A DNA stretch of 62,406 bases, counting the filler, from Stramenopiles sp. TOSAG23-2 (lineage: Eukaryota): NCBI GenBank assembly GCA_900128395.1. It is 7 parts of 7 records of this genome, joined end to end, with 100 filler letters (N's around TTAATTAATTAA, not from the genome) between each part and the next. Parts side by side here need not be neighbours in the genome. Positions count along the whole stretch, not along the records: positions 1 to 27,015 come from LT649423.1; 6 more parts are not named here. One strand, 5' to 3'. A program made the position numbers and the translations under genes. Positions within the stretch are counted from its first letter, which is position 1. Each line of letters opens with the position of its first letter. The notes under the pieces are model-generated. The model searched no databases. It had not been told where the DNA came from and was given only the letters and a program-made list of their open reading frames with translations. Below are positions 1-62,406 of the stretch, in pieces.

Positions 1-1
1 A

Positions 2-535
2 ACACCTATTGTATGTGCATGTGAACACGGACGTATGGATGATGTCGAATTATTTATGAATCTTCATCCTTTTCACAAGTATATTACTAATTGTGATGTG
101 AATGGCTACAGAGATGATATGACAGTGAAAGATATGGTGAGTCAAGTCGGTAGAAGTAGTAGTGGTGGTGAATGTACACCTTTAATGGCAGCTGCAGCGT
201 ACGAACATTTCCAAGTAGTTCAATATTTGATTGAACAAGGTGAAGCTGATCCTAATATTACAAGTAGGTATGAAGAGAATGCATTACATCCTGCAGCATG
301 TCATAACAGAAAGAATACTGAGTTGATTGAATTGTTATTAACTCATATGTCTCTTGATAGCATTAATAAGAAGGACAGGGAGGGAGACACTCCCCTGGAT
401 GGGGCATATGCATATAATCGTAGTCCAATTCAACAAGAGATCATTGCACTTTTACGTTCAAAAGGTGGAAAAGCAAATAATTTTGATGAAAATGGTAGAC
501 ATGTAGGATATAATAATGGTGATTTAAATCATTAA
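2..535 (+). CDS. Ankyrin-repeat protein (5' truncated at window edge)
   Basis: Ankyrin motifs TPLMAAA, NALHPAA, DTPLDGA. The frame is open upstream of ATG 35 (TPIVCACEHGR-M) to the window start. Confidence 0.9.
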   Translation, partial: TPIVCACEHGRMDDVELFMNLHPFHKYITNCDVNGYRDDMTVKDMVSQVGRSSSGGECTPLMAAAAYEHFQVVQYLIEQGEADPNITSRYEENALHPAACHNRKNTELIELLLTHMSLDSINKKDREGDTPLDGAYAYNRSPIQQEIIALLRSKGGKANNFDENGRHVGYNNGDLNH

Positions 536-1116
536 TTTCTTTTCACTCACATAAAATCACATTTCAAATTAAAGATATTAAATATAAATTAAAAAACACC
601 CATTTTGTAAAAAAAACACTATTTTTTTCTTAATTTATGCAGAATATAAAGGCACTCTTTCTCTCATCGACATCAAGCATTCACTACACACCCACCTAAA
701 CGAGTTTTTAACTTTGAGAGAAAGTCCATGACGATAACGTGTTTTAAAAATATATAAAAAATATTAAAAAATCAAAAATGCATTTTCTAAATTACAAAAA
801 CTTAAAATAAATTTTACACCACGCGCACACACATGTTTAAAACGAATTCACATTGGATGTGTCCAATATATAATTCTCATTATGTATACTTGTTTCCATG
901 CACACCTTTCCCCTTTTTTCATACTCGTATTATTAAACGCTACGAACACAAAACTGATGCCTCCTCTATCCCACGTGTTGTCCAAAAAACCATCTTTTAT
1001 TCCAGCTATTTAAATACATTTATCAAACACATTTTTATTTATAAAAAACTAACTACTACTAACATATATCTTTGCATGTATTATTCACAAACTATAAAAA
1101 AATAAAACATACAAAT

Positions 1117-1530
1117 TTAATTGAATTGTGCTTCGTATTTAGCTGCATTACCTGGTGTTTTCATCCATTCTTCAAACTCGTCACATGATTTGTTGAATAC
1201 TTCTTCGTTACCTGGTTGTGCAATAAAATCATCAAATTTATCTGAAAACATGGATGGTACCATATCAACTGGACCGGAATCACCTGCAACCACCGTTGCT
1301 GGTTCTTCTTCTTTACTACTACCAGTCATTTTAGAGATCAATACACACGTTGCAATAAGTCCAATATATGCTGCTACGATTTGTTCATCTTTTGGCAAAT
1401 ATTGACGTACTACAGCTTCTGCACCTTCATATGTAACATTTGCATCTGAACCAAAATTTCTTCTTGCAACACGTTGTGTTGGTTGTGTTCTAACACTTTT
1501 TTTCACAGCAGTTTGCATTAAACGAAACAT
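1117..1530 (-). CDS. Small putative mitochondrial single-pass membrane protein
   Basis: Arg/Lys-rich, acid-free N-terminus ending RRNF-GS (presequence-like) and one hydrophobic segment IVAAYIGLIATCVLI. Family not recognised. Confidence 0.7.
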   Translation of the reverse strand: MFRLMQTAVKKSVRTQPTQRVARRNFGSDANVTYEGAEAVVRQYLPKDEQIVAAYIGLIATCVLISKMTGSSKEEEPATVVAGDSGPVDMVPSMFSDKFDDFIAQPGNEEVFNKSCDEFEEWMKTPGNAAKYEAQFN

Positions 1531-2126
1531 CTTCTTCTTTTTTTTTCTCTTTATATTTATTTTTCTTTCTTACTATATACGAATAATGTATTGATAATAT
1601 GTTTTTCCACACAAAGATATATCTATCTGTCTGTACAATTATCTATCTACGAAGTATTACATTTCTATTAACTAAACATATATATATATTCATTCATTTT
1701 CTATTAATAATTAACAACAAATATATTTATAAATATTATATTTTTGATCTATTTATCCATTAGTAAATCATAAAATTGGAAGAATGGTATAGAATACACA
1801 ATTTATTGTTTTCTATTAGCAATAGTATTTTACAGTAATGATGGAGGTATATAGGGTAATAATAATAAGTACATTTATTGTATTCTATTGTTTTTTTATG
1901 GATGACGATATAATATTAGAATAGTAATAAGTGTAAAATTATATAATGATATAATTAATAATGTACATTGGTGAATAAATATCCATTTTCATTTTCATAT
2001 TCAAAAGGGAGGAAAGAATATCTATTGTATTTAGCATAAAACTGTGTGGCCTGGTTTCCGCGTAATGGTGTGGCCTCGTTAAATCACAAATGGGTCGATT
2101 GGGATCCAACCACCCACGAATGATTT

Positions 2127-2332
2127 CTACCTATCAAAGGACCGATAATTTATACTTGAATGGCGAAATTAGAATATCAATCCTCACATCAATTCGGTTT
2201 CTGCCTATCAAATGACCAAAATTTATACTTGAATGGCGAAATTAGAATATCAAAAACTTCAAAGGGAAATTAGAATATCAGAAATCTTCACCATCATCGA
2301 TTTCACCTTAAAGGGAAATTAGAAAATCAAAA
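2127..2332. repeat. Imperfect local direct repeats
   Basis: Two ~55-nt copies of CT(A/G)CCTATCAAA..AATTTATACTTGAATGGCGAAATTAGAATATCAA plus two shorter AAAGGGAAATTAGAA(T/A)ATCA copies. Confidence 0.7.
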
Positions 2333-2480
2333 AATCAGAAAAATCAGAGAGTCTCTCTGGAAAAATATCGAATGACACATAATTTAAAAAAATAATTTGA
2401 AGATAGATTTCGATTTATATAAAATATTGAAAAAATACAACTAGGTAAATACTACTACTGGAGAGATTTTAAATATTATA

Positions 2481-5400
2481 TCACACAACATGCCTTTTAC
2501 TTGCTCTTTTACTCCAATTTGTAAGAATGTTTCGTACAAGAGATAAACGTGGTCGATCTTCCATTTTTTGTGACCAACATAAATTGACAAGGTCAACATA
2601 TCCAAGTCCTGTTTTTTTGTCATAAAAATGAAAATTTTTCAATGATTCCATATCTTTCAACGTAATCTCAGGTCGTAAACTATCATTCACAACAGCACGA
2701 TTGATCATATTCACTGGCTCGCCTTCAAATGGCATTTTATTTGTAAGCAAGGCCCATAATAAAACACCTATGGAGAAAACATCGCCAGCTTCTGAATATT
2801 GTTCTAACATTAACATTTCAGGCGGTAACCATCCCGCAAAGTTAGATTCATCACCAAGAACTTCAGCTTTATTACTTTTAACGATATTTTTATGAATCCC
2901 AGATAATTTTACCTTTATTTCTTGTGCATTTTTTTCCTTTGGTTGAAATAAACAAAACATTTCACTAGCAGATAAATGTCCATGGAAAACATTTCGTTCG
3001 TGTAAATATTCAAGAACATTGCATAATTTAGTAAGAATCTGTAGTTTTCTATTCCATCCTAATGATGGACCTTTATTTAGTATTAAACTCTTTAAAGTTT
3101 CGTACTCTTGTTCTTTTACTTGCTTGAACAATAAAAAACTTTTTGAATTATTAATCTTTACCGGATTCCATGTACAACCAATACATTCTAATAAATTTAC
3201 ATGTTTATAAGAAAATAAATTTGAAATTTCTTCAAGTATTTTTCGTTCACTACGTTGAATATTTTTTAGTTTCTTTCCACGTCGAAATTTCAACTTTAAA
3301 GCATAAATTGTCGTTTCTGTTGATATCACTTTGCCACAAATATATGACTCATGCAATATACTTTTATCCATTGGAGAATCAAAAAGCTGAATGTTGCTAG
3401 TATCTACAAACCAATCATGTTTAGTTGCATCTAACGTATTATCATTGGTCGCTGATGATGCTGTCTTTTTTACACCTGTTGTGCCCATTGCTGCTGGGTT
3501 GTTTTTCCATTCGTTTAAACTTAACCCAACTTCCGGGCCACTATATTCAACTTCATATTTAAGTTTTGTACATGCCGTTGATGCAGAACATCGTTCTTTT
3601 ACATCACCATTCCAGCAAGATTCTGTGATTTTTTGCATACCTTCCGCTTCCGCTTCACTCATTCCAGTCCCATCAAACACCCATGTTGGGCGTAAATTTT
3701 GTTTTGCAACATGTAAACTTTGTTGATATGCATTCAGATCGCTATCAAAATATGGTTCCTTTCTCGTTGCGATTTCGTATAATATAAGCGAGAAAGCAAA
3801 AATATCACCAGCAGTAGTGTAATCTCCGCCTAATGTAACTTCTGGAGGTTGATAAAGAAGTGTACCTTTCGGCCCTTTGAGACCAGGAGCTAAATTTTTT
3901 GTATCGCCTTGTCCATCATCAATTGCGACATTGTTCCGTAGCGCTGATAACCCATTTAGAGAGCCCGAAAATGAGCTATTAGAAGCACCACCTTCACTAT
4001 CATCTTTCTCAAATTCACTTAAACCAAAATCACTAATTTTACAAACCCAATGCTCATCAACAAGGATATTCTCACTTTTCATATCACAATGTGTCATTCC
4101 TTTTGAGTGCAAATATTCAAGACCAAGAGCAATATTAAATGCAAAGTCCCATAGTCTATTTGCATTTAAACGAATGGTAGGATCTTGTAAAATACCGCTA
4201 AGAGTTCCTCGTTCCATATAATCTACAACAAGAGAACTTTGTTCTAAAATGGCACCAATGAATTGGACTAAATGTTTATGACGTAAATCAACTAGACTCA
4301 CTAATTCTGCTACAAAGTCTGCATTTGAAAGTGCAGCTTTTGAAAATTTCTTTATAGCAACTTTGGTGTTTCCATATGTACCCAACCAAACTGTTCCATA
4401 GGCACCTGTTCCAATACTTTTCACAATCACCACTTCATTGGAATTGATGGTCCATGCATCTGATTTTGCAGATACAATTCGTTTGATGCTTTTGTAATAA
4501 TTTGTATTTGTACAAGTTTCCAATATTTTAATTACAATATTTGTAAATCTTGGGTTGAAAAAAAAAGCCCACAATACAAAGGCGGTCCACCATCTGCAAA
4601 ATGCACCAATGAGGACATTAATGGTTCCATCATTGTTTATTGTCGTGCTGTGGAGCGTAGCGTATGAATGAGTGATGTGTTAGAGACAATGCCCTTTTTA
4701 TTAGGTTTAGGATAATATAGAAGTTACTTACATTCTTAAATATAAAATTGTTGGTATTATTTGACATATTGTGCCATTGTAAACGGCTAATGAGATTGAA
4801 TGACTATCTTGAAAAATACTTTCAACATATGTATTTTGAATCGATAATAAAACTGCATATAAAATAATAGAAAATTCTATGAATGAAATGATAGGTATAT
4901 ATGTCAAAGCCGTATTTACTGGGCATACGTTGTGGACATAAAACAATGGAGCAATATTAGGCTTTACATTTGGATTTGAATATAATGGTTCAGGCCCTCG
5001 TATTTCTACATCTACGATTGCCCAAATTATTAAATAGACAATTACAAAAGCAAAGACGGCCAATGTTGTCATAATCATTTTCCTAGATTCACCTGGAAGA
5101 TATGTTTTTACTTTTTTACTTGAAAAAATGGCTGTCATTGATCTTAATCTACATACTAAAGGAATAATAGTAAATACTGTTGAAAAATATCGAAATGCAA
5201 ACTCTAAAGTGCAATGTATATTATTACCAGATTCTACATTTGGCTCCGCAGTAGTCAATATGACTTCAATGTTGACGCAAATTATACCAAAATACAATAC
5301 GTTTTCATAATTTCGTTGTTGAATATCCTTATCATTCAACTTTTGTTTTTTGAAATATGGAATGATATATGTCCCAATTATGGCACACGTACAATAAACG

Positions 5401-7259
5401 GCATGGGCGATAGCAATTACATGAAGAATTGAAAAAAATATTGGTATAGCATCATAGATTTTACTTCTATCATTTAATGATAGAACGTTTGGACAAAGGT
5501 ATCCTTCATGTACAGCACTTTTCCAATTGCGCCTCATTTCGCTTCGGTTTTCCGATATTACACTACAAAGTGCATGATTCATAGCAACACTTTCTATTTG
5601 TTTCCACCGTTGCTTGTAATTATTTTTTATAGTGTAATAGATTTTAAAAACCTTTTGCAAATTATCATCTTCAAATTGGTAATCTTTTAAAAAGGTGTAA
5701 ATTGGAGATGGAACATGTTTCTCATTAAAAAGTCTATCGTTTATCCTTTTTGCTTGCTTTTGTAATGATACAGATAGTGTTTTGTGAAGTGCTTGAGGTT
5801 TATCATCACAGTTTGCTTTTGAAAAATTTCGATAAACATCAGGATGTTCATTTTTGCATATATCTTTAAATATTTCTCTACGCGTTAGACGGCATTCTTT
5901 AGTAGATGTAGGAAACAAAACATCAAACATTTCAAATTCTGTTTCTGCATATTCATAAAATAAAACATCTGGTTTCCACCACCACATAAGAACCATTTCT
6001 TTCCGGTCTTTTGCTGCAGCCCATATTTCAGCAACGTTAGAAATAGTATAACCTCCCCGTTGTTTTGGTCCATGAAAACTAAGACTGACATTATTTAGCG
6101 GTATCATAAATTTTGAAAAATCTCCCCAATCGCATTTTTCTAATATTATTGCTGACCCAATGCAAGTTGATGGATTTAACGTGCAATTATTAATACCATT
6201 TCCATCAAAATAGCCATGAAACACTATTGTATCATTATTTGAGAATCGATGAAAATATTTATCTCCTAAATTTGTATTTAATGGTGGACATAATGATGAT
6301 TTTATTGATTCTAAAGGATAAAAACGATTGCAATATTCAGTCCAATTTACCGGCCTTTTAAATAATCGTGCCATTTTCTCTCGGTCTTGAAAACCACGAT
6401 AAGTAGCAAGTGAATGATCTGTATCCACTGCCCATTTAGGTACCATTAAGGCTATCCGTCCTATGAAACCTATTAAACCACCTCTCTCTATTGTACGATT
6501 TAAAGCCATTTTTTCAACCCGTTTAGCAACTGATTCCCAATATTCAAATTGCACATGCGCACATGGTTTTGTCGGATCAGTGCATTTGCAAGTTAAATTA
6601 AGGCGATTTGTTCCAGCTATATATGCGTTATTGATGCACCCACCATTTTTTATTGCATCTAAATCATATGCTGAAACTTTTTCTCTTGTATAAAGTGGAG
6701 TTTCTATATGCTCTTCATAAAATCCTTTTGAAACAGATTTATCGTAGCGATATAATACAGGGTATTTCATATACTCTACCATAAAAATCTGAGCCGCGTT
6801 AGACACAAGGTTTGCACTAAGCCAATTTTGGGGGGCAATATAAATTTCTTGACCTCGAAATAGCTCTCCAACTGGCGACGTATCACATCGTTTTAATTTT
6901 CGGTCAGAATCATCTATGCAAATACGATTTGTATAGTCATAATTCGTACATTCTTCCATAGGAAAAACACCAATATCTAATTTATTTATTAAATCACGGA
7001 AACATCCGTCTCTATATGGATTTAGACATTTTCTCACGGACAAGTCGCATTTTGGTGGCAGTGGAATTGCATCCCCACAGTCAGCACAATCAAAATTTAT
7101 TATACAATCACTGTCTTTCTCACAAGGGCATAATACTCCACTATTTGTTGATGATGGCAAACACGCAATAATAGGTTGAACTATACAACTAAATTTAAAT
7201 AGAAGAAGTAATGAAGAGAAAATCAATAATGAAATATTTTTAGTATGGCAAAAAAGCAT
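2481..7259 (-). CDS. Receptor kinase: signal peptide + PBP2-like ectodomain + class C GPCR-like 7TM + TKL kinase + pseudokinase; join(7259..4732,4647..2481), ~1564 aa
   Basis: A GT-AG intron at 4731..4648 joins the 843-aa and 697-aa ORFs in frame (LYLRI-TTINNDGTINVLIGAFCRWWTAFVLWAFFFNP). Kinase 1 has GTGAYG, VAIK, HCDMKSEN and DFG. Kinase 2 is degenerate (HGHLSASE, KLSG). 7tm_3-like motifs include FQDSHSISLAVYN and Cys residues at the TM3 start and in ECL2. Confidence 0.88.
4648..4731 (-). mobile_element. Spliceosomal intron, candidate introner-like element copy A (84 nt)
   Basis: GTAAGT...CTAAC...CACAG; removal restores the frame. Homologous to the intron at 60190-60287. Confidence 0.75.
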
Positions 7260-8136
7260 TCTCTCGCTCTCTCTCTCTCCCTGCCTGCTTTTATGATTTA
7301 TGATGTGTATTTTATCTTTTTATAGTTATATATACATATATAGATAATAATAATGGGAGATCAACTATTTATATATATATATATGTTTTCAATTATCTAT
7401 ATCTAAAAAAAACTTTATTGAATTTATGTATTGCAACTATTGGCTATATTGGCAACATTGTACCTTGCCAGGCTTGCCAGCTTGAGCACGTGCTTGATGA
7501 TGAAGAATTAGAATGGTGGTGGCGTGGTGGTAGAGTGCCCAGGGAGTGCTAGATCTAGTGTGGTAGCTATAGATAGTCGTATATGCGAATAGCATGCAGT
7601 AGCTAGCGGGGTTTCCTGTGAGTAGCCGCCTATAGATAGTATAGTCGGAGTGCTGGAGTGCCTCGCCGCTATGCAGTAGTAGTGGCTTTTTGGTATATTT
7701 CAGGAAAAAGGCACTCAACCAATACCTAATAACTATAACACTACTATTTTCGACTCCTATCAACCATAATATCGTGACATCGTATATCCTATGTAATTTC
7801 TGTAGTCGTCTACTATAGATAGATAGATAGAGCTAGCTCTATAGCGTATCATCGAGAAGTGATGCACCTTTCTGATCAACAAACAGCATAAACTGGCATA
7901 TAGCATATATAGTAATAGGTAATAGAGCAGAAGATTAAGATGATAGCAGTTACTGTAGTAGCAGTTGCCATACTCATATATGGCATACATATATTCTATT
8001 TATACATTTTTACATTTAAAAGTGCAAAAGTAAACAAGTTAATAAAAGGATAATATTTTGTGGATATGGACAATAGAGATTTTCCTTGCCAGTTTTGCCA
8101 GCTTGCCTGTACATATATCTTATAATATCCCCTACG

Positions 8137-9153
8137 ATGTCTGGAAATCGTATAAGTTACCCACCAACACAAGAAGAGTTTGAAGCAATGTTGCAGAAAA
8201 TACAATTATTAGAAGAAAAAGAACTTCAAGTTAATCTGTCTTTAGATGAAAATACTCAATCAACTAACAAAGATACTAAAGTCTTTGTAAAATCAATCGA
8301 ATTGGGATCACTACCTAAACCTGAAAGAGCTAGGAATAGGCGTGCAATCAATAGGAATTCGTGGGTTGACGCGTATCATGATATCACAGCAAGGAAACAA
8401 AACACAGTAATATTAGGAGAGGAAATTTCCATCGACGATTTTCTCGATTGGAGAGTTAAATGGAGTCAACGTGGTATGTTACTATTTGGATTTTTGTCAA
8501 TGATCACGTTTCTAATCAATGGCCTATTCCTGAATAGTGTTTTCGGCGGTTATACACTTATTTGCTTTGGTACAGCTACGATTCTCTGTGTTTGCATATT
8601 TTGTTACAAAAATTTTTCTCTATTTTTAATAAAACGTTTACTAAAAGAACCAAACGTTGTTTGTATTATTTTGCTTGCAGTTTTAAATTTTATCATCGAA
8701 ATTAGGTCAACATGGTCAGAAGTTGCATGGGTCTATGGTTTGCTGTACATGCTTGTTGCTTTCGCATTTATAAGTATGGATGCTGTTAAATTAAGATGCA
8801 GAGTTACTGTACTTTGTTTTGGTAATATTTTCATTATTATAAATGCATTTAATATTTATAATTGTATATTCGGTGAATCTGCCGTTGGTGTGGTACTTTT
8901 TAAATACACAGTTTATGGAAAAGAGTATTCATTCATGAGACGTGCAACTCAAAGATCTATTTTCATCCAAATTGCTTTATTCAGTATTAGTGCGGTATAT
9001 ACATTGTTTCATGATAAAAAAATGGAATTGATGCTATTTCTAACAAGCAATGTATACCGTAAAAGTGGTACTGTATTAGAAGAAATGATGTCAATTTCAT
9101 TCAAAAAACGAGAAGAAAAAAAAAAACCATCATCAAGTAGTAGAGCACACTAG
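8137..9153 (+). CDS. Hypothetical multi-pass membrane protein
   Basis: Open frame from ATG 8137 with about six hydrophobic segments and polar termini. No family recognised. Confidence 0.75.
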   Translation: MSGNRISYPPTQEEFEAMLQKIQLLEEKELQVNLSLDENTQSTNKDTKVFVKSIELGSLPKPERARNRRAINRNSWVDAYHDITARKQNTVILGEEISIDDFLDWRVKWSQRGMLLFGFLSMITFLINGLFLNSVFGGYTLICFGTATILCVCIFCYKNFSLFLIKRLLKEPNVVCIILLAVLNFIIEIRSTWSEVAWVYGLLYMLVAFAFISMDAVKLRCRVTVLCFGNIFIIINAFNIYNCIFGESAVGVVLFKYTVYGKEYSFMRRATQRSIFIQIALFSISAVYTLFHDKKMELMLFLTSNVYRKSGTVLEEMMSISFKKREEKKKPSSSSRAH

Positions 9154-10531
9154 AACAAATAAAACTCGAGAAGACACAAACATATTTTGATAAAATATAC
9201 TTTTTAATTATGCAAGATAGAAGCAAACCATTACGAATTTGCGATTTTGTGTTTCAGTAGGGTTACTGCTTGGTATTTTTTCGTTTTATATCTCAATGGG
9301 CTCCAGTAAAGGTATTGGCCAAGGAGGTTGTAGAGCCATTGAAAATATAATATACAAAAGTACAAAAACATTATATTTCTATGGAGCATCAATACAAAAG
9401 ATATTGATATTTTTTTTTCAGGTTTCAAATCCGATTACTATTACGCTAGTCACAATTGTTATGTGTATAGGACTACATAATGCAATGCAGTATATATATC
9501 ACTGCTGCTGCAATCTTTCTTGTTGCGCCAGAGCTGAACCGCTCAATGGCAAAGTCGTGTTGCTCAAAAAGAAAAGCGACTAACCCTTATTTAATAGTTT
9601 TATTTTTGTACGTGAAAATAAGCGAGAAACTGCGAATGAATGCAAAGCAGAAAAATGCCTTTTCGACAGCGATGGTAGGCATAGTGTTTAATGATCATAT
9701 ATCAAATAAGCATGGTTAGAGTGTATATATCTAATAATCATAAGTTGGTAAAAAGACATTGCAAACGAGATGAGGGCATGTATACTTGAAAGATTGCAAA
9801 TGTATATGAAAATATATTTTGAATAAACAAAAATAAAAGATATGGATTAAATATATAAAATAGAAAAAAGTAATTAAAGAAGAGACCAACTTACAAAAAA
9901 AAGAATACGACATATTTATATATATATATAAACATATTTACCATACAATGCTACAATTTTTTTATTTTACTGTTTTGACTCTTATCTTGATTTGTGATAA
10001 AAGATACGCGTGGCGTGCAAAAATCACATTCAAAAAAATATCCCAAAAAAAAAATTGTTGTCCAAATCAAATGTTTTTCGTCGACAATCGACAATAAATA
10101 TTTTCCTTCACCTGAAAAAATCTTGTTTTTAGTGCTATGTAGTGCTAAAATTTATCTGCCAGGTAAATAGCACTATATTATAAAAACCTTACTCTGTCGA
10201 TCGATGGACACATCTAATTATTTCAAATTATGAATAATAAAATGCAAAACGGAAGAAGAAAATGCATTGAAATTTAATGAATTGTGCAATTTAATAAAAT
10301 ACAATATATTTTATTTATAATAAAGAAGAGTAAAGAGAATAGTAATATATACAATTGTCACATTGTGTAACACATCTTAGATCGATACTGACATTTTTTT
10401 ATAGATCGTCATATTGTTGTTGTTTCTGTAATCAACCATAATACACTGGAATTTGTATATCGTTGTCGCAGTAAAAGAAATAATTTTAAAGTAATAAAAA
10501 TACTAAAATAATATTATATATCTCGTTAAAA

Positions 10532-10687
10532 ATGAAATATAATAATCATAATGTCATCATATATCTAATAATATTCGTTATTATGAATGGTGTAAAAGCT
10601 CAAGGTATGAAAAAGAAAATTTTATGCCTTCATGGTGGAGGGAGTAGTGGACCAGCATTTCAATCACAAACTATAGCACTTACTACG
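10532..10687 (+). pseudogene. Orphan first exon of an FSH1-like serine hydrolase with signal peptide
   Basis: KKILCLHGGGSSGPAFQSQT matches the FSH1/OVCA2 N-terminus. GTAATG donor at 10688, but no downstream exon is visible before the next gene. Confidence 0.55.
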
Positions 10688-10878
10688 GTAATGTTTTTTT
10701 TTTGTGCATATTATATTAATATTATAATATTGATTGATTGACGAAAGAATGAATTTTACCATTACAAAAATACACATATTACCATAGTAACAAAAAAGAA
10801 AGTATTATAAAACGTTGAGAGATATAATAGTACAATATTATAAAAAACATATATATATATAATAACAATTACAAGAAA

Positions 10879-10910
<32 letters not shown>

Positions 10911-11107
10911 TAAAATTTTCGTTCTTGATATATATAAAAATATATATTATTATATATATAAATAATATTTGAATTATTTTAATTATTATTTATAAATATA
11001 AATAAGTTTTAGTCAATATATAATATATAAATAATAATAATAATCTAACTTATTATATTATTATTTACCACCTAACTATATATATATATATATTTATACC
11101 AACATAA

Positions 11108-11138
<31 letters not shown>

Positions 11139-11168
11139 TAGACGAACAATATCAAAACAACATAGTAT

Positions 11169-12488
11169 ATGCCAAAGAGAAATTCATTTTCAATTGACGG
11201 TATGGTGGATGCACAGACACCTTTGACGGATAATGAGGATGGGTTGAGTAATAACGAAAAGGTAATAAATGAAAAAAATCGTTGTTGTCGTTGTACCACA
11301 TCTATTGGTGGTAAGTGTAAAGTGAAATGGAGTCTTGCACGTGTATTGACAACATCATTTTATACCTTGTCTCTCATAGCAATGGTGTTAACATCCATCG
11401 AATTAAGAGAATCTAGGTATAAAGATAGTTTACATAATGTTGGTTGGTTTATTGCTGGTGTATTTGTATGTTTAGCTGTACCATTATCCGTATTTGATAT
11501 TGCTCAACATTTACACAATTTTCAAAGTACAACTACACAAAAATATGTCATTCGTATTATGTGGATGGTACCAATTTATGCAATTGAAAGTTGGCTATCT
11601 TTGCGTTTTAAACAATTTGCTTTTACATTAGCATTATTTAGAGATTCATATGAAGCATATGTGATTTATTGTTTTTGTTATTTATTAATTGCTTTATTAG
11701 GTACTGAAAATGAAGTAAATGAAATTATTAAAGCTAAAACTGAGCATGATTTGGACCATATGTTTCCATTTAAATGCATGTTTAATAGATTTGAAAAATA
11801 TGAATTTTTAATTAAAGTAAAACGTGGTGTATTACAATACGTTGTTGTGAAAATTGTATGTACCATTATTACATTAATTACAAGTAATATTGTCATCAAT
11901 GCTGCTACGGATGAAACATTGTATGATGAGAATTCATATGATTTTGTACATTTCCATTTATATGTTGTGATATTAGTCAATTGCTCGCAAATATGGGCAA
12001 TGTATTGTTTAGTATTATTTTACCATGCATGCATGGAAGAATTAGCTCCATATCGACCATTTGGTAAATTTGTATGCGTAAAAGCAGTTGTCTTCTTCAG
12101 TTTTTGGCAAGAAATGGCAATTGGCATGGCTGTCCATTTTGGAATTATACATGGTACGACGAATCCATTTTCATCATATACACCACACGATGTTGCAAAA
12201 GGTTCACAAGATTTCTTAATATGTATTGAAATGTTCATTGCTGCTATTGCACATCATTTTGCATTTCATTATCGTGATTTTACGGATAGAAATGCTGATA
12301 GCAAAATTCCATTTTTAAAAGCATTTGCTGAAGTCAGTAATCCACATGATGTTGTAGAAGATATACGAACAAATTTACCATTGCCAAATCCATCCAATGT
12401 TAAATTGCCAAATGTACCGATCCCGAAATTATTTGCTGGAAAAAGCAAAACAGATGGTGATGATAATGAAGAAGAGTCGATTTTATAA
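11169..12488 (+). CDS. TMEM184: TMEM184/OST-alpha (Solute_trans_a) family transporter
   Basis: Motifs IRIMWMVPIYAIESW, RDSYEAYVIYCF, GVLQY, KFVCVKAVVFFSFWQ, QDFLICIEMFIAAIAHHFAF. Confidence 0.95.
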   Translation: MPKRNSFSIDGMVDAQTPLTDNEDGLSNNEKVINEKNRCCRCTTSIGGKCKVKWSLARVLTTSFYTLSLIAMVLTSIELRESRYKDSLHNVGWFIAGVFVCLAVPLSVFDIAQHLHNFQSTTTQKYVIRIMWMVPIYAIESWLSLRFKQFAFTLALFRDSYEAYVIYCFCYLLIALLGTENEVNEIIKAKTEHDLDHMFPFKCMFNRFEKYEFLIKVKRGVLQYVVVKIVCTIITLITSNIVINAATDETLYDENSYDFVHFHLYVVILVNCSQIWAMYCLVLFYHACMEELAPYRPFGKFVCVKAVVFFSFWQEMAIGMAVHFGIIHGTTNPFSSYTPHDVAKGSQDFLICIEMFIAAIAHHFAFHYRDFTDRNADSKIPFLKAFAEVSNPHDVVEDIRTNLPLPNPSNVKLPNVPIPKLFAGKSKTDGDDNEEESIL

Positions 12489-12927
12489 TATATATTTTCT
12501 GCACATAAATATTATACAATTTATTAAAAATATATTACGAAGTATATAAATTTTAATGCATTAACTTATTTTTTTAATTTACTCATGATAATTCCTACTC
12601 TCCAGAAAGAATACAATAACTCTGAGACAAATCTATCTCACTAAACTGAAAGACATTAATATAAAAAATATATAAAATATGTGTGTTCAAGTGAGATTGA
12701 ATGAGATGAATGTTTGAGTGTAAAATGTGTACAAGATATAAATAATTTTTTTATTAACAAAGTACATGTATATATATATAGAGAGAAAAAGGCTAATTTT
12801 ACGGTGTCTCAACAAATACCCCCGCATACACGCACACTTTCAAACAAAATCTCACGATTTCTCAACAAAAAGTTGTTTCACACACAGAGCTTTATCAACT
12901 TCTGCTTTCTTTTCTTTCTTTTTTTCG

Positions 12928-14580
12928 TTATATTGTTTCTTCTGCTTTTTCAATACCATCCTCTTCTCCTCCTTCTTTATCATCATTATTATCCTCCTCC
13001 TCTTCTTTCTCTTTTGCTTTTCGTGTTTTTACAACTTTTGGTGATATTATTAATGGTCGTTCCCAACTTGTTTGTTTTGTTACCTTGTTATAATAATAAA
13101 TACCACCACCTCTTGGATCCATTGCTGCTCTCCATGGCATTGGTAATGTTGGATCATGCACTTTTTTTGGTGATTGTAACATGGAATATAACACGTTTGA
13201 TTTTCGTGGTGAACCTGGTGTACGATTTCCATAATATTCATCTGCATCTGTTTTACCACCACCAACACCGCCACTACGACGAGTACTATTATTATCAGCA
13301 TTGTTTAATGTATATTCCACTTCATTCATTAATCGGATTTTTTGTTGACGTTTTTGTTTTAAACCTTTTAATAATGCTCGTCCAGATTTAGGTTTTGGTA
13401 CATCTTGAACAAGGTATGTTCGTGGCACGCCATCATTTCTCCACATATTTGTTACACGAAATTGAAAGTCTTTCATACCACTTAAACCATTTTGTGAATT
13501 AGTCGTAACATTGCGATTTGTTTTTGCATTTATTGACAATGCTAACGACTTCTCAATTTTATGGCACATGTATACAAATAATTCTTTTACTTTTAACACT
13601 ACATGTACATTATATTCGCGATATGCAACAAGTGCACAACGAATGATTGCTTCCCAAAATTCATCAAATGTTAACCTACCAATATGATCGACAATATGTG
13701 CTTTTACGGAACTTAAAAATATTTCCGACAACTCAATTGATGTTAAAATAGGTGTATTGTTCATCGATGAGCGTAAATTGAAATCTTCACAAAATTGCAA
13801 CCATTTTTCGAAACCTAATGCATTTGCCATGGAATTTATATTGTTATCCATTGAAAATCTTCTTCCACGTCCACCATGATAGTCTTCACGTTCAATCGAT
13901 GGACGGAATTCACCATAATATTGCAAAATTAATTGAAAACTAGGTGAAAATACTTCGTACATTTCTCGTACATATTTCAATTCCACTAAATTTTTCCTAA
14001 CAGGGCGTCTCCTGGAGTATCGAAATACTTTTTCATCCAATAAACGTTCCAAACAATGTTCATCAGAGCCTGGATATATTTTTTTACCTAAACGTGATAA
14101 AGCATTTAAAAAATCTGAAAAATTCATTTTCTTAATAGAACTAAAGCGTTTCTCTGGATCATGTCGTGTTTGCAGTTGCCTCGCACATTCCGACAGTGTT
14201 GCTTTCCCATGTGCATACCCACTAGCTTTACGCGTACCGCGTCCTGTAACATCATCCGCGCGCTTTGAGACAATATCTTTATAAATAACTGTACAATCTT
14301 GTTTTAATACTCGTTTCTCATCAATAATATTTGCTTCCTCACAAAATTCTGTAAAGGTTTGTGCACGTAAAAACATTGGTGTTTGTGGATTCCCATTAAT
14401 GGTATAAAATGTAAATATCCTCCATAATAATACTTCCAAATCACCATCAAGTTCATCAATATCTGGTTCATAAATGATTACTTCTTTGCTATTATTATTA
14501 TTGTAATTGTTGTAACTATTATTTTTCAACCTATTATTATTATTATTTACACTAACTATGGATGTGCTAAATGCTGACAT
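12928..14580 (-). CDS. p25-alpha/EF-hand-like repeat protein with C-terminal WW domain
   Basis: WW domain LPMPWRAAMDPRGGGIYYYNKVTKQTSWERP. Two helical repeats (FTEFCEEANII...MNFSDFLNAL; WLQFCEDFNL...LTFDEFWEAI) resemble TPPP/p25-alpha. Confidence 0.8.
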   Translation of the reverse strand: MSAFSTSIVSVNNNNNRLKNNSYNNYNNNNSKEVIIYEPDIDELDGDLEVLLWRIFTFYTINGNPQTPMFLRAQTFTEFCEEANIIDEKRVLKQDCTVIYKDIVSKRADDVTGRGTRKASGYAHGKATLSECARQLQTRHDPEKRFSSIKKMNFSDFLNALSRLGKKIYPGSDEHCLERLLDEKVFRYSRRRPVRKNLVELKYVREMYEVFSPSFQLILQYYGEFRPSIEREDYHGGRGRRFSMDNNINSMANALGFEKWLQFCEDFNLRSSMNNTPILTSIELSEIFLSSVKAHIVDHIGRLTFDEFWEAIIRCALVAYREYNVHVVLKVKELFVYMCHKIEKSLALSINAKTNRNVTTNSQNGLSGMKDFQFRVTNMWRNDGVPRTYLVQDVPKPKSGRALLKGLKQKRQQKIRLMNEVEYTLNNADNNSTRRSGGVGGGKTDADEYYGNRTPGSPRKSNVLYSMLQSPKKVHDPTLPMPWRAAMDPRGGGIYYYNKVTKQTSWERPLIISPKVVKTRKAKEKEEEEDNNDDKEGGEEDGIEKAEETI

Positions 14581-15744
14581 TTTTGTTGTCGTTGTTGTTG
14601 TATTTGAGAAATTATTTATTATTATAATTTTGTTTAATAAACGTAAATTATGTAAATATTCTGTATACAGGTGTTTAAAATGATTTTGTTTTGGAATTGA
14701 TTATAAATCTAATCAAATAAAAAAGGGTTTGAATTATATTCTTCTATCCTTTTATTGTATTTTTTAAAAGATTTTTCGTATGATATATATAATAAGCGCA
14801 TAAGTTAATAATATACTACTGTAATAGGCTAATAATAATAATAACGAATAAGATGATGACGTGTGATTTTTCTTCTAATTTTTAATAATTTTCATCTTCC
14901 CTATATATTTCGTAGTCTTATTTTGTAGTTAGAGTGAGTTTAATGATATCCTTCAACATAGTAATGTTATCCGATATAACCGCTATCATCGGAAATGTGT
15001 GATTCTTTGCTAGTTTCACTAAATCTTGAAAGTTTGCACAATGATTTAATACGTATACCGAAACAGCTCCATGAGCTACCGTTTTCAGTATAGTCCCAAT
15101 TGTTGTTGAATTGCCTTTTTTCAAATTCGCTGCCATTCGTTTTCTTAATTTTAACGTAGACCCAATATAGAATTGCACCGCTGTTGCATTTTTATCGTTA
15201 ACGCACTTGCTAGGGTTATTGCTGTTGACAAAAAAATTATCCCGCAAATCATTGCAAATTACATGTATACGGTGGCATTGAAAAAGCAAGAGAATAAGAT
15301 GATAACTATGTCATATGATAAATTTATATGCATCAAAATTTTAATGGGAAAGGTTACATGCATATAAGCAATGAATTGAAAAAAGCGCTGTATGTGTACA
15401 GTACATATCCTAATCCTGCTGTGTACATCATGCCAACATAAACACCGACCTATTTTTCATGTTCCTATTAGGTCTGGACACAATAGCATTGAAATAGCAT
15501 TACAACCAGTGCCTTCCATGCCAAAAAACCTGTGGCCAACTCCCAACTTCCTCTTCTTTTTATCATTTTTCCCAAAACTCAACAATGTTACCTGTGATTA
15601 TATATGAATTAAAGAACGATATAGGCACGCGTTTACAACACATAGATAGATAGAACCACAACATTGAACAATAAATTATAAGAAAAGAATTATTACGATC
15701 AATTATAAGGAATACAAATTTAGAAAAAAAGTAGTAAAAGAAAC

Positions 15745-16162
15745 ATGTCGAAACAATTCAGTTTAAGTGAAGTAGCAAAACATAATAAAGAGTACGTATA
15801 TTATAAAAAGATTATTCTTTTTGATCTTCCTCATCATTCTTACTTTCTTTGTCCAACGCGAAACTAACTTATAATGTAAAAAATAATAATAATAATAATA
15901 TATGTAACTAACATAAAATATACATACATACATACATACATACATATAAACAAACTCCAAATAATATAGCGATGACTGTTGGATCGTTCTTAATGGTAAA
16001 GTATACGATATGACTGACTTTATGGAAGATCATCCTGGTGGTTCAAAAGTTGTTATGTTATATGCAGGTAAAGACGCAACTGACGAATTTACTATGTTGC
16101 ATAAACCAGCAATATTAAATAAGTTTGGACCACGTTTACTTATCGGTAACCTTGCCAAATAA
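15745..16162 (+). CDS. Cytochrome b5-like heme-binding protein; join(15745..15791,15970..16162), 79 aa
   Basis: Spliced translation [79 protein letters not shown], with HPGG and the second heme His. Intron GTACGT...TAG at 15792-15969. Confidence 0.95.
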
Positions 16163-16694
16163 GATGATATGTATATATTAATTATATATATATATATATA
16201 TGGATGAATCTATATGAAGGTGGGTTATATGTATTTGATTCGGGCAAAGATAGTGGGTCCCGGCCCTTTTTTTTTGAACCAGTCATATGTGTATATACAT
16301 GTATATTTATATGCTGGGAGGGCGGACAGTGCCAATTATTTGATATATCATTTATAAATTTGAATCAACTTTAAAATGTGTTTGATTATATATTATTTGA
16401 GACGATTATATACATGTACGTAGGTATCAGCATAATACACGTAGATTAGCGCAAAGCGAACTTTCGTTTATATAATCATTGATTATGTTTTGATGTGCTG
16501 ATGTAGTTATGTGTGTATTGACATATCATACATTTAATTAATACAGTTCAACGTAATACTTAACGCTAGCGCATATATTTTATTTTTAAAAATTTAGCGC
16601 AACATCTCATGTGTATGTAGATCGGTGTTGTATCTATGATATAATACCATCATCCCTCATCTCTTTCACCCTTTTTATAATTTTTTTCAAAGAA

Positions 16695-17245
16695 TTAATA
16701 AAAATTTTTTCCAGGTCGATAATATTTTCCACTTTTTACATCATCCATATAATTTCTAAATTGATCCAAACCTCCTTCTAAAACAGATTCTGTAAGTTGT
16801 GTTGCTACATGACCTCTTTCACCATTATCAAATCTTATAGAACGATGATGTCCATATTCTTTAGACAATTTTATATTTGTTTTGTTATTATACCCTTCTT
16901 TCTCTTGTGCAACTAATGATACAAATACTTTTGCGTCTTTCTTATTATTATTTATAATTTCTTTTTGTATATCTGTATTTGTATCATGTCTTGCTGCAAA
17001 TGCAATTGGTAAATAATTTGAAATTCCTCCGACTTCTTTACATCCATCTGGATATGCACGTATAATTGCCACTATTGTATCATCTGGACATTTTCGTTCT
17101 ATTAATATATATGTGTTTGCAGATGTATGATATTCATTATAATAATGTGTTAGTTTGTTTCTTGTAGTAGATTTTACAAAATGAGTGTGTGTGTGTGTAT
17201 ATACATACGAATTGCAATATGTAATGGCAATATGGGTTTATCCGT
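16695..17245 (-). CDS. Ankyrin-like repeat protein, 5' end unresolved
   Basis: An intron at 17208..17099 (GTATGT...TAG) gives KPILPLHIAIQRKCPDDTIVAIIRAYP...LPIAFAARH. An in-frame TAA lies just upstream, so the start is unclear. Confidence 0.55.
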
Positions 17246-17825
17246 TTATAAATCTGAATGATCAAAAGGGATAGCCGGGATATAGCACTTACCCTCTTGT
17301 TGGTAATTAATCACGTTTCCTCACCCCGTCCCGTAGGCAATCCTGTGTCAATATATTCTAGCATAGTAATACGCATAAAACCAATAGCATATGTCCCATT
17401 ATCGATACAACGTTCAAAAAAAATGTCACACAGCTACTTTTAATATGGAATGATCACATCAGAAAGATGATACAAGGCTAATTTACGAGGGGTTCAGATA
17501 TATTAAGGTATAATGGTCAACAGACAGGACTATTTTTCGACACACACGTAGACACGTAGCATCCTTTTTTTATAAAAAATGTTCATTCTAAATGGATACA
17601 ATATAGAAACAGAGTGAGAGATAGAAGAAAGAGAAGACACGATATATAATATATATATGAAAACAATTATTATTCATTCATTATTATTATTTGATATATC
17701 CAAAAGTTAAGATACTATAAACAATTCATAATCTTTATATATCAAATATATATACGTATGTTATAGAGAAAAAAAATAGTAATAATAATAATAACATAAT
17801 TGTAATCAAAATTTAACCAACAAAT

Positions 17826-20015
17826 ATGAAAAATAAAAGTAAATTAATATTCATATCTCTTGTCTTATTATTAGTATTATTTATATGTTTACCAACACAA
17901 GTAAATGGTTGGGGTTCCTTATTTGGTAGTAGTAGTAGTAATAATAATAATAATGATAACGACGATAATAATAATGATAACGACGATAATAACAACGACA
18001 ATATCCAAGAACAAAATGAAGAAAATAATGACAATAATAACATTATCCCTGAAAAAACACAGCCAATAATCAATAAACAACCAATCAAACGTAAAAATGC
18101 TGTATCAGAAGATGTTGAAAATAATGAAAACAACCAAGCAGAACCAACAATAGCACCACCACAACAACAACAACAACAACAATTGCAAGCTTTAACGATA
18201 GTGGAACAAGTACAAACTGATGATAATGAAATTGAAACAAAACCAATATCGTCTCCACCATCAACGCCACCACCACCATCACAACCATCCATTTTTGAAC
18301 CAGAAGATGATTGGAAAGAAATATTACCTGGACAGCATATACCTGGTGGATTAGATGTGCGTATGAATTTACAAACTGGTGAAAAATATGCACGTTTAAT
18401 GCCTGAAACTGCATCATCGTCGACACATTGGTCTAATAAGCGTAATAAAAATTTAAAAGGTGAAGATGTAATAGCAGCAGAAGAAGAAGAAGCAATAATA
18501 GTTGCAGATCATGCACCAATTATCAATAATAAAACATCTAATAACAATCATCGTAGGTTAGATATTAATAATTTGGATGAAGATGAAGATTTATCTCCAT
18601 TAGATGCTGAAATGAAATCAGCACAAATGATTGAACGAGTATTAAATGGATTACCATTGTAAGTATTGTTTGGGATTTATTTTTCCATTTTATATCCGCC
18701 CCACACAAATAAATGATTATATATATACAAACAACTAACAAAAAATATTATGTTATTATTATTATTTTTATTACTATGAATTATTTATTTCAGACCACCG
18801 AAAGAATTAAAATCAGCTAGTACGTTATCACCTGAAAAATACAAAGAAGTCATGCAATTGTTGTGGAAAAAACGACAACTGGAATTGAAAGATGCCGAAA
18901 GTAAAATCCATAATTCCGCAAAAGCGATGCAAACTGGTACAGATATATTATTAAATACTTCTTCACATGATAATGATAAGATACAAATTTTGAAAAATAT
19001 GGAATATGAAGTCCAACAATTAGATAATGCAATGGATTTTGCTACGATTGGTGGATTAGCTGCTACGATAAATTTATTAGATCATTCTAATTTTAAGATA
19101 CGAAAATACGCTGCTTGGGTAATAGGTACAGCAGTGAAAAATTATGATCAAGTACAAGAAGAGTTATTAAAATTAGGTGGAATTGATACATTTATTAATG
19201 TGATTCAATTGGAATCAAAAGGATTAGCGACAACAACGGAAACGATTGCAAAAAAAACATCAAACGACGATGAAGATGAAAATAATAACAATGAAGAAGT
19301 AAAAACAATTGATGTTATTGGTAAGCAATTATATGGCTTAGGTGCTTCTATTCGTGGTTCTTTGCGAAATTCGAATTATTTCTTTCAACGAAACGGTAGC
19401 AAATTATTATATAAATTGTTAAATATGATTAAAAAAGCAATTGATGTTGGTCCATTAAATCAAGTTGCCGGGCCACAAACTACGAATGGTGATCGTGCAT
19501 GGACACCAGAGACCATGGTATTGAAACGTAAATTATGTGGTGTACAAAACAAAGTTTTAAATTTAATTGGAGATAATTTAAATTTCGCAATTGATACCAT
19601 ACAACATTTCGGTGGTGTTGAAATGCAAGATGGTACAAATGGTATGTTAATAGCAAGATCGTTAACTACAGTTGAATGGTGTAAGATGTTAAATGATATC
19701 AGTGAAAGCTTATGTGATGATGATGTAAGTCGTGAAAAAATTTTACGTGCCTTGCAAATTATTTTACAAATTGCAAAAAGAAATGGTGCAACATATGAAG
19801 ATAATTTTGATGCTACCGCTGGTAGTAATAATGATGATAATATATCATTATCTAAATGTTTTAATATTATCCATCATTCCAATAAATTAAAAACAGCATT
19901 AAATGGTTGGAAAAAAGAATGGAGTGATGCATTATTGGAAGATCCAACGGATGATTATGCAAAAGATTTATCGAATATGGTTGACAGTGTATTGAAAAGA
20001 GAGGAGAGTAAATAA
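17826..20015 (+). CDS. SIL1: SIL1/BAP-like ER Hsp70 nucleotide exchange factor; join(17826..18658,18794..20015), 684 aa
   Basis: Signal peptide, SIL1 motif FEPEDDWKEILPGQHIPGGLDVRMNLQTGEKYARL, and Fes1/ARM region LDNAMDF..IGG...AAWVIGTAVKN. The GT-AG intron at 18659-18793 restores the frame. Confidence 0.9.
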
Positions 20016-20509
20016 ATATTTCGGTAAAAAAATAAAATGAACTAAAATGGAACTTTTATTTGACGACACATTTGCCTTCGGGCACATGCACATCAATCAA
20101 TAAATTTAATACCGAAGTGTACAACTGTCCTTCATTTTTTATTACCATGTATATTAATATATCTAGACATAGTGCCATAATCGATATGCATTGCATATAC
20201 CGAAGAAAATCCCACTATAAAAATCTACACAAAATCTTTTTCGCAACACAATCCTATGTCTATGCTATAATCACTTATTTTAATTTCTCTGTCTACCAAT
20301 CGATTTTTACGTTGGGTTGTCAAAAACAAGAAAAAAGTTGGGCAAAGGTATTAATAATATCCAAAATGAATATATACAAAAGAGTCACACACGCATAGGA
20401 AAGTAAACAAAAATATATTGGACACAAGATATATATTTGTAATATATAGACTATTTATTGGACACAAGATACATTTGTAATATATATATATATATATATC
20501 TGTTATAAT

Positions 20510-23500
20510 ATGGCAGAAAAATACGCAGTGGAGCTGGCATTGCCTGGCAATGAAGCCAATAATAATAATAATAATAATGAGAATATGACATTTCTACTAG
20601 CAAAAGATGCTGGTCTCATACCACGTTCCGTACGATTAGAAATTGCAGCAAAAGGCGCCTTGCAAGATGCGCCATCAAAACAACTAGTAGAGCAAGCATT
20701 GCTTCTCTCGGATATATCTGGCTTTACGGCGCTTGGAGAAAAGTTAACTGCAGAACATGGTGATGCAAAAGGTGCTGAAGAATTTGCACATCAAATGAGC
20801 GAAGTTATTTCAGCTTTGGTCAATGTAACACACCGATACGAAGGTGAAGTTGTAAAAATAGCAGGAGATTGTTTAATTTGTACTTTTGCTGCAATCCCAT
20901 CGGATCCAGAAGATCGGGGTGATGAAAAAGCATTTGAACGAGCAAAAGAATGTTCCGTTGAGATGTTAAAAGTTGTTAAAGGAACAAACCCGGATCTTGA
21001 TCTCCATGGTGGATTAGCAGGAACAGCACCCTTGCAAAGGATTCACTTGAAAGAGTTGCGTGGATCATCCCCGCGATCCAATAGTGCAAGGCAACGTATG
21101 AAAAAAAACGATGAAAGTACGATGTCGCGTGCTGAATTTGAGCGCAGCAAACAGCGATGGTTTTTAATTGCTGGCAGACCTATAAAAATTGCAGCTGGAC
21201 TTCTTGATAGGGCAAAGCCTGGTACAGTCAAAGTTTTTGGTGGGTTAACTTTGACTCGGGAAACGAATACTGCTGATATTCTCGATGAGGAAGAAGATGC
21301 AAATCAAACAGAAAGGCGAATGTCTAAACGTGGTAGCATGATTGATACATATACTGCTGAACTTTCCACATGTCCAGAAATTGCATCTTCGTATCTCCCT
21401 CCAATTGTACGTGCTAAAGGTAATAGTGCACAGTTTGAAAATGAAAAACGACGGGTAGTAGTCGTATTTTTATCTTTACCTGGTTTAGCAAAAGAATCTG
21501 TCACCTCGAAAGGCGTGAACGAGGCGCATTTAAATGATGTTTATTCTGCACTTCGTTCTATACTTTCTAAGTTTGAAGGGCAAATGCGAGATTTTTTATT
21601 TGAAGACAAAGGTTGTACGTTGATTGCATGTTTTGGAATTACTCGTATTACTGAAGTGGATGCTTTGCGAGCAGTTCTTTTTGCACTAGAAGCTTCATCT
21701 GCATGTTCCTCCCTTAGTGACCCGTGCAAGATTGGGATATCAATGGGACAATGCTTTACTGGAATATGTGGCCATCCATCACGTAATGATTTTGTTGTAA
21801 TGGGACCAGAGACAAATATGGCAGCAAGATTGATGGGAAAAGCTGAAATAGGAAAAATATTGGTATCTGAAAGAGTATATAATGCCACACAAAATTACAT
21901 TGGATACGATATGTCGAATCCTATTGAAGTAAAAGGTAAAGATGGTACATTTCGTGCATTGTGTCCATATGGAAGACGAGCGGGTGCAGTACGTCATAAG
22001 AATCAAGATGAATTGGATAAAGCGGTTTTTGTTGGGCGTGAAAAAGAAATGACTGTATTACGAGCTGGTTTGAAGTCCATGTTGGAAGAACAAAAAGGTG
22101 GTGCTTTTATTTTAGAAGGTTTAGCAGGTATGGGTAAAAGTGCGATTGTATGGCAATTGCAAAGAGAAGCAATAAATGACAACGTTCGTTTTTTAATGGG
22201 TACTGGATCTGCAATTGAAAAACAGACACCATATTTTGCATTTGGTCAAATTTTAACTGCTGCTGCAAATTTATCAACTTCACCTTCGTATGGTGAAGTT
22301 TTGGCATTAAAATTTAATCATCAATTGGAAGAAGACGATATCAATGCGCTTGGTATTATGTTACCAACATTAGCAAAACGCGATGCAGCCGGTACACAGC
22401 TAGAACATGGACGTTTGGAAGCTCGTGCTGCACAAGTTTGTTTGAAAATATTTCAAAGCCTTGAAAATACAATTTTCGTATTTGAAGACGCTCATTGGAT
22501 TGATTCCCAATCTTGGATTATGTTGCAGATGGTATTACCACAATTATCAACTAAAAGTATTGTTATGATAGTTACACGCCCACCAAATATGATTTCTCAA
22601 CAAAAAGCTGGAGGTGCTGATCAATTATTGGAAGAAAATGAAGGTAAAATTGAAGATGAGTGGTTAGAAGATGACGATCGTATTAAATTCTCTCGAATTT
22701 TAGCTGCTTTGAAAGAAAATAGCGCTATTTCGTATTTGGAATTAGGTACAATGGGAACAGACGCCATGCGCGAATTAATCGCAAAAACGCTTGAAGTTGA
22801 TGGGTCATCGGTAAATGATGACTTTGTAAACTTAATGGATCAAAAAGCTGGAGGTATTCCAATGTATTTATCCTCCATGACCAATTGGTTAAAAGAACGC
22901 GATATGGTGCAAAAAAAGGAAGATGGTAGTATATTTTTTACTGGTGACATAAAAGAGATTAAATTTCCAAGTTCAATCATGGATACAGTACATGAGCGTA
23001 TTGATAGTCTCGACGATGAGGCAAAAGTTTTGATAAAAGTTTGCTCATGTTATGGATTTGAATTTCGTCAAGATAGTTTACAAAAAGTTGCTCCGCAATT
23101 TTTGTCTTCTAAAGATGAATCACATTTGCAAAAACACTTGGAAACATTGGCTGCACGTGGTTTGGTTGTAGCTGTTACTGGCGAATCCGTTAGTAAAATG
23201 ATGAAATTTACACATCAAATTATTACCGAATGTTCGCATAACTTAATGTTGGATTCACAAAGACGCCAAGTACACAAGGCAATTGTTGAAGAGTATGAAA
23301 GTTCTACAGTTAAGTATGAAATGGATGTACTGGCTTTTCACTGGTTGCGAAGTGGGGATGTTGAACGTGGTTGTGATATGTTACAAAATGCTGCTTTAAA
23401 AGCGCTCGAGATAGGAGCTTATAAAGAATGCGTTAATTCGTTAAGTCAAGCTATTGCATATGGGGTAAAACTAGACAATAGCCGTGTTGCATATTGGACT

Positions 23501-25429
23501 GCTTTGTTGGGATATGCTCGATATTCCTATTTTGATTTTTACTCTGCAGATCAAATCATGCTCAAAGCATGTCAAATTTTAAATGACAAAACGTTTAATC
23601 CTCAAAAAAGAACGGACGCATCTATTGACAAAATGGTCCGTCAATATGGAGAGTTTGACGATGCACCGACTGTTGTTGATGGTACATTTACCGATGCCGA
23701 TCGAACAAAAATGCTAGTTGCATTTGTTTTTTCTGAAGGCATAACTAGACCTCATACTATTCAACCTAAAGTCATGGAAGATTATGGCTTGACAGAAGAG
23801 GAAATTATTTCAAATGCCAAATGGTATAAGTATTATGCACTAGTAACATCGTACAAAAGTAATGATATTGATATTTGGTTCCGATGTCATGCGTATTGGC
23901 CACAAGTTAATAGTGGTCGACTTGTAAAAGAAGATCCGGATGGAGTTCGTAGGATTTACAGACGTCTGGGCGTATTATCCAAAGAAAAACGCTTGAAACC
24001 CCAACTACGATCATCGGCACTCTCTGCTCCGTACAATTGGTATGTCATGATTGCGCCAGAAAGTATTCCAGATGGACTAGAGCGATTACAGAGTGGTTTG
24101 GAATTGGTAGATGGAAATATAAAATACGCAATGGAACAAATTTGGCACTTGGGAGCTTTGCGATTCTCGTATTATTCTTTGGGTAATGTCAAAATGTATT
24201 TGCACTATGCAGATAGAATGGCGAAAGTAAAAACAGATTCTGAAGCTCTCGAAGACATGAAGGCGAATGGCTATTTTTTCGCAAGAATGTCATTGCTAGG
24301 ATCTAATGCATTGTTGGGTGATTTTGCACAAGTGAAAATAGAGTACGATAAATTGATGTCTATGGGTGATATTTTCCCAAACACTCGTTCAAAATATCCA
24401 CCTGAGTCGATGGCGATCATTTTCGCAAGGTATTACGCATATTCGCAACTACGGAGTGGTCAGTATGATATGGTAGAGCTACTCCTTGAAAAGATGTTTA
24501 GCAAAAAATGGGCTTATAGAGCTATTTTGCCTTTGAATCCACAATTTGAATTTAGTTTTTTTTGTGTGACCTATTCTGCTTTGTTGATGTATGAACATAA
24601 ATTGAAACAAGGTGAAGATGGCGGGTTTTATCGAAAAGCCATGAATATTATGCGAGGGTCACTTGAAATGTTTGGGAAAATGTCACCGGGTGTTTTTCGT
24701 TGCTCTGGAGCTGCCTTTGCTGCCAGGATATCTCTTGCTTTAGGTGATCGGCCAACTAAACCAATATTGGAAAAACTAGAAAAGACACTAGCGTATACAA
24801 TCGAACTAGGTTGTAAACCAATATGCGAACTATTTTTAAAAGGAGAGATAGGGCGTTGGAAAGGTGATGCTTCTCAAGTCTCTGAAGTTGCTGATAAATT
24901 CAAAACAATGGGGCATGTTGCATACCAAAACTTCTTTTCAGATATTGCGACATCTTTAAATATTGGTGACATGAAAGCTGTAGATTTGGAATATATTCCT
25001 GCCTCAACTGAAAAACAATTGACAAATGAAGAAAAACTCGCCGAGATAGAAAAATCTTTGGTCGAAATAAAAAAAGACATAACAGTGGCATCTAGCGAAG
25101 GCGACATGGAAGCTGTTAATGATGCACGGGCACGGGCAAAAGATTTAAAAAAGACAAGGAAGGAATTGAAAAAGAAAATAGAGGAGGCGAAACAGGGCAA
25201 AGCCCCTGCTGTTGACCAAGCTAAAATTGACGATTTGCGAGCAAAAATTGCTGACGCAAATACGCGCGTTTTGGCAGCATTTGACGATGATGATGATGAA
25301 GCGGAAGAAGCTGCAACAGCTGAAATGGCTGAATTAACGAAACAACTGAATGAGTTAACCGGTGGATCATCCATACCAAAGAAAAAATTGGAAGATGCAA
25401 AGAGTAAAGATGCTAATATAAATAAATAA
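20510..25429 (+). CDS. Soluble adenylyl cyclase (ADCY10)-like: tandem class III cyclase domains + STAND P-loop NTPase + helical repeats + coiled coil
   Basis: C1 SDISGFT and KIAGD; C2 EDKG and NMAARLM; FVGREKE; Walker A GLAGMGKS; Walker B FVFEDAHWID; GGIP motif. Confidence 0.9.
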   Translation: MAEKYAVELALPGNEANNNNNNNENMTFLLAKDAGLIPRSVRLEIAAKGALQDAPSKQLVEQALLLSDISGFTALGEKLTAEHGDAKGAEEFAHQMSEVISALVNVTHRYEGEVVKIAGDCLICTFAAIPSDPEDRGDEKAFERAKECSVEMLKVVKGTNPDLDLHGGLAGTAPLQRIHLKELRGSSPRSNSARQRMKKNDESTMSRAEFERSKQRWFLIAGRPIKIAAGLLDRAKPGTVKVFGGLTLTRETNTADILDEEEDANQTERRMSKRGSMIDTYTAELSTCPEIASSYLPPIVRAKGNSAQFENEKRRVVVVFLSLPGLAKESVTSKGVNEAHLNDVYSALRSILSKFEGQMRDFLFEDKGCTLIACFGITRITEVDALRAVLFALEASSACSSLSDPCKIGISMGQCFTGICGHPSRNDFVVMGPETNMAARLMGKAEIGKILVSERVYNATQNYIGYDMSNPIEVKGKDGTFRALCPYGRRAGAVRHKNQDELDKAVFVGREKEMTVLRAGLKSMLEEQKGGAFILEGLAGMGKSAIVWQLQREAINDNVRFLMGTGSAIEKQTPYFAFGQILTAAANLSTSPSYGEVLALKFNHQLEEDDINALGIMLPTLAKRDAAGTQLEHGRLEARAAQVCLKIFQSLENTIFVFEDAHWIDSQSWIMLQMVLPQLSTKSIVMIVTRPPNMISQQKAGGADQLLEENEGKIEDEWLEDDDRIKFSRILAALKENSAISYLELGTMGTDAMRELIAKTLEVDGSSVNDDFVNLMDQKAGGIPMYLSSMTNWLKERDMVQKKEDGSIFFTGDIKEIKFPSSIMDTVHERIDSLDDEAKVLIKVCSCYGFEFRQDSLQKVAPQFLSSKDESHLQKHLETLAARGLVVAVTGESVSKMMKFTHQIITECSHNLMLDSQRRQVHKAIVEEYESSTVKYEMDVLAFHWLRSGDVERGCDMLQNAALKALEIGAYKECVNSLSQAIAYGVKLDNSRVAYWTALLGYARYSYFDFYSADQIMLKACQILNDKTFNPQKRTDASIDKMVRQYGEFDDAPTVVDGTFTDADRTKMLVAFVFSEGITRPHTIQPKVMEDYGLTEEEIISNAKWYKYYALVTSYKSNDIDIWFRCHAYWPQVNSGRLVKEDPDGVRRIYRRLGVLSKEKRLKPQLRSSALSAPYNWYVMIAPESIPDGLERLQSGLELVDGNIKYAMEQIWHLGALRFSYYSLGNVKMYLHYADRMAKVKTDSEALEDMKANGYFFARMSLLGSNALLGDFAQVKIEYDKLMSMGDIFPNTRSKYPPESMAIIFARYYAYSQLRSGQYDMVELLLEKMFSKKWAYRAILPLNPQFEFSFFCVTYSALLMYEHKLKQGEDGGFYRKAMNIMRGSLEMFGKMSPGVFRCSGAAFAARISLALGDRPTKPILEKLEKTLAYTIELGCKPICELFLKGEIGRWKGDASQVSEVADKFKTMGHVAYQNFFSDIATSLNIGDMKAVDLEYIPASTEKQLTNEEKLAEIEKSLVEIKKDITVASSEGDMEAVNDARARAKDLKKTRKELKKKIEEAKQGKAPAVDQAKIDDLRAKIADANTRVLAAFDDDDDEAEEAATAEMAELTKQLNELTGGSSIPKKKLEDAKSKDANINK

Positions 25430-27015
25430 TTTTTAATTCATTTAACACTAATAACAATTGAAATGCGTATATTTTTCATCAAAGTTCACTAAAATCATCA
25501 TTTTCAACCTAAATTCTTATATTTCATCGTTATAATGATGGATTTTTCAGTTCATTACATGAAAACAAAGGAAAAACATTGAAAATACCTTTTTAAACTT
25601 AGGCTCCACTAGTATACCATTTTTCCTATCAATTGGCAAAATAATTTTGACATTTCACGTTTTCAGAAATTAGGGATAGCAGAATTTTAAGCATCAAATT
25701 TTTACATTAAAATTTATACTTAAATAAATTATTAATTTACCGAAATGTCTAAAACAAACTATAAAATTTATAAAAATCATTAAATTATAAAAATATCCAT
25801 TTTTTAAAACACAAAATACATGTAAAAATTACATCGTCATTTTAACAATTTCATCCTTTTCTTAAAATTATATATAAATACAATTAATATGAAATTATAC
25901 AAAATATCATATTATAGATGGAAATTCACTTTTTTACATAAATTGTAAATATCATTTTTGGATTATTGGGGCCTATCAAAATTTAGTATAATATTTTTAT
26001 ACTGCAAAGTGTAAGACAGAGCCGACACTACATGTGAAAATCACCTATCAAGTAGTGTTACAGCTATAGGGTTACGCGTTTTTTTCAACTTTTAACGGTT
26101 ATTCAAATATGAAATAAATACAAAAATATTAAGATACCTCGTATATTTATTACCAACCATATAGAAATTGATCGTGGGTACTTATTTTGCTAAATTTATA
26201 TGTGTATATATCCAATAAACTACCTTTTACAATTTTGAAATTTTGCATTTTTAGTCCAGCCTATGTCCATACTAATTTAAAAAAAAATCATCATTTTGAA
26301 AAAAATTCGTTACCTTGTCAGTTTCATTTAAAACATAATTAGATCAAAATATTCATGTACTTCTTTCGTTTAGACATGTGTTAAATAATTAGATCGAAAT
26401 ATTCATGTACTTCTTTCCTTTAGACATGTATTGAGAGATGTGTCTAAAAACGAATTCATTCGTAGAAGATTTAGATAGAAAAAATCGACACATTGTATTT
26501 TGGTGATATTTCTGATAATTTTTCAAGATTTTGATGATTTTTTGGTCTCTAACCCTAAACTAACCCGATCTTGAAAATCACATATCGATGTAAAGCTCGA
26601 CTTATATCCGGTGTATGGACAGGAGAACGGTCGGGGAATGTTCAGGGGATCAGTATACGACATTTAGGTATTGGTTTCAGCTTTGTATATAATGGAAAAG
26701 TGTAGAAATGGCATTCGTGTGAGTGTATGTTGGTGTTGAAAAATAGAGTGAGAGGTCCCGTCATGTACGGGTATGACCCCGCAGTGCTGAGTAGTGCTAG
26801 CATCTCTAACCCTAACGTAAATGATCAAAATGCACGATATTTTTAGTAAACAAGGTTCTACTTCTAAACTCCCCAGACCACGACCTACAGTCAATGAGTA
26901 TGTAATAAGTAACGGATATGCAACGTTTCAAAGTCTAATATGAATAACTTCAATGAAAGTTTTCAACCTTTCATGATTTTCACCATTCCATGCAAAAGTG
27001 CTCTAATACTAACTC

Positions 27016-27115
27016 NNNNNNNNNNNNNNNNNNNNNNNNNNNNNNNNNNNNNNNNNNNNTTAATTAATTAANNNNNNNNNNNNNNNNNNNNNNNNNNNNN
27101 NNNNNNNNNNNNNNN
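27016..27115. other. Artificial contig spacer
   Basis: 100 nt of N with central TTAATTAATTAA (stop codons in all six frames). Confidence 0.98.
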
Positions 27116-27485
27116 TTTGTTAGAGTACTTAAAACTATAGTATGGAGATTTTTTGTTATTTTCTATAGTAATGATAATTGTCCCTATGAAGTTTTTTTTA
27201 ATATATGGAAATAGCAGGTATAAAATTAGCATGGACAGAGCCCTTTCAACATTTTACTTGTAAAAATTGTGTTTTTCTGCCATGTTTTCTATTTTTCATT
27301 TCCTATCATATTTATACTTAATATCGTCCTTTTCATATACTCAATAGATTTGTAGTGTTTGATATATTTGATAGGCTATAATAGGTATTTTTTGTACTTG
27401 AGGGGCATGAAATTTGCTAGCATTAATAATTTACAATTGCTCTATATATAAAATTATAACATGTCCGAATGTTTTTGGTTTATTT

Positions 27486-30479
27486 TTAATTGGTAACTCC
27501 ACCCACCCCATTCCATAATAAATTAAAGAAAATCACTCCATTCAAAATCCAAGGAACGACATGTAAATCTAATGTTGGTCCTTTGGCAAAAACAACTTGA
27601 AACGAACAATCGTCACCGGCATATGCACCACTCCATGTCTCCCCCCATGTGCCATCAGTCGACCACCTTGAAAGTAGTCGGACTGTATCTTCGTCCCGCA
27701 TATTTCTCATCCATCTTGGAATACCCGTGCTTTCATCCCAATTTTTATGACCTTCAAACACAACAGTTCGATTGTATGGAGAGTACGTTTGATTACATAC
27801 ACATAAACCTTCCATACATAACCCATTAGGATAAGAGCAATTGTTTAAACATTGTTTGAATCGACAATCGTCCCCTATATAAGGTTCAATGCACATACAT
27901 CGACTAACGGGAAATTCCACGCTACACCAACCGTGACCACTGCATTGATTTGGACAATCGCGAACAGAACAATCATCAGTAATAAATGGTTGCATGCATT
28001 GACAGTTTCCATCACCATCACAAATACCATGTCGCTCACCAGGACTTGTTTTTGTACAAGGAGATTTTCTTGCATTTGGAACGTAGAAATCCCCATCCAT
28101 TCGTTCATAGGAAGAAGCCGCGCAGCAATGGGAACATATCTGCTCATGTGTATTTTCATCGTAATAACAAAAATCGCCAGGACAAGAAATATTCGAACAA
28201 TCGACACCATAATACCCATTGTCACATGTACAATATCCAAACCTGCAAACTCCCCTGCCAGTACAGTTATTTGGACAAGCATCTCTTTTCCAATGCCACA
28301 TATGATTTCTACGCTCAGTAAAATACGTATTTTTCAACGTTTTAACTTTGTAATCATCGTATCCAGCACCAGCAAATGTATATAGAGCACGATATTTCTC
28401 ATGATATTGCATGCCATAACCAGACAGTCCAAAGGGCATTTCATACAATAGTTGGTTCTTGAAGTTTGTTACGTCATCGATGCCATCTCCACCAACTGGA
28501 ATGTTATCTACAGTATATTTTCCATCATTTCTATCCCGGCATCCATCCCACCCAGGCTTACGTTTTCGTGGTTGATGAACAACAACATTTGGTATATGAT
28601 TATCCCAGTCGACATATGAATAAGTACCTGATTCCAAGTCAAAAATTTTTTGGAAACATTTAATGGTTGAGATTGAATCTTTATCAATCGGTGGTACATA
28701 CTGGCAATACGCACGCCCATATTTCCCATCAGTGTTATTATCCGAGCCAGGAACAGGAGTAACGGAAGTTGAGCGTGTAGGATCACCAAAGACTGATGTC
28801 CCCGAATCTTTATCTTCCGTACATGCATCTGGAAATTTTTCATGCACGTGGGTTTTTTTCTCCAACCAATAATTGGTAGTAGTATTGAATGTCCAAAAAT
28901 CTGACAAAAAATCATTTTGACGATAACCTCCAACTAAAATTAATATATTTGCAGCACCGACAATGGTATGCAAATGGCGACCAATCGGTACTGTTGGAGA
29001 GGTGACAACCTGTTCAGTCCACAAGCCGGTATCAACTTCGTACCTCCATACATCGTTTAAATAATAAGGCAACGTTGGATATGAAATAAATCCCCGACCG
29101 GAACTAAGACCTTTCGTTGCTTTTAAATAACCAGGCGAAGATGTTTCTGGATATGGTAAAACCACACGGTATCCACCAAACATCCAAACATAACAATTTG
29201 CTTCCCTGTAAGTATTATTACAATTAGTCGACGTCATCGCATTTCCTGCTCTACCAACCGGCCATTGCGATACCCGTGACTTCCTATTCCTATCATCCCA
29301 CGCAATTCCGGGGTTATCAATATACGTATATTCTTGAAATTTTCGTTCCCACAATGTTTTCACATTGGTCGTGCAGGCTGCATCCTCGCAAATTTCAAAA
29401 ATCCACAAATCATCCAGGTAACCACCATTCGGATTGCAAATATCCCAATTCTCCGGCGTGCAGTCGACATCATAAACTCCCCAATCATTTTCAATCCAAT
29501 TTTCAACTTGAAAACCATGCCACAACCTGTAACCTCCAAACATAACCCACCATCCACCAACATTAACATGTCCTTGCCGCCATCTTTGGTGGGGATGTGG
29601 ACTAACAGAATCGTATTCATCCATCTCGTTCCATCGTGGGAAATCACCAGTTTTTGTCTGTTCATGCCCGATGGTTTGATGGTCTCGTAACTTCTTCATA
29701 TGGCCATCAATAGGATCAATACCATACAAGTCAACGTCATATCCCCAAGGTAAAGGTGTCTGGCCTGGAACTACACCTATACCAGGAACGTAAACGTTTT
29801 GCTCATATCCTCTGTAGTCTGGAAGTTCAAATGTCCACATGTCAATACAGTAATCTTCACAAAACATCGCAAAACCACCATATACCCATAACTTGTTTAA
29901 GTGAACCGTTGCCATGTGCCCATAACGCTCTTGTGGAAATTGACATACTTCTATTTGGTTAACAATTATACAACCTCCATATAACGAACCTCTATCAAGT
30001 AATCTCCAACCTTCTGAATTACATGGTGTGTCATATTGTCGATCACATGCTAAATTGTAAGACCAGACATCATTGTAAATTTTACCAATTCTAACGGTAC
30101 CTACTTGCCGACAAGTACCACTTTTATTTTCTAAATGAGCAAAATATTCCTCAATATTTTCGTCAGCTTTTTCATCGCAACCTTCATTTACAGGCTTTTG
30201 AAAGTAACTTTTAACACTAAATACCCCCTTAACCTCGCCAACGTCATACGTCCTAGGTAAATGATATTTAAATTCATCATTTGACCGACCCCCAAAAAGT
30301 ATGAGCTGATCGTTCCAAATACTAAGACTATGACCTTCTCTTGGCCCTGGTACTCCCTCCGGTCCTGACGTTCCTTTTATATTAAACTTGCTCCAATCCT
30401 TCCATGCTACAATCAACGGTATTGAAACAAGGTTAAAACAAAAGGTGATAGTTAGAAATAACGCTGCTTTAAAAATCAT
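27486..30479 (-). CDS. Cell-surface Kelch-repeat + tenascin-type EGF-repeat protein
   Basis: Signal peptide, Kelch motifs (PGPREGHS, LILFGG, NDVW, GRHLHT), repeated CPNNCTGRGVC/CPNQCSGHGWC EGF units, and a hydrophobic C-terminus (TM or GPI signal). Confidence 0.9.
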   Translation of the reverse strand: MIFKAALFLTITFCFNLVSIPLIVAWKDWSKFNIKGTSGPEGVPGPREGHSLSIWNDQLILFGGRSNDEFKYHLPRTYDVGEVKGVFSVKSYFQKPVNEGCDEKADENIEEYFAHLENKSGTCRQVGTVRIGKIYNDVWSYNLACDRQYDTPCNSEGWRLLDRGSLYGGCIIVNQIEVCQFPQERYGHMATVHLNKLWVYGGFAMFCEDYCIDMWTFELPDYRGYEQNVYVPGIGVVPGQTPLPWGYDVDLYGIDPIDGHMKKLRDHQTIGHEQTKTGDFPRWNEMDEYDSVSPHPHQRWRQGHVNVGGWWVMFGGYRLWHGFQVENWIENDWGVYDVDCTPENWDICNPNGGYLDDLWIFEICEDAACTTNVKTLWERKFQEYTYIDNPGIAWDDRNRKSRVSQWPVGRAGNAMTSTNCNNTYREANCYVWMFGGYRVVLPYPETSSPGYLKATKGLSSGRGFISYPTLPYYLNDVWRYEVDTGLWTEQVVTSPTVPIGRHLHTIVGAANILILVGGYRQNDFLSDFWTFNTTTNYWLEKKTHVHEKFPDACTEDKDSGTSVFGDPTRSTSVTPVPGSDNNTDGKYGRAYCQYVPPIDKDSISTIKCFQKIFDLESGTYSYVDWDNHIPNVVVHQPRKRKPGWDGCRDRNDGKYTVDNIPVGGDGIDDVTNFKNQLLYEMPFGLSGYGMQYHEKYRALYTFAGAGYDDYKVKTLKNTYFTERRNHMWHWKRDACPNNCTGRGVCRFGYCTCDNGYYGVDCSNISCPGDFCYYDENTHEQICSHCCAASSYERMDGDFYVPNARKSPCTKTSPGERHGICDGDGNCQCMQPFITDDCSVRDCPNQCSGHGWCSVEFPVSRCMCIEPYIGDDCRFKQCLNNCSYPNGLCMEGLCVCNQTYSPYNRTVVFEGHKNWDESTGIPRWMRNMRDEDTVRLLSRWSTDGTWGETWSGAYAGDDCSFQVVFAKGPTLDLHVVPWILNGVIFFNLLWNGVGGVTN

Positions 30480-33018
30480 TATAACTCACTGTCGATATTA
30501 ATATTAATGTTTACGTATGCAATACTGCTAAAAATAATAATCCAACTCTAGTAATACTATTATTATTATTATTATTATTTATTATTACAACAACAAGGTT
30601 ATTATTATGTATTGATGTATTTATATTACTATTGTTCCTGTGGTATTATTATTATAAAATTGCTATTCAAAAAAAAAAAAAATACAACATAATAACAATG
30701 TGGCACAACAAACTGCTAAAAACTTAAACTGTTGGCAAACCCAGTAGGAACCCAGCAAACCAATCACAACACATTTTAGCTGGAAATCTCAGCTGGGAAT
30801 ACCGAATACTCTGTGCTCTGCACCTCTCCAGCTCTGCCAAATCATAAAAATTAGAGCTACTCTCCATAGCAGAAGAACATTGTACTATTAGACTACCACC
30901 AGGTGGTAGTAGATCTACGCCTACGTACGCACATTCTAGTTTCCGACTGGACGTGCACACGATGTCCACGAGAAAATTGCACCCCGATTTTCTATCAAAG
31001 TGCAAAAACTTTTTTTCCTTTTCATGGTTTTTATATTACAGTAAAAAATGATATAAAATAACACTACACACTATGAAAATAGCAAGCACCATTATAAGTC
31101 AACACTACACACTACAAATAAAACTACATACTATGGAAAAGTTATATCAAAATTTCACATGGATTGGAAAATGGATATTTTGTATCTCCTCTGTACATTA
31201 TTTTTGCAGTATTTACAAAGTATTGAAGAAACAAGAAATAAAATTTTCAGACAGTGATTTGTGCTAAAATGTCATATTTCATATTTTTATTAGTCCTATA
31301 TATTGAATATTATTTTCGATGTTTTTTTTATTTACAATTTGTAAAATAATTGGATTGAGATATATGTGTAATTAGAATATTGTTTAAGGGTGTGAAGTAC
31401 AAAGTACTTTCTGAAAATTTTATTTCTTGTTAAAAGTATTAAACCAGTAGATTTTAAATGCTGTTTATCCATTTTTGTTGTAGTTTATTTATAATTTTGG
31501 AAGTATTGTGGTTTATTTTAATTTATTCCAGCAAATATTTTGCTGTAACATACAAATAGCACAGAGGGATGATTGTTTTACCTATCAAAAATAAAAGATA
31601 ATTGGCAAAATAATTTACTGTGTTATTTTTTGATAAATCTCACTTTCAAATACCGGCACATTATTGAAATTTTTGTTCCTATATAATAAAACAACACATA
31701 ATGAAAACACACGATTGGATTTCGACTTACTATGGAAATAGCACTAAAATGCAGGTTTTTTCAGGGTCAAAAATGCAACAAATAGTAAGACTGAAGCCAA
31801 CTGGAGATATTGTATATATATAACAGTGTGTATATTCATTTTATATATAAATACATATTTTAACCTGCGTGCAGCTCAATCGAACATGTATAACTCAATT
31901 TTTGAGTGTCTTTTTCAATAAAAAATCAGCCTAAATCTCGCTGAAAATTAGCATGGCAGTACCATGGTGGTATTTAAGGCAAAACCAGTGTATTTGAATC
32001 ACCATCGATCGGGGTAACACATATACCACATCTATTCAAGCATCAAATTCACTATTCCTTTAACTTGATAACAGATTATATGTCCAATTGTCGATCTACC
32101 TGGCTTTGTAACAATGCGAAACATTTTACTATATTTATTTTCATCTTGGTTGACTATGTTTTTTCCATCCAATAGTATCTCCATGCTAGATTTCAGCCGT
32201 TTGAAAAATCCAAATCGGCAAAAATGGAATACATGTATTATCTCAGCAAATATATGTTGCAGAGTGGGATAAATGGCACAGGGTAGTTTAGAATTCATCA
32301 GCGCATCATAAAAGTGCTATCATCAGGAATATGTATAATGGGAAAGTGTATTTTTAGCATATTGGTAGTGTGAATTTAGTGATTACATATTCATTCAAAA
32401 GAGGAAAGGGTCACGTCATGTATACCTTGTACCATACGATTAGCACTGAAATACAGATATCTTACAACTTTTACAAAATGCGGAGAATTTGCCTATATAC
32501 ACCACCATGATAGAAAATGACTTTCTCATACTTCAATATTTGTCCGGATAGCTTTAAATCCTGTGCAATATTATTAAAAAAGATCGTGTTAATTTGTATT
32601 ACTTGAATTGAAGAAGAACTTACTTTTTCAGATCATTTTTTTAATATAGCAATATAACTGCTTTTTTGGTATAAACGCTTGAAAAAATGAACTGAAAAAA
32701 AAAAAATAAAAAAAAATTCTATGATACAAATATAGCTTTAAAAAATTAGTTATTTAAATCCAGTTGTCATATAAAATTTAATATCGTTCGTTTGAATAGT
32801 TTAAAAGGTATCGCACATAAAAGAAATTTGATCTATGTATAAGATAATGTATGTTTTTTAATATTTTGGTAAAATTTAATATCGTTCGTTTGAATAGTTT
32901 AAAAGGTATCGCACATAAAATTATTTTGATCTATGTATAAGATAATGTATGTTTTTTAATATTTTGGTAAAATGTACCTGTTTATATGTGTTGGTTTTTG
33001 ATGCTATTTTATGTCATA

Positions 33019-33052
33019 TTCTACCACAATTTTGATCAGAATTGTGGTAGAA
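33019..33052. repeat. Near-perfect 34-bp palindrome
   Basis: TTCTACCACAATT-TTGATCAG-AATTGTGGTAGAA. Confidence 0.9.
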
Positions 33053-33190
33053 CAGGGTTTTTTTACTGGAAATGTGATATAAGCCAGACTGGTTAAGGCA
33101 AATGAACCCCAGAAATTTTGCGGCAGAGAGAAACCCAAACTAATAAAACTATGCATACTCTGGGTACTCTGTATCCACAAGGGGTCCTGG

Positions 33191-33514
33191 ATGGAACATT
33201 TAAAATCAATATTAAATATGATTAAACAGACATGTTATAACGGTCATTATGGAGCATTGTTAATTGAAAGAGCTTATAACAATATTGCTAATAATGAAGA
33301 TAAAGATGATATGATACACTTTTTAACCACCGCATTTCTACCATTTATTAATGAGATAGATGTGGTGTATCGTAGTAGAATTGCAAGACATCTAATTCCA
33401 CACGTTTACCCTAATGCTTCTTACTTTGCGGCATGTTATTTAAAAAGGTGTGGAAAATGGAGCTATTGCCTGTATTGGCTGCAAAACCTATCAAGTATAG
33501 TAGTCTTTTTGTGA
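33191..33514 (+). CDS. Hypothetical protein
   Basis: 107-aa ATG ORF with protein-like composition in an AT-rich region. No motif recognised. Confidence 0.3.
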   Translation: MEHLKSILNMIKQTCYNGHYGALLIERAYNNIANNEDKDDMIHFLTTAFLPFINEIDVVYRSRIARHLIPHVYPNASYFAACYLKRCGKWSYCLYWLQNLSSIVVFL

Positions 33515-33965
33515 GAATTAACCTTAAGTCTTGGAGATACACCCCAAATGTATCTCCACCTTTCCATTAAGCCTACACAGCATTGACCGCCCAAAATATA
33601 TTACGTTTTGCCATTCATAAATTATTAAAACTGGACAATATATATACCACAAATAAATTGACAAAAGCGGATATTTAAATCATTTAGTGCTATTTAATGT
33701 ACCAAAATTGTCATTTTAGTCGTATATTTGATATATTTGGATATTATATATAAAAGGTAAAACAATAAAAATATTTGTAATGGAAATATATACCTTAATA
33801 TGTACAAAATTATGTATAATATTATTTATGTAGTGTATTGGTACAAATTATATAGATTAAATAGGTAAATTCAATATCAAGAAATTTATTGGATTTATAT
33901 GTATTTTATAAATTTTCTATATTTTCATAAAAAACGGAGATAGTTAGGAATATATTTATCACTTT

Positions 33966-34091
33966 GCTTTCCAGGCTTTCCAGGCTTTCCAGCTTTCCAG
34001 GCTTTCCAGGCTTTCCAGCTTTCCTGGCTTTCCAGCTTTCCAGCTTTCCAGGCTTTCCAGGCTTTCCAGCTTTCCAGCTTTCCTGGCTTTC
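33966..34091. repeat. Minisatellite of 8-9 nt units GCTTTCC(A/T)(G)
   Basis: About 14 tandem units of GCTTTCCAG/GCTTTCCA/GCTTTCCTG. Confidence 0.95.
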
Positions 34092-34396
34092 ATCCTCCAG
34101 TATGTTATATAGGCAAATGCTATTGACACTGCAATATAAATATCGTGCTCTGTAAATAAATGAATATATACACACACACACACAACATACACACACACTT
34201 ATATATATATATATAATAGCCACATCGAAACGTTTCTTATACGATGTCTCGGGCTGTTCAAGAACCCGATGCAGAGTTTGCTGTCGTTGAGCCAGAACCT
34301 CAAAAATTTATAATCGTCACAAGTAAAAGACATGCTGGAAGTAAAGCATGAGCTGAAACATATTTACATATAAATTATGAAGAAGGAATAAAAGAT

Positions 34397-35071
34397 ATGA
34401 AGTATATAGTCGATGTTAGTAAAGATGTTGTACCATGTTTGCTGAAGAAGCATACACATTTGGACACAGGCGCTGGAAGGAGGACAAAAATGCTTGAAAG
34501 TGATAGCACAATTAGTCCTACATTGGCAAAGGAAACATCTAAAATCTTCGTACAATACGCAACATATATGCATTTATCTTTAAAAGAAAAAACAAATGTT
34601 TTCGTAATTTGTTGTCAAAATGGTCGATCTCGTAGTCCAAATATATTGTTGGTGTATTTAATGATTTTTCATGGATACGACAGGGCTACAGCATCAAAAT
34701 GGTTAAAAGCCTTATTTCAGTCACAACGCCCGTATATTACATCGAAAAGTGGCAAATTTCCAAATTTTGACAAATTTTACAATGTTTTGGACGTAATTGA
34801 TAAGCAACTTAAAGAGAAAGCGCCAGATTTGTTGGAAGAAATCAAATATGTAACTACGCAATATTATTGTTCTTGCAAGGGTGGTATAAAAGGTATTAAA
34901 AGTGGAGAACAACTATTCAATGAATATGTAAAAGCATCCATCGAAAAGTCCTTTGAAAAATTTGCAGCATCGATAAATTTAAGAACACCAATACGACCGA
35001 TATATATTTTTTTTTTATATTTGACGCCTGCTACAACCATTGTTTTCACATTTTTTGTGTTGAAATATTGA
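34397..35071 (+). CDS. Dual-specificity phosphatase-like (CX5R) protein
   Basis: VFVICCQNGRSRSPNILLVYLM matches the PTP-loop VxVHCxxGxSRS..AYLM. The C-terminus is uncertain. Confidence 0.75.
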   Translation: MKYIVDVSKDVVPCLLKKHTHLDTGAGRRTKMLESDSTISPTLAKETSKIFVQYATYMHLSLKEKTNVFVICCQNGRSRSPNILLVYLMIFHGYDRATASKWLKALFQSQRPYITSKSGKFPNFDKFYNVLDVIDKQLKEKAPDLLEEIKYVTTQYYCSCKGGIKGIKSGEQLFNEYVKASIEKSFEKFAASINLRTPIRPIYIFFLYLTPATTIVFTFFVLKY

Positions 35072-35988
35072 TATTTGATAAATATTCATAAAATGAATAA
35101 AATATTTTTAAAATCCTGGAATGAATGAATGAATGGTGTATGTTTAAAAACTTGTGTTAGTATGTATATGAAGAGCGTATGCATATAAATTACATTTAAG
35201 ATTAAATAAAAAATAAGTTTTATGATTAAATTATTTAAAAAAATAAGAAACATTTTGTTGTAATATCTCTTCCAATTGAATAATTTGTATGTTTCAATTA
35301 TCTTTAGACAATTTGCAAGTAAATGTTTTTTTTTTTTTTAAATAATAGTAACAATCATATAGCTGGATAGATAGCACCATACGAAAACGACGAATATAAT
35401 CAAATTTTTATCACATTAACTCTATTGACATAATCCCTTAAATTAACCTGTTCTCTTTTTTTTGTCACTAGTTCACCATCGAATTACAGTATCATTAACA
35501 CTGATGTGTCAGTAGTTCAGTTGACAGTATTATAGGTCTTAAGGCTACGTTGACAGTAGATGGAATAATGCATTTTAACGGAGAATCATCAGCAAACAAC
35601 AGTAAGTAGTATATGCGTCCGAGAAACATGCAGAACAGCTTTTTTTAATGTTAGAAAAATGTCATTAATATTTACAGTTTTTTATTCAATGCTGTTGTCC
35701 TTCCAGCCTGGCTGTCCATTGTTGGTATTAATAAAAGGTATTATTAATTATTACCAGGTAATATATTATAACAGTGAAACGACAAGAAGCACAGGAGCAC
35801 TACCACAGCTACAGCTATTATTGTCTTGCTACTTTAACTTTTTTTTTTTTTTCTACCAATGCACCAACAATATTATTATAGATATAATCTAAATAAACAT
35901 ATGTATACAATATATTTGTAGAGATACATAATAGATATTATGTTTAATACCATACCCTTTAATTTAACCAATAAAACAATTCACTAAG

Positions 35989-35995
35989 ATGTCAA

Positions 35996-36029
<34 letters not shown>

Positions 36030-37134
36030 GCGACAGAGGTTATCAAAAATACACACTGAAAAGGAAACAGCATATACAACCATTACATTTGATGGGAATG
36101 AAAAAGTACCAGGAATTAAGAGAAAGGTATATAATTTACGAAGTGTTCAAACGTTGAACCAGGAATTGAAGCAAAGGAGATGCAATTTAGTGTGGTACCG
36201 GCTACCACAGGCGGAAGTAGAAGAGTATAGGAGTAAAAGCATTAATTATTTTGATAATAAAAATATTAGTGATATACTTTTATCTAATTTTACCTCTTGC
36301 CCCTCCACTATTAGCAAAACCATTCTGTACCACAAGATTAGATGGAAAAACACCGAATTATCTTCTAAAAATTTCAATGAGAACCTCTTCCAACCAATAT
36401 TCACTGGTTTGGTACCACCACCAGGAAATATGGGAACAGAAGAATCATCAAATGAGTATGTTGCATCTATTGATAAAAAAAGGCATGTAGCTCCAGTGTT
36501 GGTGGGTGGAAATTATGATGATATATTGGTTCTCCCTATCAGTATATCACAAATTGTTGCATCAGCATTAGGAAGAAGTGTTGAAAATTCAGTGATATTG
36601 AAAAAAGAAGAGGAAGAACTATTTATAAAGCACATAAAAGTTATTGGGTCAACAGTATTAACATTGCCAGGAGCAAGGCGGCAATGGTACCATCGCGACT
36701 CAAAACCAATAGCAAATAAGAAGTTGATAGATTTGGTAAGTGGTAAGAATATAAGAAATGATAATACAATACCAGACTTAAGTTTTTATTTTCCGCTTAC
36801 TGATCGATGGTTATTAATGTATGATATAGACAACGACAAACATTATAAATTGCATGTTAAAGTAGGTGAATTCTTGATTTTGTAAGTACAAATTTCTTCT
36901 TCAACATGTTCAATCCATCGTACATATTTAAACCATCTAACCAAAAGTTTATATACCCCCATATATATTAATTACAAAAGCGACTCATTTAAATTCAGTC
37001 ATGCTGGGTACTGGAAAAATGAAAACGATACAACAATTGATGCATTATTTTTTTGCTATTTGGATTACCCATTGAAGAGAAGAAATAACGAATATGTTAA
37101 TTTTGAACCAAAACTTTACAAGCATGTAATGTAA
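35989..37134 (+). CDS. PhyH-like 2OG-Fe(II) oxygenase; join(35989..36881,36981..37134), 348 aa
   Basis: TLPGARRQWYHRD (HxD). The GT-AG intron at 36882-36980 completes GEFLIFDSFKFSHAG with the distal His. Confidence 0.75.
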
Positions 37135-37175
37135 AACCCTTACGTTGTGTAAAATCTGAATTTAAAAAATCCATA

Positions 37176-37527
37176 TCATGCAGCATTGTAAAAAGAGACG
37201 TATAATTTTTTATATAAATAAAATATTTTTAATTTCGTAAAAACTTTATGGCCTTTCGGCCAATCTTTCTTTCTTCCAATATGTCTTTCTTCTACTCTAC
37301 GTACAGATTCATCATGTATTTGTTTAAGATCAACACCTGGTGTAGTTTTTGCAATTGCAATCGCGCGTTTTGCCACATCATCAATGGAACCGCCTTGTTT
37401 CACCACTTCTGGATGAAATGGAATAACTTCAGCAATGACATCTTTTTCAATTTCTTTCGCTTCCGCTTGTTTCTCCGCTTTTTCTTCTGCTTTTTTTCTT
37501 GTCTCTGTAATTTTTCGTTGCTTGATA
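37176..37527 (-). CDS. Hypothetical protein fragment (charged, helical)
   Basis: Open frame IKQRKITETRKKAEEK...EVIPFHPEVVKQGGSIDDVAKRAI after a CAG acceptor-like site. No 5' exon found. Confidence 0.35.
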
Positions 37528-37615
37528 CTGTATAATTAATTTAGCACATGCCCACATTTCTTTTTCTGGCCGTGTTTTCTTTTTTTTTCTAAATACGACT
37601 CGTATAACATTTTTT

Positions 37616-38487
37616 TCAATCACCTTTCTTCTTCGTTGTCCCTTCTTCATCACTATTATTAGTACATTGTTTTTTCAAATAATATGCAATTACGGATATC
37701 AAGACAAGTAAGGTACCCAAATGCCAATTTGAGTTATTAAGTCCCTTCTTCATCACTATTATTAGTACATTGTTTTTTCAAATAATATGCAATTACGGAT
37801 ATCAAGACAAGTAAGGTACCCAAATGCCAATTTGAGTTATTAAATGCCATTTCAACTTTTAAATTTTTACTTCTCCATTTTCCATCACTCATTTTTACAA
37901 ATTTATGATTGTACCATCCACCGCAAGTAAAAAAAGGTTTGTATGGGATATATACAAGATTCATTGGGTTAAAAAACATAGCCCTAACTTCTACGTTTTC
38001 TTGATCAATATAATTAACTATTTGTATATTTGATATTAAATGTTGTGATGCTGAAAAATATTGAAATACCGTTTCTAACCATTGTTTCATTTCAACAACA
38101 GTCCCATATGATCCTCCACTAGCTCGATAATCAATCATTGCATCTTTTGTAAATAAATCAGGAAATAATTCCCATTGTTTATGATCTACAGTGGATGCAT
38201 ATCGTGAAAACCAATCTGTAATTTGGATATAATCTTCAATATCTAAAACCAAAGGCGTTTTAGAATTTTTCTTTTTGAAATAATTCCCATTGTTTATGAT
38301 CTACAGTGGATGCATATCGTGAAAACCAATCTGTAATTTGGATATAATCTTCAATATCTAAAACCAAAGGCGTTTTAGAATTTTTCTTTTTTTTTTCTGC
38401 ACATGTACTTGTTGTTGTAAATATTGTCAATACAACTATAAATAGACATGTTGTTGTTGTTGTTGTTAATAGATTATTTACTTTCAT
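37616..38487 (-). CDS. SnoaL-like/NTF2-family protein with signal peptide and C-terminal TM (split by two tandem duplications)
   Basis: ITDWFSRYASTVDHKQW..LFTKDA...SQHLISN...GGWY...DGKWR (SnoaL_4-like). Removing one copy of each duplication (37638-37841, 38165-38390) gives one ORF from ATG 38487 to ...DEEGTTKKKGD-TGA at 37616. Confidence 0.85.
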
Positions 38488-39388
38488 TTTATATATATAT
38501 TTAAAATATTCGTCCGCGGGGGGTTATATATCTTTCTGGGTTTTTTTTATTTCTTCCAATGGTTAGCAACAGCAATTATATTTATATTTTCACAACACAA
38601 TCAAATCTTTTTTTTCTGTTTTCTGTAATTCAACTTATTTGGCTTTTTTGTTGATGAAAAAATAATTGACCAATTTAAATTGACCATCATCAGGTTAAGG
38701 TTAAATACGATTTACTCATACGATTTACTCATATCCCCAAGTCTTACCATTTTCCTCAAAGAGAAAATTACCAAAAATGGAGACACTCTCCATAAAAAGG
38801 TATTTCATGTGTGCATTATTTATACCTGTGTATAATATTAGAAGTTTCATTTATAATATATTATAGCTTTTATTTTTAATTAATTTACTTTTTTTTTATA
38901 TTCTTCCTCCTTTCTTCTTCCGTCTCTCCTGTCATCTCCTCTTGTTTGAAATATACAATATGTATTTCTACATACGCACACCTTTATACAATTAACTAAT
39001 TTTATTTTCAATTGATTTTATGTTTTTTTTTTAAAAATTTGTGTACGTATTTTTAAAAAACATGGCAGAGAATCGTTTCATTCGCAATTTTCACTGTATG
39101 TATTGTATTCATGATTATTTATTTCTTGTTCAATCTTTCATAATATGTTCTATCTGCTTTATCATTTTTTATTTACACATTGGCGAAGAAAACAAATGGT
39201 TTACAACCGCAACAAATTTGTCGTATCAATAAAAACAAAATCTTTTAACCAAACACATGTAATTGTCTGTAATATTTTAGCAGATAAAGTAACATCTATT
39301 TTGGCTGGATTAAAATGTTCCTTATTTACCTTTCAGACAAGATATTATCCGGTTTCCATTGTCAATAGCATTGAAAAATTCTATGTTT

Positions 39389-40531
39389 TTAAGTTACCGG
39401 AGGACTTCTTGGTGAAGGTGGTCGAAATATACCCTGGAACAGCACCTTATCGCAAACAGTGTTATTTGGAGTAGACCTACCTGTATTCATGTCTGTAGGT
39501 ACAGTATCTTCATCCGTAATATCATCGTCATCATTTTCATCATGTACATTGACATATTGTTCATGTCTAATCGTTTTTTGACTACCGTCTTTTAATGTTC
39601 GTGTAACTGTAACTTTATTTAAATCATTGAACGGAACAGTTGTATATACCGTTTTACATTGAAGCGATTGCAAATATTTTACCACCTTTAAACGATACCA
39701 CAACTCTGTCCCAGGCTGGTACAACTTTCCAAAATTATAAGTAAAAAAGTGTAAGGCATAGTCAAGCAAAGAGCCAACGCCTTCATGCACAACCTCATTC
39801 ATTAAAACAGATCCCTCATGTTTCAACGCATACTTTACCAAAAACGACAGCAATTCAAAGCCATTTTCATCTTTACAGTTGCAAACAGCTGCATGCAACA
39901 TGTTCAGTTGGGGGTCGCGATGAAACAAAAGTGTAGGACTACCATTTATTTCTTCATCCACTTTCAACAAATATTTAACTATATGTTGTTTCCCGAAATA
40001 TATAGCTGTAAAAAAGCTACAGTAATACAACGGCGTTTGTGTATTGCTTCCTTGCAGCGTTAAACAGCGAAGAAACTGTTCAGTTCCGCGGGTGTATTTC
40101 ACAAATTTACGCATAAATGGCATATCTCCTCTTTCGCATGCTACGCATATATGGGTGCCTCCTTTGTATTGTCGATCATACTGTAAAAAAAGATTGTTTG
40201 TACTATAATATTTCATTTTTCCAACTAAATCTTTCTTATATGCATCTACCGTGTTGCCACCGTGCAAGATGGTAAATTGTTTAATAAACGAAGTTAATGT
40301 TAAACTATGCATATCAGATGCCATTAGATAATCGAATATAACTATCTCCGCTAGTTTTTCCGGTAAAATAATAAGAAAATGGTATGAAGGGTACCATGAT
40401 TCAATCCTTTGTTGTATTTCTAATTGGCTTCTACACAATGTAGAAGGTTTTGAATATTGATTTTTACCGATGGATTTATGGCTTAATTTATTATTTTCGT
40501 GTGCATCATGTTGTTCCAATTTAGAAAGCAT
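39389..40531 (-). CDS. Divergent ankyrin-repeat protein
   Basis: GTHICVACERGDM (compare TPIVCACEHGRM at 2-535), HIVKYLL, NMLHAAV, SLLDYA. Confidence 0.7.
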   Translation of the reverse strand: MLSKLEQHDAHENNKLSHKSIGKNQYSKPSTLCRSQLEIQQRIESWYPSYHFLIILPEKLAEIVIFDYLMASDMHSLTLTSFIKQFTILHGGNTVDAYKKDLVGKMKYYSTNNLFLQYDRQYKGGTHICVACERGDMPFMRKFVKYTRGTEQFLRCLTLQGSNTQTPLYYCSFFTAIYFGKQHIVKYLLKVDEEINGSPTLLFHRDPQLNMLHAAVCNCKDENGFELLSFLVKYALKHEGSVLMNEVVHEGVGSLLDYALHFFTYNFGKLYQPGTELWYRLKVVKYLQSLQCKTVYTTVPFNDLNKVTVTRTLKDGSQKTIRHEQYVNVHDENDDDDITDEDTVPTDMNTGRSTPNNTVCDKVLFQGIFRPPSPRSPPVT

Positions 40532-41354
40532 TTATACATACACAATATTGATCTCTCCCTTTCTATGTATTTATATTTGTATTTAGTTACGTAGAATATT
40601 CTCGAATATATTTGTATATGTTGTATTAAATATAGTGAATGTGTATTGTATATATATTTGTTATATGTATCTTGTTCTTTTATCTATTTAATCGATGTCT
40701 ATCAAGTCTAACTGTAGTATTAATATTTTTAAATAGTAGAGTGAGGGTGCTTAACGAGATTTTCGCGAAAAATAAAAAGGACATCATCCCACAAGTATGG
40801 GATATGGGAGGTGGTTTTTAGTATAATATAATAGAGGCCGTCAGCATCTACTCTAAAATGACCAGATCAAGGGTGGGTGTGTAAAGAGGTAGTTTTATTA
40901 TTCTAGTGCTGTGTACATGTATATTTCCATAAAAAAAAATAGGGACGCTCGTAATATTCTAGTGCTGTGTACATGTATATTTCCATAAAAAAAAGTAGTC
41001 GTGATTTTATAGTGCTGTGTACCTGTGTAATCCTTACATATCGAGGAGGCCTAAAAAATTCATTCACTTTTGTTTTGGCTTTATTTATTTTACCAAATAG
41101 ACACTTCTAACACCAATATACAAATATTTCCGATCAAATTAAGTAATATTATATTGTTGTACTGTGAAACACAGATATTAAAATACTATATTAAAAATCC
41201 ACTATTGTCATCATTAATGATATATGTTTTTAATAATTATTTTCTTTCGACCAAACAAAACAAAACAAAACAAAACAAAAATATAGTTATGTATATACAT
41301 AATAGATGACAACATAGTTGATGTATTATATATTATAATACAAACAATACAAAC

Positions 41355-43811
41355 ATGAACAAATTCATTGAAAATATAAAAGAGCAAGAGCATTATACAC
41401 TAGAAAGGTTTAATTTTCGTGATGATGATGATGATTATAGTGCCAGATTTAGGAACATCAACAATTCTGAATATGTATCACCACCAGCTAAAAAAGCAAG
41501 AACAGATTTTTTCCAATCAAGACCTTCAACGTTACAAATGCAACAACAACAACAACAACGTACATCTTCCTCTCCAATTGTTGATGCAAATTCTTTTTTA
41601 AAAGGTTTAGTGAATGATTTTCCACCAGAAGTCGCACAAGCACATGATAAAACTGCTAGCGTTGGTGTCACCAAAGATGGGTCCATCAACGGAGGACTGC
41701 TTCCCGTATGGAACAACTTAACCAAGCAAATTATACGTACACCCTTGCCTCCTGGTTTGCAACATCCCGCAAATTTAATTGTATCTGCAAGGAAAAATGA
41801 CGATATTTACAACGGGTTAATACATGAAGCACGTGAAGGACAAGACGAATATCTTCAAAAGTTTAAAAATCCAATGCCAATTTCAACTAAAGAGCATTCC
41901 ATGAATCAACTTCTTAAATCATATTTACAAGATAAAGATCCAAATGATGTTGACTATGATTCAGTAATCAAGTACGTATATTCAAAGACGTCTCATGGAG
42001 GAGAAAAAGTAAATGGTATGAATATTTTCAAAGCAAAATATCAATTGGAAATCCAAAGTAAGGTTGATGCATACGTTACAAATAAAGAACATAACCCAAT
42101 GCAAGATACAATAATTGTCAAAGATATTGATGCCCTTAATTCAACTACGGAAGTTGATGAGGAAAATGAACAAAACGACTCTAATATCAAATCTCCTCCT
42201 GTAATTGATCTCTGCAATGACAATATTGTTGATGAGGATAGGAAGATGGATAGTACGACTACTACCCCTACAGATGGGAATACGTCAACTATTATCGATG
42301 GGGAAAGTAATTCGCAAAATATTGAAAAAATATTGACTGACGAGCAGTTAACATCTGGTGTTGCAAATTTTATTTTAGACAAAGGTCCTAGTCAAAAATT
42401 TAAAGTATTACGAAATTATTTGGAAAACATGTTTCAAGTTCCGTCCTTACGAATACACGATCGTCAGATTAAAGATATTGCAATAAGACTAGCAAATGAT
42501 ATGATGCAGGTTGATGCATACGTTACAAATAAAGAACATAACCCAATGCAAGATACAATAATTGTCAAAGATATTGATGCCCTTAATTCAACTACGGAAG
42601 TTGATGAGGAAAATGAACAAAACGACTCTAATATCAAATCTCCTCCTGTAATTGATCTCTGCAATGACAATATTGTTGATGAGGATAGGAAGATGGATAG
42701 TACGACTACTACCCCTACAGATGGGAATACGTCAACTATTATCGATGTGGACGAAAATACATCCATGTATGAAAGTGATTCTGCAGAAAATTCGCAAAAA
42801 CAATCAAATTTCATGGAAACGACATTTGTACAAGGTGATGACAACGATGAAAAAGATGAAGATGCATTGAATGATCATATTCAACACAGCAATTTTAAAA
42901 AATATTTTCAATCTAACTATGAGAAAAGAGATCGACGTAGAAAAGCAGCAGAAAAGAAAGCATTAACTTCCACTAGTATCAATGGGGAAAGTAATTTGCA
43001 AATTAGTGAAAAAATATTGACTGACGAGCAGTTAACATCTGGTGTTGCAAATTTTATTTTAGACAAAGGTCCTAGCCAAAAATTTAAAGTATTACGAAAC
43101 TATTTAGAAAATATGTTTCAAGTTCCGTCCTTACAAATACACGAACGTCAGATCAAAGATATTGCAATAAGACTAGCAAATGATATGATGCAAAGCAACG
43201 ATGGAGGGGGAAATGATTCTGCAGAAAATTCGCAAAAACAATCAAATTTCATGGAAACGACATTTGTACAAGGTGATGACAACGATGAAAAAGATGAAGA
43301 TGCATTGAATGATCATATTCAACACAGCAATTTTAAAAAATATTTTCAATCTAACTATGAGAAAAGAGATCGACGTAGAAAAGCAGCAGAAAAGAAAGCA
43401 TTAACTTCCACTAGTATCAATGGGGAAAGTAATTTGCAAATTAGTGAAAAAATATTGACTGACGAGCAGTTAACGTCTGGAGTTGCCAATTTTATTTTAG
43501 ACAAAGGTCCTAGCCAAAAATTTAAAGTATTACGAAACTATTTAGAAAATATGTTTCAAGTTCCGTCCTTACAAATACACGAACGTCAGATCAAAGATAT
43601 TGCAATAAGACTAGCAAATGATATGATGCAAAGCAACGATGGAGGGGGAAATGATTCTGCAGAAAATTCGCAAAAACAATCAAATTTCATGGAAGAGACA
43701 TTTGTACAAGGTGATGACGACGATGAAAAAGATGAAGATGCAGTGAATGATCATATTCAACACAGCAATTTTAAAAAATATTTTCAATCTAACTATGAGA
43801 AAAGAGATTGA
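41355..43811 (+). CDS. Tandem-repeat protein with DEK-C-like helical modules (probably the 5' part of a larger gene)
   Basis: Three full and one partial ILTDEQLTSGVANFILDK...VLRNYLENMFQVPSL..H.RQIKDIA modules. The stop is TGA where sister repeats have CGA. Confidence 0.7.
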   Translation: MNKFIENIKEQEHYTLERFNFRDDDDDYSARFRNINNSEYVSPPAKKARTDFFQSRPSTLQMQQQQQQRTSSSPIVDANSFLKGLVNDFPPEVAQAHDKTASVGVTKDGSINGGLLPVWNNLTKQIIRTPLPPGLQHPANLIVSARKNDDIYNGLIHEAREGQDEYLQKFKNPMPISTKEHSMNQLLKSYLQDKDPNDVDYDSVIKYVYSKTSHGGEKVNGMNIFKAKYQLEIQSKVDAYVTNKEHNPMQDTIIVKDIDALNSTTEVDEENEQNDSNIKSPPVIDLCNDNIVDEDRKMDSTTTTPTDGNTSTIIDGESNSQNIEKILTDEQLTSGVANFILDKGPSQKFKVLRNYLENMFQVPSLRIHDRQIKDIAIRLANDMMQVDAYVTNKEHNPMQDTIIVKDIDALNSTTEVDEENEQNDSNIKSPPVIDLCNDNIVDEDRKMDSTTTTPTDGNTSTIIDVDENTSMYESDSAENSQKQSNFMETTFVQGDDNDEKDEDALNDHIQHSNFKKYFQSNYEKRDRRRKAAEKKALTSTSINGESNLQISEKILTDEQLTSGVANFILDKGPSQKFKVLRNYLENMFQVPSLQIHERQIKDIAIRLANDMMQSNDGGGNDSAENSQKQSNFMETTFVQGDDNDEKDEDALNDHIQHSNFKKYFQSNYEKRDRRRKAAEKKALTSTSINGESNLQISEKILTDEQLTSGVANFILDKGPSQKFKVLRNYLENMFQVPSLQIHERQIKDIAIRLANDMMQSNDGGGNDSAENSQKQSNFMEETFVQGDDDDEKDEDAVNDHIQHSNFKKYFQSNYEKRD

Positions 43812-43960
43812 CGTAGAAAAGCAGCAGAAAAGAAAGCATTAACTTCCACTAGTATCAATGGGGAAAGTAATTTGCAAATTAGTGAAAAAATATTGACTGA
43901 CGAGCAGTTAACGTCTGGAGTTGCCAATTTTATTTTAGACAAAGGTCCTAGCCAAAAATT
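42063..43960 (+). repeat. Coding tandem repeats (447-nt, then 438-nt periods)
   Basis: GTTGATGCATACG at 42063 and 42510; GATTCTGCAGAAAATTCG at 42777, 43215 and 43653. Copies differ by scattered substitutions. Confidence 0.95.
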
Positions 43961-44032
43961 TGTAATCCCATTCACCAAGAAGGCCCCAGGAAGCAAATTA
44001 GAACAACAAGGAAAATTATTACCAACCAATGG

Positions 44033-45691
44033 TCTGGAGTTGCCAATTTTATTTTAGACAAAGGTCCTAGCCAAAAATTTAAAGTACCATTCACCAAGAA
44101 GGCCCCAGGAAGCAAATTAGAACAACAAGGAAAATTATTACCAACCAATGTTTACAAAGTGCGTACTGGTGCAGTTCAAAAATATGGAGTTTCAATGAAG
44201 TTTCATGAAAAGTTCCTATACATTGGGGCAGCATATTGCACTCCAGAAGATGCCGGAAAAGTTGCATCTGCTTTCAGGAAAAGTGCTCAGATTGATCCTC
44301 ATACTGGTTGTATATGCTTTACTGAGAACTTTGGAAAAAAATACAAAGATATTTATGTAAATCGATATTTACCATATACTTCTACTAAAGAGAAAGTGAG
44401 GGTTGTCAATTTTCTATCCAATTGGTTAAAAAAGTATAACGCCAAACAACAAGGAAAATTATTACCAACCAATGTTTACAAAGTGCGTACTGGTGCAGTT
44501 CAAAAATATGGAGTTTCAATGAAGTTTCATGAAAAGTTCCTATACATTGGGGCAGCATATTGCACTCCAGAAGATGCCGGAAAAGTTGCATCTGCTTTCA
44601 GGAAAAGTGCTCAGATTGATCCTCATACTGGTTGTATATGCTTTACTGAGAACTTTGGAAAAAAATACAAAGATATTTATGTAAATCGATATTTAGCATA
44701 TACTTCTACTAAAGAGAAAGTGAGGGTTGTCGATTTTCTATCCAATTGGTTAAAAAAGTATAACGCCAACGATAAGAGTAGATCCACATTACCAAGAAAT
44801 GTATACAGAAATGTATACCATTGTCAGAACAATCTAGCAAAAACTGGTATAAATTCCCAAAATAGGTTTGGAGCGAAGTTACATTTTTGTAAACTTAACA
44901 TTTGGCTGGGCGGAGCATTTGCATCAGCTGCTGATGCATATGCTGTTGTCTTAGCATTCGAAAATTGCGCCCATGCTTTCAATAGGCATATTTTTTTTGA
45001 TAAGTTATTGGATACATACAAAAATACATATATATATGTATTCTGCCAAACTGAGAAAAATAAAATTAGCATATTTAATTTTTTAATCAACTGGATTGAT
45101 AAAAGATACTGCCCAATGCCACGCCCACTACCATGCACAAGGCAACGTCCAAGCCCACGCCCAAGGCCACACCCTCAATTACAGGTTCCTATGGTTGATG
45201 TGAAAGGGAAAAAGTGTATCATTTGGGGCAACTGCCCTGTATGGCAAAATGGTACACTTGTTTCTGTCGCAGATGGGCCCATCACAACAACAGGCAAACG
45301 ATTCAAAAAAGTTCAACAAAATCTTCTTCATCTTGGGGCAATAGAAGTAGCATTTGATAATTTATTTGACACATGCCACTGTGCAAAGCAGAGTGGCATG
45401 TGGATACCTTGCGGCCGTGCAAGAGATGCTGTGTGGGGAAGCAATCCAGCCATGCGAAAGCATGAAATTGAAAAAGCAAAGAAAAAATTTTTTTCAATGC
45501 AAAAAAATTTTCAACTGAATATTTTTTGTGGTGTAGCTGCATTTGAACAGCTGGAGGGGTTAGGAAGGTATACACGAGAAAACTGGTATTGGGGAGAATT
45601 GGCGCCTGGTATATATATACTTCCACACTTATGTGGGAGGAATACATTAAAGCCATGGAAAATGATGTTCCCAGGTATAGAGTTCAATTGA
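44033..45691 (+). CDS. Protein with three AP2-like modules and a C-terminal UDG-superfamily-like domain
   Basis: KYGVSMKFHEKFLYIGAAYCTPEDAGKV occurs twice (324-nt repeat, 44123/44447), plus RFGAKLHFCKLNIWLGGAFASAADAYAV. The C-terminus has IIWGNCP, IFCGVAA and YILPHLCGRN. The frame is open upstream of GTG 44159 to about 44033. Confidence 0.6.
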   Translation, partial: SGVANFILDKGPSQKFKVPFTKKAPGSKLEQQGKLLPTNVYKVRTGAVQKYGVSMKFHEKFLYIGAAYCTPEDAGKVASAFRKSAQIDPHTGCICFTENFGKKYKDIYVNRYLPYTSTKEKVRVVNFLSNWLKKYNAKQQGKLLPTNVYKVRTGAVQKYGVSMKFHEKFLYIGAAYCTPEDAGKVASAFRKSAQIDPHTGCICFTENFGKKYKDIYVNRYLAYTSTKEKVRVVDFLSNWLKKYNANDKSRSTLPRNVYRNVYHCQNNLAKTGINSQNRFGAKLHFCKLNIWLGGAFASAADAYAVVLAFENCAHAFNRHIFFDKLLDTYKNTYIYVFCQTEKNKISIFNFLINWIDKRYCPMPRPLPCTRQRPSPRPRPHPQLQVPMVDVKGKKCIIWGNCPVWQNGTLVSVADGPITTTGKRFKKVQQNLLHLGAIEVAFDNLFDTCHCAKQSGMWIPCGRARDAVWGSNPAMRKHEIEKAKKKFFSMQKNFQLNIFCGVAAFEQLEGLGRYTRENWYWGELAPGIYILPHLCGRNTLKPWKMMFPGIEFN

Positions 45692-45724
45692 ACAGAGAGA
45701 TTAAATATCTGGAGAAAGTAGAAA

Positions 45725-45850
45725 GTAAATTATCATTGTTTTGATTTTTTATAAACGAATAATAGTGACCACCATTAGCACTCCCGGAATGAATGACAAT
45801 ACCTTTTAACCTATAGCTTGAATTTCCATCCTCTTCGGAGGCAGAATTAT
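45725..45850 (-). pseudogene. Ubiquitin-specific protease (C19) His-box fragment
   Basis: YRLKGIVIHSGSANGGHYYSFIK. No Cys box and no downstream W..FND motif. Confidence 0.75.
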
Positions 45851-46000
45851 TATATATTTGATAGTCGGTGTGATGGTAGAGTAAGAAATGGTTGTCATAC
45901 TGCTTTCCGTGACCCAACTGGACCTAATGTACATAGACATTCCATTGAAGTAAGGTGTCTAGTAACATTACCACCGCAATCAAAATTAGCAAAAATGTAA
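45848..46000 (+). pseudogene. C-terminal fragment of a CmcJ/NvfI/AsaB-like oxygenase
   Basis: IFDSRCDGRVRNGCHTAFRDPTGPNVHRHSIEVRCLV matches the FDS..DGR...HTAF.DP....R.SIEVR motif. Ends in PTS1-like AKM. Confidence 0.65.
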
Positions 46001-46328
46001 ATAGAGAGGAGAAAAATGTCTTTTTGTGTGATGGTGTCAGAGATAAATTTAAACGTTTACGAAAAGACAAAAAACGTTAGTGTGTATATATAAAAAATTC
46101 TCTTACTTAAAATTTTAAAAAGATTTTATTTACTCATAAATATATATAATATGTAAACACTAAAAACGATGAATACTTATAATAATATGTCAAAAGTAAT
46201 TTCATAAAATGGAAAATTAATGGAATATTGATTTCCGTATTTAAAAAATCCCGTTATGCTTATGCCCCAGTCCTCATCATGGAAGTTCTCAATTCTTGTA
46301 TGGCACACATCATCGCAACATCCAAAAT

Positions 46329-47980
46329 TCACAAGACTTTTCGATGTGGTTTTGGTGCATTTGGATTGCCCCTGGAATAAAATTCACGCAACAATTCAAT
46401 GGCTTCAGTTTCCAATACACCAGGTATAACATCATATTCAAGACTTTTCGATGTGGTTTTGGTGCATTTGGATTGCCCCTGGAATAAAATTCACGCAACA
46501 ATTCAATGGCTTCAGTTTCCAATACACCAGGTATAACATCATATTCACAATCTAAATCATGCGAAAAATTACCACAACGGTGACATGATAGTATAGATCC
46601 ATTTCCACCAAATTTATCGTTACTACATCCATAGTAAACAACTTTTACACCAATACGTGCTAAGGCAGCTGCACACATTATACATGGTTCAACAGTGACA
46701 TACAATTCAGACCCTTTAAGTACATCTTTATTGCAATTACTTGCTACGAAAGCAATGTCATATGCAACAAGCTCAGCATGTCGAGTCGCATTTGATGTCA
46801 CATTTGTTTTGTTTGAACCAGCAGTAATTATAATATCTTCACTGTTATTGGAAGAATTTATAAAAACGCATCCTACTGGCACTTCCCCATTTTCTAAAGC
46901 ATATCGCGCCTCAGCAAATGCCAACTTCATATTATAAATAATCCTATCATCAAAGTTACTATTGTTATGATTAATATGATTTCCCCTTAGTTTAAGATCC
47001 GCTTTATACATTTCTAACAAATTTTCCGTATGAACTAATGTTTTATATTGCCCAAACTGATACCAAGATACATCATCCATAGGATATATAGAACTAATAC
47101 TAGCATTATTCCTAGAAAGAGGTAAAAGTATGCGGCATGCTTCACCTTCCATTAAATGAAATAATTCCACAAGTTTCGATTCATTTTCCCCCATTAACAA
47201 GCTCATACTCGTTTGAATTAATTTGAAACCTACATCAATTGCATTTAGCTCCTGTTGTACGCTTCCAGGTGCTTCAAATTTTTTTTCTTTTAATAATTCA
47301 AATTCCTGCTTTGACTCAATACCGAATATGCGACAACATATCAAGAATGGGGAGTCTATTTTAATCTTCGTTTCCGTACGTTTTGATGTAGCAACCGTCA
47401 AAGGCACACTATACAATTGAGTATACTGATTTACTGATTCAATGACGTCTTTATCTGAAGTCATTACATTGGCCGATGAAAAATTTATAGGCGCTACATC
47501 ATTTGGATTAAAAGGTTGACAAAAGCCATATGTCACCAATAAATGTCCATTGCTTTTAAAATCACCATATGAAAAAGTCAATTCATCTCCCATTTTCATA
47601 TTTGTACTTGTATTGGCATATAAAAATTGATCATCTGTATACCATCTCAACGAAGTACCAGCTTTATGATTTAACATATCCGCTAACGGAATCATACATC
47701 CACCAGGAAGGTCGCTTTGACTCGAATTATTACCATTGGTTAGATTGACGTTTTCCTCGGAATTGGGATTGTTGGGTAAACAAAATGTTGGTGGAAATAA
47801 ACGTGTTGCGAGACTAGTATGAGCCCATAAATATTTTTCCCAACTAAAATCTTTTGCCGGAAAAAGACTGGGAAATGTTTGTGATAATCTTGGAAATATT
47901 GCATTATACGTTTCTTTCATTTGGACACATCTCGTTTTTTCTCGATTACCAACTGCAGTGCCCGTTAAACGATTCAACAT
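46329..47980 (-). CDS. SET-domain (SETD3/LSMT-like, N-truncated) fused to ADAT2/Tad2 tRNA adenosine deaminase
   Basis: SET motifs WAHTSLATRLF, MIPLADMLNH, ELTFSYG, LLVTYGF. Deaminase motifs EVPVGCV, TRHAE, TVEPCIMC, NDKFGG, FY..GNPNAP. The true C-terminus is KPHRKVL-TGA (46329) once the ~107-nt duplication is removed. Confidence 0.85.
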
Positions 47981-48063
47981 AGAATGAAAGCAATAATACC
48001 ATTCTCAGTTCAATAAAAAGATTCATAAATAATACGACGAACTCTAGGAAAAAGTCAATCATT

Positions 48064-49560
48064 TTGTATGTATGTCTATCGTTTGTTTTCGTCTCTGTTA
48101 TAACAACCGTAATGATATTTGCAACTAGGGCAAAGGATAAAAGTCCAGATAATTCTTCATCATCGTCAAAAAAAAATAAAAATGGTAATATAAAAAAGTG
48201 TAATAATAACAAGAACGCTAATAGAAAAAATAATAACAATTTTCTAATACAAAATTTAAAGGATTCAACCATTACCTTTATGGATCTAACCTTTCCTGGA
48301 ACACACAACAGTGCAATTAACTTATCCCCAAAATTGCCAGATATGCCAGAAGGCACAGAATTTTCAAAAGATCACCCATCTGTTTCACAGCAGCCATTTT
48401 ATTATATCGTTCTAAATCAACGTTTATCTGTTTTCGATCAGCTTGAACAAGGTATTCGCTATTTAACTTTTGAGACGGTGAACATACCAAACGATTATAA
48501 ATGCCCATCATCATCATCAATAAATACAAATAACGTTTCATCATCAGAGACGTGTGCTTGTAAATACGACTCAATGAATTACTGTTTTCAGTGTTGCGAT
48601 ATATTGGTAACCCATGGTACATTTGCTGAAGCTGTTAATGCTAATACAGGATATTCATTTTTATATGATTTATTTATTGAGATAAAATTTTGGATTGAAA
48701 ATGATGATGCTGAAAATGGTTATGGATGTCACAATAATACAGATCAAATTTTATGGATATATTTAGATTCATATACTTTAAAGACAGAAATTGAAAAAAA
48801 ACGGTTCTATAAAGTTATCTTGAGCACATTAAAAAACAGTGGGTTGTATGCATACATATATAACCCACCAGTGATTGATAATAATAATAATAATATCGTT
48901 AAGGTGGAGAAAAGTTTTTTATTGTATGATATGTTAAGATTGAAAAAAAATGTTGTATTGTCTTTTGTAAATGATGTCGGTAGTAGCAAAGTTCATATTT
49001 TAAATAATCTACCAATAATTAGTAATTATTATGTAACAAAGACACCAAGTAATGATGATCCAATATGTTTTGAACCAAAATCACCATGTCATATAGGATG
49101 GGATTCACATAATATACATGATATGTCATTGAATAATATTGCGATTCTTCATAATTCCAGTACGAAGAATAATGACAATACATTTGCAATGTATCATATG
49201 TCATCTTCAAGAGATATGAAACCATATTTAGCTGGTGGGAATCCATGGGAAGCATCATTATTACGCAATAAATCATTGATATTTGAAAAATTACTACTGT
49301 ATAAACAGAAATATAATCAACATGTAAACATAGTTGCTGTTGATTTTTTCAATACAAAGGTTACATCAAAAGTTAAACCATTTAATATGAAATTATTGTC
49401 AAATATTATTGATAATGATAACAATAACGATGAATTTATCTATTATGATGCAGTCACTGAAGCAGTTTGTAAATTTAATAATTATAATTTGAAAGATGAT
49501 AGTATTCAAAATAATATTAATATAAGTTATGTAATTGGTTGCAATTATATAAAAAATTAG
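48064..49560 (+). CDS. PI-PLC X-domain / PLC-like phosphodiesterase with N-terminal hydrophobic segment
   Basis: DLTFPGTHNS, NQRLSVFDQLEQGIRYL, VTHG, VNIVAVDFF. The start codon is uncertain. Confidence 0.85.
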   Translation: MYVCLSFVFVSVITTVMIFATRAKDKSPDNSSSSSKKNKNGNIKKCNNNKNANRKNNNNFLIQNLKDSTITFMDLTFPGTHNSAINLSPKLPDMPEGTEFSKDHPSVSQQPFYYIVLNQRLSVFDQLEQGIRYLTFETVNIPNDYKCPSSSSINTNNVSSSETCACKYDSMNYCFQCCDILVTHGTFAEAVNANTGYSFLYDLFIEIKFWIENDDAENGYGCHNNTDQILWIYLDSYTLKTEIEKKRFYKVILSTLKNSGLYAYIYNPPVIDNNNNNIVKVEKSFLLYDMLRLKKNVVLSFVNDVGSSKVHILNNLPIISNYYVTKTPSNDDPICFEPKSPCHIGWDSHNIHDMSLNNIAILHNSSTKNNDNTFAMYHMSSSRDMKPYLAGGNPWEASLLRNKSLIFEKLLLYKQKYNQHVNIVAVDFFNTKVTSKVKPFNMKLLSNIIDNDNNNDEFIYYDAVTEAVCKFNNYNLKDDSIQNNINISYVIGCNYIKN

Positions 49561-49592
49561 AAAAAATGTTCGTAATATCATGGGTCGTTGTG

Positions 49593-49631
<39 letters not shown>

Positions 49632-50331
49632 ATAGTTCGTCGTAAATATCTACCTGGGGTATCACGGAAAGTAAAATTTGTATATACTCCGCCGTATAAA
49701 AACACTTTAGAATTAACATTTTTAAATATTATTAATATCATAACTAGTGTGAGATAGATTACAGTATTTCAATTATTGTATTCTTTTGAAGAGTAGGAAT
49801 TATTATGAGTAAATTAAAAAATTACGAAGTGTATAAATTTATGCATTAAGTATAAACCTAACTAAAAATATAAAATATCAACCACATAATAAGTTATGCA
49901 TCATATATATATTAAAAAATTGACAAAAAACAAAAAAAAACAGATACACACACAATACAGTATTTCAATTATTGTATTCTTTTGAAGAGTAGGAATTATT
50001 ATGAGTAAATTAAAAAATTACGAAGTGTATAAATTTATGCATTAAGTATAAACCTAACTAAAAATATAAAATATCAACCACATAATAAGTTATGCATCAT
50101 ATATATATTAAAAAATTGACAAAAAACAAAAAAAAACAGATACACACACAAATACCCCGTACATGCGTATAAAGTGCCACACACTTTTTTTCAAAGGAAA
50201 TTTTTCCTTAATGTAAAATCTCTATTTAAAAATTTTCTCACAACATTTCGAAAAATTGTATTACTATCATTCACTTTATCATTTAAAACTGATTCTTTAC
50301 ATTCATTTGATAAAGTGCCACACACTTTTTT

Positions 50332-51120
50332 TCAAAGGAAATTTTTCCTTAATGTAAAATCTCTATTTAAAAATTTTCTCACAACATTTCGAAAAATTGT
50401 ATTACTATCATTCACTTTATCATTTAAAACTGATTCTTTACATTCATTTGCTTCTTTCTCATCATTTAAAATACCTTTTTCACATAACGTTTGAAATATT
50501 CGCTTTGTTATCATTGCGCCATTAAATTCAGGATGTGATTGAACAGATAAAACATGATCACCAATTACAAACGCTTCATTTTCTGAACCTTTTGATTGTG
50601 CTATTTTTGTTACATTTGGAGGCAATATATGAACACAATCACCATGACTTTCTAAAAGTAATAGCGTTTCTTTCATACCTATTAAATCTTTTGCATATGG
50701 CAATTTTTTAATATTATTTGTAATAAAATGAATTTCTTCACTTCTAAAAACAAATTTATGATCGATATTTTTTGTAACTGTTCCACCAAGTGCTTTTGCT
50801 AATACTTGATGACCAAAGCAATTACAAAACAATTGTGGTCTTTTGTTTTTTACGATATATAATAAAAGATCTTCAACACCTTTTAACCACGGCAACTCAT
50901 CATTTGCACTATATTTTGCACCAGGTACAATTACACCATCAATCAAATTCAATTCATCCGGAGTTGGAAGTTCATGTTGCCAAGCTTTGTATTCAATAAA
51001 TTCATCATCTACTACTTGCCCCTCCTTGTCTTTTGTCTTTGAAGAATATGCATTTTTCATGATTTCTAAATGATCATGCCATTTTTTTGCATCTTCACAA
51101 TTAATGACAGCTACTCTCAT
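50332..51120 (-). CDS. Class I glutamine amidotransferase-like (gamma-glutamyl peptidase-like)
   Basis: Nucleophile elbow CFGHQ, ESHGD, and QSHPE (Cys-His-Glu triad). Confidence 0.92.
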   Translation of the reverse strand: MRVAVINCEDAKKWHDHLEIMKNAYSSKTKDKEGQVVDDEFIEYKAWQHELPTPDELNLIDGVIVPGAKYSANDELPWLKGVEDLLLYIVKNKRPQLFCNCFGHQVLAKALGGTVTKNIDHKFVFRSEEIHFITNNIKKLPYAKDLIGMKETLLLLESHGDCVHILPPNVTKIAQSKGSENEAFVIGDHVLSVQSHPEFNGAMITKRIFQTLCEKGILNDEKEANECKESVLNDKVNDSNTIFRNVVRKFLNRDFTLRKNFL

Positions 51121-52253
51121 GGTTGATTTATTTTCTTCTTCTTCTTATTATAATTGCAAATAAATGACTCTTCTCTATTTGCATCTTCACAATTAATGAC
51201 AGCTACTCTCATGGTTGATTTATTTTCTTCTTCTTCTTATTATAATTGCAAATAAATGACTCTTCTCTACATACATATATACATCAATAGATAAATAACA
51301 AATAATATAATTATTATAGTCTGCGTCGTCAGACTCTTTCTCGTATAATTATATTATTGAAATTATAATAATAAATTTAAATTCAATAATAAAATAAAAA
51401 TAAATAAAAAATTAATTCTTCATCTATTGCACATCTCATGTTGTGCTGCACTGCTCATCACAACGCAGACGACTGCACTGCAGACGACTAGAGCTATAAT
51501 ACCTGGTAATTCTTCATCACAACCACCAGCAAACAACCTTAATTTACTTAATAACCTAAGTCTTATTTTTTTTATGTATCTGTAGCACTATCAAAAACTG
51601 ATTTGTAGTACGATAAGGGCATAGTCTCTTGTTGTATTAGGCGTCTTGTTTAACTTTTGTTTAGCAGGCTTACCAGGCTTACCAACCAGGCAGGCGCTTA
51701 CCAGCTTATTAATAGCTCTAACTGTAACATCATCGTTTATTTAAAGTCGTCACACATATCATCATGAGCTTACCAGCTTACCTGGTACTGTACCAGCGTA
51801 CCAGGAAACGTTGTTGAAACATATTCAAAAATATATATATGTTATGTATAGAAAAGAAAGAAACAAATAGTGTTAGTGATATATATATATATATATATAT
51901 GTATAATATAGTATATAGATATATCAATATTATATAATAGTTGTATACCTTCAAATGATATACAATTCATCAGTAATTTCGATTATAGCCATACAAATTT
52001 TATTAGATAACATCGTTACAAAATAAAATAGATTATCATAAGTCAATAATAGTAGAAATTGATTGTTCAAAAAAAAATAGTTTAGTGTCGTTTATTATAG
52101 CCATACAAATTTTATTAGATAACATCGTTACAAAATAAAATAGATTATCATAAGTCAATAATAGTAGAAATTGATTGTTCAAAAAAAAATAGTTTAGTGT
52201 CGTTTTCATTATTTTGTATACACACACAAAAATTGTAAAAGTTTATATCATTC

Positions 52254-53222
52254 ATGTCTCACTCTTTGTTTCTACTACAAATTTTCCCTTCCGGTTTCTT
52301 TGAGTCTGATATCGTTAATTTTTTGTTTTTTTCCTTTGTCGGTTGTTTGTTATTATATGCAGTTTACTATCGTCGTAGAAAATCTGGCGGTGCCTTAGAA
52401 AAAGATCCTTTGGGTCAGCATGTTGTCTATAAATATGGTTTTTATGAACTTCAAGGAAGACGTCCATATATGGAAGATAGGTACGATGTACGTGGTGAAA
52501 TTTCAGGCGATCCAGCGAAAACAATGTATGCAGTCTTTGATGGCCATGGCGGCTCTAATGCATCAGAATTTTGCACAGAAGCAGTTTATCGAAATATAGT
52601 TACAAGCGGACTGCTTGAAAAATCAACAAAACGTGCTTTAAGAACAGCGCTATTGCACACTGACGATGAATACCTAAGGCTTGCAAATCGTAATAATAAA
52701 GACGACGGCACAACAGCTATTGTTGTATACGTAAATGGCCGTGATATTACGTGCGCTAACGTTGGCGATTCACGTGCAATTTTAGTATTAAGAAATGGTG
52801 GGGCTATACCGCTTTCTATAGATCATAAGCCAAATCGTAAAGACGAGCGAGAACGGATTGAAGCGTTAGGCGGTAGTGTTAGTCTATGGGGTGTTTGGCG
52901 CGTAGAAGGTTGTTTAGCCGTATCACGTGCCATAGGGGATCGTATGTTAAAAGATTATGTTAGTGCGGAACCAGAAATTCTTGAAAGAACGATAACAAAA
53001 GATGATGCATTTATTATTATCGCAACAGATGGTTTATGGGATGTTTTAAGTAACCAAACTGTTGCTCAAATATCATGTACTGTGGCGAAGCGTTCAGAAA
53101 GAGGGGTACAAGAGGTTGCAGAAGCGCTGGCACAAGATGCATATGCAAAGGGATCTACAGATAATATTTCAGTAATTGTATTAGATTTACGGGAACCTCC
53201 AAATATTGTTAAAAGTAACTAA
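52254..53222 (+). CDS. PP2C/PPM phosphatase with N-terminal membrane anchor
   Basis: QGRRPYMED, VFDGHGG, GTTA, ANVGDSRA, DHKP, LAVSRAIGD, ATDGLWDV, DNIS; TM segment FLFFSFVGCLLLYAVYY followed by RRRK. Confidence 0.96.
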   Translation: MSHSLFLLQIFPSGFFESDIVNFLFFSFVGCLLLYAVYYRRRKSGGALEKDPLGQHVVYKYGFYELQGRRPYMEDRYDVRGEISGDPAKTMYAVFDGHGGSNASEFCTEAVYRNIVTSGLLEKSTKRALRTALLHTDDEYLRLANRNNKDDGTTAIVVYVNGRDITCANVGDSRAILVLRNGGAIPLSIDHKPNRKDERERIEALGGSVSLWGVWRVEGCLAVSRAIGDRMLKDYVSAEPEILERTITKDDAFIIIATDGLWDVLSNQTVAQISCTVAKRSERGVQEVAEALAQDAYAKGSTDNISVIVLDLREPPNIVKSN

Positions 53223-54091
53223 GAGAAATGTGTTTGTTTTGACTGACATTCTAGAATATGCGTCTTACAGGAGAGTAAAAAATTATATTATCATTTTTAT
53301 TAAAATATTTAATATGATATATATATGTGCCTTTTGTAGTAGACACTTTTGTTTTGACTGACATTCTAGAATATGCGTCTTACAGGAGAGTAAAAAATTA
53401 TATTATCATTTTTATTAAAATATTTAATATGATATATATATGTGCCTTTTGTAGTAGACACTTCAGATGGAAAGAATTTACCTCCAGACAGTGCAGACTA
53501 ACCAACAAAATACGAATTCGTTTCAGGGAGCAAAAACCCGAAATTCATCACCTTGTCAACGTTACCAACCCGTGTGGTAATTTTGTGCATTTGCAACCAC
53601 AACCTATTATCATCCAAGACAATGGTTTGCTATGAATCCACTCCTGGGGATTTCAAAACCACCAAACTTTTGGAAAACCCATGGACTGCTCACATCACTT
53701 TCATCGAGAGTGTTATGCTGGATTCAGACCTACTTGTGCTTATCAGAGTATTAGCTTGCGGCGGCGCATGATAGCTTCTATTATTAATAGGAGTAAATCC
53801 TTCTTAGATTGCGAGGATTAACAATACGTATATTATTCCTGAGATTGAGTATTGAGCGTAGTACGTATTTACCACGGGAACTAAAATTATTATAACTTAG
53901 ATTTTTTAACCAAAAATCATAAAATATTTATTTTAATATGATATGATACGCATATAATTTATTTACCAGGGGTAAATAAAAAGTGAGATATCATAATATA
54001 TTGCTATAATATGATTACAATGATTTTGAAAAAAAGTCGTAAAAAATACCGCCCCCCCCCCCCCCCATCTTTTTTTTTTTTTATCTCTTTT

Positions 54092-54191
54092 NNNNNNNNN
54101 NNNNNNNNNNNNNNNNNNNNNNNNNNNNNNNNNNNTTAATTAATTAANNNNNNNNNNNNNNNNNNNNNNNNNNNNNNNNNNNNNNNNNNNN
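54092..54191. other. Artificial contig spacer
   Basis: N-TTAATTAATTAA-N, 100 nt. Confidence 0.98.
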
Positions 54192-54854
54192 ATGTAACAA
54201 GTGCGCAGCGTAGAAACATGTTAAAACCATTTCCAGAGCCAAAATCACCTGAACCGAAATCTGTACAGAGTGAAAAAATAATTGATTTGCAACGTAAAAT
54301 ACAAGAATTATCAATTCATTTATTGCGTTCGGAAAAAAAAAATAAAGAATATGAAAAATTATGTACTGCACAATCATTGGAATTAAGTAGATTGAGTGGA
54401 TATCGTTCAAGTAAAATACGTTATCCATTACATCCAAGAAATAGAAATGCAACCTGGAAGAAGAGAATGTGTTGGGGTGATCTACTTGGTATTGTCCACA
54501 CCACCATCATTTCATACGAAAAAAATGTTAGACACTATCTTGCGACAAGTACCTACCATTTTACATGGAGCAGAAGCAATAAATTCATTAAATGGATTAA
54601 GCATAGATGCAAAAGTAGAAGAAATGAATGCAGCTGCCAGAGCAATACAAAGCCGAGTTAGAGGAATGTTAATACGAAAGAAAAGGAGGGAAAAACGATT
54701 AGGTAAAGTGTTAATGGATGGTATCAATAATGAAAAAGAAGAGACGAAAGTACCAGGAACAACAGTATCTACTGACGAGGGAAAATCAGAAGCATCAACT
54801 AAATCGGAATCAAAAGCAGAGGAAGAAGTTGAGGTTACACAACAAGAGCAATAG
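54192..54854 (+). CDS. 3' part of a coiled-coil + IQ-motif protein (frame change unresolved)
   Basis: Coiled coil KIIDLQRKIQEL in one frame and IQ motif AAARAIQSRVRGMLIRK in another. An intron or frameshift lies between about 54400 and 54530. Confidence 0.6.
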
Positions 54855-55121
54855 AGAGGAGAAAAAATAAAACAAGAGATAAAAATGATTATTATATTTA
54901 CATTTATTTATTTATTACAGGTATTGTGCTATTCGCTACTGTATGTAGACACCGTTCCAAGTTAGAGCCAAAAAAAATACTACTACAATTCATTGTATAG
55001 CACTATACAGAATAATAATATTCAATATATAACTGCATGAAAACATATTGAATAGTGAATATAAATCAAACACGAACAAAGATTTTCTTTTAAAGTAAAC
55101 TTGCTTTTCCATTATAAAACA

Positions 55122-55755
55122 ATGGCGTCAATAGTCACGGATACAACAAATACAACAACATCTGCAATTTCTGGGCAAGATATATTGAACGAAATAATTA
55201 ATTATAAAAATAATGGTAATGAAGAATATAAACAAATATTGAAATATATGAAAGAATTAGTAAATGAGTCTAATACTAATAATAATACAAGTATTCAATT
55301 ACAAATTGAACAGCATCAAAAGCAAGGAATAAAATATTATTCAAAAGGTATTGATGTCAAAACTATATTTACAAATAGCAATACGAGTGAAGGACATGAT
55401 ATGGTTAAGGAAATACAAATTGTCAAATCGAAAATATTTTTAAACCGTAGTTTGATATTTCATCAACGTAATAAATATCAAAAAGCTTTACATGATTGTA
55501 AATCATCTATTCAGTTTGATAAGACTAATATCAAAGCATATTATCGTGCTGCTAAAATATTGATTGAAAGGAATCATTTTACCGAGGCTTATAAATATGT
55601 AAAAAAAGGAATTATATCCAATGGTAAAGATTTGAAAAACTTGTCGATTGAAAAACAAAAATTATTAAAACCATTAATTAAATTAAAAAAAGAAATGGAA
55701 AAGAAATATAAAGATCAAATTGAGATGAATAAAAATAATAATAATAATAGATTAC
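55122..55755 (+). CDS. TPR-containing protein (3' truncated)
   Basis: KNNGNEEY, FLNRSL..Q..KY..AL.DC..SI.FD..NIKAYYRAAK (co-chaperone-type TPR). Runs into the spacer. Confidence 0.85.
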
Positions 55756-55855
55756 NNNNNNNNNNNNNNNNNNNNNNNNNNNNNNNNNNNNNNNNNNNNT
55801 TAATTAATTAANNNNNNNNNNNNNNNNNNNNNNNNNNNNNNNNNNNNNNNNNNNN
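55756..55855. other. Artificial contig spacer
   Basis: N-TTAATTAATTAA-N, 100 nt. Confidence 0.98.
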
Positions 55856-56735
55856 GTGATGATAAAATTGGTTTAATTATTTTTGGTGATAACATGTTAA
55901 AGGATAATAATTATTACTAATGATATGATATTCTGCAAATGGTTCATATGGAAAATAATATTATATATTATATCAGAAGAGATAAAGATGCGTGAGTTCT
56001 GTGAGTTGTATAAAACTTTAATTGAACTTTGTAATAGTACTTTAAACTCTGCCAAATCTGATATATCATCAATTGATAAAATATGGTGGGACAACAATAA
56101 GTGATGCCGATGGATTTTGCCTTTAAAAAAATCGATAAAACATTTCAGGAAATTTTATTTATCTAAAAAAAATAATCATTGATTGATTACTGATATAATA
56201 TCAGTTACTAATTAATAATTATCGGATATTATTATTCCTACCCTACTCTAAATAGTCAGTTTGGTAACTTAAAACGATAGAAAATGTCGTTGCATCGCGT
56301 GTAAACAAAAAATTACTTGAAATATTCCGATCTATTTCTAACTAAACTAACAAGTATTGCCTGCTATATACTTCCTCTAATATTTTCGTAATTCTGCATA
56401 CCACTACATACTTATACCGATTTGGTATTTGGTAATAATTGTTACCTGGTACTATAATATATGATATTTATACATATACATATACATATACCAGGTATAA
56501 TATTTAAATAATACTTAGTTATACATTTTGATCTAGTGTGCTAGTCGTCTAATATATAAACATTCACGTCGCATCGCATTCTTTGTACAATCTAGTGTGC
56601 TAGTCGTCTAATATATAAACATTCACGTCGCATCGCATTCTTTGTACAACTAGATATCAAAAGTGTATATATACTAAATAAATTTATTCTTATATCAACA
56701 ACCATAACAATAACACCATCATCATCATCGTCGTC

Positions 56736-57416
56736 ATGCCACCTCCACCAATTCGTTCAACGAAAATATTTAAATGCCCATATTGCCCAGTCGTAGTCAG
56801 TTGGAAAGATAGTTTAAAACGGCACCTTGCCATTTCCTGCAAAAATAATCCTGACCGTACAGAAGGGCAAACAATTTGGTTTATATGTCCAGGAGCAGGA
56901 TGTGATGCAAGGTATAGCTCTCGTGATAGTTTAAGGCGGCATATTAAAACCAAACACAAAAAAGATGATACTCTTAGCGAATATAAAGCTACTATTGTTA
57001 GTAGAAAGAAACCAAAGAGAAAAAAGTCTACTTTTACATTTGTTAAAGGTAAAACTGGGAAATCACACAAACGAAAACGTCGTTCCGAATGGAGCAACGA
57101 AGAAAAAGCAAAATTTCACGAATTGTACCAAGATGGAACTAATAAAGATTGGAAAGCTATTGCAGAAGCTTTGAACGCAAGTGAGGGATGTAATAAAACT
57201 GCAACACAAGTTCGTACTCATGCATATACCACCAAACGTAAAAAAGCACCAAAACCGAGTGCAGGTTATCAATATGATGTGAAAGCTGCAAGACGCGAAT
57301 CAGATAGATTATTAAAAGAGGAGCAAAATGGTAATGTAGACATTGTTACAACAAGTATTAGTAATAATGATGTTTTAACCGTCAGTGTAAACGGGAGTAA
57401 TAGTATGACTTTATAA
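56736..57416 (+). CDS. Zinc finger (C2HC + C2H2) plus Myb/SANT transcription factor
   Basis: CPYC...LKRHLAISC; CPGAGC...LRRHIKTKH; WSNEEKAKF...DWKAIA...KTATQVRTHA (SHAQKYF-like Myb). Confidence 0.85.
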   Translation: MPPPPIRSTKIFKCPYCPVVVSWKDSLKRHLAISCKNNPDRTEGQTIWFICPGAGCDARYSSRDSLRRHIKTKHKKDDTLSEYKATIVSRKKPKRKKSTFTFVKGKTGKSHKRKRRSEWSNEEKAKFHELYQDGTNKDWKAIAEALNASEGCNKTATQVRTHAYTTKRKKAPKPSAGYQYDVKAARRESDRLLKEEQNGNVDIVTTSISNNDVLTVSVNGSNSMTL

Positions 57417-57419
57417 AAA

Positions 57420-57519
57420 NNNNNNNNNNNNNNNNNNNNNNNNNNNNNNNNNNNNNNNNNNNNTTAATTAATTAANNNNNNNNNNNNNNNNNNNNNNNNN
57501 NNNNNNNNNNNNNNNNNNN
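57420..57519. other. Artificial contig spacer
   Basis: N-TTAATTAATTAA-N, 100 nt. Confidence 0.98.
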
Positions 57520-58901
57520 GCAATGAACGAGTCTTCTGTTTCACCTAAACGTTGACCAAATGTTACGCCCCATCCACATTCCTTTGCTGCTTTTGCTGCA
57601 CGTAAGCAATCACCTACTGTACCAACTTGATCCATTTTAATTGTAATTGCATTTATCGCCTTCGTTTCAACATGTTTCAAAATTTCATCAGCATTGCTAG
57701 CAAGTAATTCACCCCCGACAACTTGCATAGATTCCCCATATGCTTCGGTAAACTTTTGAAATCCAACAAGATCATCAGCTGCATATGGATCTTCCATAGA
57801 TATGATTGCCTCTGGGAACGATTCAAACATTGTATTATATTCTTCCATCAACGCATCACTATCCATAATATTTTGTTCAATATCTGGATTGGAATATATT
57901 AAATTATATTTTTGAAGTTTTTCTTTTGGCTCGCCATCCTCCCCTTCTTCCTCCTCCTCCTCCTCTTCTTCACCATCGTTTGGTGTATATTTTAATTCTG
58001 AACCTGAAACATTAATTGCAATACGAAAATGATCTTCCATTTTACCTTTCTCAAAAGCATCACATATGCATTGTAACGCATCGCCTGCATTGTCAATTGG
58101 TGGTGTATATGCACCTTGGTCATTGACTTGTTGCAACGTGAATCCACTATCACCATATTTTTCCAATAAAACTTCACCTAATATTTTATAATATTTTAAA
58201 CCAAGTTCAAATGCTTCCCTAAATGTCTTTGCAAAGATTGGCGCAACCATGAACTCTTGGTATGGTATATTTGTTTTCTTAACATGTTTTCCACCTGCAA
58301 TCACATTGAAGAATGGCACCGGTAAATTGACACTATCAGTAGCACATAGATCAGCTATATGTTTATACAACGGTACTTGTTTCTCAGCTGCACCAGCACG
58401 ACAACATGCCATACTTACTGCTAATATAGCATTTGCACCAATTTTTGAATACCTATCTGTACCATCCAAATCAACTAATGCACGATCAATTGCATCTTGA
58501 TCCAATGGATTTTTACCAACAATTGCTTTTGACATTGCAACGTTGATACTTTTTAAGCAGCTCGTTACAGTACCATCTTTATCCCTTTTCTCTACCATAC
58601 CTAAATTAGAAGGGTCTTCCCGTTCATCTGCTATTGGTACACTAGCACTGAACTGACCTTGAAAGGTTGTTACTTCAGCATATACGGTTGGTGTGCCACG
58701 TGGGTCATATATCTGCCTTGCAACAATACTTTTGATACCAGACGAAGTTGATGACAATTCTTTCATATGCGTTGATAGAAATAAAAATGGATCCGTCGGT
58801 CTTTCCTTTACACATTTATTTACTACCTCATTCATAACCGTTTCTAAATCATGTTCTTGTAAATATTTTTCAACCATTTTACGTTGTGTATCCTTCGACA
58901 T
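57520..58901 (-). CDS. Enolase-4-like pseudo-enolase with N-terminal RIIa/Dpy-30-like docking domain (3' truncated)
   Basis: Enolase fold motifs ARQIYD.RG.PTV, GANAILAVSMA, LPVPFFNV, QEFM, GETED. N-terminal YLQEHDL...ERPTDPFLFL. Several catalytic motifs are altered. Confidence 0.88.
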
Positions 58902-59082
58902 CTTTGACAAAATTTATGCGTATATATAGGTATGTATCTCGCTTTTTACTATATATATATCTGTTCTTTAATCTACGGAACGGCAGGATGATTATTATTA
59001 TTATTATTCACTTTGTTGTTGCTTACATTATGTTCAACATTGGTATTGACAACGTGATCACACACGTGCATGAAAGTAATAA

Positions 59083-59182
59083 NNNNNNNNNNNNNNNNNN
59101 NNNNNNNNNNNNNNNNNNNNNNNNNNTTAATTAATTAANNNNNNNNNNNNNNNNNNNNNNNNNNNNNNNNNNNNNNNNNNNN
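59083..59182. other. Artificial contig spacer
   Basis: N-TTAATTAATTAA-N, 100 nt. Confidence 0.98.
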
Positions 59183-59183
59183 C

Positions 59184-60739
59184 AATAATAGTAAAAAAGA
59201 ACAAAAAAGAATTAATTCAGCTTCCATCCATCATGGAACACCTAATTTTTACCTGGAAAGTCAAAGTACAAATACAGAAATGGTTCAGATAGAGGAATAT
59301 ACAATTGTGAATAGAAAAAGTAGTAATAATGCCATACAAAATCGAAATTTATCTACATTAGGGCCATCAGAAACTATAGAAATAAATAATAAAAATCTTC
59401 CTAAAACAATACCGACACCAATAGAAGTATTAGCAAGAAAATCGGAAAATGATAATGTTGATAATCATAATAATGATAATAATAGTAATAATAGTAGTAC
59501 AACCCTAAACAAGATTCCTTTTGTATCTTTTGTTATAGAATGGGGGTATTTTCAGAAAGAGGAAGCAGAAACGATATTATTAGAAACATGGAACCATGGT
59601 AATATAGAAAATAGTTGGAAAGACAATTTTCCAAAAGAAACAATTATTTGCAATTTAAATGTAGATTGGATACCTGCACAAGATGTTGTAAAAGATTGCT
59701 CAATACCAATGTATTTACAAGAACCAGCAGCAGTTTTTCACCCGACAGAAGATCCAGGAAAGCGTTTAGATAATAATTCCATCAGAAGAAAGTTATTTCC
59801 TGTTCTTTATGAAGTGTTTGATTTAATTTTGTCATCATCATTAAAACATTTACTATTATACCATTGCTTTATAAAAATTGAGGATATCTTGGCAAAGGAA
59901 CAAAGTATTATTGTAAATGACAACAATGAAGACGATGAAGAAAATAGTAATGATGAGAAAGTATTAATCCCATCTTTTTGTATATGTTTGCATCGTAATT
60001 ATGTTGCTGAATATTTTATTGTAGATAATCATGTTCCTATATTTGGAGAGAGAGATAATGATGATAATGGTGGATGTTTAGAACATGAATATTGGCCGTT
60101 AATAATTGAAAAGGCATTGGCAAAGCAATATAATACGTATGAAAATATAAACAACTTGGAATTTCACCAGATTTTCCATTCTTTAACTGGTAAGAAATAT
60201 TCTATTCCCCCTAAACCTAAAAAAAAGAATAGGATGTATATCCTCTCTAACACTGTATCACTCATTCATATGCTGCACTTCACACAGGTGGTAATTGTAA
60301 ATATTTAGAACTTCATGACGATAAAGAAAAGAATAATATGACAAGCGAAACATTTTGGCATTTATTACTAAATCATCATGCAGATGGTGACATTATTGCA
60401 ATTGAATGGAATCATGTGGATGATCCAAATGATAATACGGAGAGTAAAATATTGTTAATGATATGTACAAACTTTTTTAGAAATAAGGATCATTCACATA
60501 TTCAAGAAGATGCTAATAAAAACGAAACGAAACTCCTCAATAGTAATTACAATGTAGATGATGGATTTACATTGGAGGAAATAGAAAAACTAGAAGGTAG
60601 ATTTATTGAAATCAATAATAAATATTATTCATGGGATAAAAAAATTTGCAAAAAGAAATTTTTCGTATGTCTTCTACCACATGAAGGCGATTCTATTCGA
60701 GAATTTAAGCATTTTCCAAATACAAAAAGAAGGGTGTAG
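59184..60739 (+). CDS. Calpain-like (CysPc) protein, probably non-catalytic, 5' partial; join(<59184..60189,60288..60739)
   Basis: IVDNHVP and EYWPLIIEKALAKQYNTYENI. Splicing 60190-60287 creates the conserved SLTGG and joins the MTSETFW ORF in frame. Confidence 0.8.
60190..60287 (+). mobile_element. Spliceosomal intron, candidate introner-like element copy B (98 nt)
   Basis: GTAAGA...CTAAC...CACAG; removal restores the calpain LTGG motif. Homologous to the intron at 4648-4731. Confidence 0.75.
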
Positions 60740-60744
60740 TAAAA

Positions 60745-60844
60745 NNNNNNNNNNNNNNNNNNNNNNNNNNNNNNNNNNNNNNNNNNNNTTAATTAATTAA
60801 NNNNNNNNNNNNNNNNNNNNNNNNNNNNNNNNNNNNNNNNNNNN
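60745..60844. other. Artificial contig spacer
   Basis: N-TTAATTAATTAA-N, 100 nt. Confidence 0.98.
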
Positions 60845-60845
60845 A

Positions 60846-62309
60846 AGCAAAAAGAAAGCCCGGTTTCCAAATGATTATAGAAGAATTCAGGAAATACATA
60901 ATTCACATTTATATAATACGTCTTCTAGTGCAACAACCACGGAGTTCTACCTCAGTGGAGATGAGCAAAAACGATCGCCTACCACATCAAAACGAGGTCT
61001 TGTACTGATTTCTCCGACAACAGCGAAGGCAAGATTTGCTAACAGTTTTGATTTTGAGAAAAAACTAAATTTATACAGGAAATGTACTAAGGATGTTACA
61101 AGCGCTTTGAAAATACATACTGGGAAAAATATTGAATACCTACAAAAAATGATTCAGGTATCGGAAATTAAATCGGAACTATTAAATGTAGCTGAAGAGA
61201 TGAAAAAGAAAGTTATACGTTCAATAGATGAAAATATCAACGAGACTAAATCTAACTCGCAAATGATAAATCTTGATTTACATGATTTTATTAAAAACTT
61301 TACTTCTAGGATGAATTCGTATGAAAATTTGGATGTATTATTTCACGAAATTGAGAAATACATAAAAGTGCATGGAAAACAATTTGAAATCTCCAAAGGA
61401 AAAACCGCTTTGTTTGATGATATAATTAACGAAGATACAATCGATAAAAAAGATTATGACGTTGGTCGGGAACGAGATGAAGCATTACAAAATTATTTTC
61501 ATTTTTTAAAGATAAAAAAGGATGGACTTCAATGTTGGCTAGACTATAATATAAAACTTGTTCAAAAAATTCAACTAGAAGATGTATTTGAGGCAATCAA
61601 AGAAAAACTGTTAACTTTGGCTGCAGATGCCGACGCTGCAAGCATGGATTTTTCGAATGATATTTTTGAGTTCCATGGAAAAAATAGTTTAAACTTCTAC
61701 GCCAATATTTTATACAAATCAATCAACAAATTAATTAAAAATAGTACAGACTCGAAAAAACAATTTTACACGCTTGCAAAAAATATGATAAACGAAATAA
61801 CAAATCACATTACTTTACTGAACAAAGAAAGAATAAAAATTCGGAGTATGTTATTTGATACCACCACTCAATTTTCACTAATAAAACCCCTTTATGGACA
61901 GCGGGTTGAAGCAACGCTAATTATGTCAACATTGATAAACTTAAAACAGAATTTAAAATTTGCAAAAGAACAGCTAAATAAGGCTAAAAAATCGTTGAAG
62001 GAAGCTGAAGGCGATAGTGATGATAGTGATTATGATGCAGATGATCCAGAATTAATAAAATGCAGAGATAAGAAGGAAAAACGAGAGATGGAGCATTTAA
62101 AATTAGTTCGAAGGAAGGATGGTTTACTAAATAGTTTACGCAATGTATGCGAAGTAAAACCTGAAAATGATATTGAAACCATCGAATGTTCTTTTATATT
62201 TCCTGAAATTTTCGCTGATGCCATTAAACTGTTTGAAAAGAAAAGGAGTAGAAAAAAGAAAGAAACGAAAAGCAATGACCAGGTTAATGTAGAAGTTATT
62301 TGGATTTAG
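60846..62309 (+). CDS. Hypothetical coiled-coil protein (5' partial)
   Basis: Frame open from the contig edge at 60846 through the 400-aa ORF; helical and charged. No family recognised. Confidence 0.7.
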   Translation, partial: SKKKARFPNDYRRIQEIHNSHLYNTSSSATTTEFYLSGDEQKRSPTTSKRGLVLISPTTAKARFANSFDFEKKLNLYRKCTKDVTSALKIHTGKNIEYLQKMIQVSEIKSELLNVAEEMKKKVIRSIDENINETKSNSQMINLDLHDFIKNFTSRMNSYENLDVLFHEIEKYIKVHGKQFEISKGKTALFDDIINEDTIDKKDYDVGRERDEALQNYFHFLKIKKDGLQCWLDYNIKLVQKIQLEDVFEAIKEKLLTLAADADAASMDFSNDIFEFHGKNSLNFYANILYKSINKLIKNSTDSKKQFYTLAKNMINEITNHITLLNKERIKIRSMLFDTTTQFSLIKPLYGQRVEATLIMSTLINLKQNLKFAKEQLNKAKKSLKEAEGDSDDSDYDADDPELIKCRDKKEKREMEHLKLVRRKDGLLNSLRNVCEVKPENDIETIECSFIFPEIFADAIKLFEKKRSRKKKETKSNDQVNVEVIWI

Positions 62310-62406
62310 AAGCACGGCTACAACTGGTGGAGGTGCAAATGCATTTGGTAATAATGTAAATAATTTTGGAAAGACAGCAAATAGTGTGGCTGGAAGTAGC
62401 AACAAT

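What the first reader, a model, noticed from the sequence alone, without database searches (positions are those of the whole stretch)
4648..4731. Candidate introner family: homologous introns in unrelated genes (copy A; partner at 60190-60287)
Seen: copy A (minus strand) is GTAAGTAACTTCTATATTATCCTAAACCTAATAAAAAGGGCATTGTCTCTAACACATCACTCATTCATACGCTACGCTCCACAG. Copy B is GTAAGAAATATTCTATTCCCCCTAAACCTAAAAAAAAGAATAGGATGTATATCCTCTCTAACACTGTATCACTCATTCATATGCTGCACTTCACACAG. They share colinear blocks well beyond the splice signals (TTCTAT, CCTAAACCTAA.AAAAAG, TCTCTAACAC, ATCACTCATTCATA, CACAG). They sit in a receptor kinase and a calpain-like gene, on different contigs and in different phases (2 and 1). 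The four other complete introns I inferred in the window lack these blocks. Established: sequence-similar introns at non-homologous sites define introners/ILEs (Micromonas, Aureococcus, dothideomycete fungi). Inference: this genome carries an intron-generating element family. I see no TIR or TSD, and the element has a telomere-like CCTAAACCTAA core, so its mechanism is open. An intron-hosted ncRNA is an alternative.
Basis: partly seen in the sequence, partly recalled or inferred. Interest (0 to 1): 0.9.

Follow-up and report, generated by a model that had tools for sequence, protein, structure and literature searches.

The report
Mobile intron family in marine protist
The two short introns are copies of one intron of about 83 bases that has multiplied into dozens of unrelated genes of an uncultured, AT-rich ocean protist, a clear new example of the "introner" route by which genomes gain introns.

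Summary
Both segments are real GT..AG introns and are homologous (blastn E~1e-8). One scan of public metagenome contigs with a 21-base block they share gave 56 loci. 54 of the 57 matches there are the same intron. With the window's two copies these make 40 distinct sites, and a profile search raised that to at least 46. Length is 74-106 nt (median 83). The 5' 28 nt and the stretch from branch point to 3' end are conserved; the middle varies.

After excision, 43 of 44 testable sites give one open frame on the intron's own strand. No copy is intergenic or antisense. There is no target-site duplication, no terminal inverted repeat, no RNA fold and no Rfam match. An RNA contig joins 4647 to 4732 exactly, so copy A is spliced.

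Near-identical copies sit in unrelated genes (80/81). Homologous genes differ in presence or absence, and one site carries copies of two subfamilies.

Verdict: a genuine introner family of the TSD-less, TIR-less kind. How it spreads is not shown. I favour RNA-level, intron-precise insertion (~0.4) over TSD-less DNA insertion (~0.35). It is a new member of a known kind. It may already be listed in supplements I could not open.

The parts
4648..4731 (-). Copy A of the intron family (84 nt, GTAAGT...CACAG), phase 2, in the 7TM plus double-kinase gene
   Evidence: Sequence. The family profile scores it at E 8e-20. RNA contig X15 record 1 joins 4647 to 4732. The same site is in metagenome locus L051.
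60190..60287 (+). Copy B of the intron family (98 nt, GTAAGA...CACACAG), phase 1, in the calpain-like gene
   Evidence: Sequence. Family profile E 7.8e-14. The reading frame is continuous after excision. The same site is in L049. Homologue P0259 is uninterrupted at this codon. Splicing of B itself was not tested with RNA.
4701..4711 (-). Telomere-repeat-like core CCTAAACCTAA of copy A, part of the conserved 5' block
   Evidence: Exact match. Conserved as CCCCTAAACCT in most of the 42 aligned copies.
4679..4683 (-). Branch-point motif CTAAC of copy A, followed by the invariant block ATCACTCATTCATA (4663-4676)
   Evidence: In the family the branch A lies 27-38 nt (median 32.5) from the 3' end. 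Other introns of the window also carry CTAAC.
60210..60220 (+). Telomere-repeat-like core CCTAAACCTAA of copy B
   Evidence: Exact match.
60247..60270 (+). Branch-point CTAAC (60247-60251) and conserved block ATCACTCATTCATA (60257-60270) of copy B
4732..7319 (-). Upstream exon of the host gene of A (open frame; start codon not fixed): extracellular region plus class-C GPCR-like TM1-TM6
   Evidence: ORF 4728-7319. PF00003 7tm_3 on residues 616-839, profile positions 12-218 of 251.
2484..4647 (-). Downstream exon of the host gene of A: TM7 plus two protein-kinase domains
   Evidence: ORF. PF07714 and PF00069. RNA contig X15 record 1 covers 2445-4647.
59183..60189 (+). Upstream exon, cut by the contig start, of the calpain-like host gene of B
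   Evidence: ORF. Weak PF00648 match at residues 299-335. Homologue P0259 carries PF00648.
60288..60739 (+). Downstream exon of the calpain-like gene, up to its stop codon
   Evidence: ORF 60251-60739. Colinear with P0259.
18659..18793 (+). Comparator: an ordinary intron that is not a family member (135 nt, GTAAGT..CTAAC..CAG)
   Evidence: RNA contig X15 record 5 joins 18658 to 18794. No family-profile hit.

Best explanation
A and B belong to an introner family: a self-contained spliceosomal intron of about 83 nt that carries its own 5' splice site (GTAAGT), branch point (CTCTAAC) and 3' splice site (CACAG). It has been copied into many unrelated protein-coding genes of an uncultured, AT-rich marine protist lineage whose nearest named relatives are stramenopiles. 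I put the family claim at about 0.9. SHOWN: the copied unit is exactly the intron. It is spliced (copy A). It occurs at 46 or more sites, always in the sense orientation inside reading frames. It has no TSD, no TIR and no fold. It has subfamilies, with near-identical copies in unrelated genes. Homologous genes differ in presence or absence. INFERRED mechanism, about 0.4: the mobile unit is the excised intron RNA. The spliceosome reinserts it into another transcript by reverse splicing (intron transposition), with only a weak preference for G at exon position -1. The product is then reverse-transcribed and recombined into the gene. On this view the two conserved ends are the parts that hold the spliceosome, and the middle is free to drift. 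The confidence given below is for this mechanism, not for the family claim.
For: Family. One scan with a 21-base block gave 56 metagenome loci. 54 of the 57 matches there are full or truncated copies of the same intron. The same pattern gave 0 hits in the GTDB prokaryote contigs (596 billion bases) and 0 in viral contigs. There are 40 distinct sites, plus L019 and five more from nhmmer. Segments that the search pattern did not fix are still conserved. The first 28 nt show 80% mean pairwise identity and the 3' tail 77%, against 57% for the middle and 51% for control exon 28-mers. Copying. The L005 and L056 copies differ at 1 of 81 positions but sit in a mitochondrial-carrier gene and an ABCB gene. 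The L030 copy is 96% identical to the L009 copy in an unrelated gene. Gain or loss. The second family intron of L030 is absent from its homologue L033, and P0259 is uninterrupted at site B. Mechanism. The boundaries equal the intron. Flanks diverge immediately outside GT and AG. In DNA run X4, 21 records have loose ends exactly at 4648 with discordant flanks. 39 of 40 pattern sites give an open frame on the intron's strand after excision, as do 4 further copies. None lies in the roughly 20% of the DNA outside ORFs of 100 or more codons. For TSDs of 5 nt or more, at most 1 of 40 sites matches in any register, and there is no TIR.
Against: No step of an RNA route is shown. I have no reverse transcriptase, no lariat or circle reads and no filled-versus-empty allele pair. 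Family introns show no 3' bias in their host genes (mean relative position 0.46, n=34), which poly(A)-primed cDNA recombination might predict. The target motif is weak: G at -1 in 21 of 40 sites, and no clear AG|G. In a gene-dense genome, selection alone could remove antisense exonic insertions. Gozashti et al. 2022 conclude that most introners are consistent with DNA transposition, and they also report TSD-less and TIR-less families (sections 6-7 read). The phase-2 excess (22/9/8) and the conserved telomere-like core are not predicted by this model. The copy set was collected with an exact 21-base block. Of 6 further copies met without that filter, only 1 carries the exact block, so the set is biased towards near-consensus members.
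Confidence: 0.4

Rival explanations
1. The element is a TSD-less, TIR-less DNA-level introner that inserts 'directly' into DNA by cut-and-paste or copy-and-paste. It inserts in any orientation and context, and only sense insertions in exons that splice cleanly survive. The conserved ends are recognition sites for a transposase or recombinase encoded in trans; the telomere-like core could be such a site.
For: Gozashti et al. 2022 report that most introners look like DNA transposons. Many families lack TSDs (49 of 130 have them) or TIRs (72 of 177 have them). They give an Alternaria example of apparent 'direct insertion', and median family lengths of 30-654 nt. The absence of positional bias along genes fits DNA-level insertion. 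A conserved subterminal motif is typical of elements mobilised in trans (general knowledge, recalled).
Against: 0 of at least 46 sites are intergenic or antisense, although about 20% of the sampled DNA lies outside long ORFs. Neutral intergenic copies should persist. There is no TSD or TIR at all. The copied unit ends exactly at the splice sites. No long version occurs in 378 kb: every pairing of 5' and 3' blocks is either under 120 nt or belongs to two separate introns.
Confidence: 0.35
2. This is an old intron class held similar by function or by gene conversion, and it is no longer mobile. The shared blocks would be needed for a special splicing or regulatory step, or the copies would be homogenised by ectopic conversion.
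For: L030 and L033 are homologous ABCC genes (tblastn 39-52% and tblastx up to 58% protein identity, exon nucleotide identity at most 77%). They carry a family intron at the same codon, and at 86% it is the best-conserved nucleotide stretch between them. At site 28, L037 and L047 differ at about 4-5% in their exons but at 1 of 87 positions in the intron. That difference is not significant (P about 0.1).
Against: The two same-site introns belong to different subfamilies. Each is closer to copies in unrelated genes (96% and 90%) than to the other (85.5%, rank 15 of 39). That is not vertical descent under constraint. Other same-site pairs show the intron changing faster than the exons: site 10 has 3 mismatches plus 1 gap in 105 intron positions against 2 in 1200 exon positions, and site 17 has 3 in 80 against 4 in 588. 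Degenerate family-like introns exist (L013:642-755 and others). Ordinary introns of the same genome splice without these blocks. One copy is present in a gene and absent from its homologue.
Confidence: 0.1
3. The introns are similar because each hosts the same small RNA, such as a snoRNA, a mirtron or another ncRNA.
For: The sequence conservation goes beyond the splice signals.
Against: There is no Rfam match at gathering threshold. At E up to 10 the hits are only weak and differ between A and B. RNAfold energies are no lower than those of shuffles (mean z +0.75 over 40 copies). RNAalifold predicts 0 pairs on 42 copies. The most variable part is the middle, where a hosted RNA would lie.
Confidence: 0.03
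4. The match is chance, or it reflects only genome-wide splice signals of an intron-poor organism, or it is an assembly or adapter artefact.
For: GTAAGT, CTAAC and CAG are general signals in this genome. Introns here are generally G-poor.
Against: E is about 1e-8 within the window. The conserved blocks lie outside the signals. The other introns of the window lack them. Copies recur in many separate public records with variable middles, and copy A is precisely missing from an RNA contig.
Confidence: 0.01

Closest known systems
Introners without TSD or TIR ('direct insertion' type), as catalogued by Gozashti et al. 2022 (PNAS; sections 6-7 and passages read). Examples are the Alternaria alternata family and the non-TSD/non-TIR families of Micromonas pusilla.
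   Same: Multi-copy, sequence-similar introns at non-homologous sites. They carry their own splice sites, have no TSD or TIR, and are short (reported median family lengths 30-654 nt). The host is aquatic and unicellular. Closely related genes differ in presence or absence.
   Different: This sequence family is not printed in any paper of the searched library. No listed paper links introners with Bigyra or MAST lineages (none of the 15 papers listed, of 282 found, holds 'introner'). Distinctive features here are a conserved telomere-repeat-like core, a phase-2 excess, and strictly sense, coding-only copies in every case seen. That survey also screened 520 partial genomes of aquatic organisms, and its lists are in supplements I could not open. 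The family may therefore already be catalogued there.
MITE-like DNA-transposon introners: Micromonas pusilla IE1 and the stramenopile and dinoflagellate families (Huff et al. 2016, recalled; summarised in Mob DNA 2024, PMC11282704, passages read).
   Same: Short non-autonomous elements that create introns on a genomic scale in marine picoeukaryotes. The element supplies the 5' GT.
   Different: Those elements have 3-nt or longer TSDs and TIRs and co-opt one splice site from the TSD. Here both splice sites and the branch point lie inside the conserved unit, and no TSD or TIR is found.
Fungal introner-like elements (ILEs) of Dothideomycetes (Commun Integr Biol 2013, PMC3609843; abstract seen in search listing).
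   Same: Many copies, sense orientation, no transposon hallmarks, decay into ordinary-looking introns, and reverse splicing discussed as the route.
   Different: Per that abstract, ILEs are longer than regular introns and have stable predicted secondary structures. This family is as short as or shorter than the other introns seen (83 nt against 83-193 nt) and is unstructured.
Strict lineage-wide splice signals in intron-poor microbes, for example Ostreococcus as met by earlier agents of this scan.
   Same: Strong GTAAGT and CTAAC consensus in an intron-poor, compact genome.
   Different: Here the similarity extends through about 70 nt outside the signals, and it is absent from other introns of the same contigs.

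Membership tests
Introners / introner-like elements (sensu Gozashti et al. 2022) | At least four sequence-similar introns at non-homologous positions in unrelated genes, with the similarity starting at the intron ends | tested here: met
   40 distinct sites from the pattern scan, and at least 46 after the profile search. Flanks are unrelated and similarity begins at GT and ends at AG.
Introners / introner-like elements (sensu Gozashti et al. 2022) | The copies function as spliceosomal introns | tested here: met
   An RNA contig joins 4647 to 4732 for copy A. 39 of 40 pattern sites and 4 further copies restore one open frame on excision. Splicing of B and of the metagenome copies is inferred, not seen in RNA.
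Introners / introner-like elements (sensu Gozashti et al. 2022) | Evidence of recent gain: near-identical copies, and presence or absence between related genes | tested here: met
   L005 against L056 is 80/81 in unrelated genes. L030 has a copy that L033 lacks. P0259 is uninterrupted at site B. A within-population polymorphism was not tested.
MITE-type DNA-transposon introners (Micromonas pusilla IE1 type) | Target-site duplication flanking or overlapping the intron ends | tested here: not met
   All registers were tested for k=2-6 on 40 sites. For k of 5 or more, at most 1 of 40 matches. Small k gives only what G|GT and AG|G coincidences would give.
MITE-type DNA-transposon introners (Micromonas pusilla IE1 type) | Terminal inverted repeats | tested here: not met
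   The 5' 20 nt and the reverse complement of the 3' 20 nt show no similarity (five of the 40 copies printed). No fold pairs the two ends.
MITE-type DNA-transposon introners (Micromonas pusilla IE1 type) | Copies also outside genes, or in both orientations | tested here: not met
   0 of at least 46 sites, in 340 kb of loci plus the window. A whole genome was not available.
Fungal ILEs | Stable predicted secondary structure, and longer than regular introns | tested here: not met
   Mean z +0.75 against shuffles. 0 consensus pairs. Median length 83 nt against 83-193 nt for six other introns.
Intron-hosted snoRNA / mirtron | A match to a known RNA family, or a conserved hairpin or box structure | tested here: not met
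Reverse-splicing (RNA-propagated) mobile intron | Copied unit is exactly the intron; sense-only; in transcribed sequence only; no TSD | tested here: met
   These features are necessary but not sufficient.
Reverse-splicing (RNA-propagated) mobile intron | A demonstrated RNA intermediate, reverse transcription, and recombination into the gene | not testable with these tools
   Raw lariat or circle reads and a complete genome would be needed. Only contigs of public runs could be laid.

The most novel reading that the evidence does not exclude
The excised intron RNA itself is the mobile element. The spliceosome reinserts it into other transcripts, and it is still active in an abundant, uncultured ocean protist. 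The conserved ends persist because only copies that keep them can move again. The same codon of two diverged ABCC genes carries copies of two different subfamilies because the site has been re-invaded (a kind of intron homing). The conserved telomere-template-like core CCCUAAACCUAA might take part in priming the reverse-transcription step. If so, public ocean metagenomes and metatranscriptomes already hold the filled alleles, empty alleles and lariat reads needed to watch spliceosomal intron transposition in nature.
Probability: 0.3. Interest if true: 0.85.

Novelty: new member of a known kind. Interest (0 to 1): 0.6.

Why it matters
How new spliceosomal introns arise is a long-standing question. 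Introners are the only known way to make them in bulk, and for the families without transposon hallmarks the mechanism is unknown.

This family is a compact, clean case. It is about 83 nt long, carries all three splicing signals, is sense-only and coding-only, and has no TSD, TIR or fold. It sits in a widespread marine lineage with many public DNA and RNA data sets (20 listed runs from 15 studies hold the locus or part of it). Population-level presence or absence, and RNA intermediates, could therefore be examined without a culture.

It may make up a large share of this intron-poor genome's introns. In the window it is 2 of 5 candidates.

It also matters for annotation. Public gene models of both host genes mishandle these introns: P0246 skips TM7, and P0258 translates into the intron.

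Tried and rejected
1. No whole genome is held for this window, and the records behind the loci could not be searched further. Copy number, intergenic copies and any autonomous partner could therefore not be assessed genome-wide.

2. Earlier notes of this scan gave nothing for this genome or sequence. A search by words gave only unrelated Ostreococcus cases.

3. Rfam gave nothing at gathering threshold, and only weak, discordant hits at E up to 10.

4. Structure: a small palindrome (GGATATCC, CGATATCG) just before the branch point looked at first like a covarying hairpin. It is present in only some copies and marks subfamilies. RNAalifold gives 0 pairs.

5. TSD and TIR tests were negative. No long versions and no solo ends were found.

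6. Scans of viral contigs (two patterns) and of prokaryote genome contigs gave 0 hits.

7. P0004, a 39%-identical kinase homologue, has a different N-terminal architecture (ANF receptor, no match to the 7TM exon). It says nothing about site A.

8. Comparing intron and exon divergence between same-site variants was inconclusive. Site 28 suggests a slower intron, but with P about 0.1. Sites 10 and 17 suggest a faster one. An ungapped first pass and a long-flank codon count were confounded by indels and were discarded.

9. Position along the host coding sequence shows no bias. This is approximate because other introns were ignored.

10. No telomere arrays occur in the window or the loci, so the host's telomere unit is unknown.

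11. The automatic intron census of the loci was too noisy to give a family-to-ordinary ratio. It was used only to confirm individual copies.

12. G-poverty is not specific to the family, since other introns are also 6-16% G.

13. The DNA run laid (X4) showed no record joining 4647 to 4732 among the joints listed (23 more were not shown). An intron-less allele at site A is therefore neither shown nor excluded.

14. Taxon: the nearest named relatives are Labyrinthulomycetes (55-56% identity) for one locus gene, and oomycete kinases (20-29% identity) for the window gene. The GC content (0.32) and low intron density resemble published MAST-4A figures (33.9% GC, 0.56 introns per gene; PMC5269757 passages). 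That is a lead, not an identification.
Full report
**The observation**

Copy A (4648-4731, minus strand) and copy B (60190-60287, plus strand) read exactly as quoted. MAFFT aligns them at 82% mean column identity, with the quoted blocks invariant. blastn of each against the whole window finds the other at E about 1e-8; the next best hit is E 0.19.

The window is seven contigs joined by runs of N, so the two copies lie on different contigs. GC content is about 0.25-0.41 in 2-kb windows.

A interrupts, in phase 2, a gene with a class-C-GPCR-like 7TM domain. The Pfam match stops at profile position 218 of 251 at the exon end, and TM7 follows in the next exon. Two kinase domains come after that. 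B interrupts, in phase 1, the conserved calpain '...SLTG|GN...' stretch. A 55%-identical homologue, P0259, reads '...FHSLTGGNLQYL...' without interruption, which confirms that junction.

**Splicing**

Contigs of three RNA libraries and one DNA run were laid on window 1-20000. RNA run X15 holds a 2,673-nt contig that covers 2445-4647 and continues without a gap at 4732-4995. That is exact removal of copy A. A second contig of the same run joins 18658 to 18794, which confirms an ordinary intron.

One caveat applies. These are contigs from an RNA library, so an intron-less DNA allele cannot be formally excluded. However, DNA records do carry the intron (L051; X4 record 24 starts inside it). Copy B was not tested with RNA.

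**Is it a family?**

No genome is held for the window. I therefore spent the single metagenome scan on a 21-base block shared by A and B, allowing a 0-3 base gap.
- The scan returned 56 loci holding 57 matches.
- Three matches (L014, L039, L017) are unrelated chance hits.
- The other 54 are the same intron, one of them truncated by a contig end.
- The same pattern has 0 matches in the GTDB prokaryote contigs (596 billion bases) and 0 in viral contigs.

Clustering by flanks gives 40 distinct sites from 55 full copies, including A (also in L051) and B (also in L049). A profile built from these sites finds further copies that lack the exact block: L045:2251-2333, L021:541-619, L011:3359-3440 (also in L012 and L032), L042:2-52 and L030:8510-8594. 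It also finds weak tandem partial units in L038. With L019 that makes at least 46 sites.

In the window the profile finds only A and B. The other intron candidates there are 18659-18793, 36882-36998 and 30407-30489. They share only GTRAGT, CTAAC and YAG.

In one DNA run, 21 records end their match exactly at 4648 and continue into discordant flanks. This is independent evidence that the repeat unit ends at the 3' splice site and that many copies exist.

**Anatomy**

- Length is 74-106 nt, median 83.
- The approximate consensus is GTAAGTAAATTCTATTCCCCTAAACCTAAAAA, then a variable middle of about 18 nt, then CTCTAACACATCACTCATTCATACGCTACGCTCCACAG.
- Outside the block fixed by the search, the first 28 nt show 80% mean pairwise identity and the 3' tail 77%. 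The middle shows 57%, and control exon 28-mers 51%.
- The branch A lies 27-38 nt (median 32.5) from the 3' end.
- The RNA is G-poor (8.5% G) and C-rich (28% C). G-poverty is shared with other introns of the lineage.
- It is unstructured. Mean z is +0.75 against shuffles over 40 copies, and RNAalifold predicts 0 pairs on 42 copies.
- No Rfam family matches.

**Context of the copies**

After excision at the consensus GT and AG, 39 of 40 pattern sites give an uninterrupted frame across the junction on the intron's own strand. The exception, L044, lies 17 codons after a likely start codon. Four further copies also pass, and two are truncated and untestable.

The host genes are unrelated. They include ABC transporters, a mitochondrial carrier, a mannosidase, a dioxygenase with three copies, kinases and others. 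All host contigs are AT-rich (28-37% GC).

No copy is antisense or outside a reading frame, although about 20% of the 340 kb sampled lies outside ORFs of 100 or more codons.

Phases are 22 (phase 2), 9 (phase 0) and 8 (phase 1). Exon position -1 is G in 21 of 40 sites. No other target motif stands out. There is no TSD in any register, no TIR and no long version. Position along the host coding sequence is unbiased (mean 0.46, n=34, approximate).

**Evidence of copying and turnover**

The middles define subfamilies that cut across host genes.
- L005 and L056 differ at 1 of 81 positions, yet sit in a carrier gene and an ABCB gene.
- L034 and L037 share a GATACAA(A/T)GGACACCCTGT middle.
- Several copies share AAGGATATCCTTT.

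L030 and L033 are homologous ABCC genes, with 39-52% protein identity by tblastn (up to 58% by tblastx) and exon nucleotide identity of at most 77%. They carry a family intron at the same codon. The two copies nevertheless belong to different subfamilies. The L030 copy is 96% identical to the L009 copy in an unrelated gene, and only 85.5% identical to the L033 copy (rank 15 of 39). The site was therefore hit twice, or the intron was replaced.

L030 has a second, more diverged family intron where L033 has a continuous frame. Degenerate family-like introns also occur (L013:642-755 and others), as expected if copies decay into ordinary introns.

**Mechanism**

The family claim is secure; I put it at about 0.9. 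The route of spread is inferred.

The features that fit RNA-level 'intron transposition' are these: the copied unit equals the intron exactly, all three splicing signals lie inside it, it is sense-only and coding-only, it has no TSD or TIR, and it is conserved just where the spliceosome binds. In that route the excised intron is reverse-spliced into another transcript, reverse-transcribed and recombined into the gene. I give it about 0.4.

A TSD-less DNA insertion followed by selection is nearly as likely, at about 0.35. Such families are reported, and there is no 3' bias. The lack of any intergenic copy argues against it.

Pure functional constraint or gene conversion (about 0.1) is weakened and by same-site variants in which the intron changes faster than the exons. 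A hosted ncRNA (about 0.03) and chance or artefact (about 0.01) are effectively excluded.

**Comparison with what is known**

Introners are established. Gozashti et al. 2022 report 548 families in 175 of 3,325 genomes. Median family lengths are 30-654 nt, many families lack TSD or TIR, and there is a strong aquatic bias. That study also surveyed 520 partial genomes of aquatic organisms (sections 6-7 read).

The Micromonas pusilla IE1 type has a 3-nt TSD and TIRs and takes its 3' AG from the TSD (PMC11282704 passages). Those features were tested here and not met. Fungal ILEs are longer than regular introns and structured (PMC3609843 abstract). Those features were also not met.

The present family therefore belongs with the TSD-less, TIR-less introners.

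I found no paper that prints its motifs. The main texts of the 2022 and 2025 surveys have no occurrence of 'stramenopile' or 'MAST', and among the 15 papers listed none holds 'introner'. Supplements were closed, so prior listing cannot be excluded.

**Host**

The nearest named relatives of one locus protein are Labyrinthulomycetes: Mucochytrium quahogii at 55% and Thraustochytrium sp. at 56% identity. The window's kinase finds oomycete TKL kinases at 20-29% identity, and its own gene model in EukProt, P0246. GC content and intron density resemble published MAST-4A figures (PMC5269757 passages). That is a lead only.

**Scale (extrapolation)**

The window has 2 copies in 62 kb. The loci hold about 6 further sites beyond the seed matches, in at most 340 kb of partly redundant sequence. 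That is roughly one copy per 30-60 kb, or several hundred to over a thousand copies if the genome is tens of megabases. Only 1 of the 6 copies met without the exact-block filter carries the exact block, so the scan saw a minority of the family.

**Verdict**

This is a new member of a known kind, and it is an unusually clean candidate for RNA-propagated intron gain. Interest 0.6.

Noticed in passing
window 2484-7319 (-); protein P0246: The public EukProt model of this very gene (g14936.t1) joins '...TILYLR' directly to 'IIGTGAYG...'. It skips TM7 and the juxtamembrane region, about 80 codons, instead of removing the 84-nt intron. Gene callers appear to mishandle this intron family.
   Followed up: partly
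window 59183-60308 (+); protein P0258: A public metagenome ORF translates calpain exon 1 straight into intron B ('...HSLTGKKYSIPPKPKKKNRMYILSNTV...'). Translated family introns are therefore present in protein databases.
   Followed up: no
L038 about 2992-3107 (-), inside a 215-nt intron: One intron is built from a family-like 5' end followed by two tandem partial family units. This is an internal duplication of the element.
   Followed up: partly
L015 against L040 (site 13): The upstream exon and the intron are the same up to ...TGCTACGCT, and the sequence is unrelated after that. This is either a chimeric assembly at the repeat or recombination within it.
   Followed up: no
L030:6259-6339 (-) and L033:1781-1863 (-): Two diverged ABCC homologues have a family intron at the same codon, but the copies belong to different subfamilies. 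The L030 copy is 96% identical to the L009 copy and 85.5% to the L033 copy. The site was re-invaded or the intron was replaced.
   Followed up: yes
window 1-667 and 12007-12673: Summed contig depth in DNA run X4 is about 5,400-5,800 in these bins, against about 1-150 in the other bins. Some other high-copy or low-complexity sequence lies here.
   Followed up: no
window 2484-7319 (-): The host of copy A has an unusual architecture: a large extracellular region, a class-C GPCR-type 7TM domain (PF00003, just under the Pfam cut-off) and two protein-kinase domains in one protein.
   Followed up: no
window 20450-25426 (+): An uninterrupted 1,659-codon ORF with an adenylate/guanylate cyclase domain followed by an AAA_16 ATPase domain.
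   Followed up: no
L013:642-755 (+); L025 reverse strand 1435-1540; L042:2755-2868 (+): These introns have a family-like 5' end and branch region but diverged blocks. They may be decayed family members grading into ordinary introns.
   Followed up: no
L042 (3,434 nt): A carotenoid-cleavage-dioxygenase-like gene (my reading of the translation, no family search run) carries three family introns within about 2.1 kb, at 2-52, 1647-1720 and 2060-2141.
   Followed up: partly
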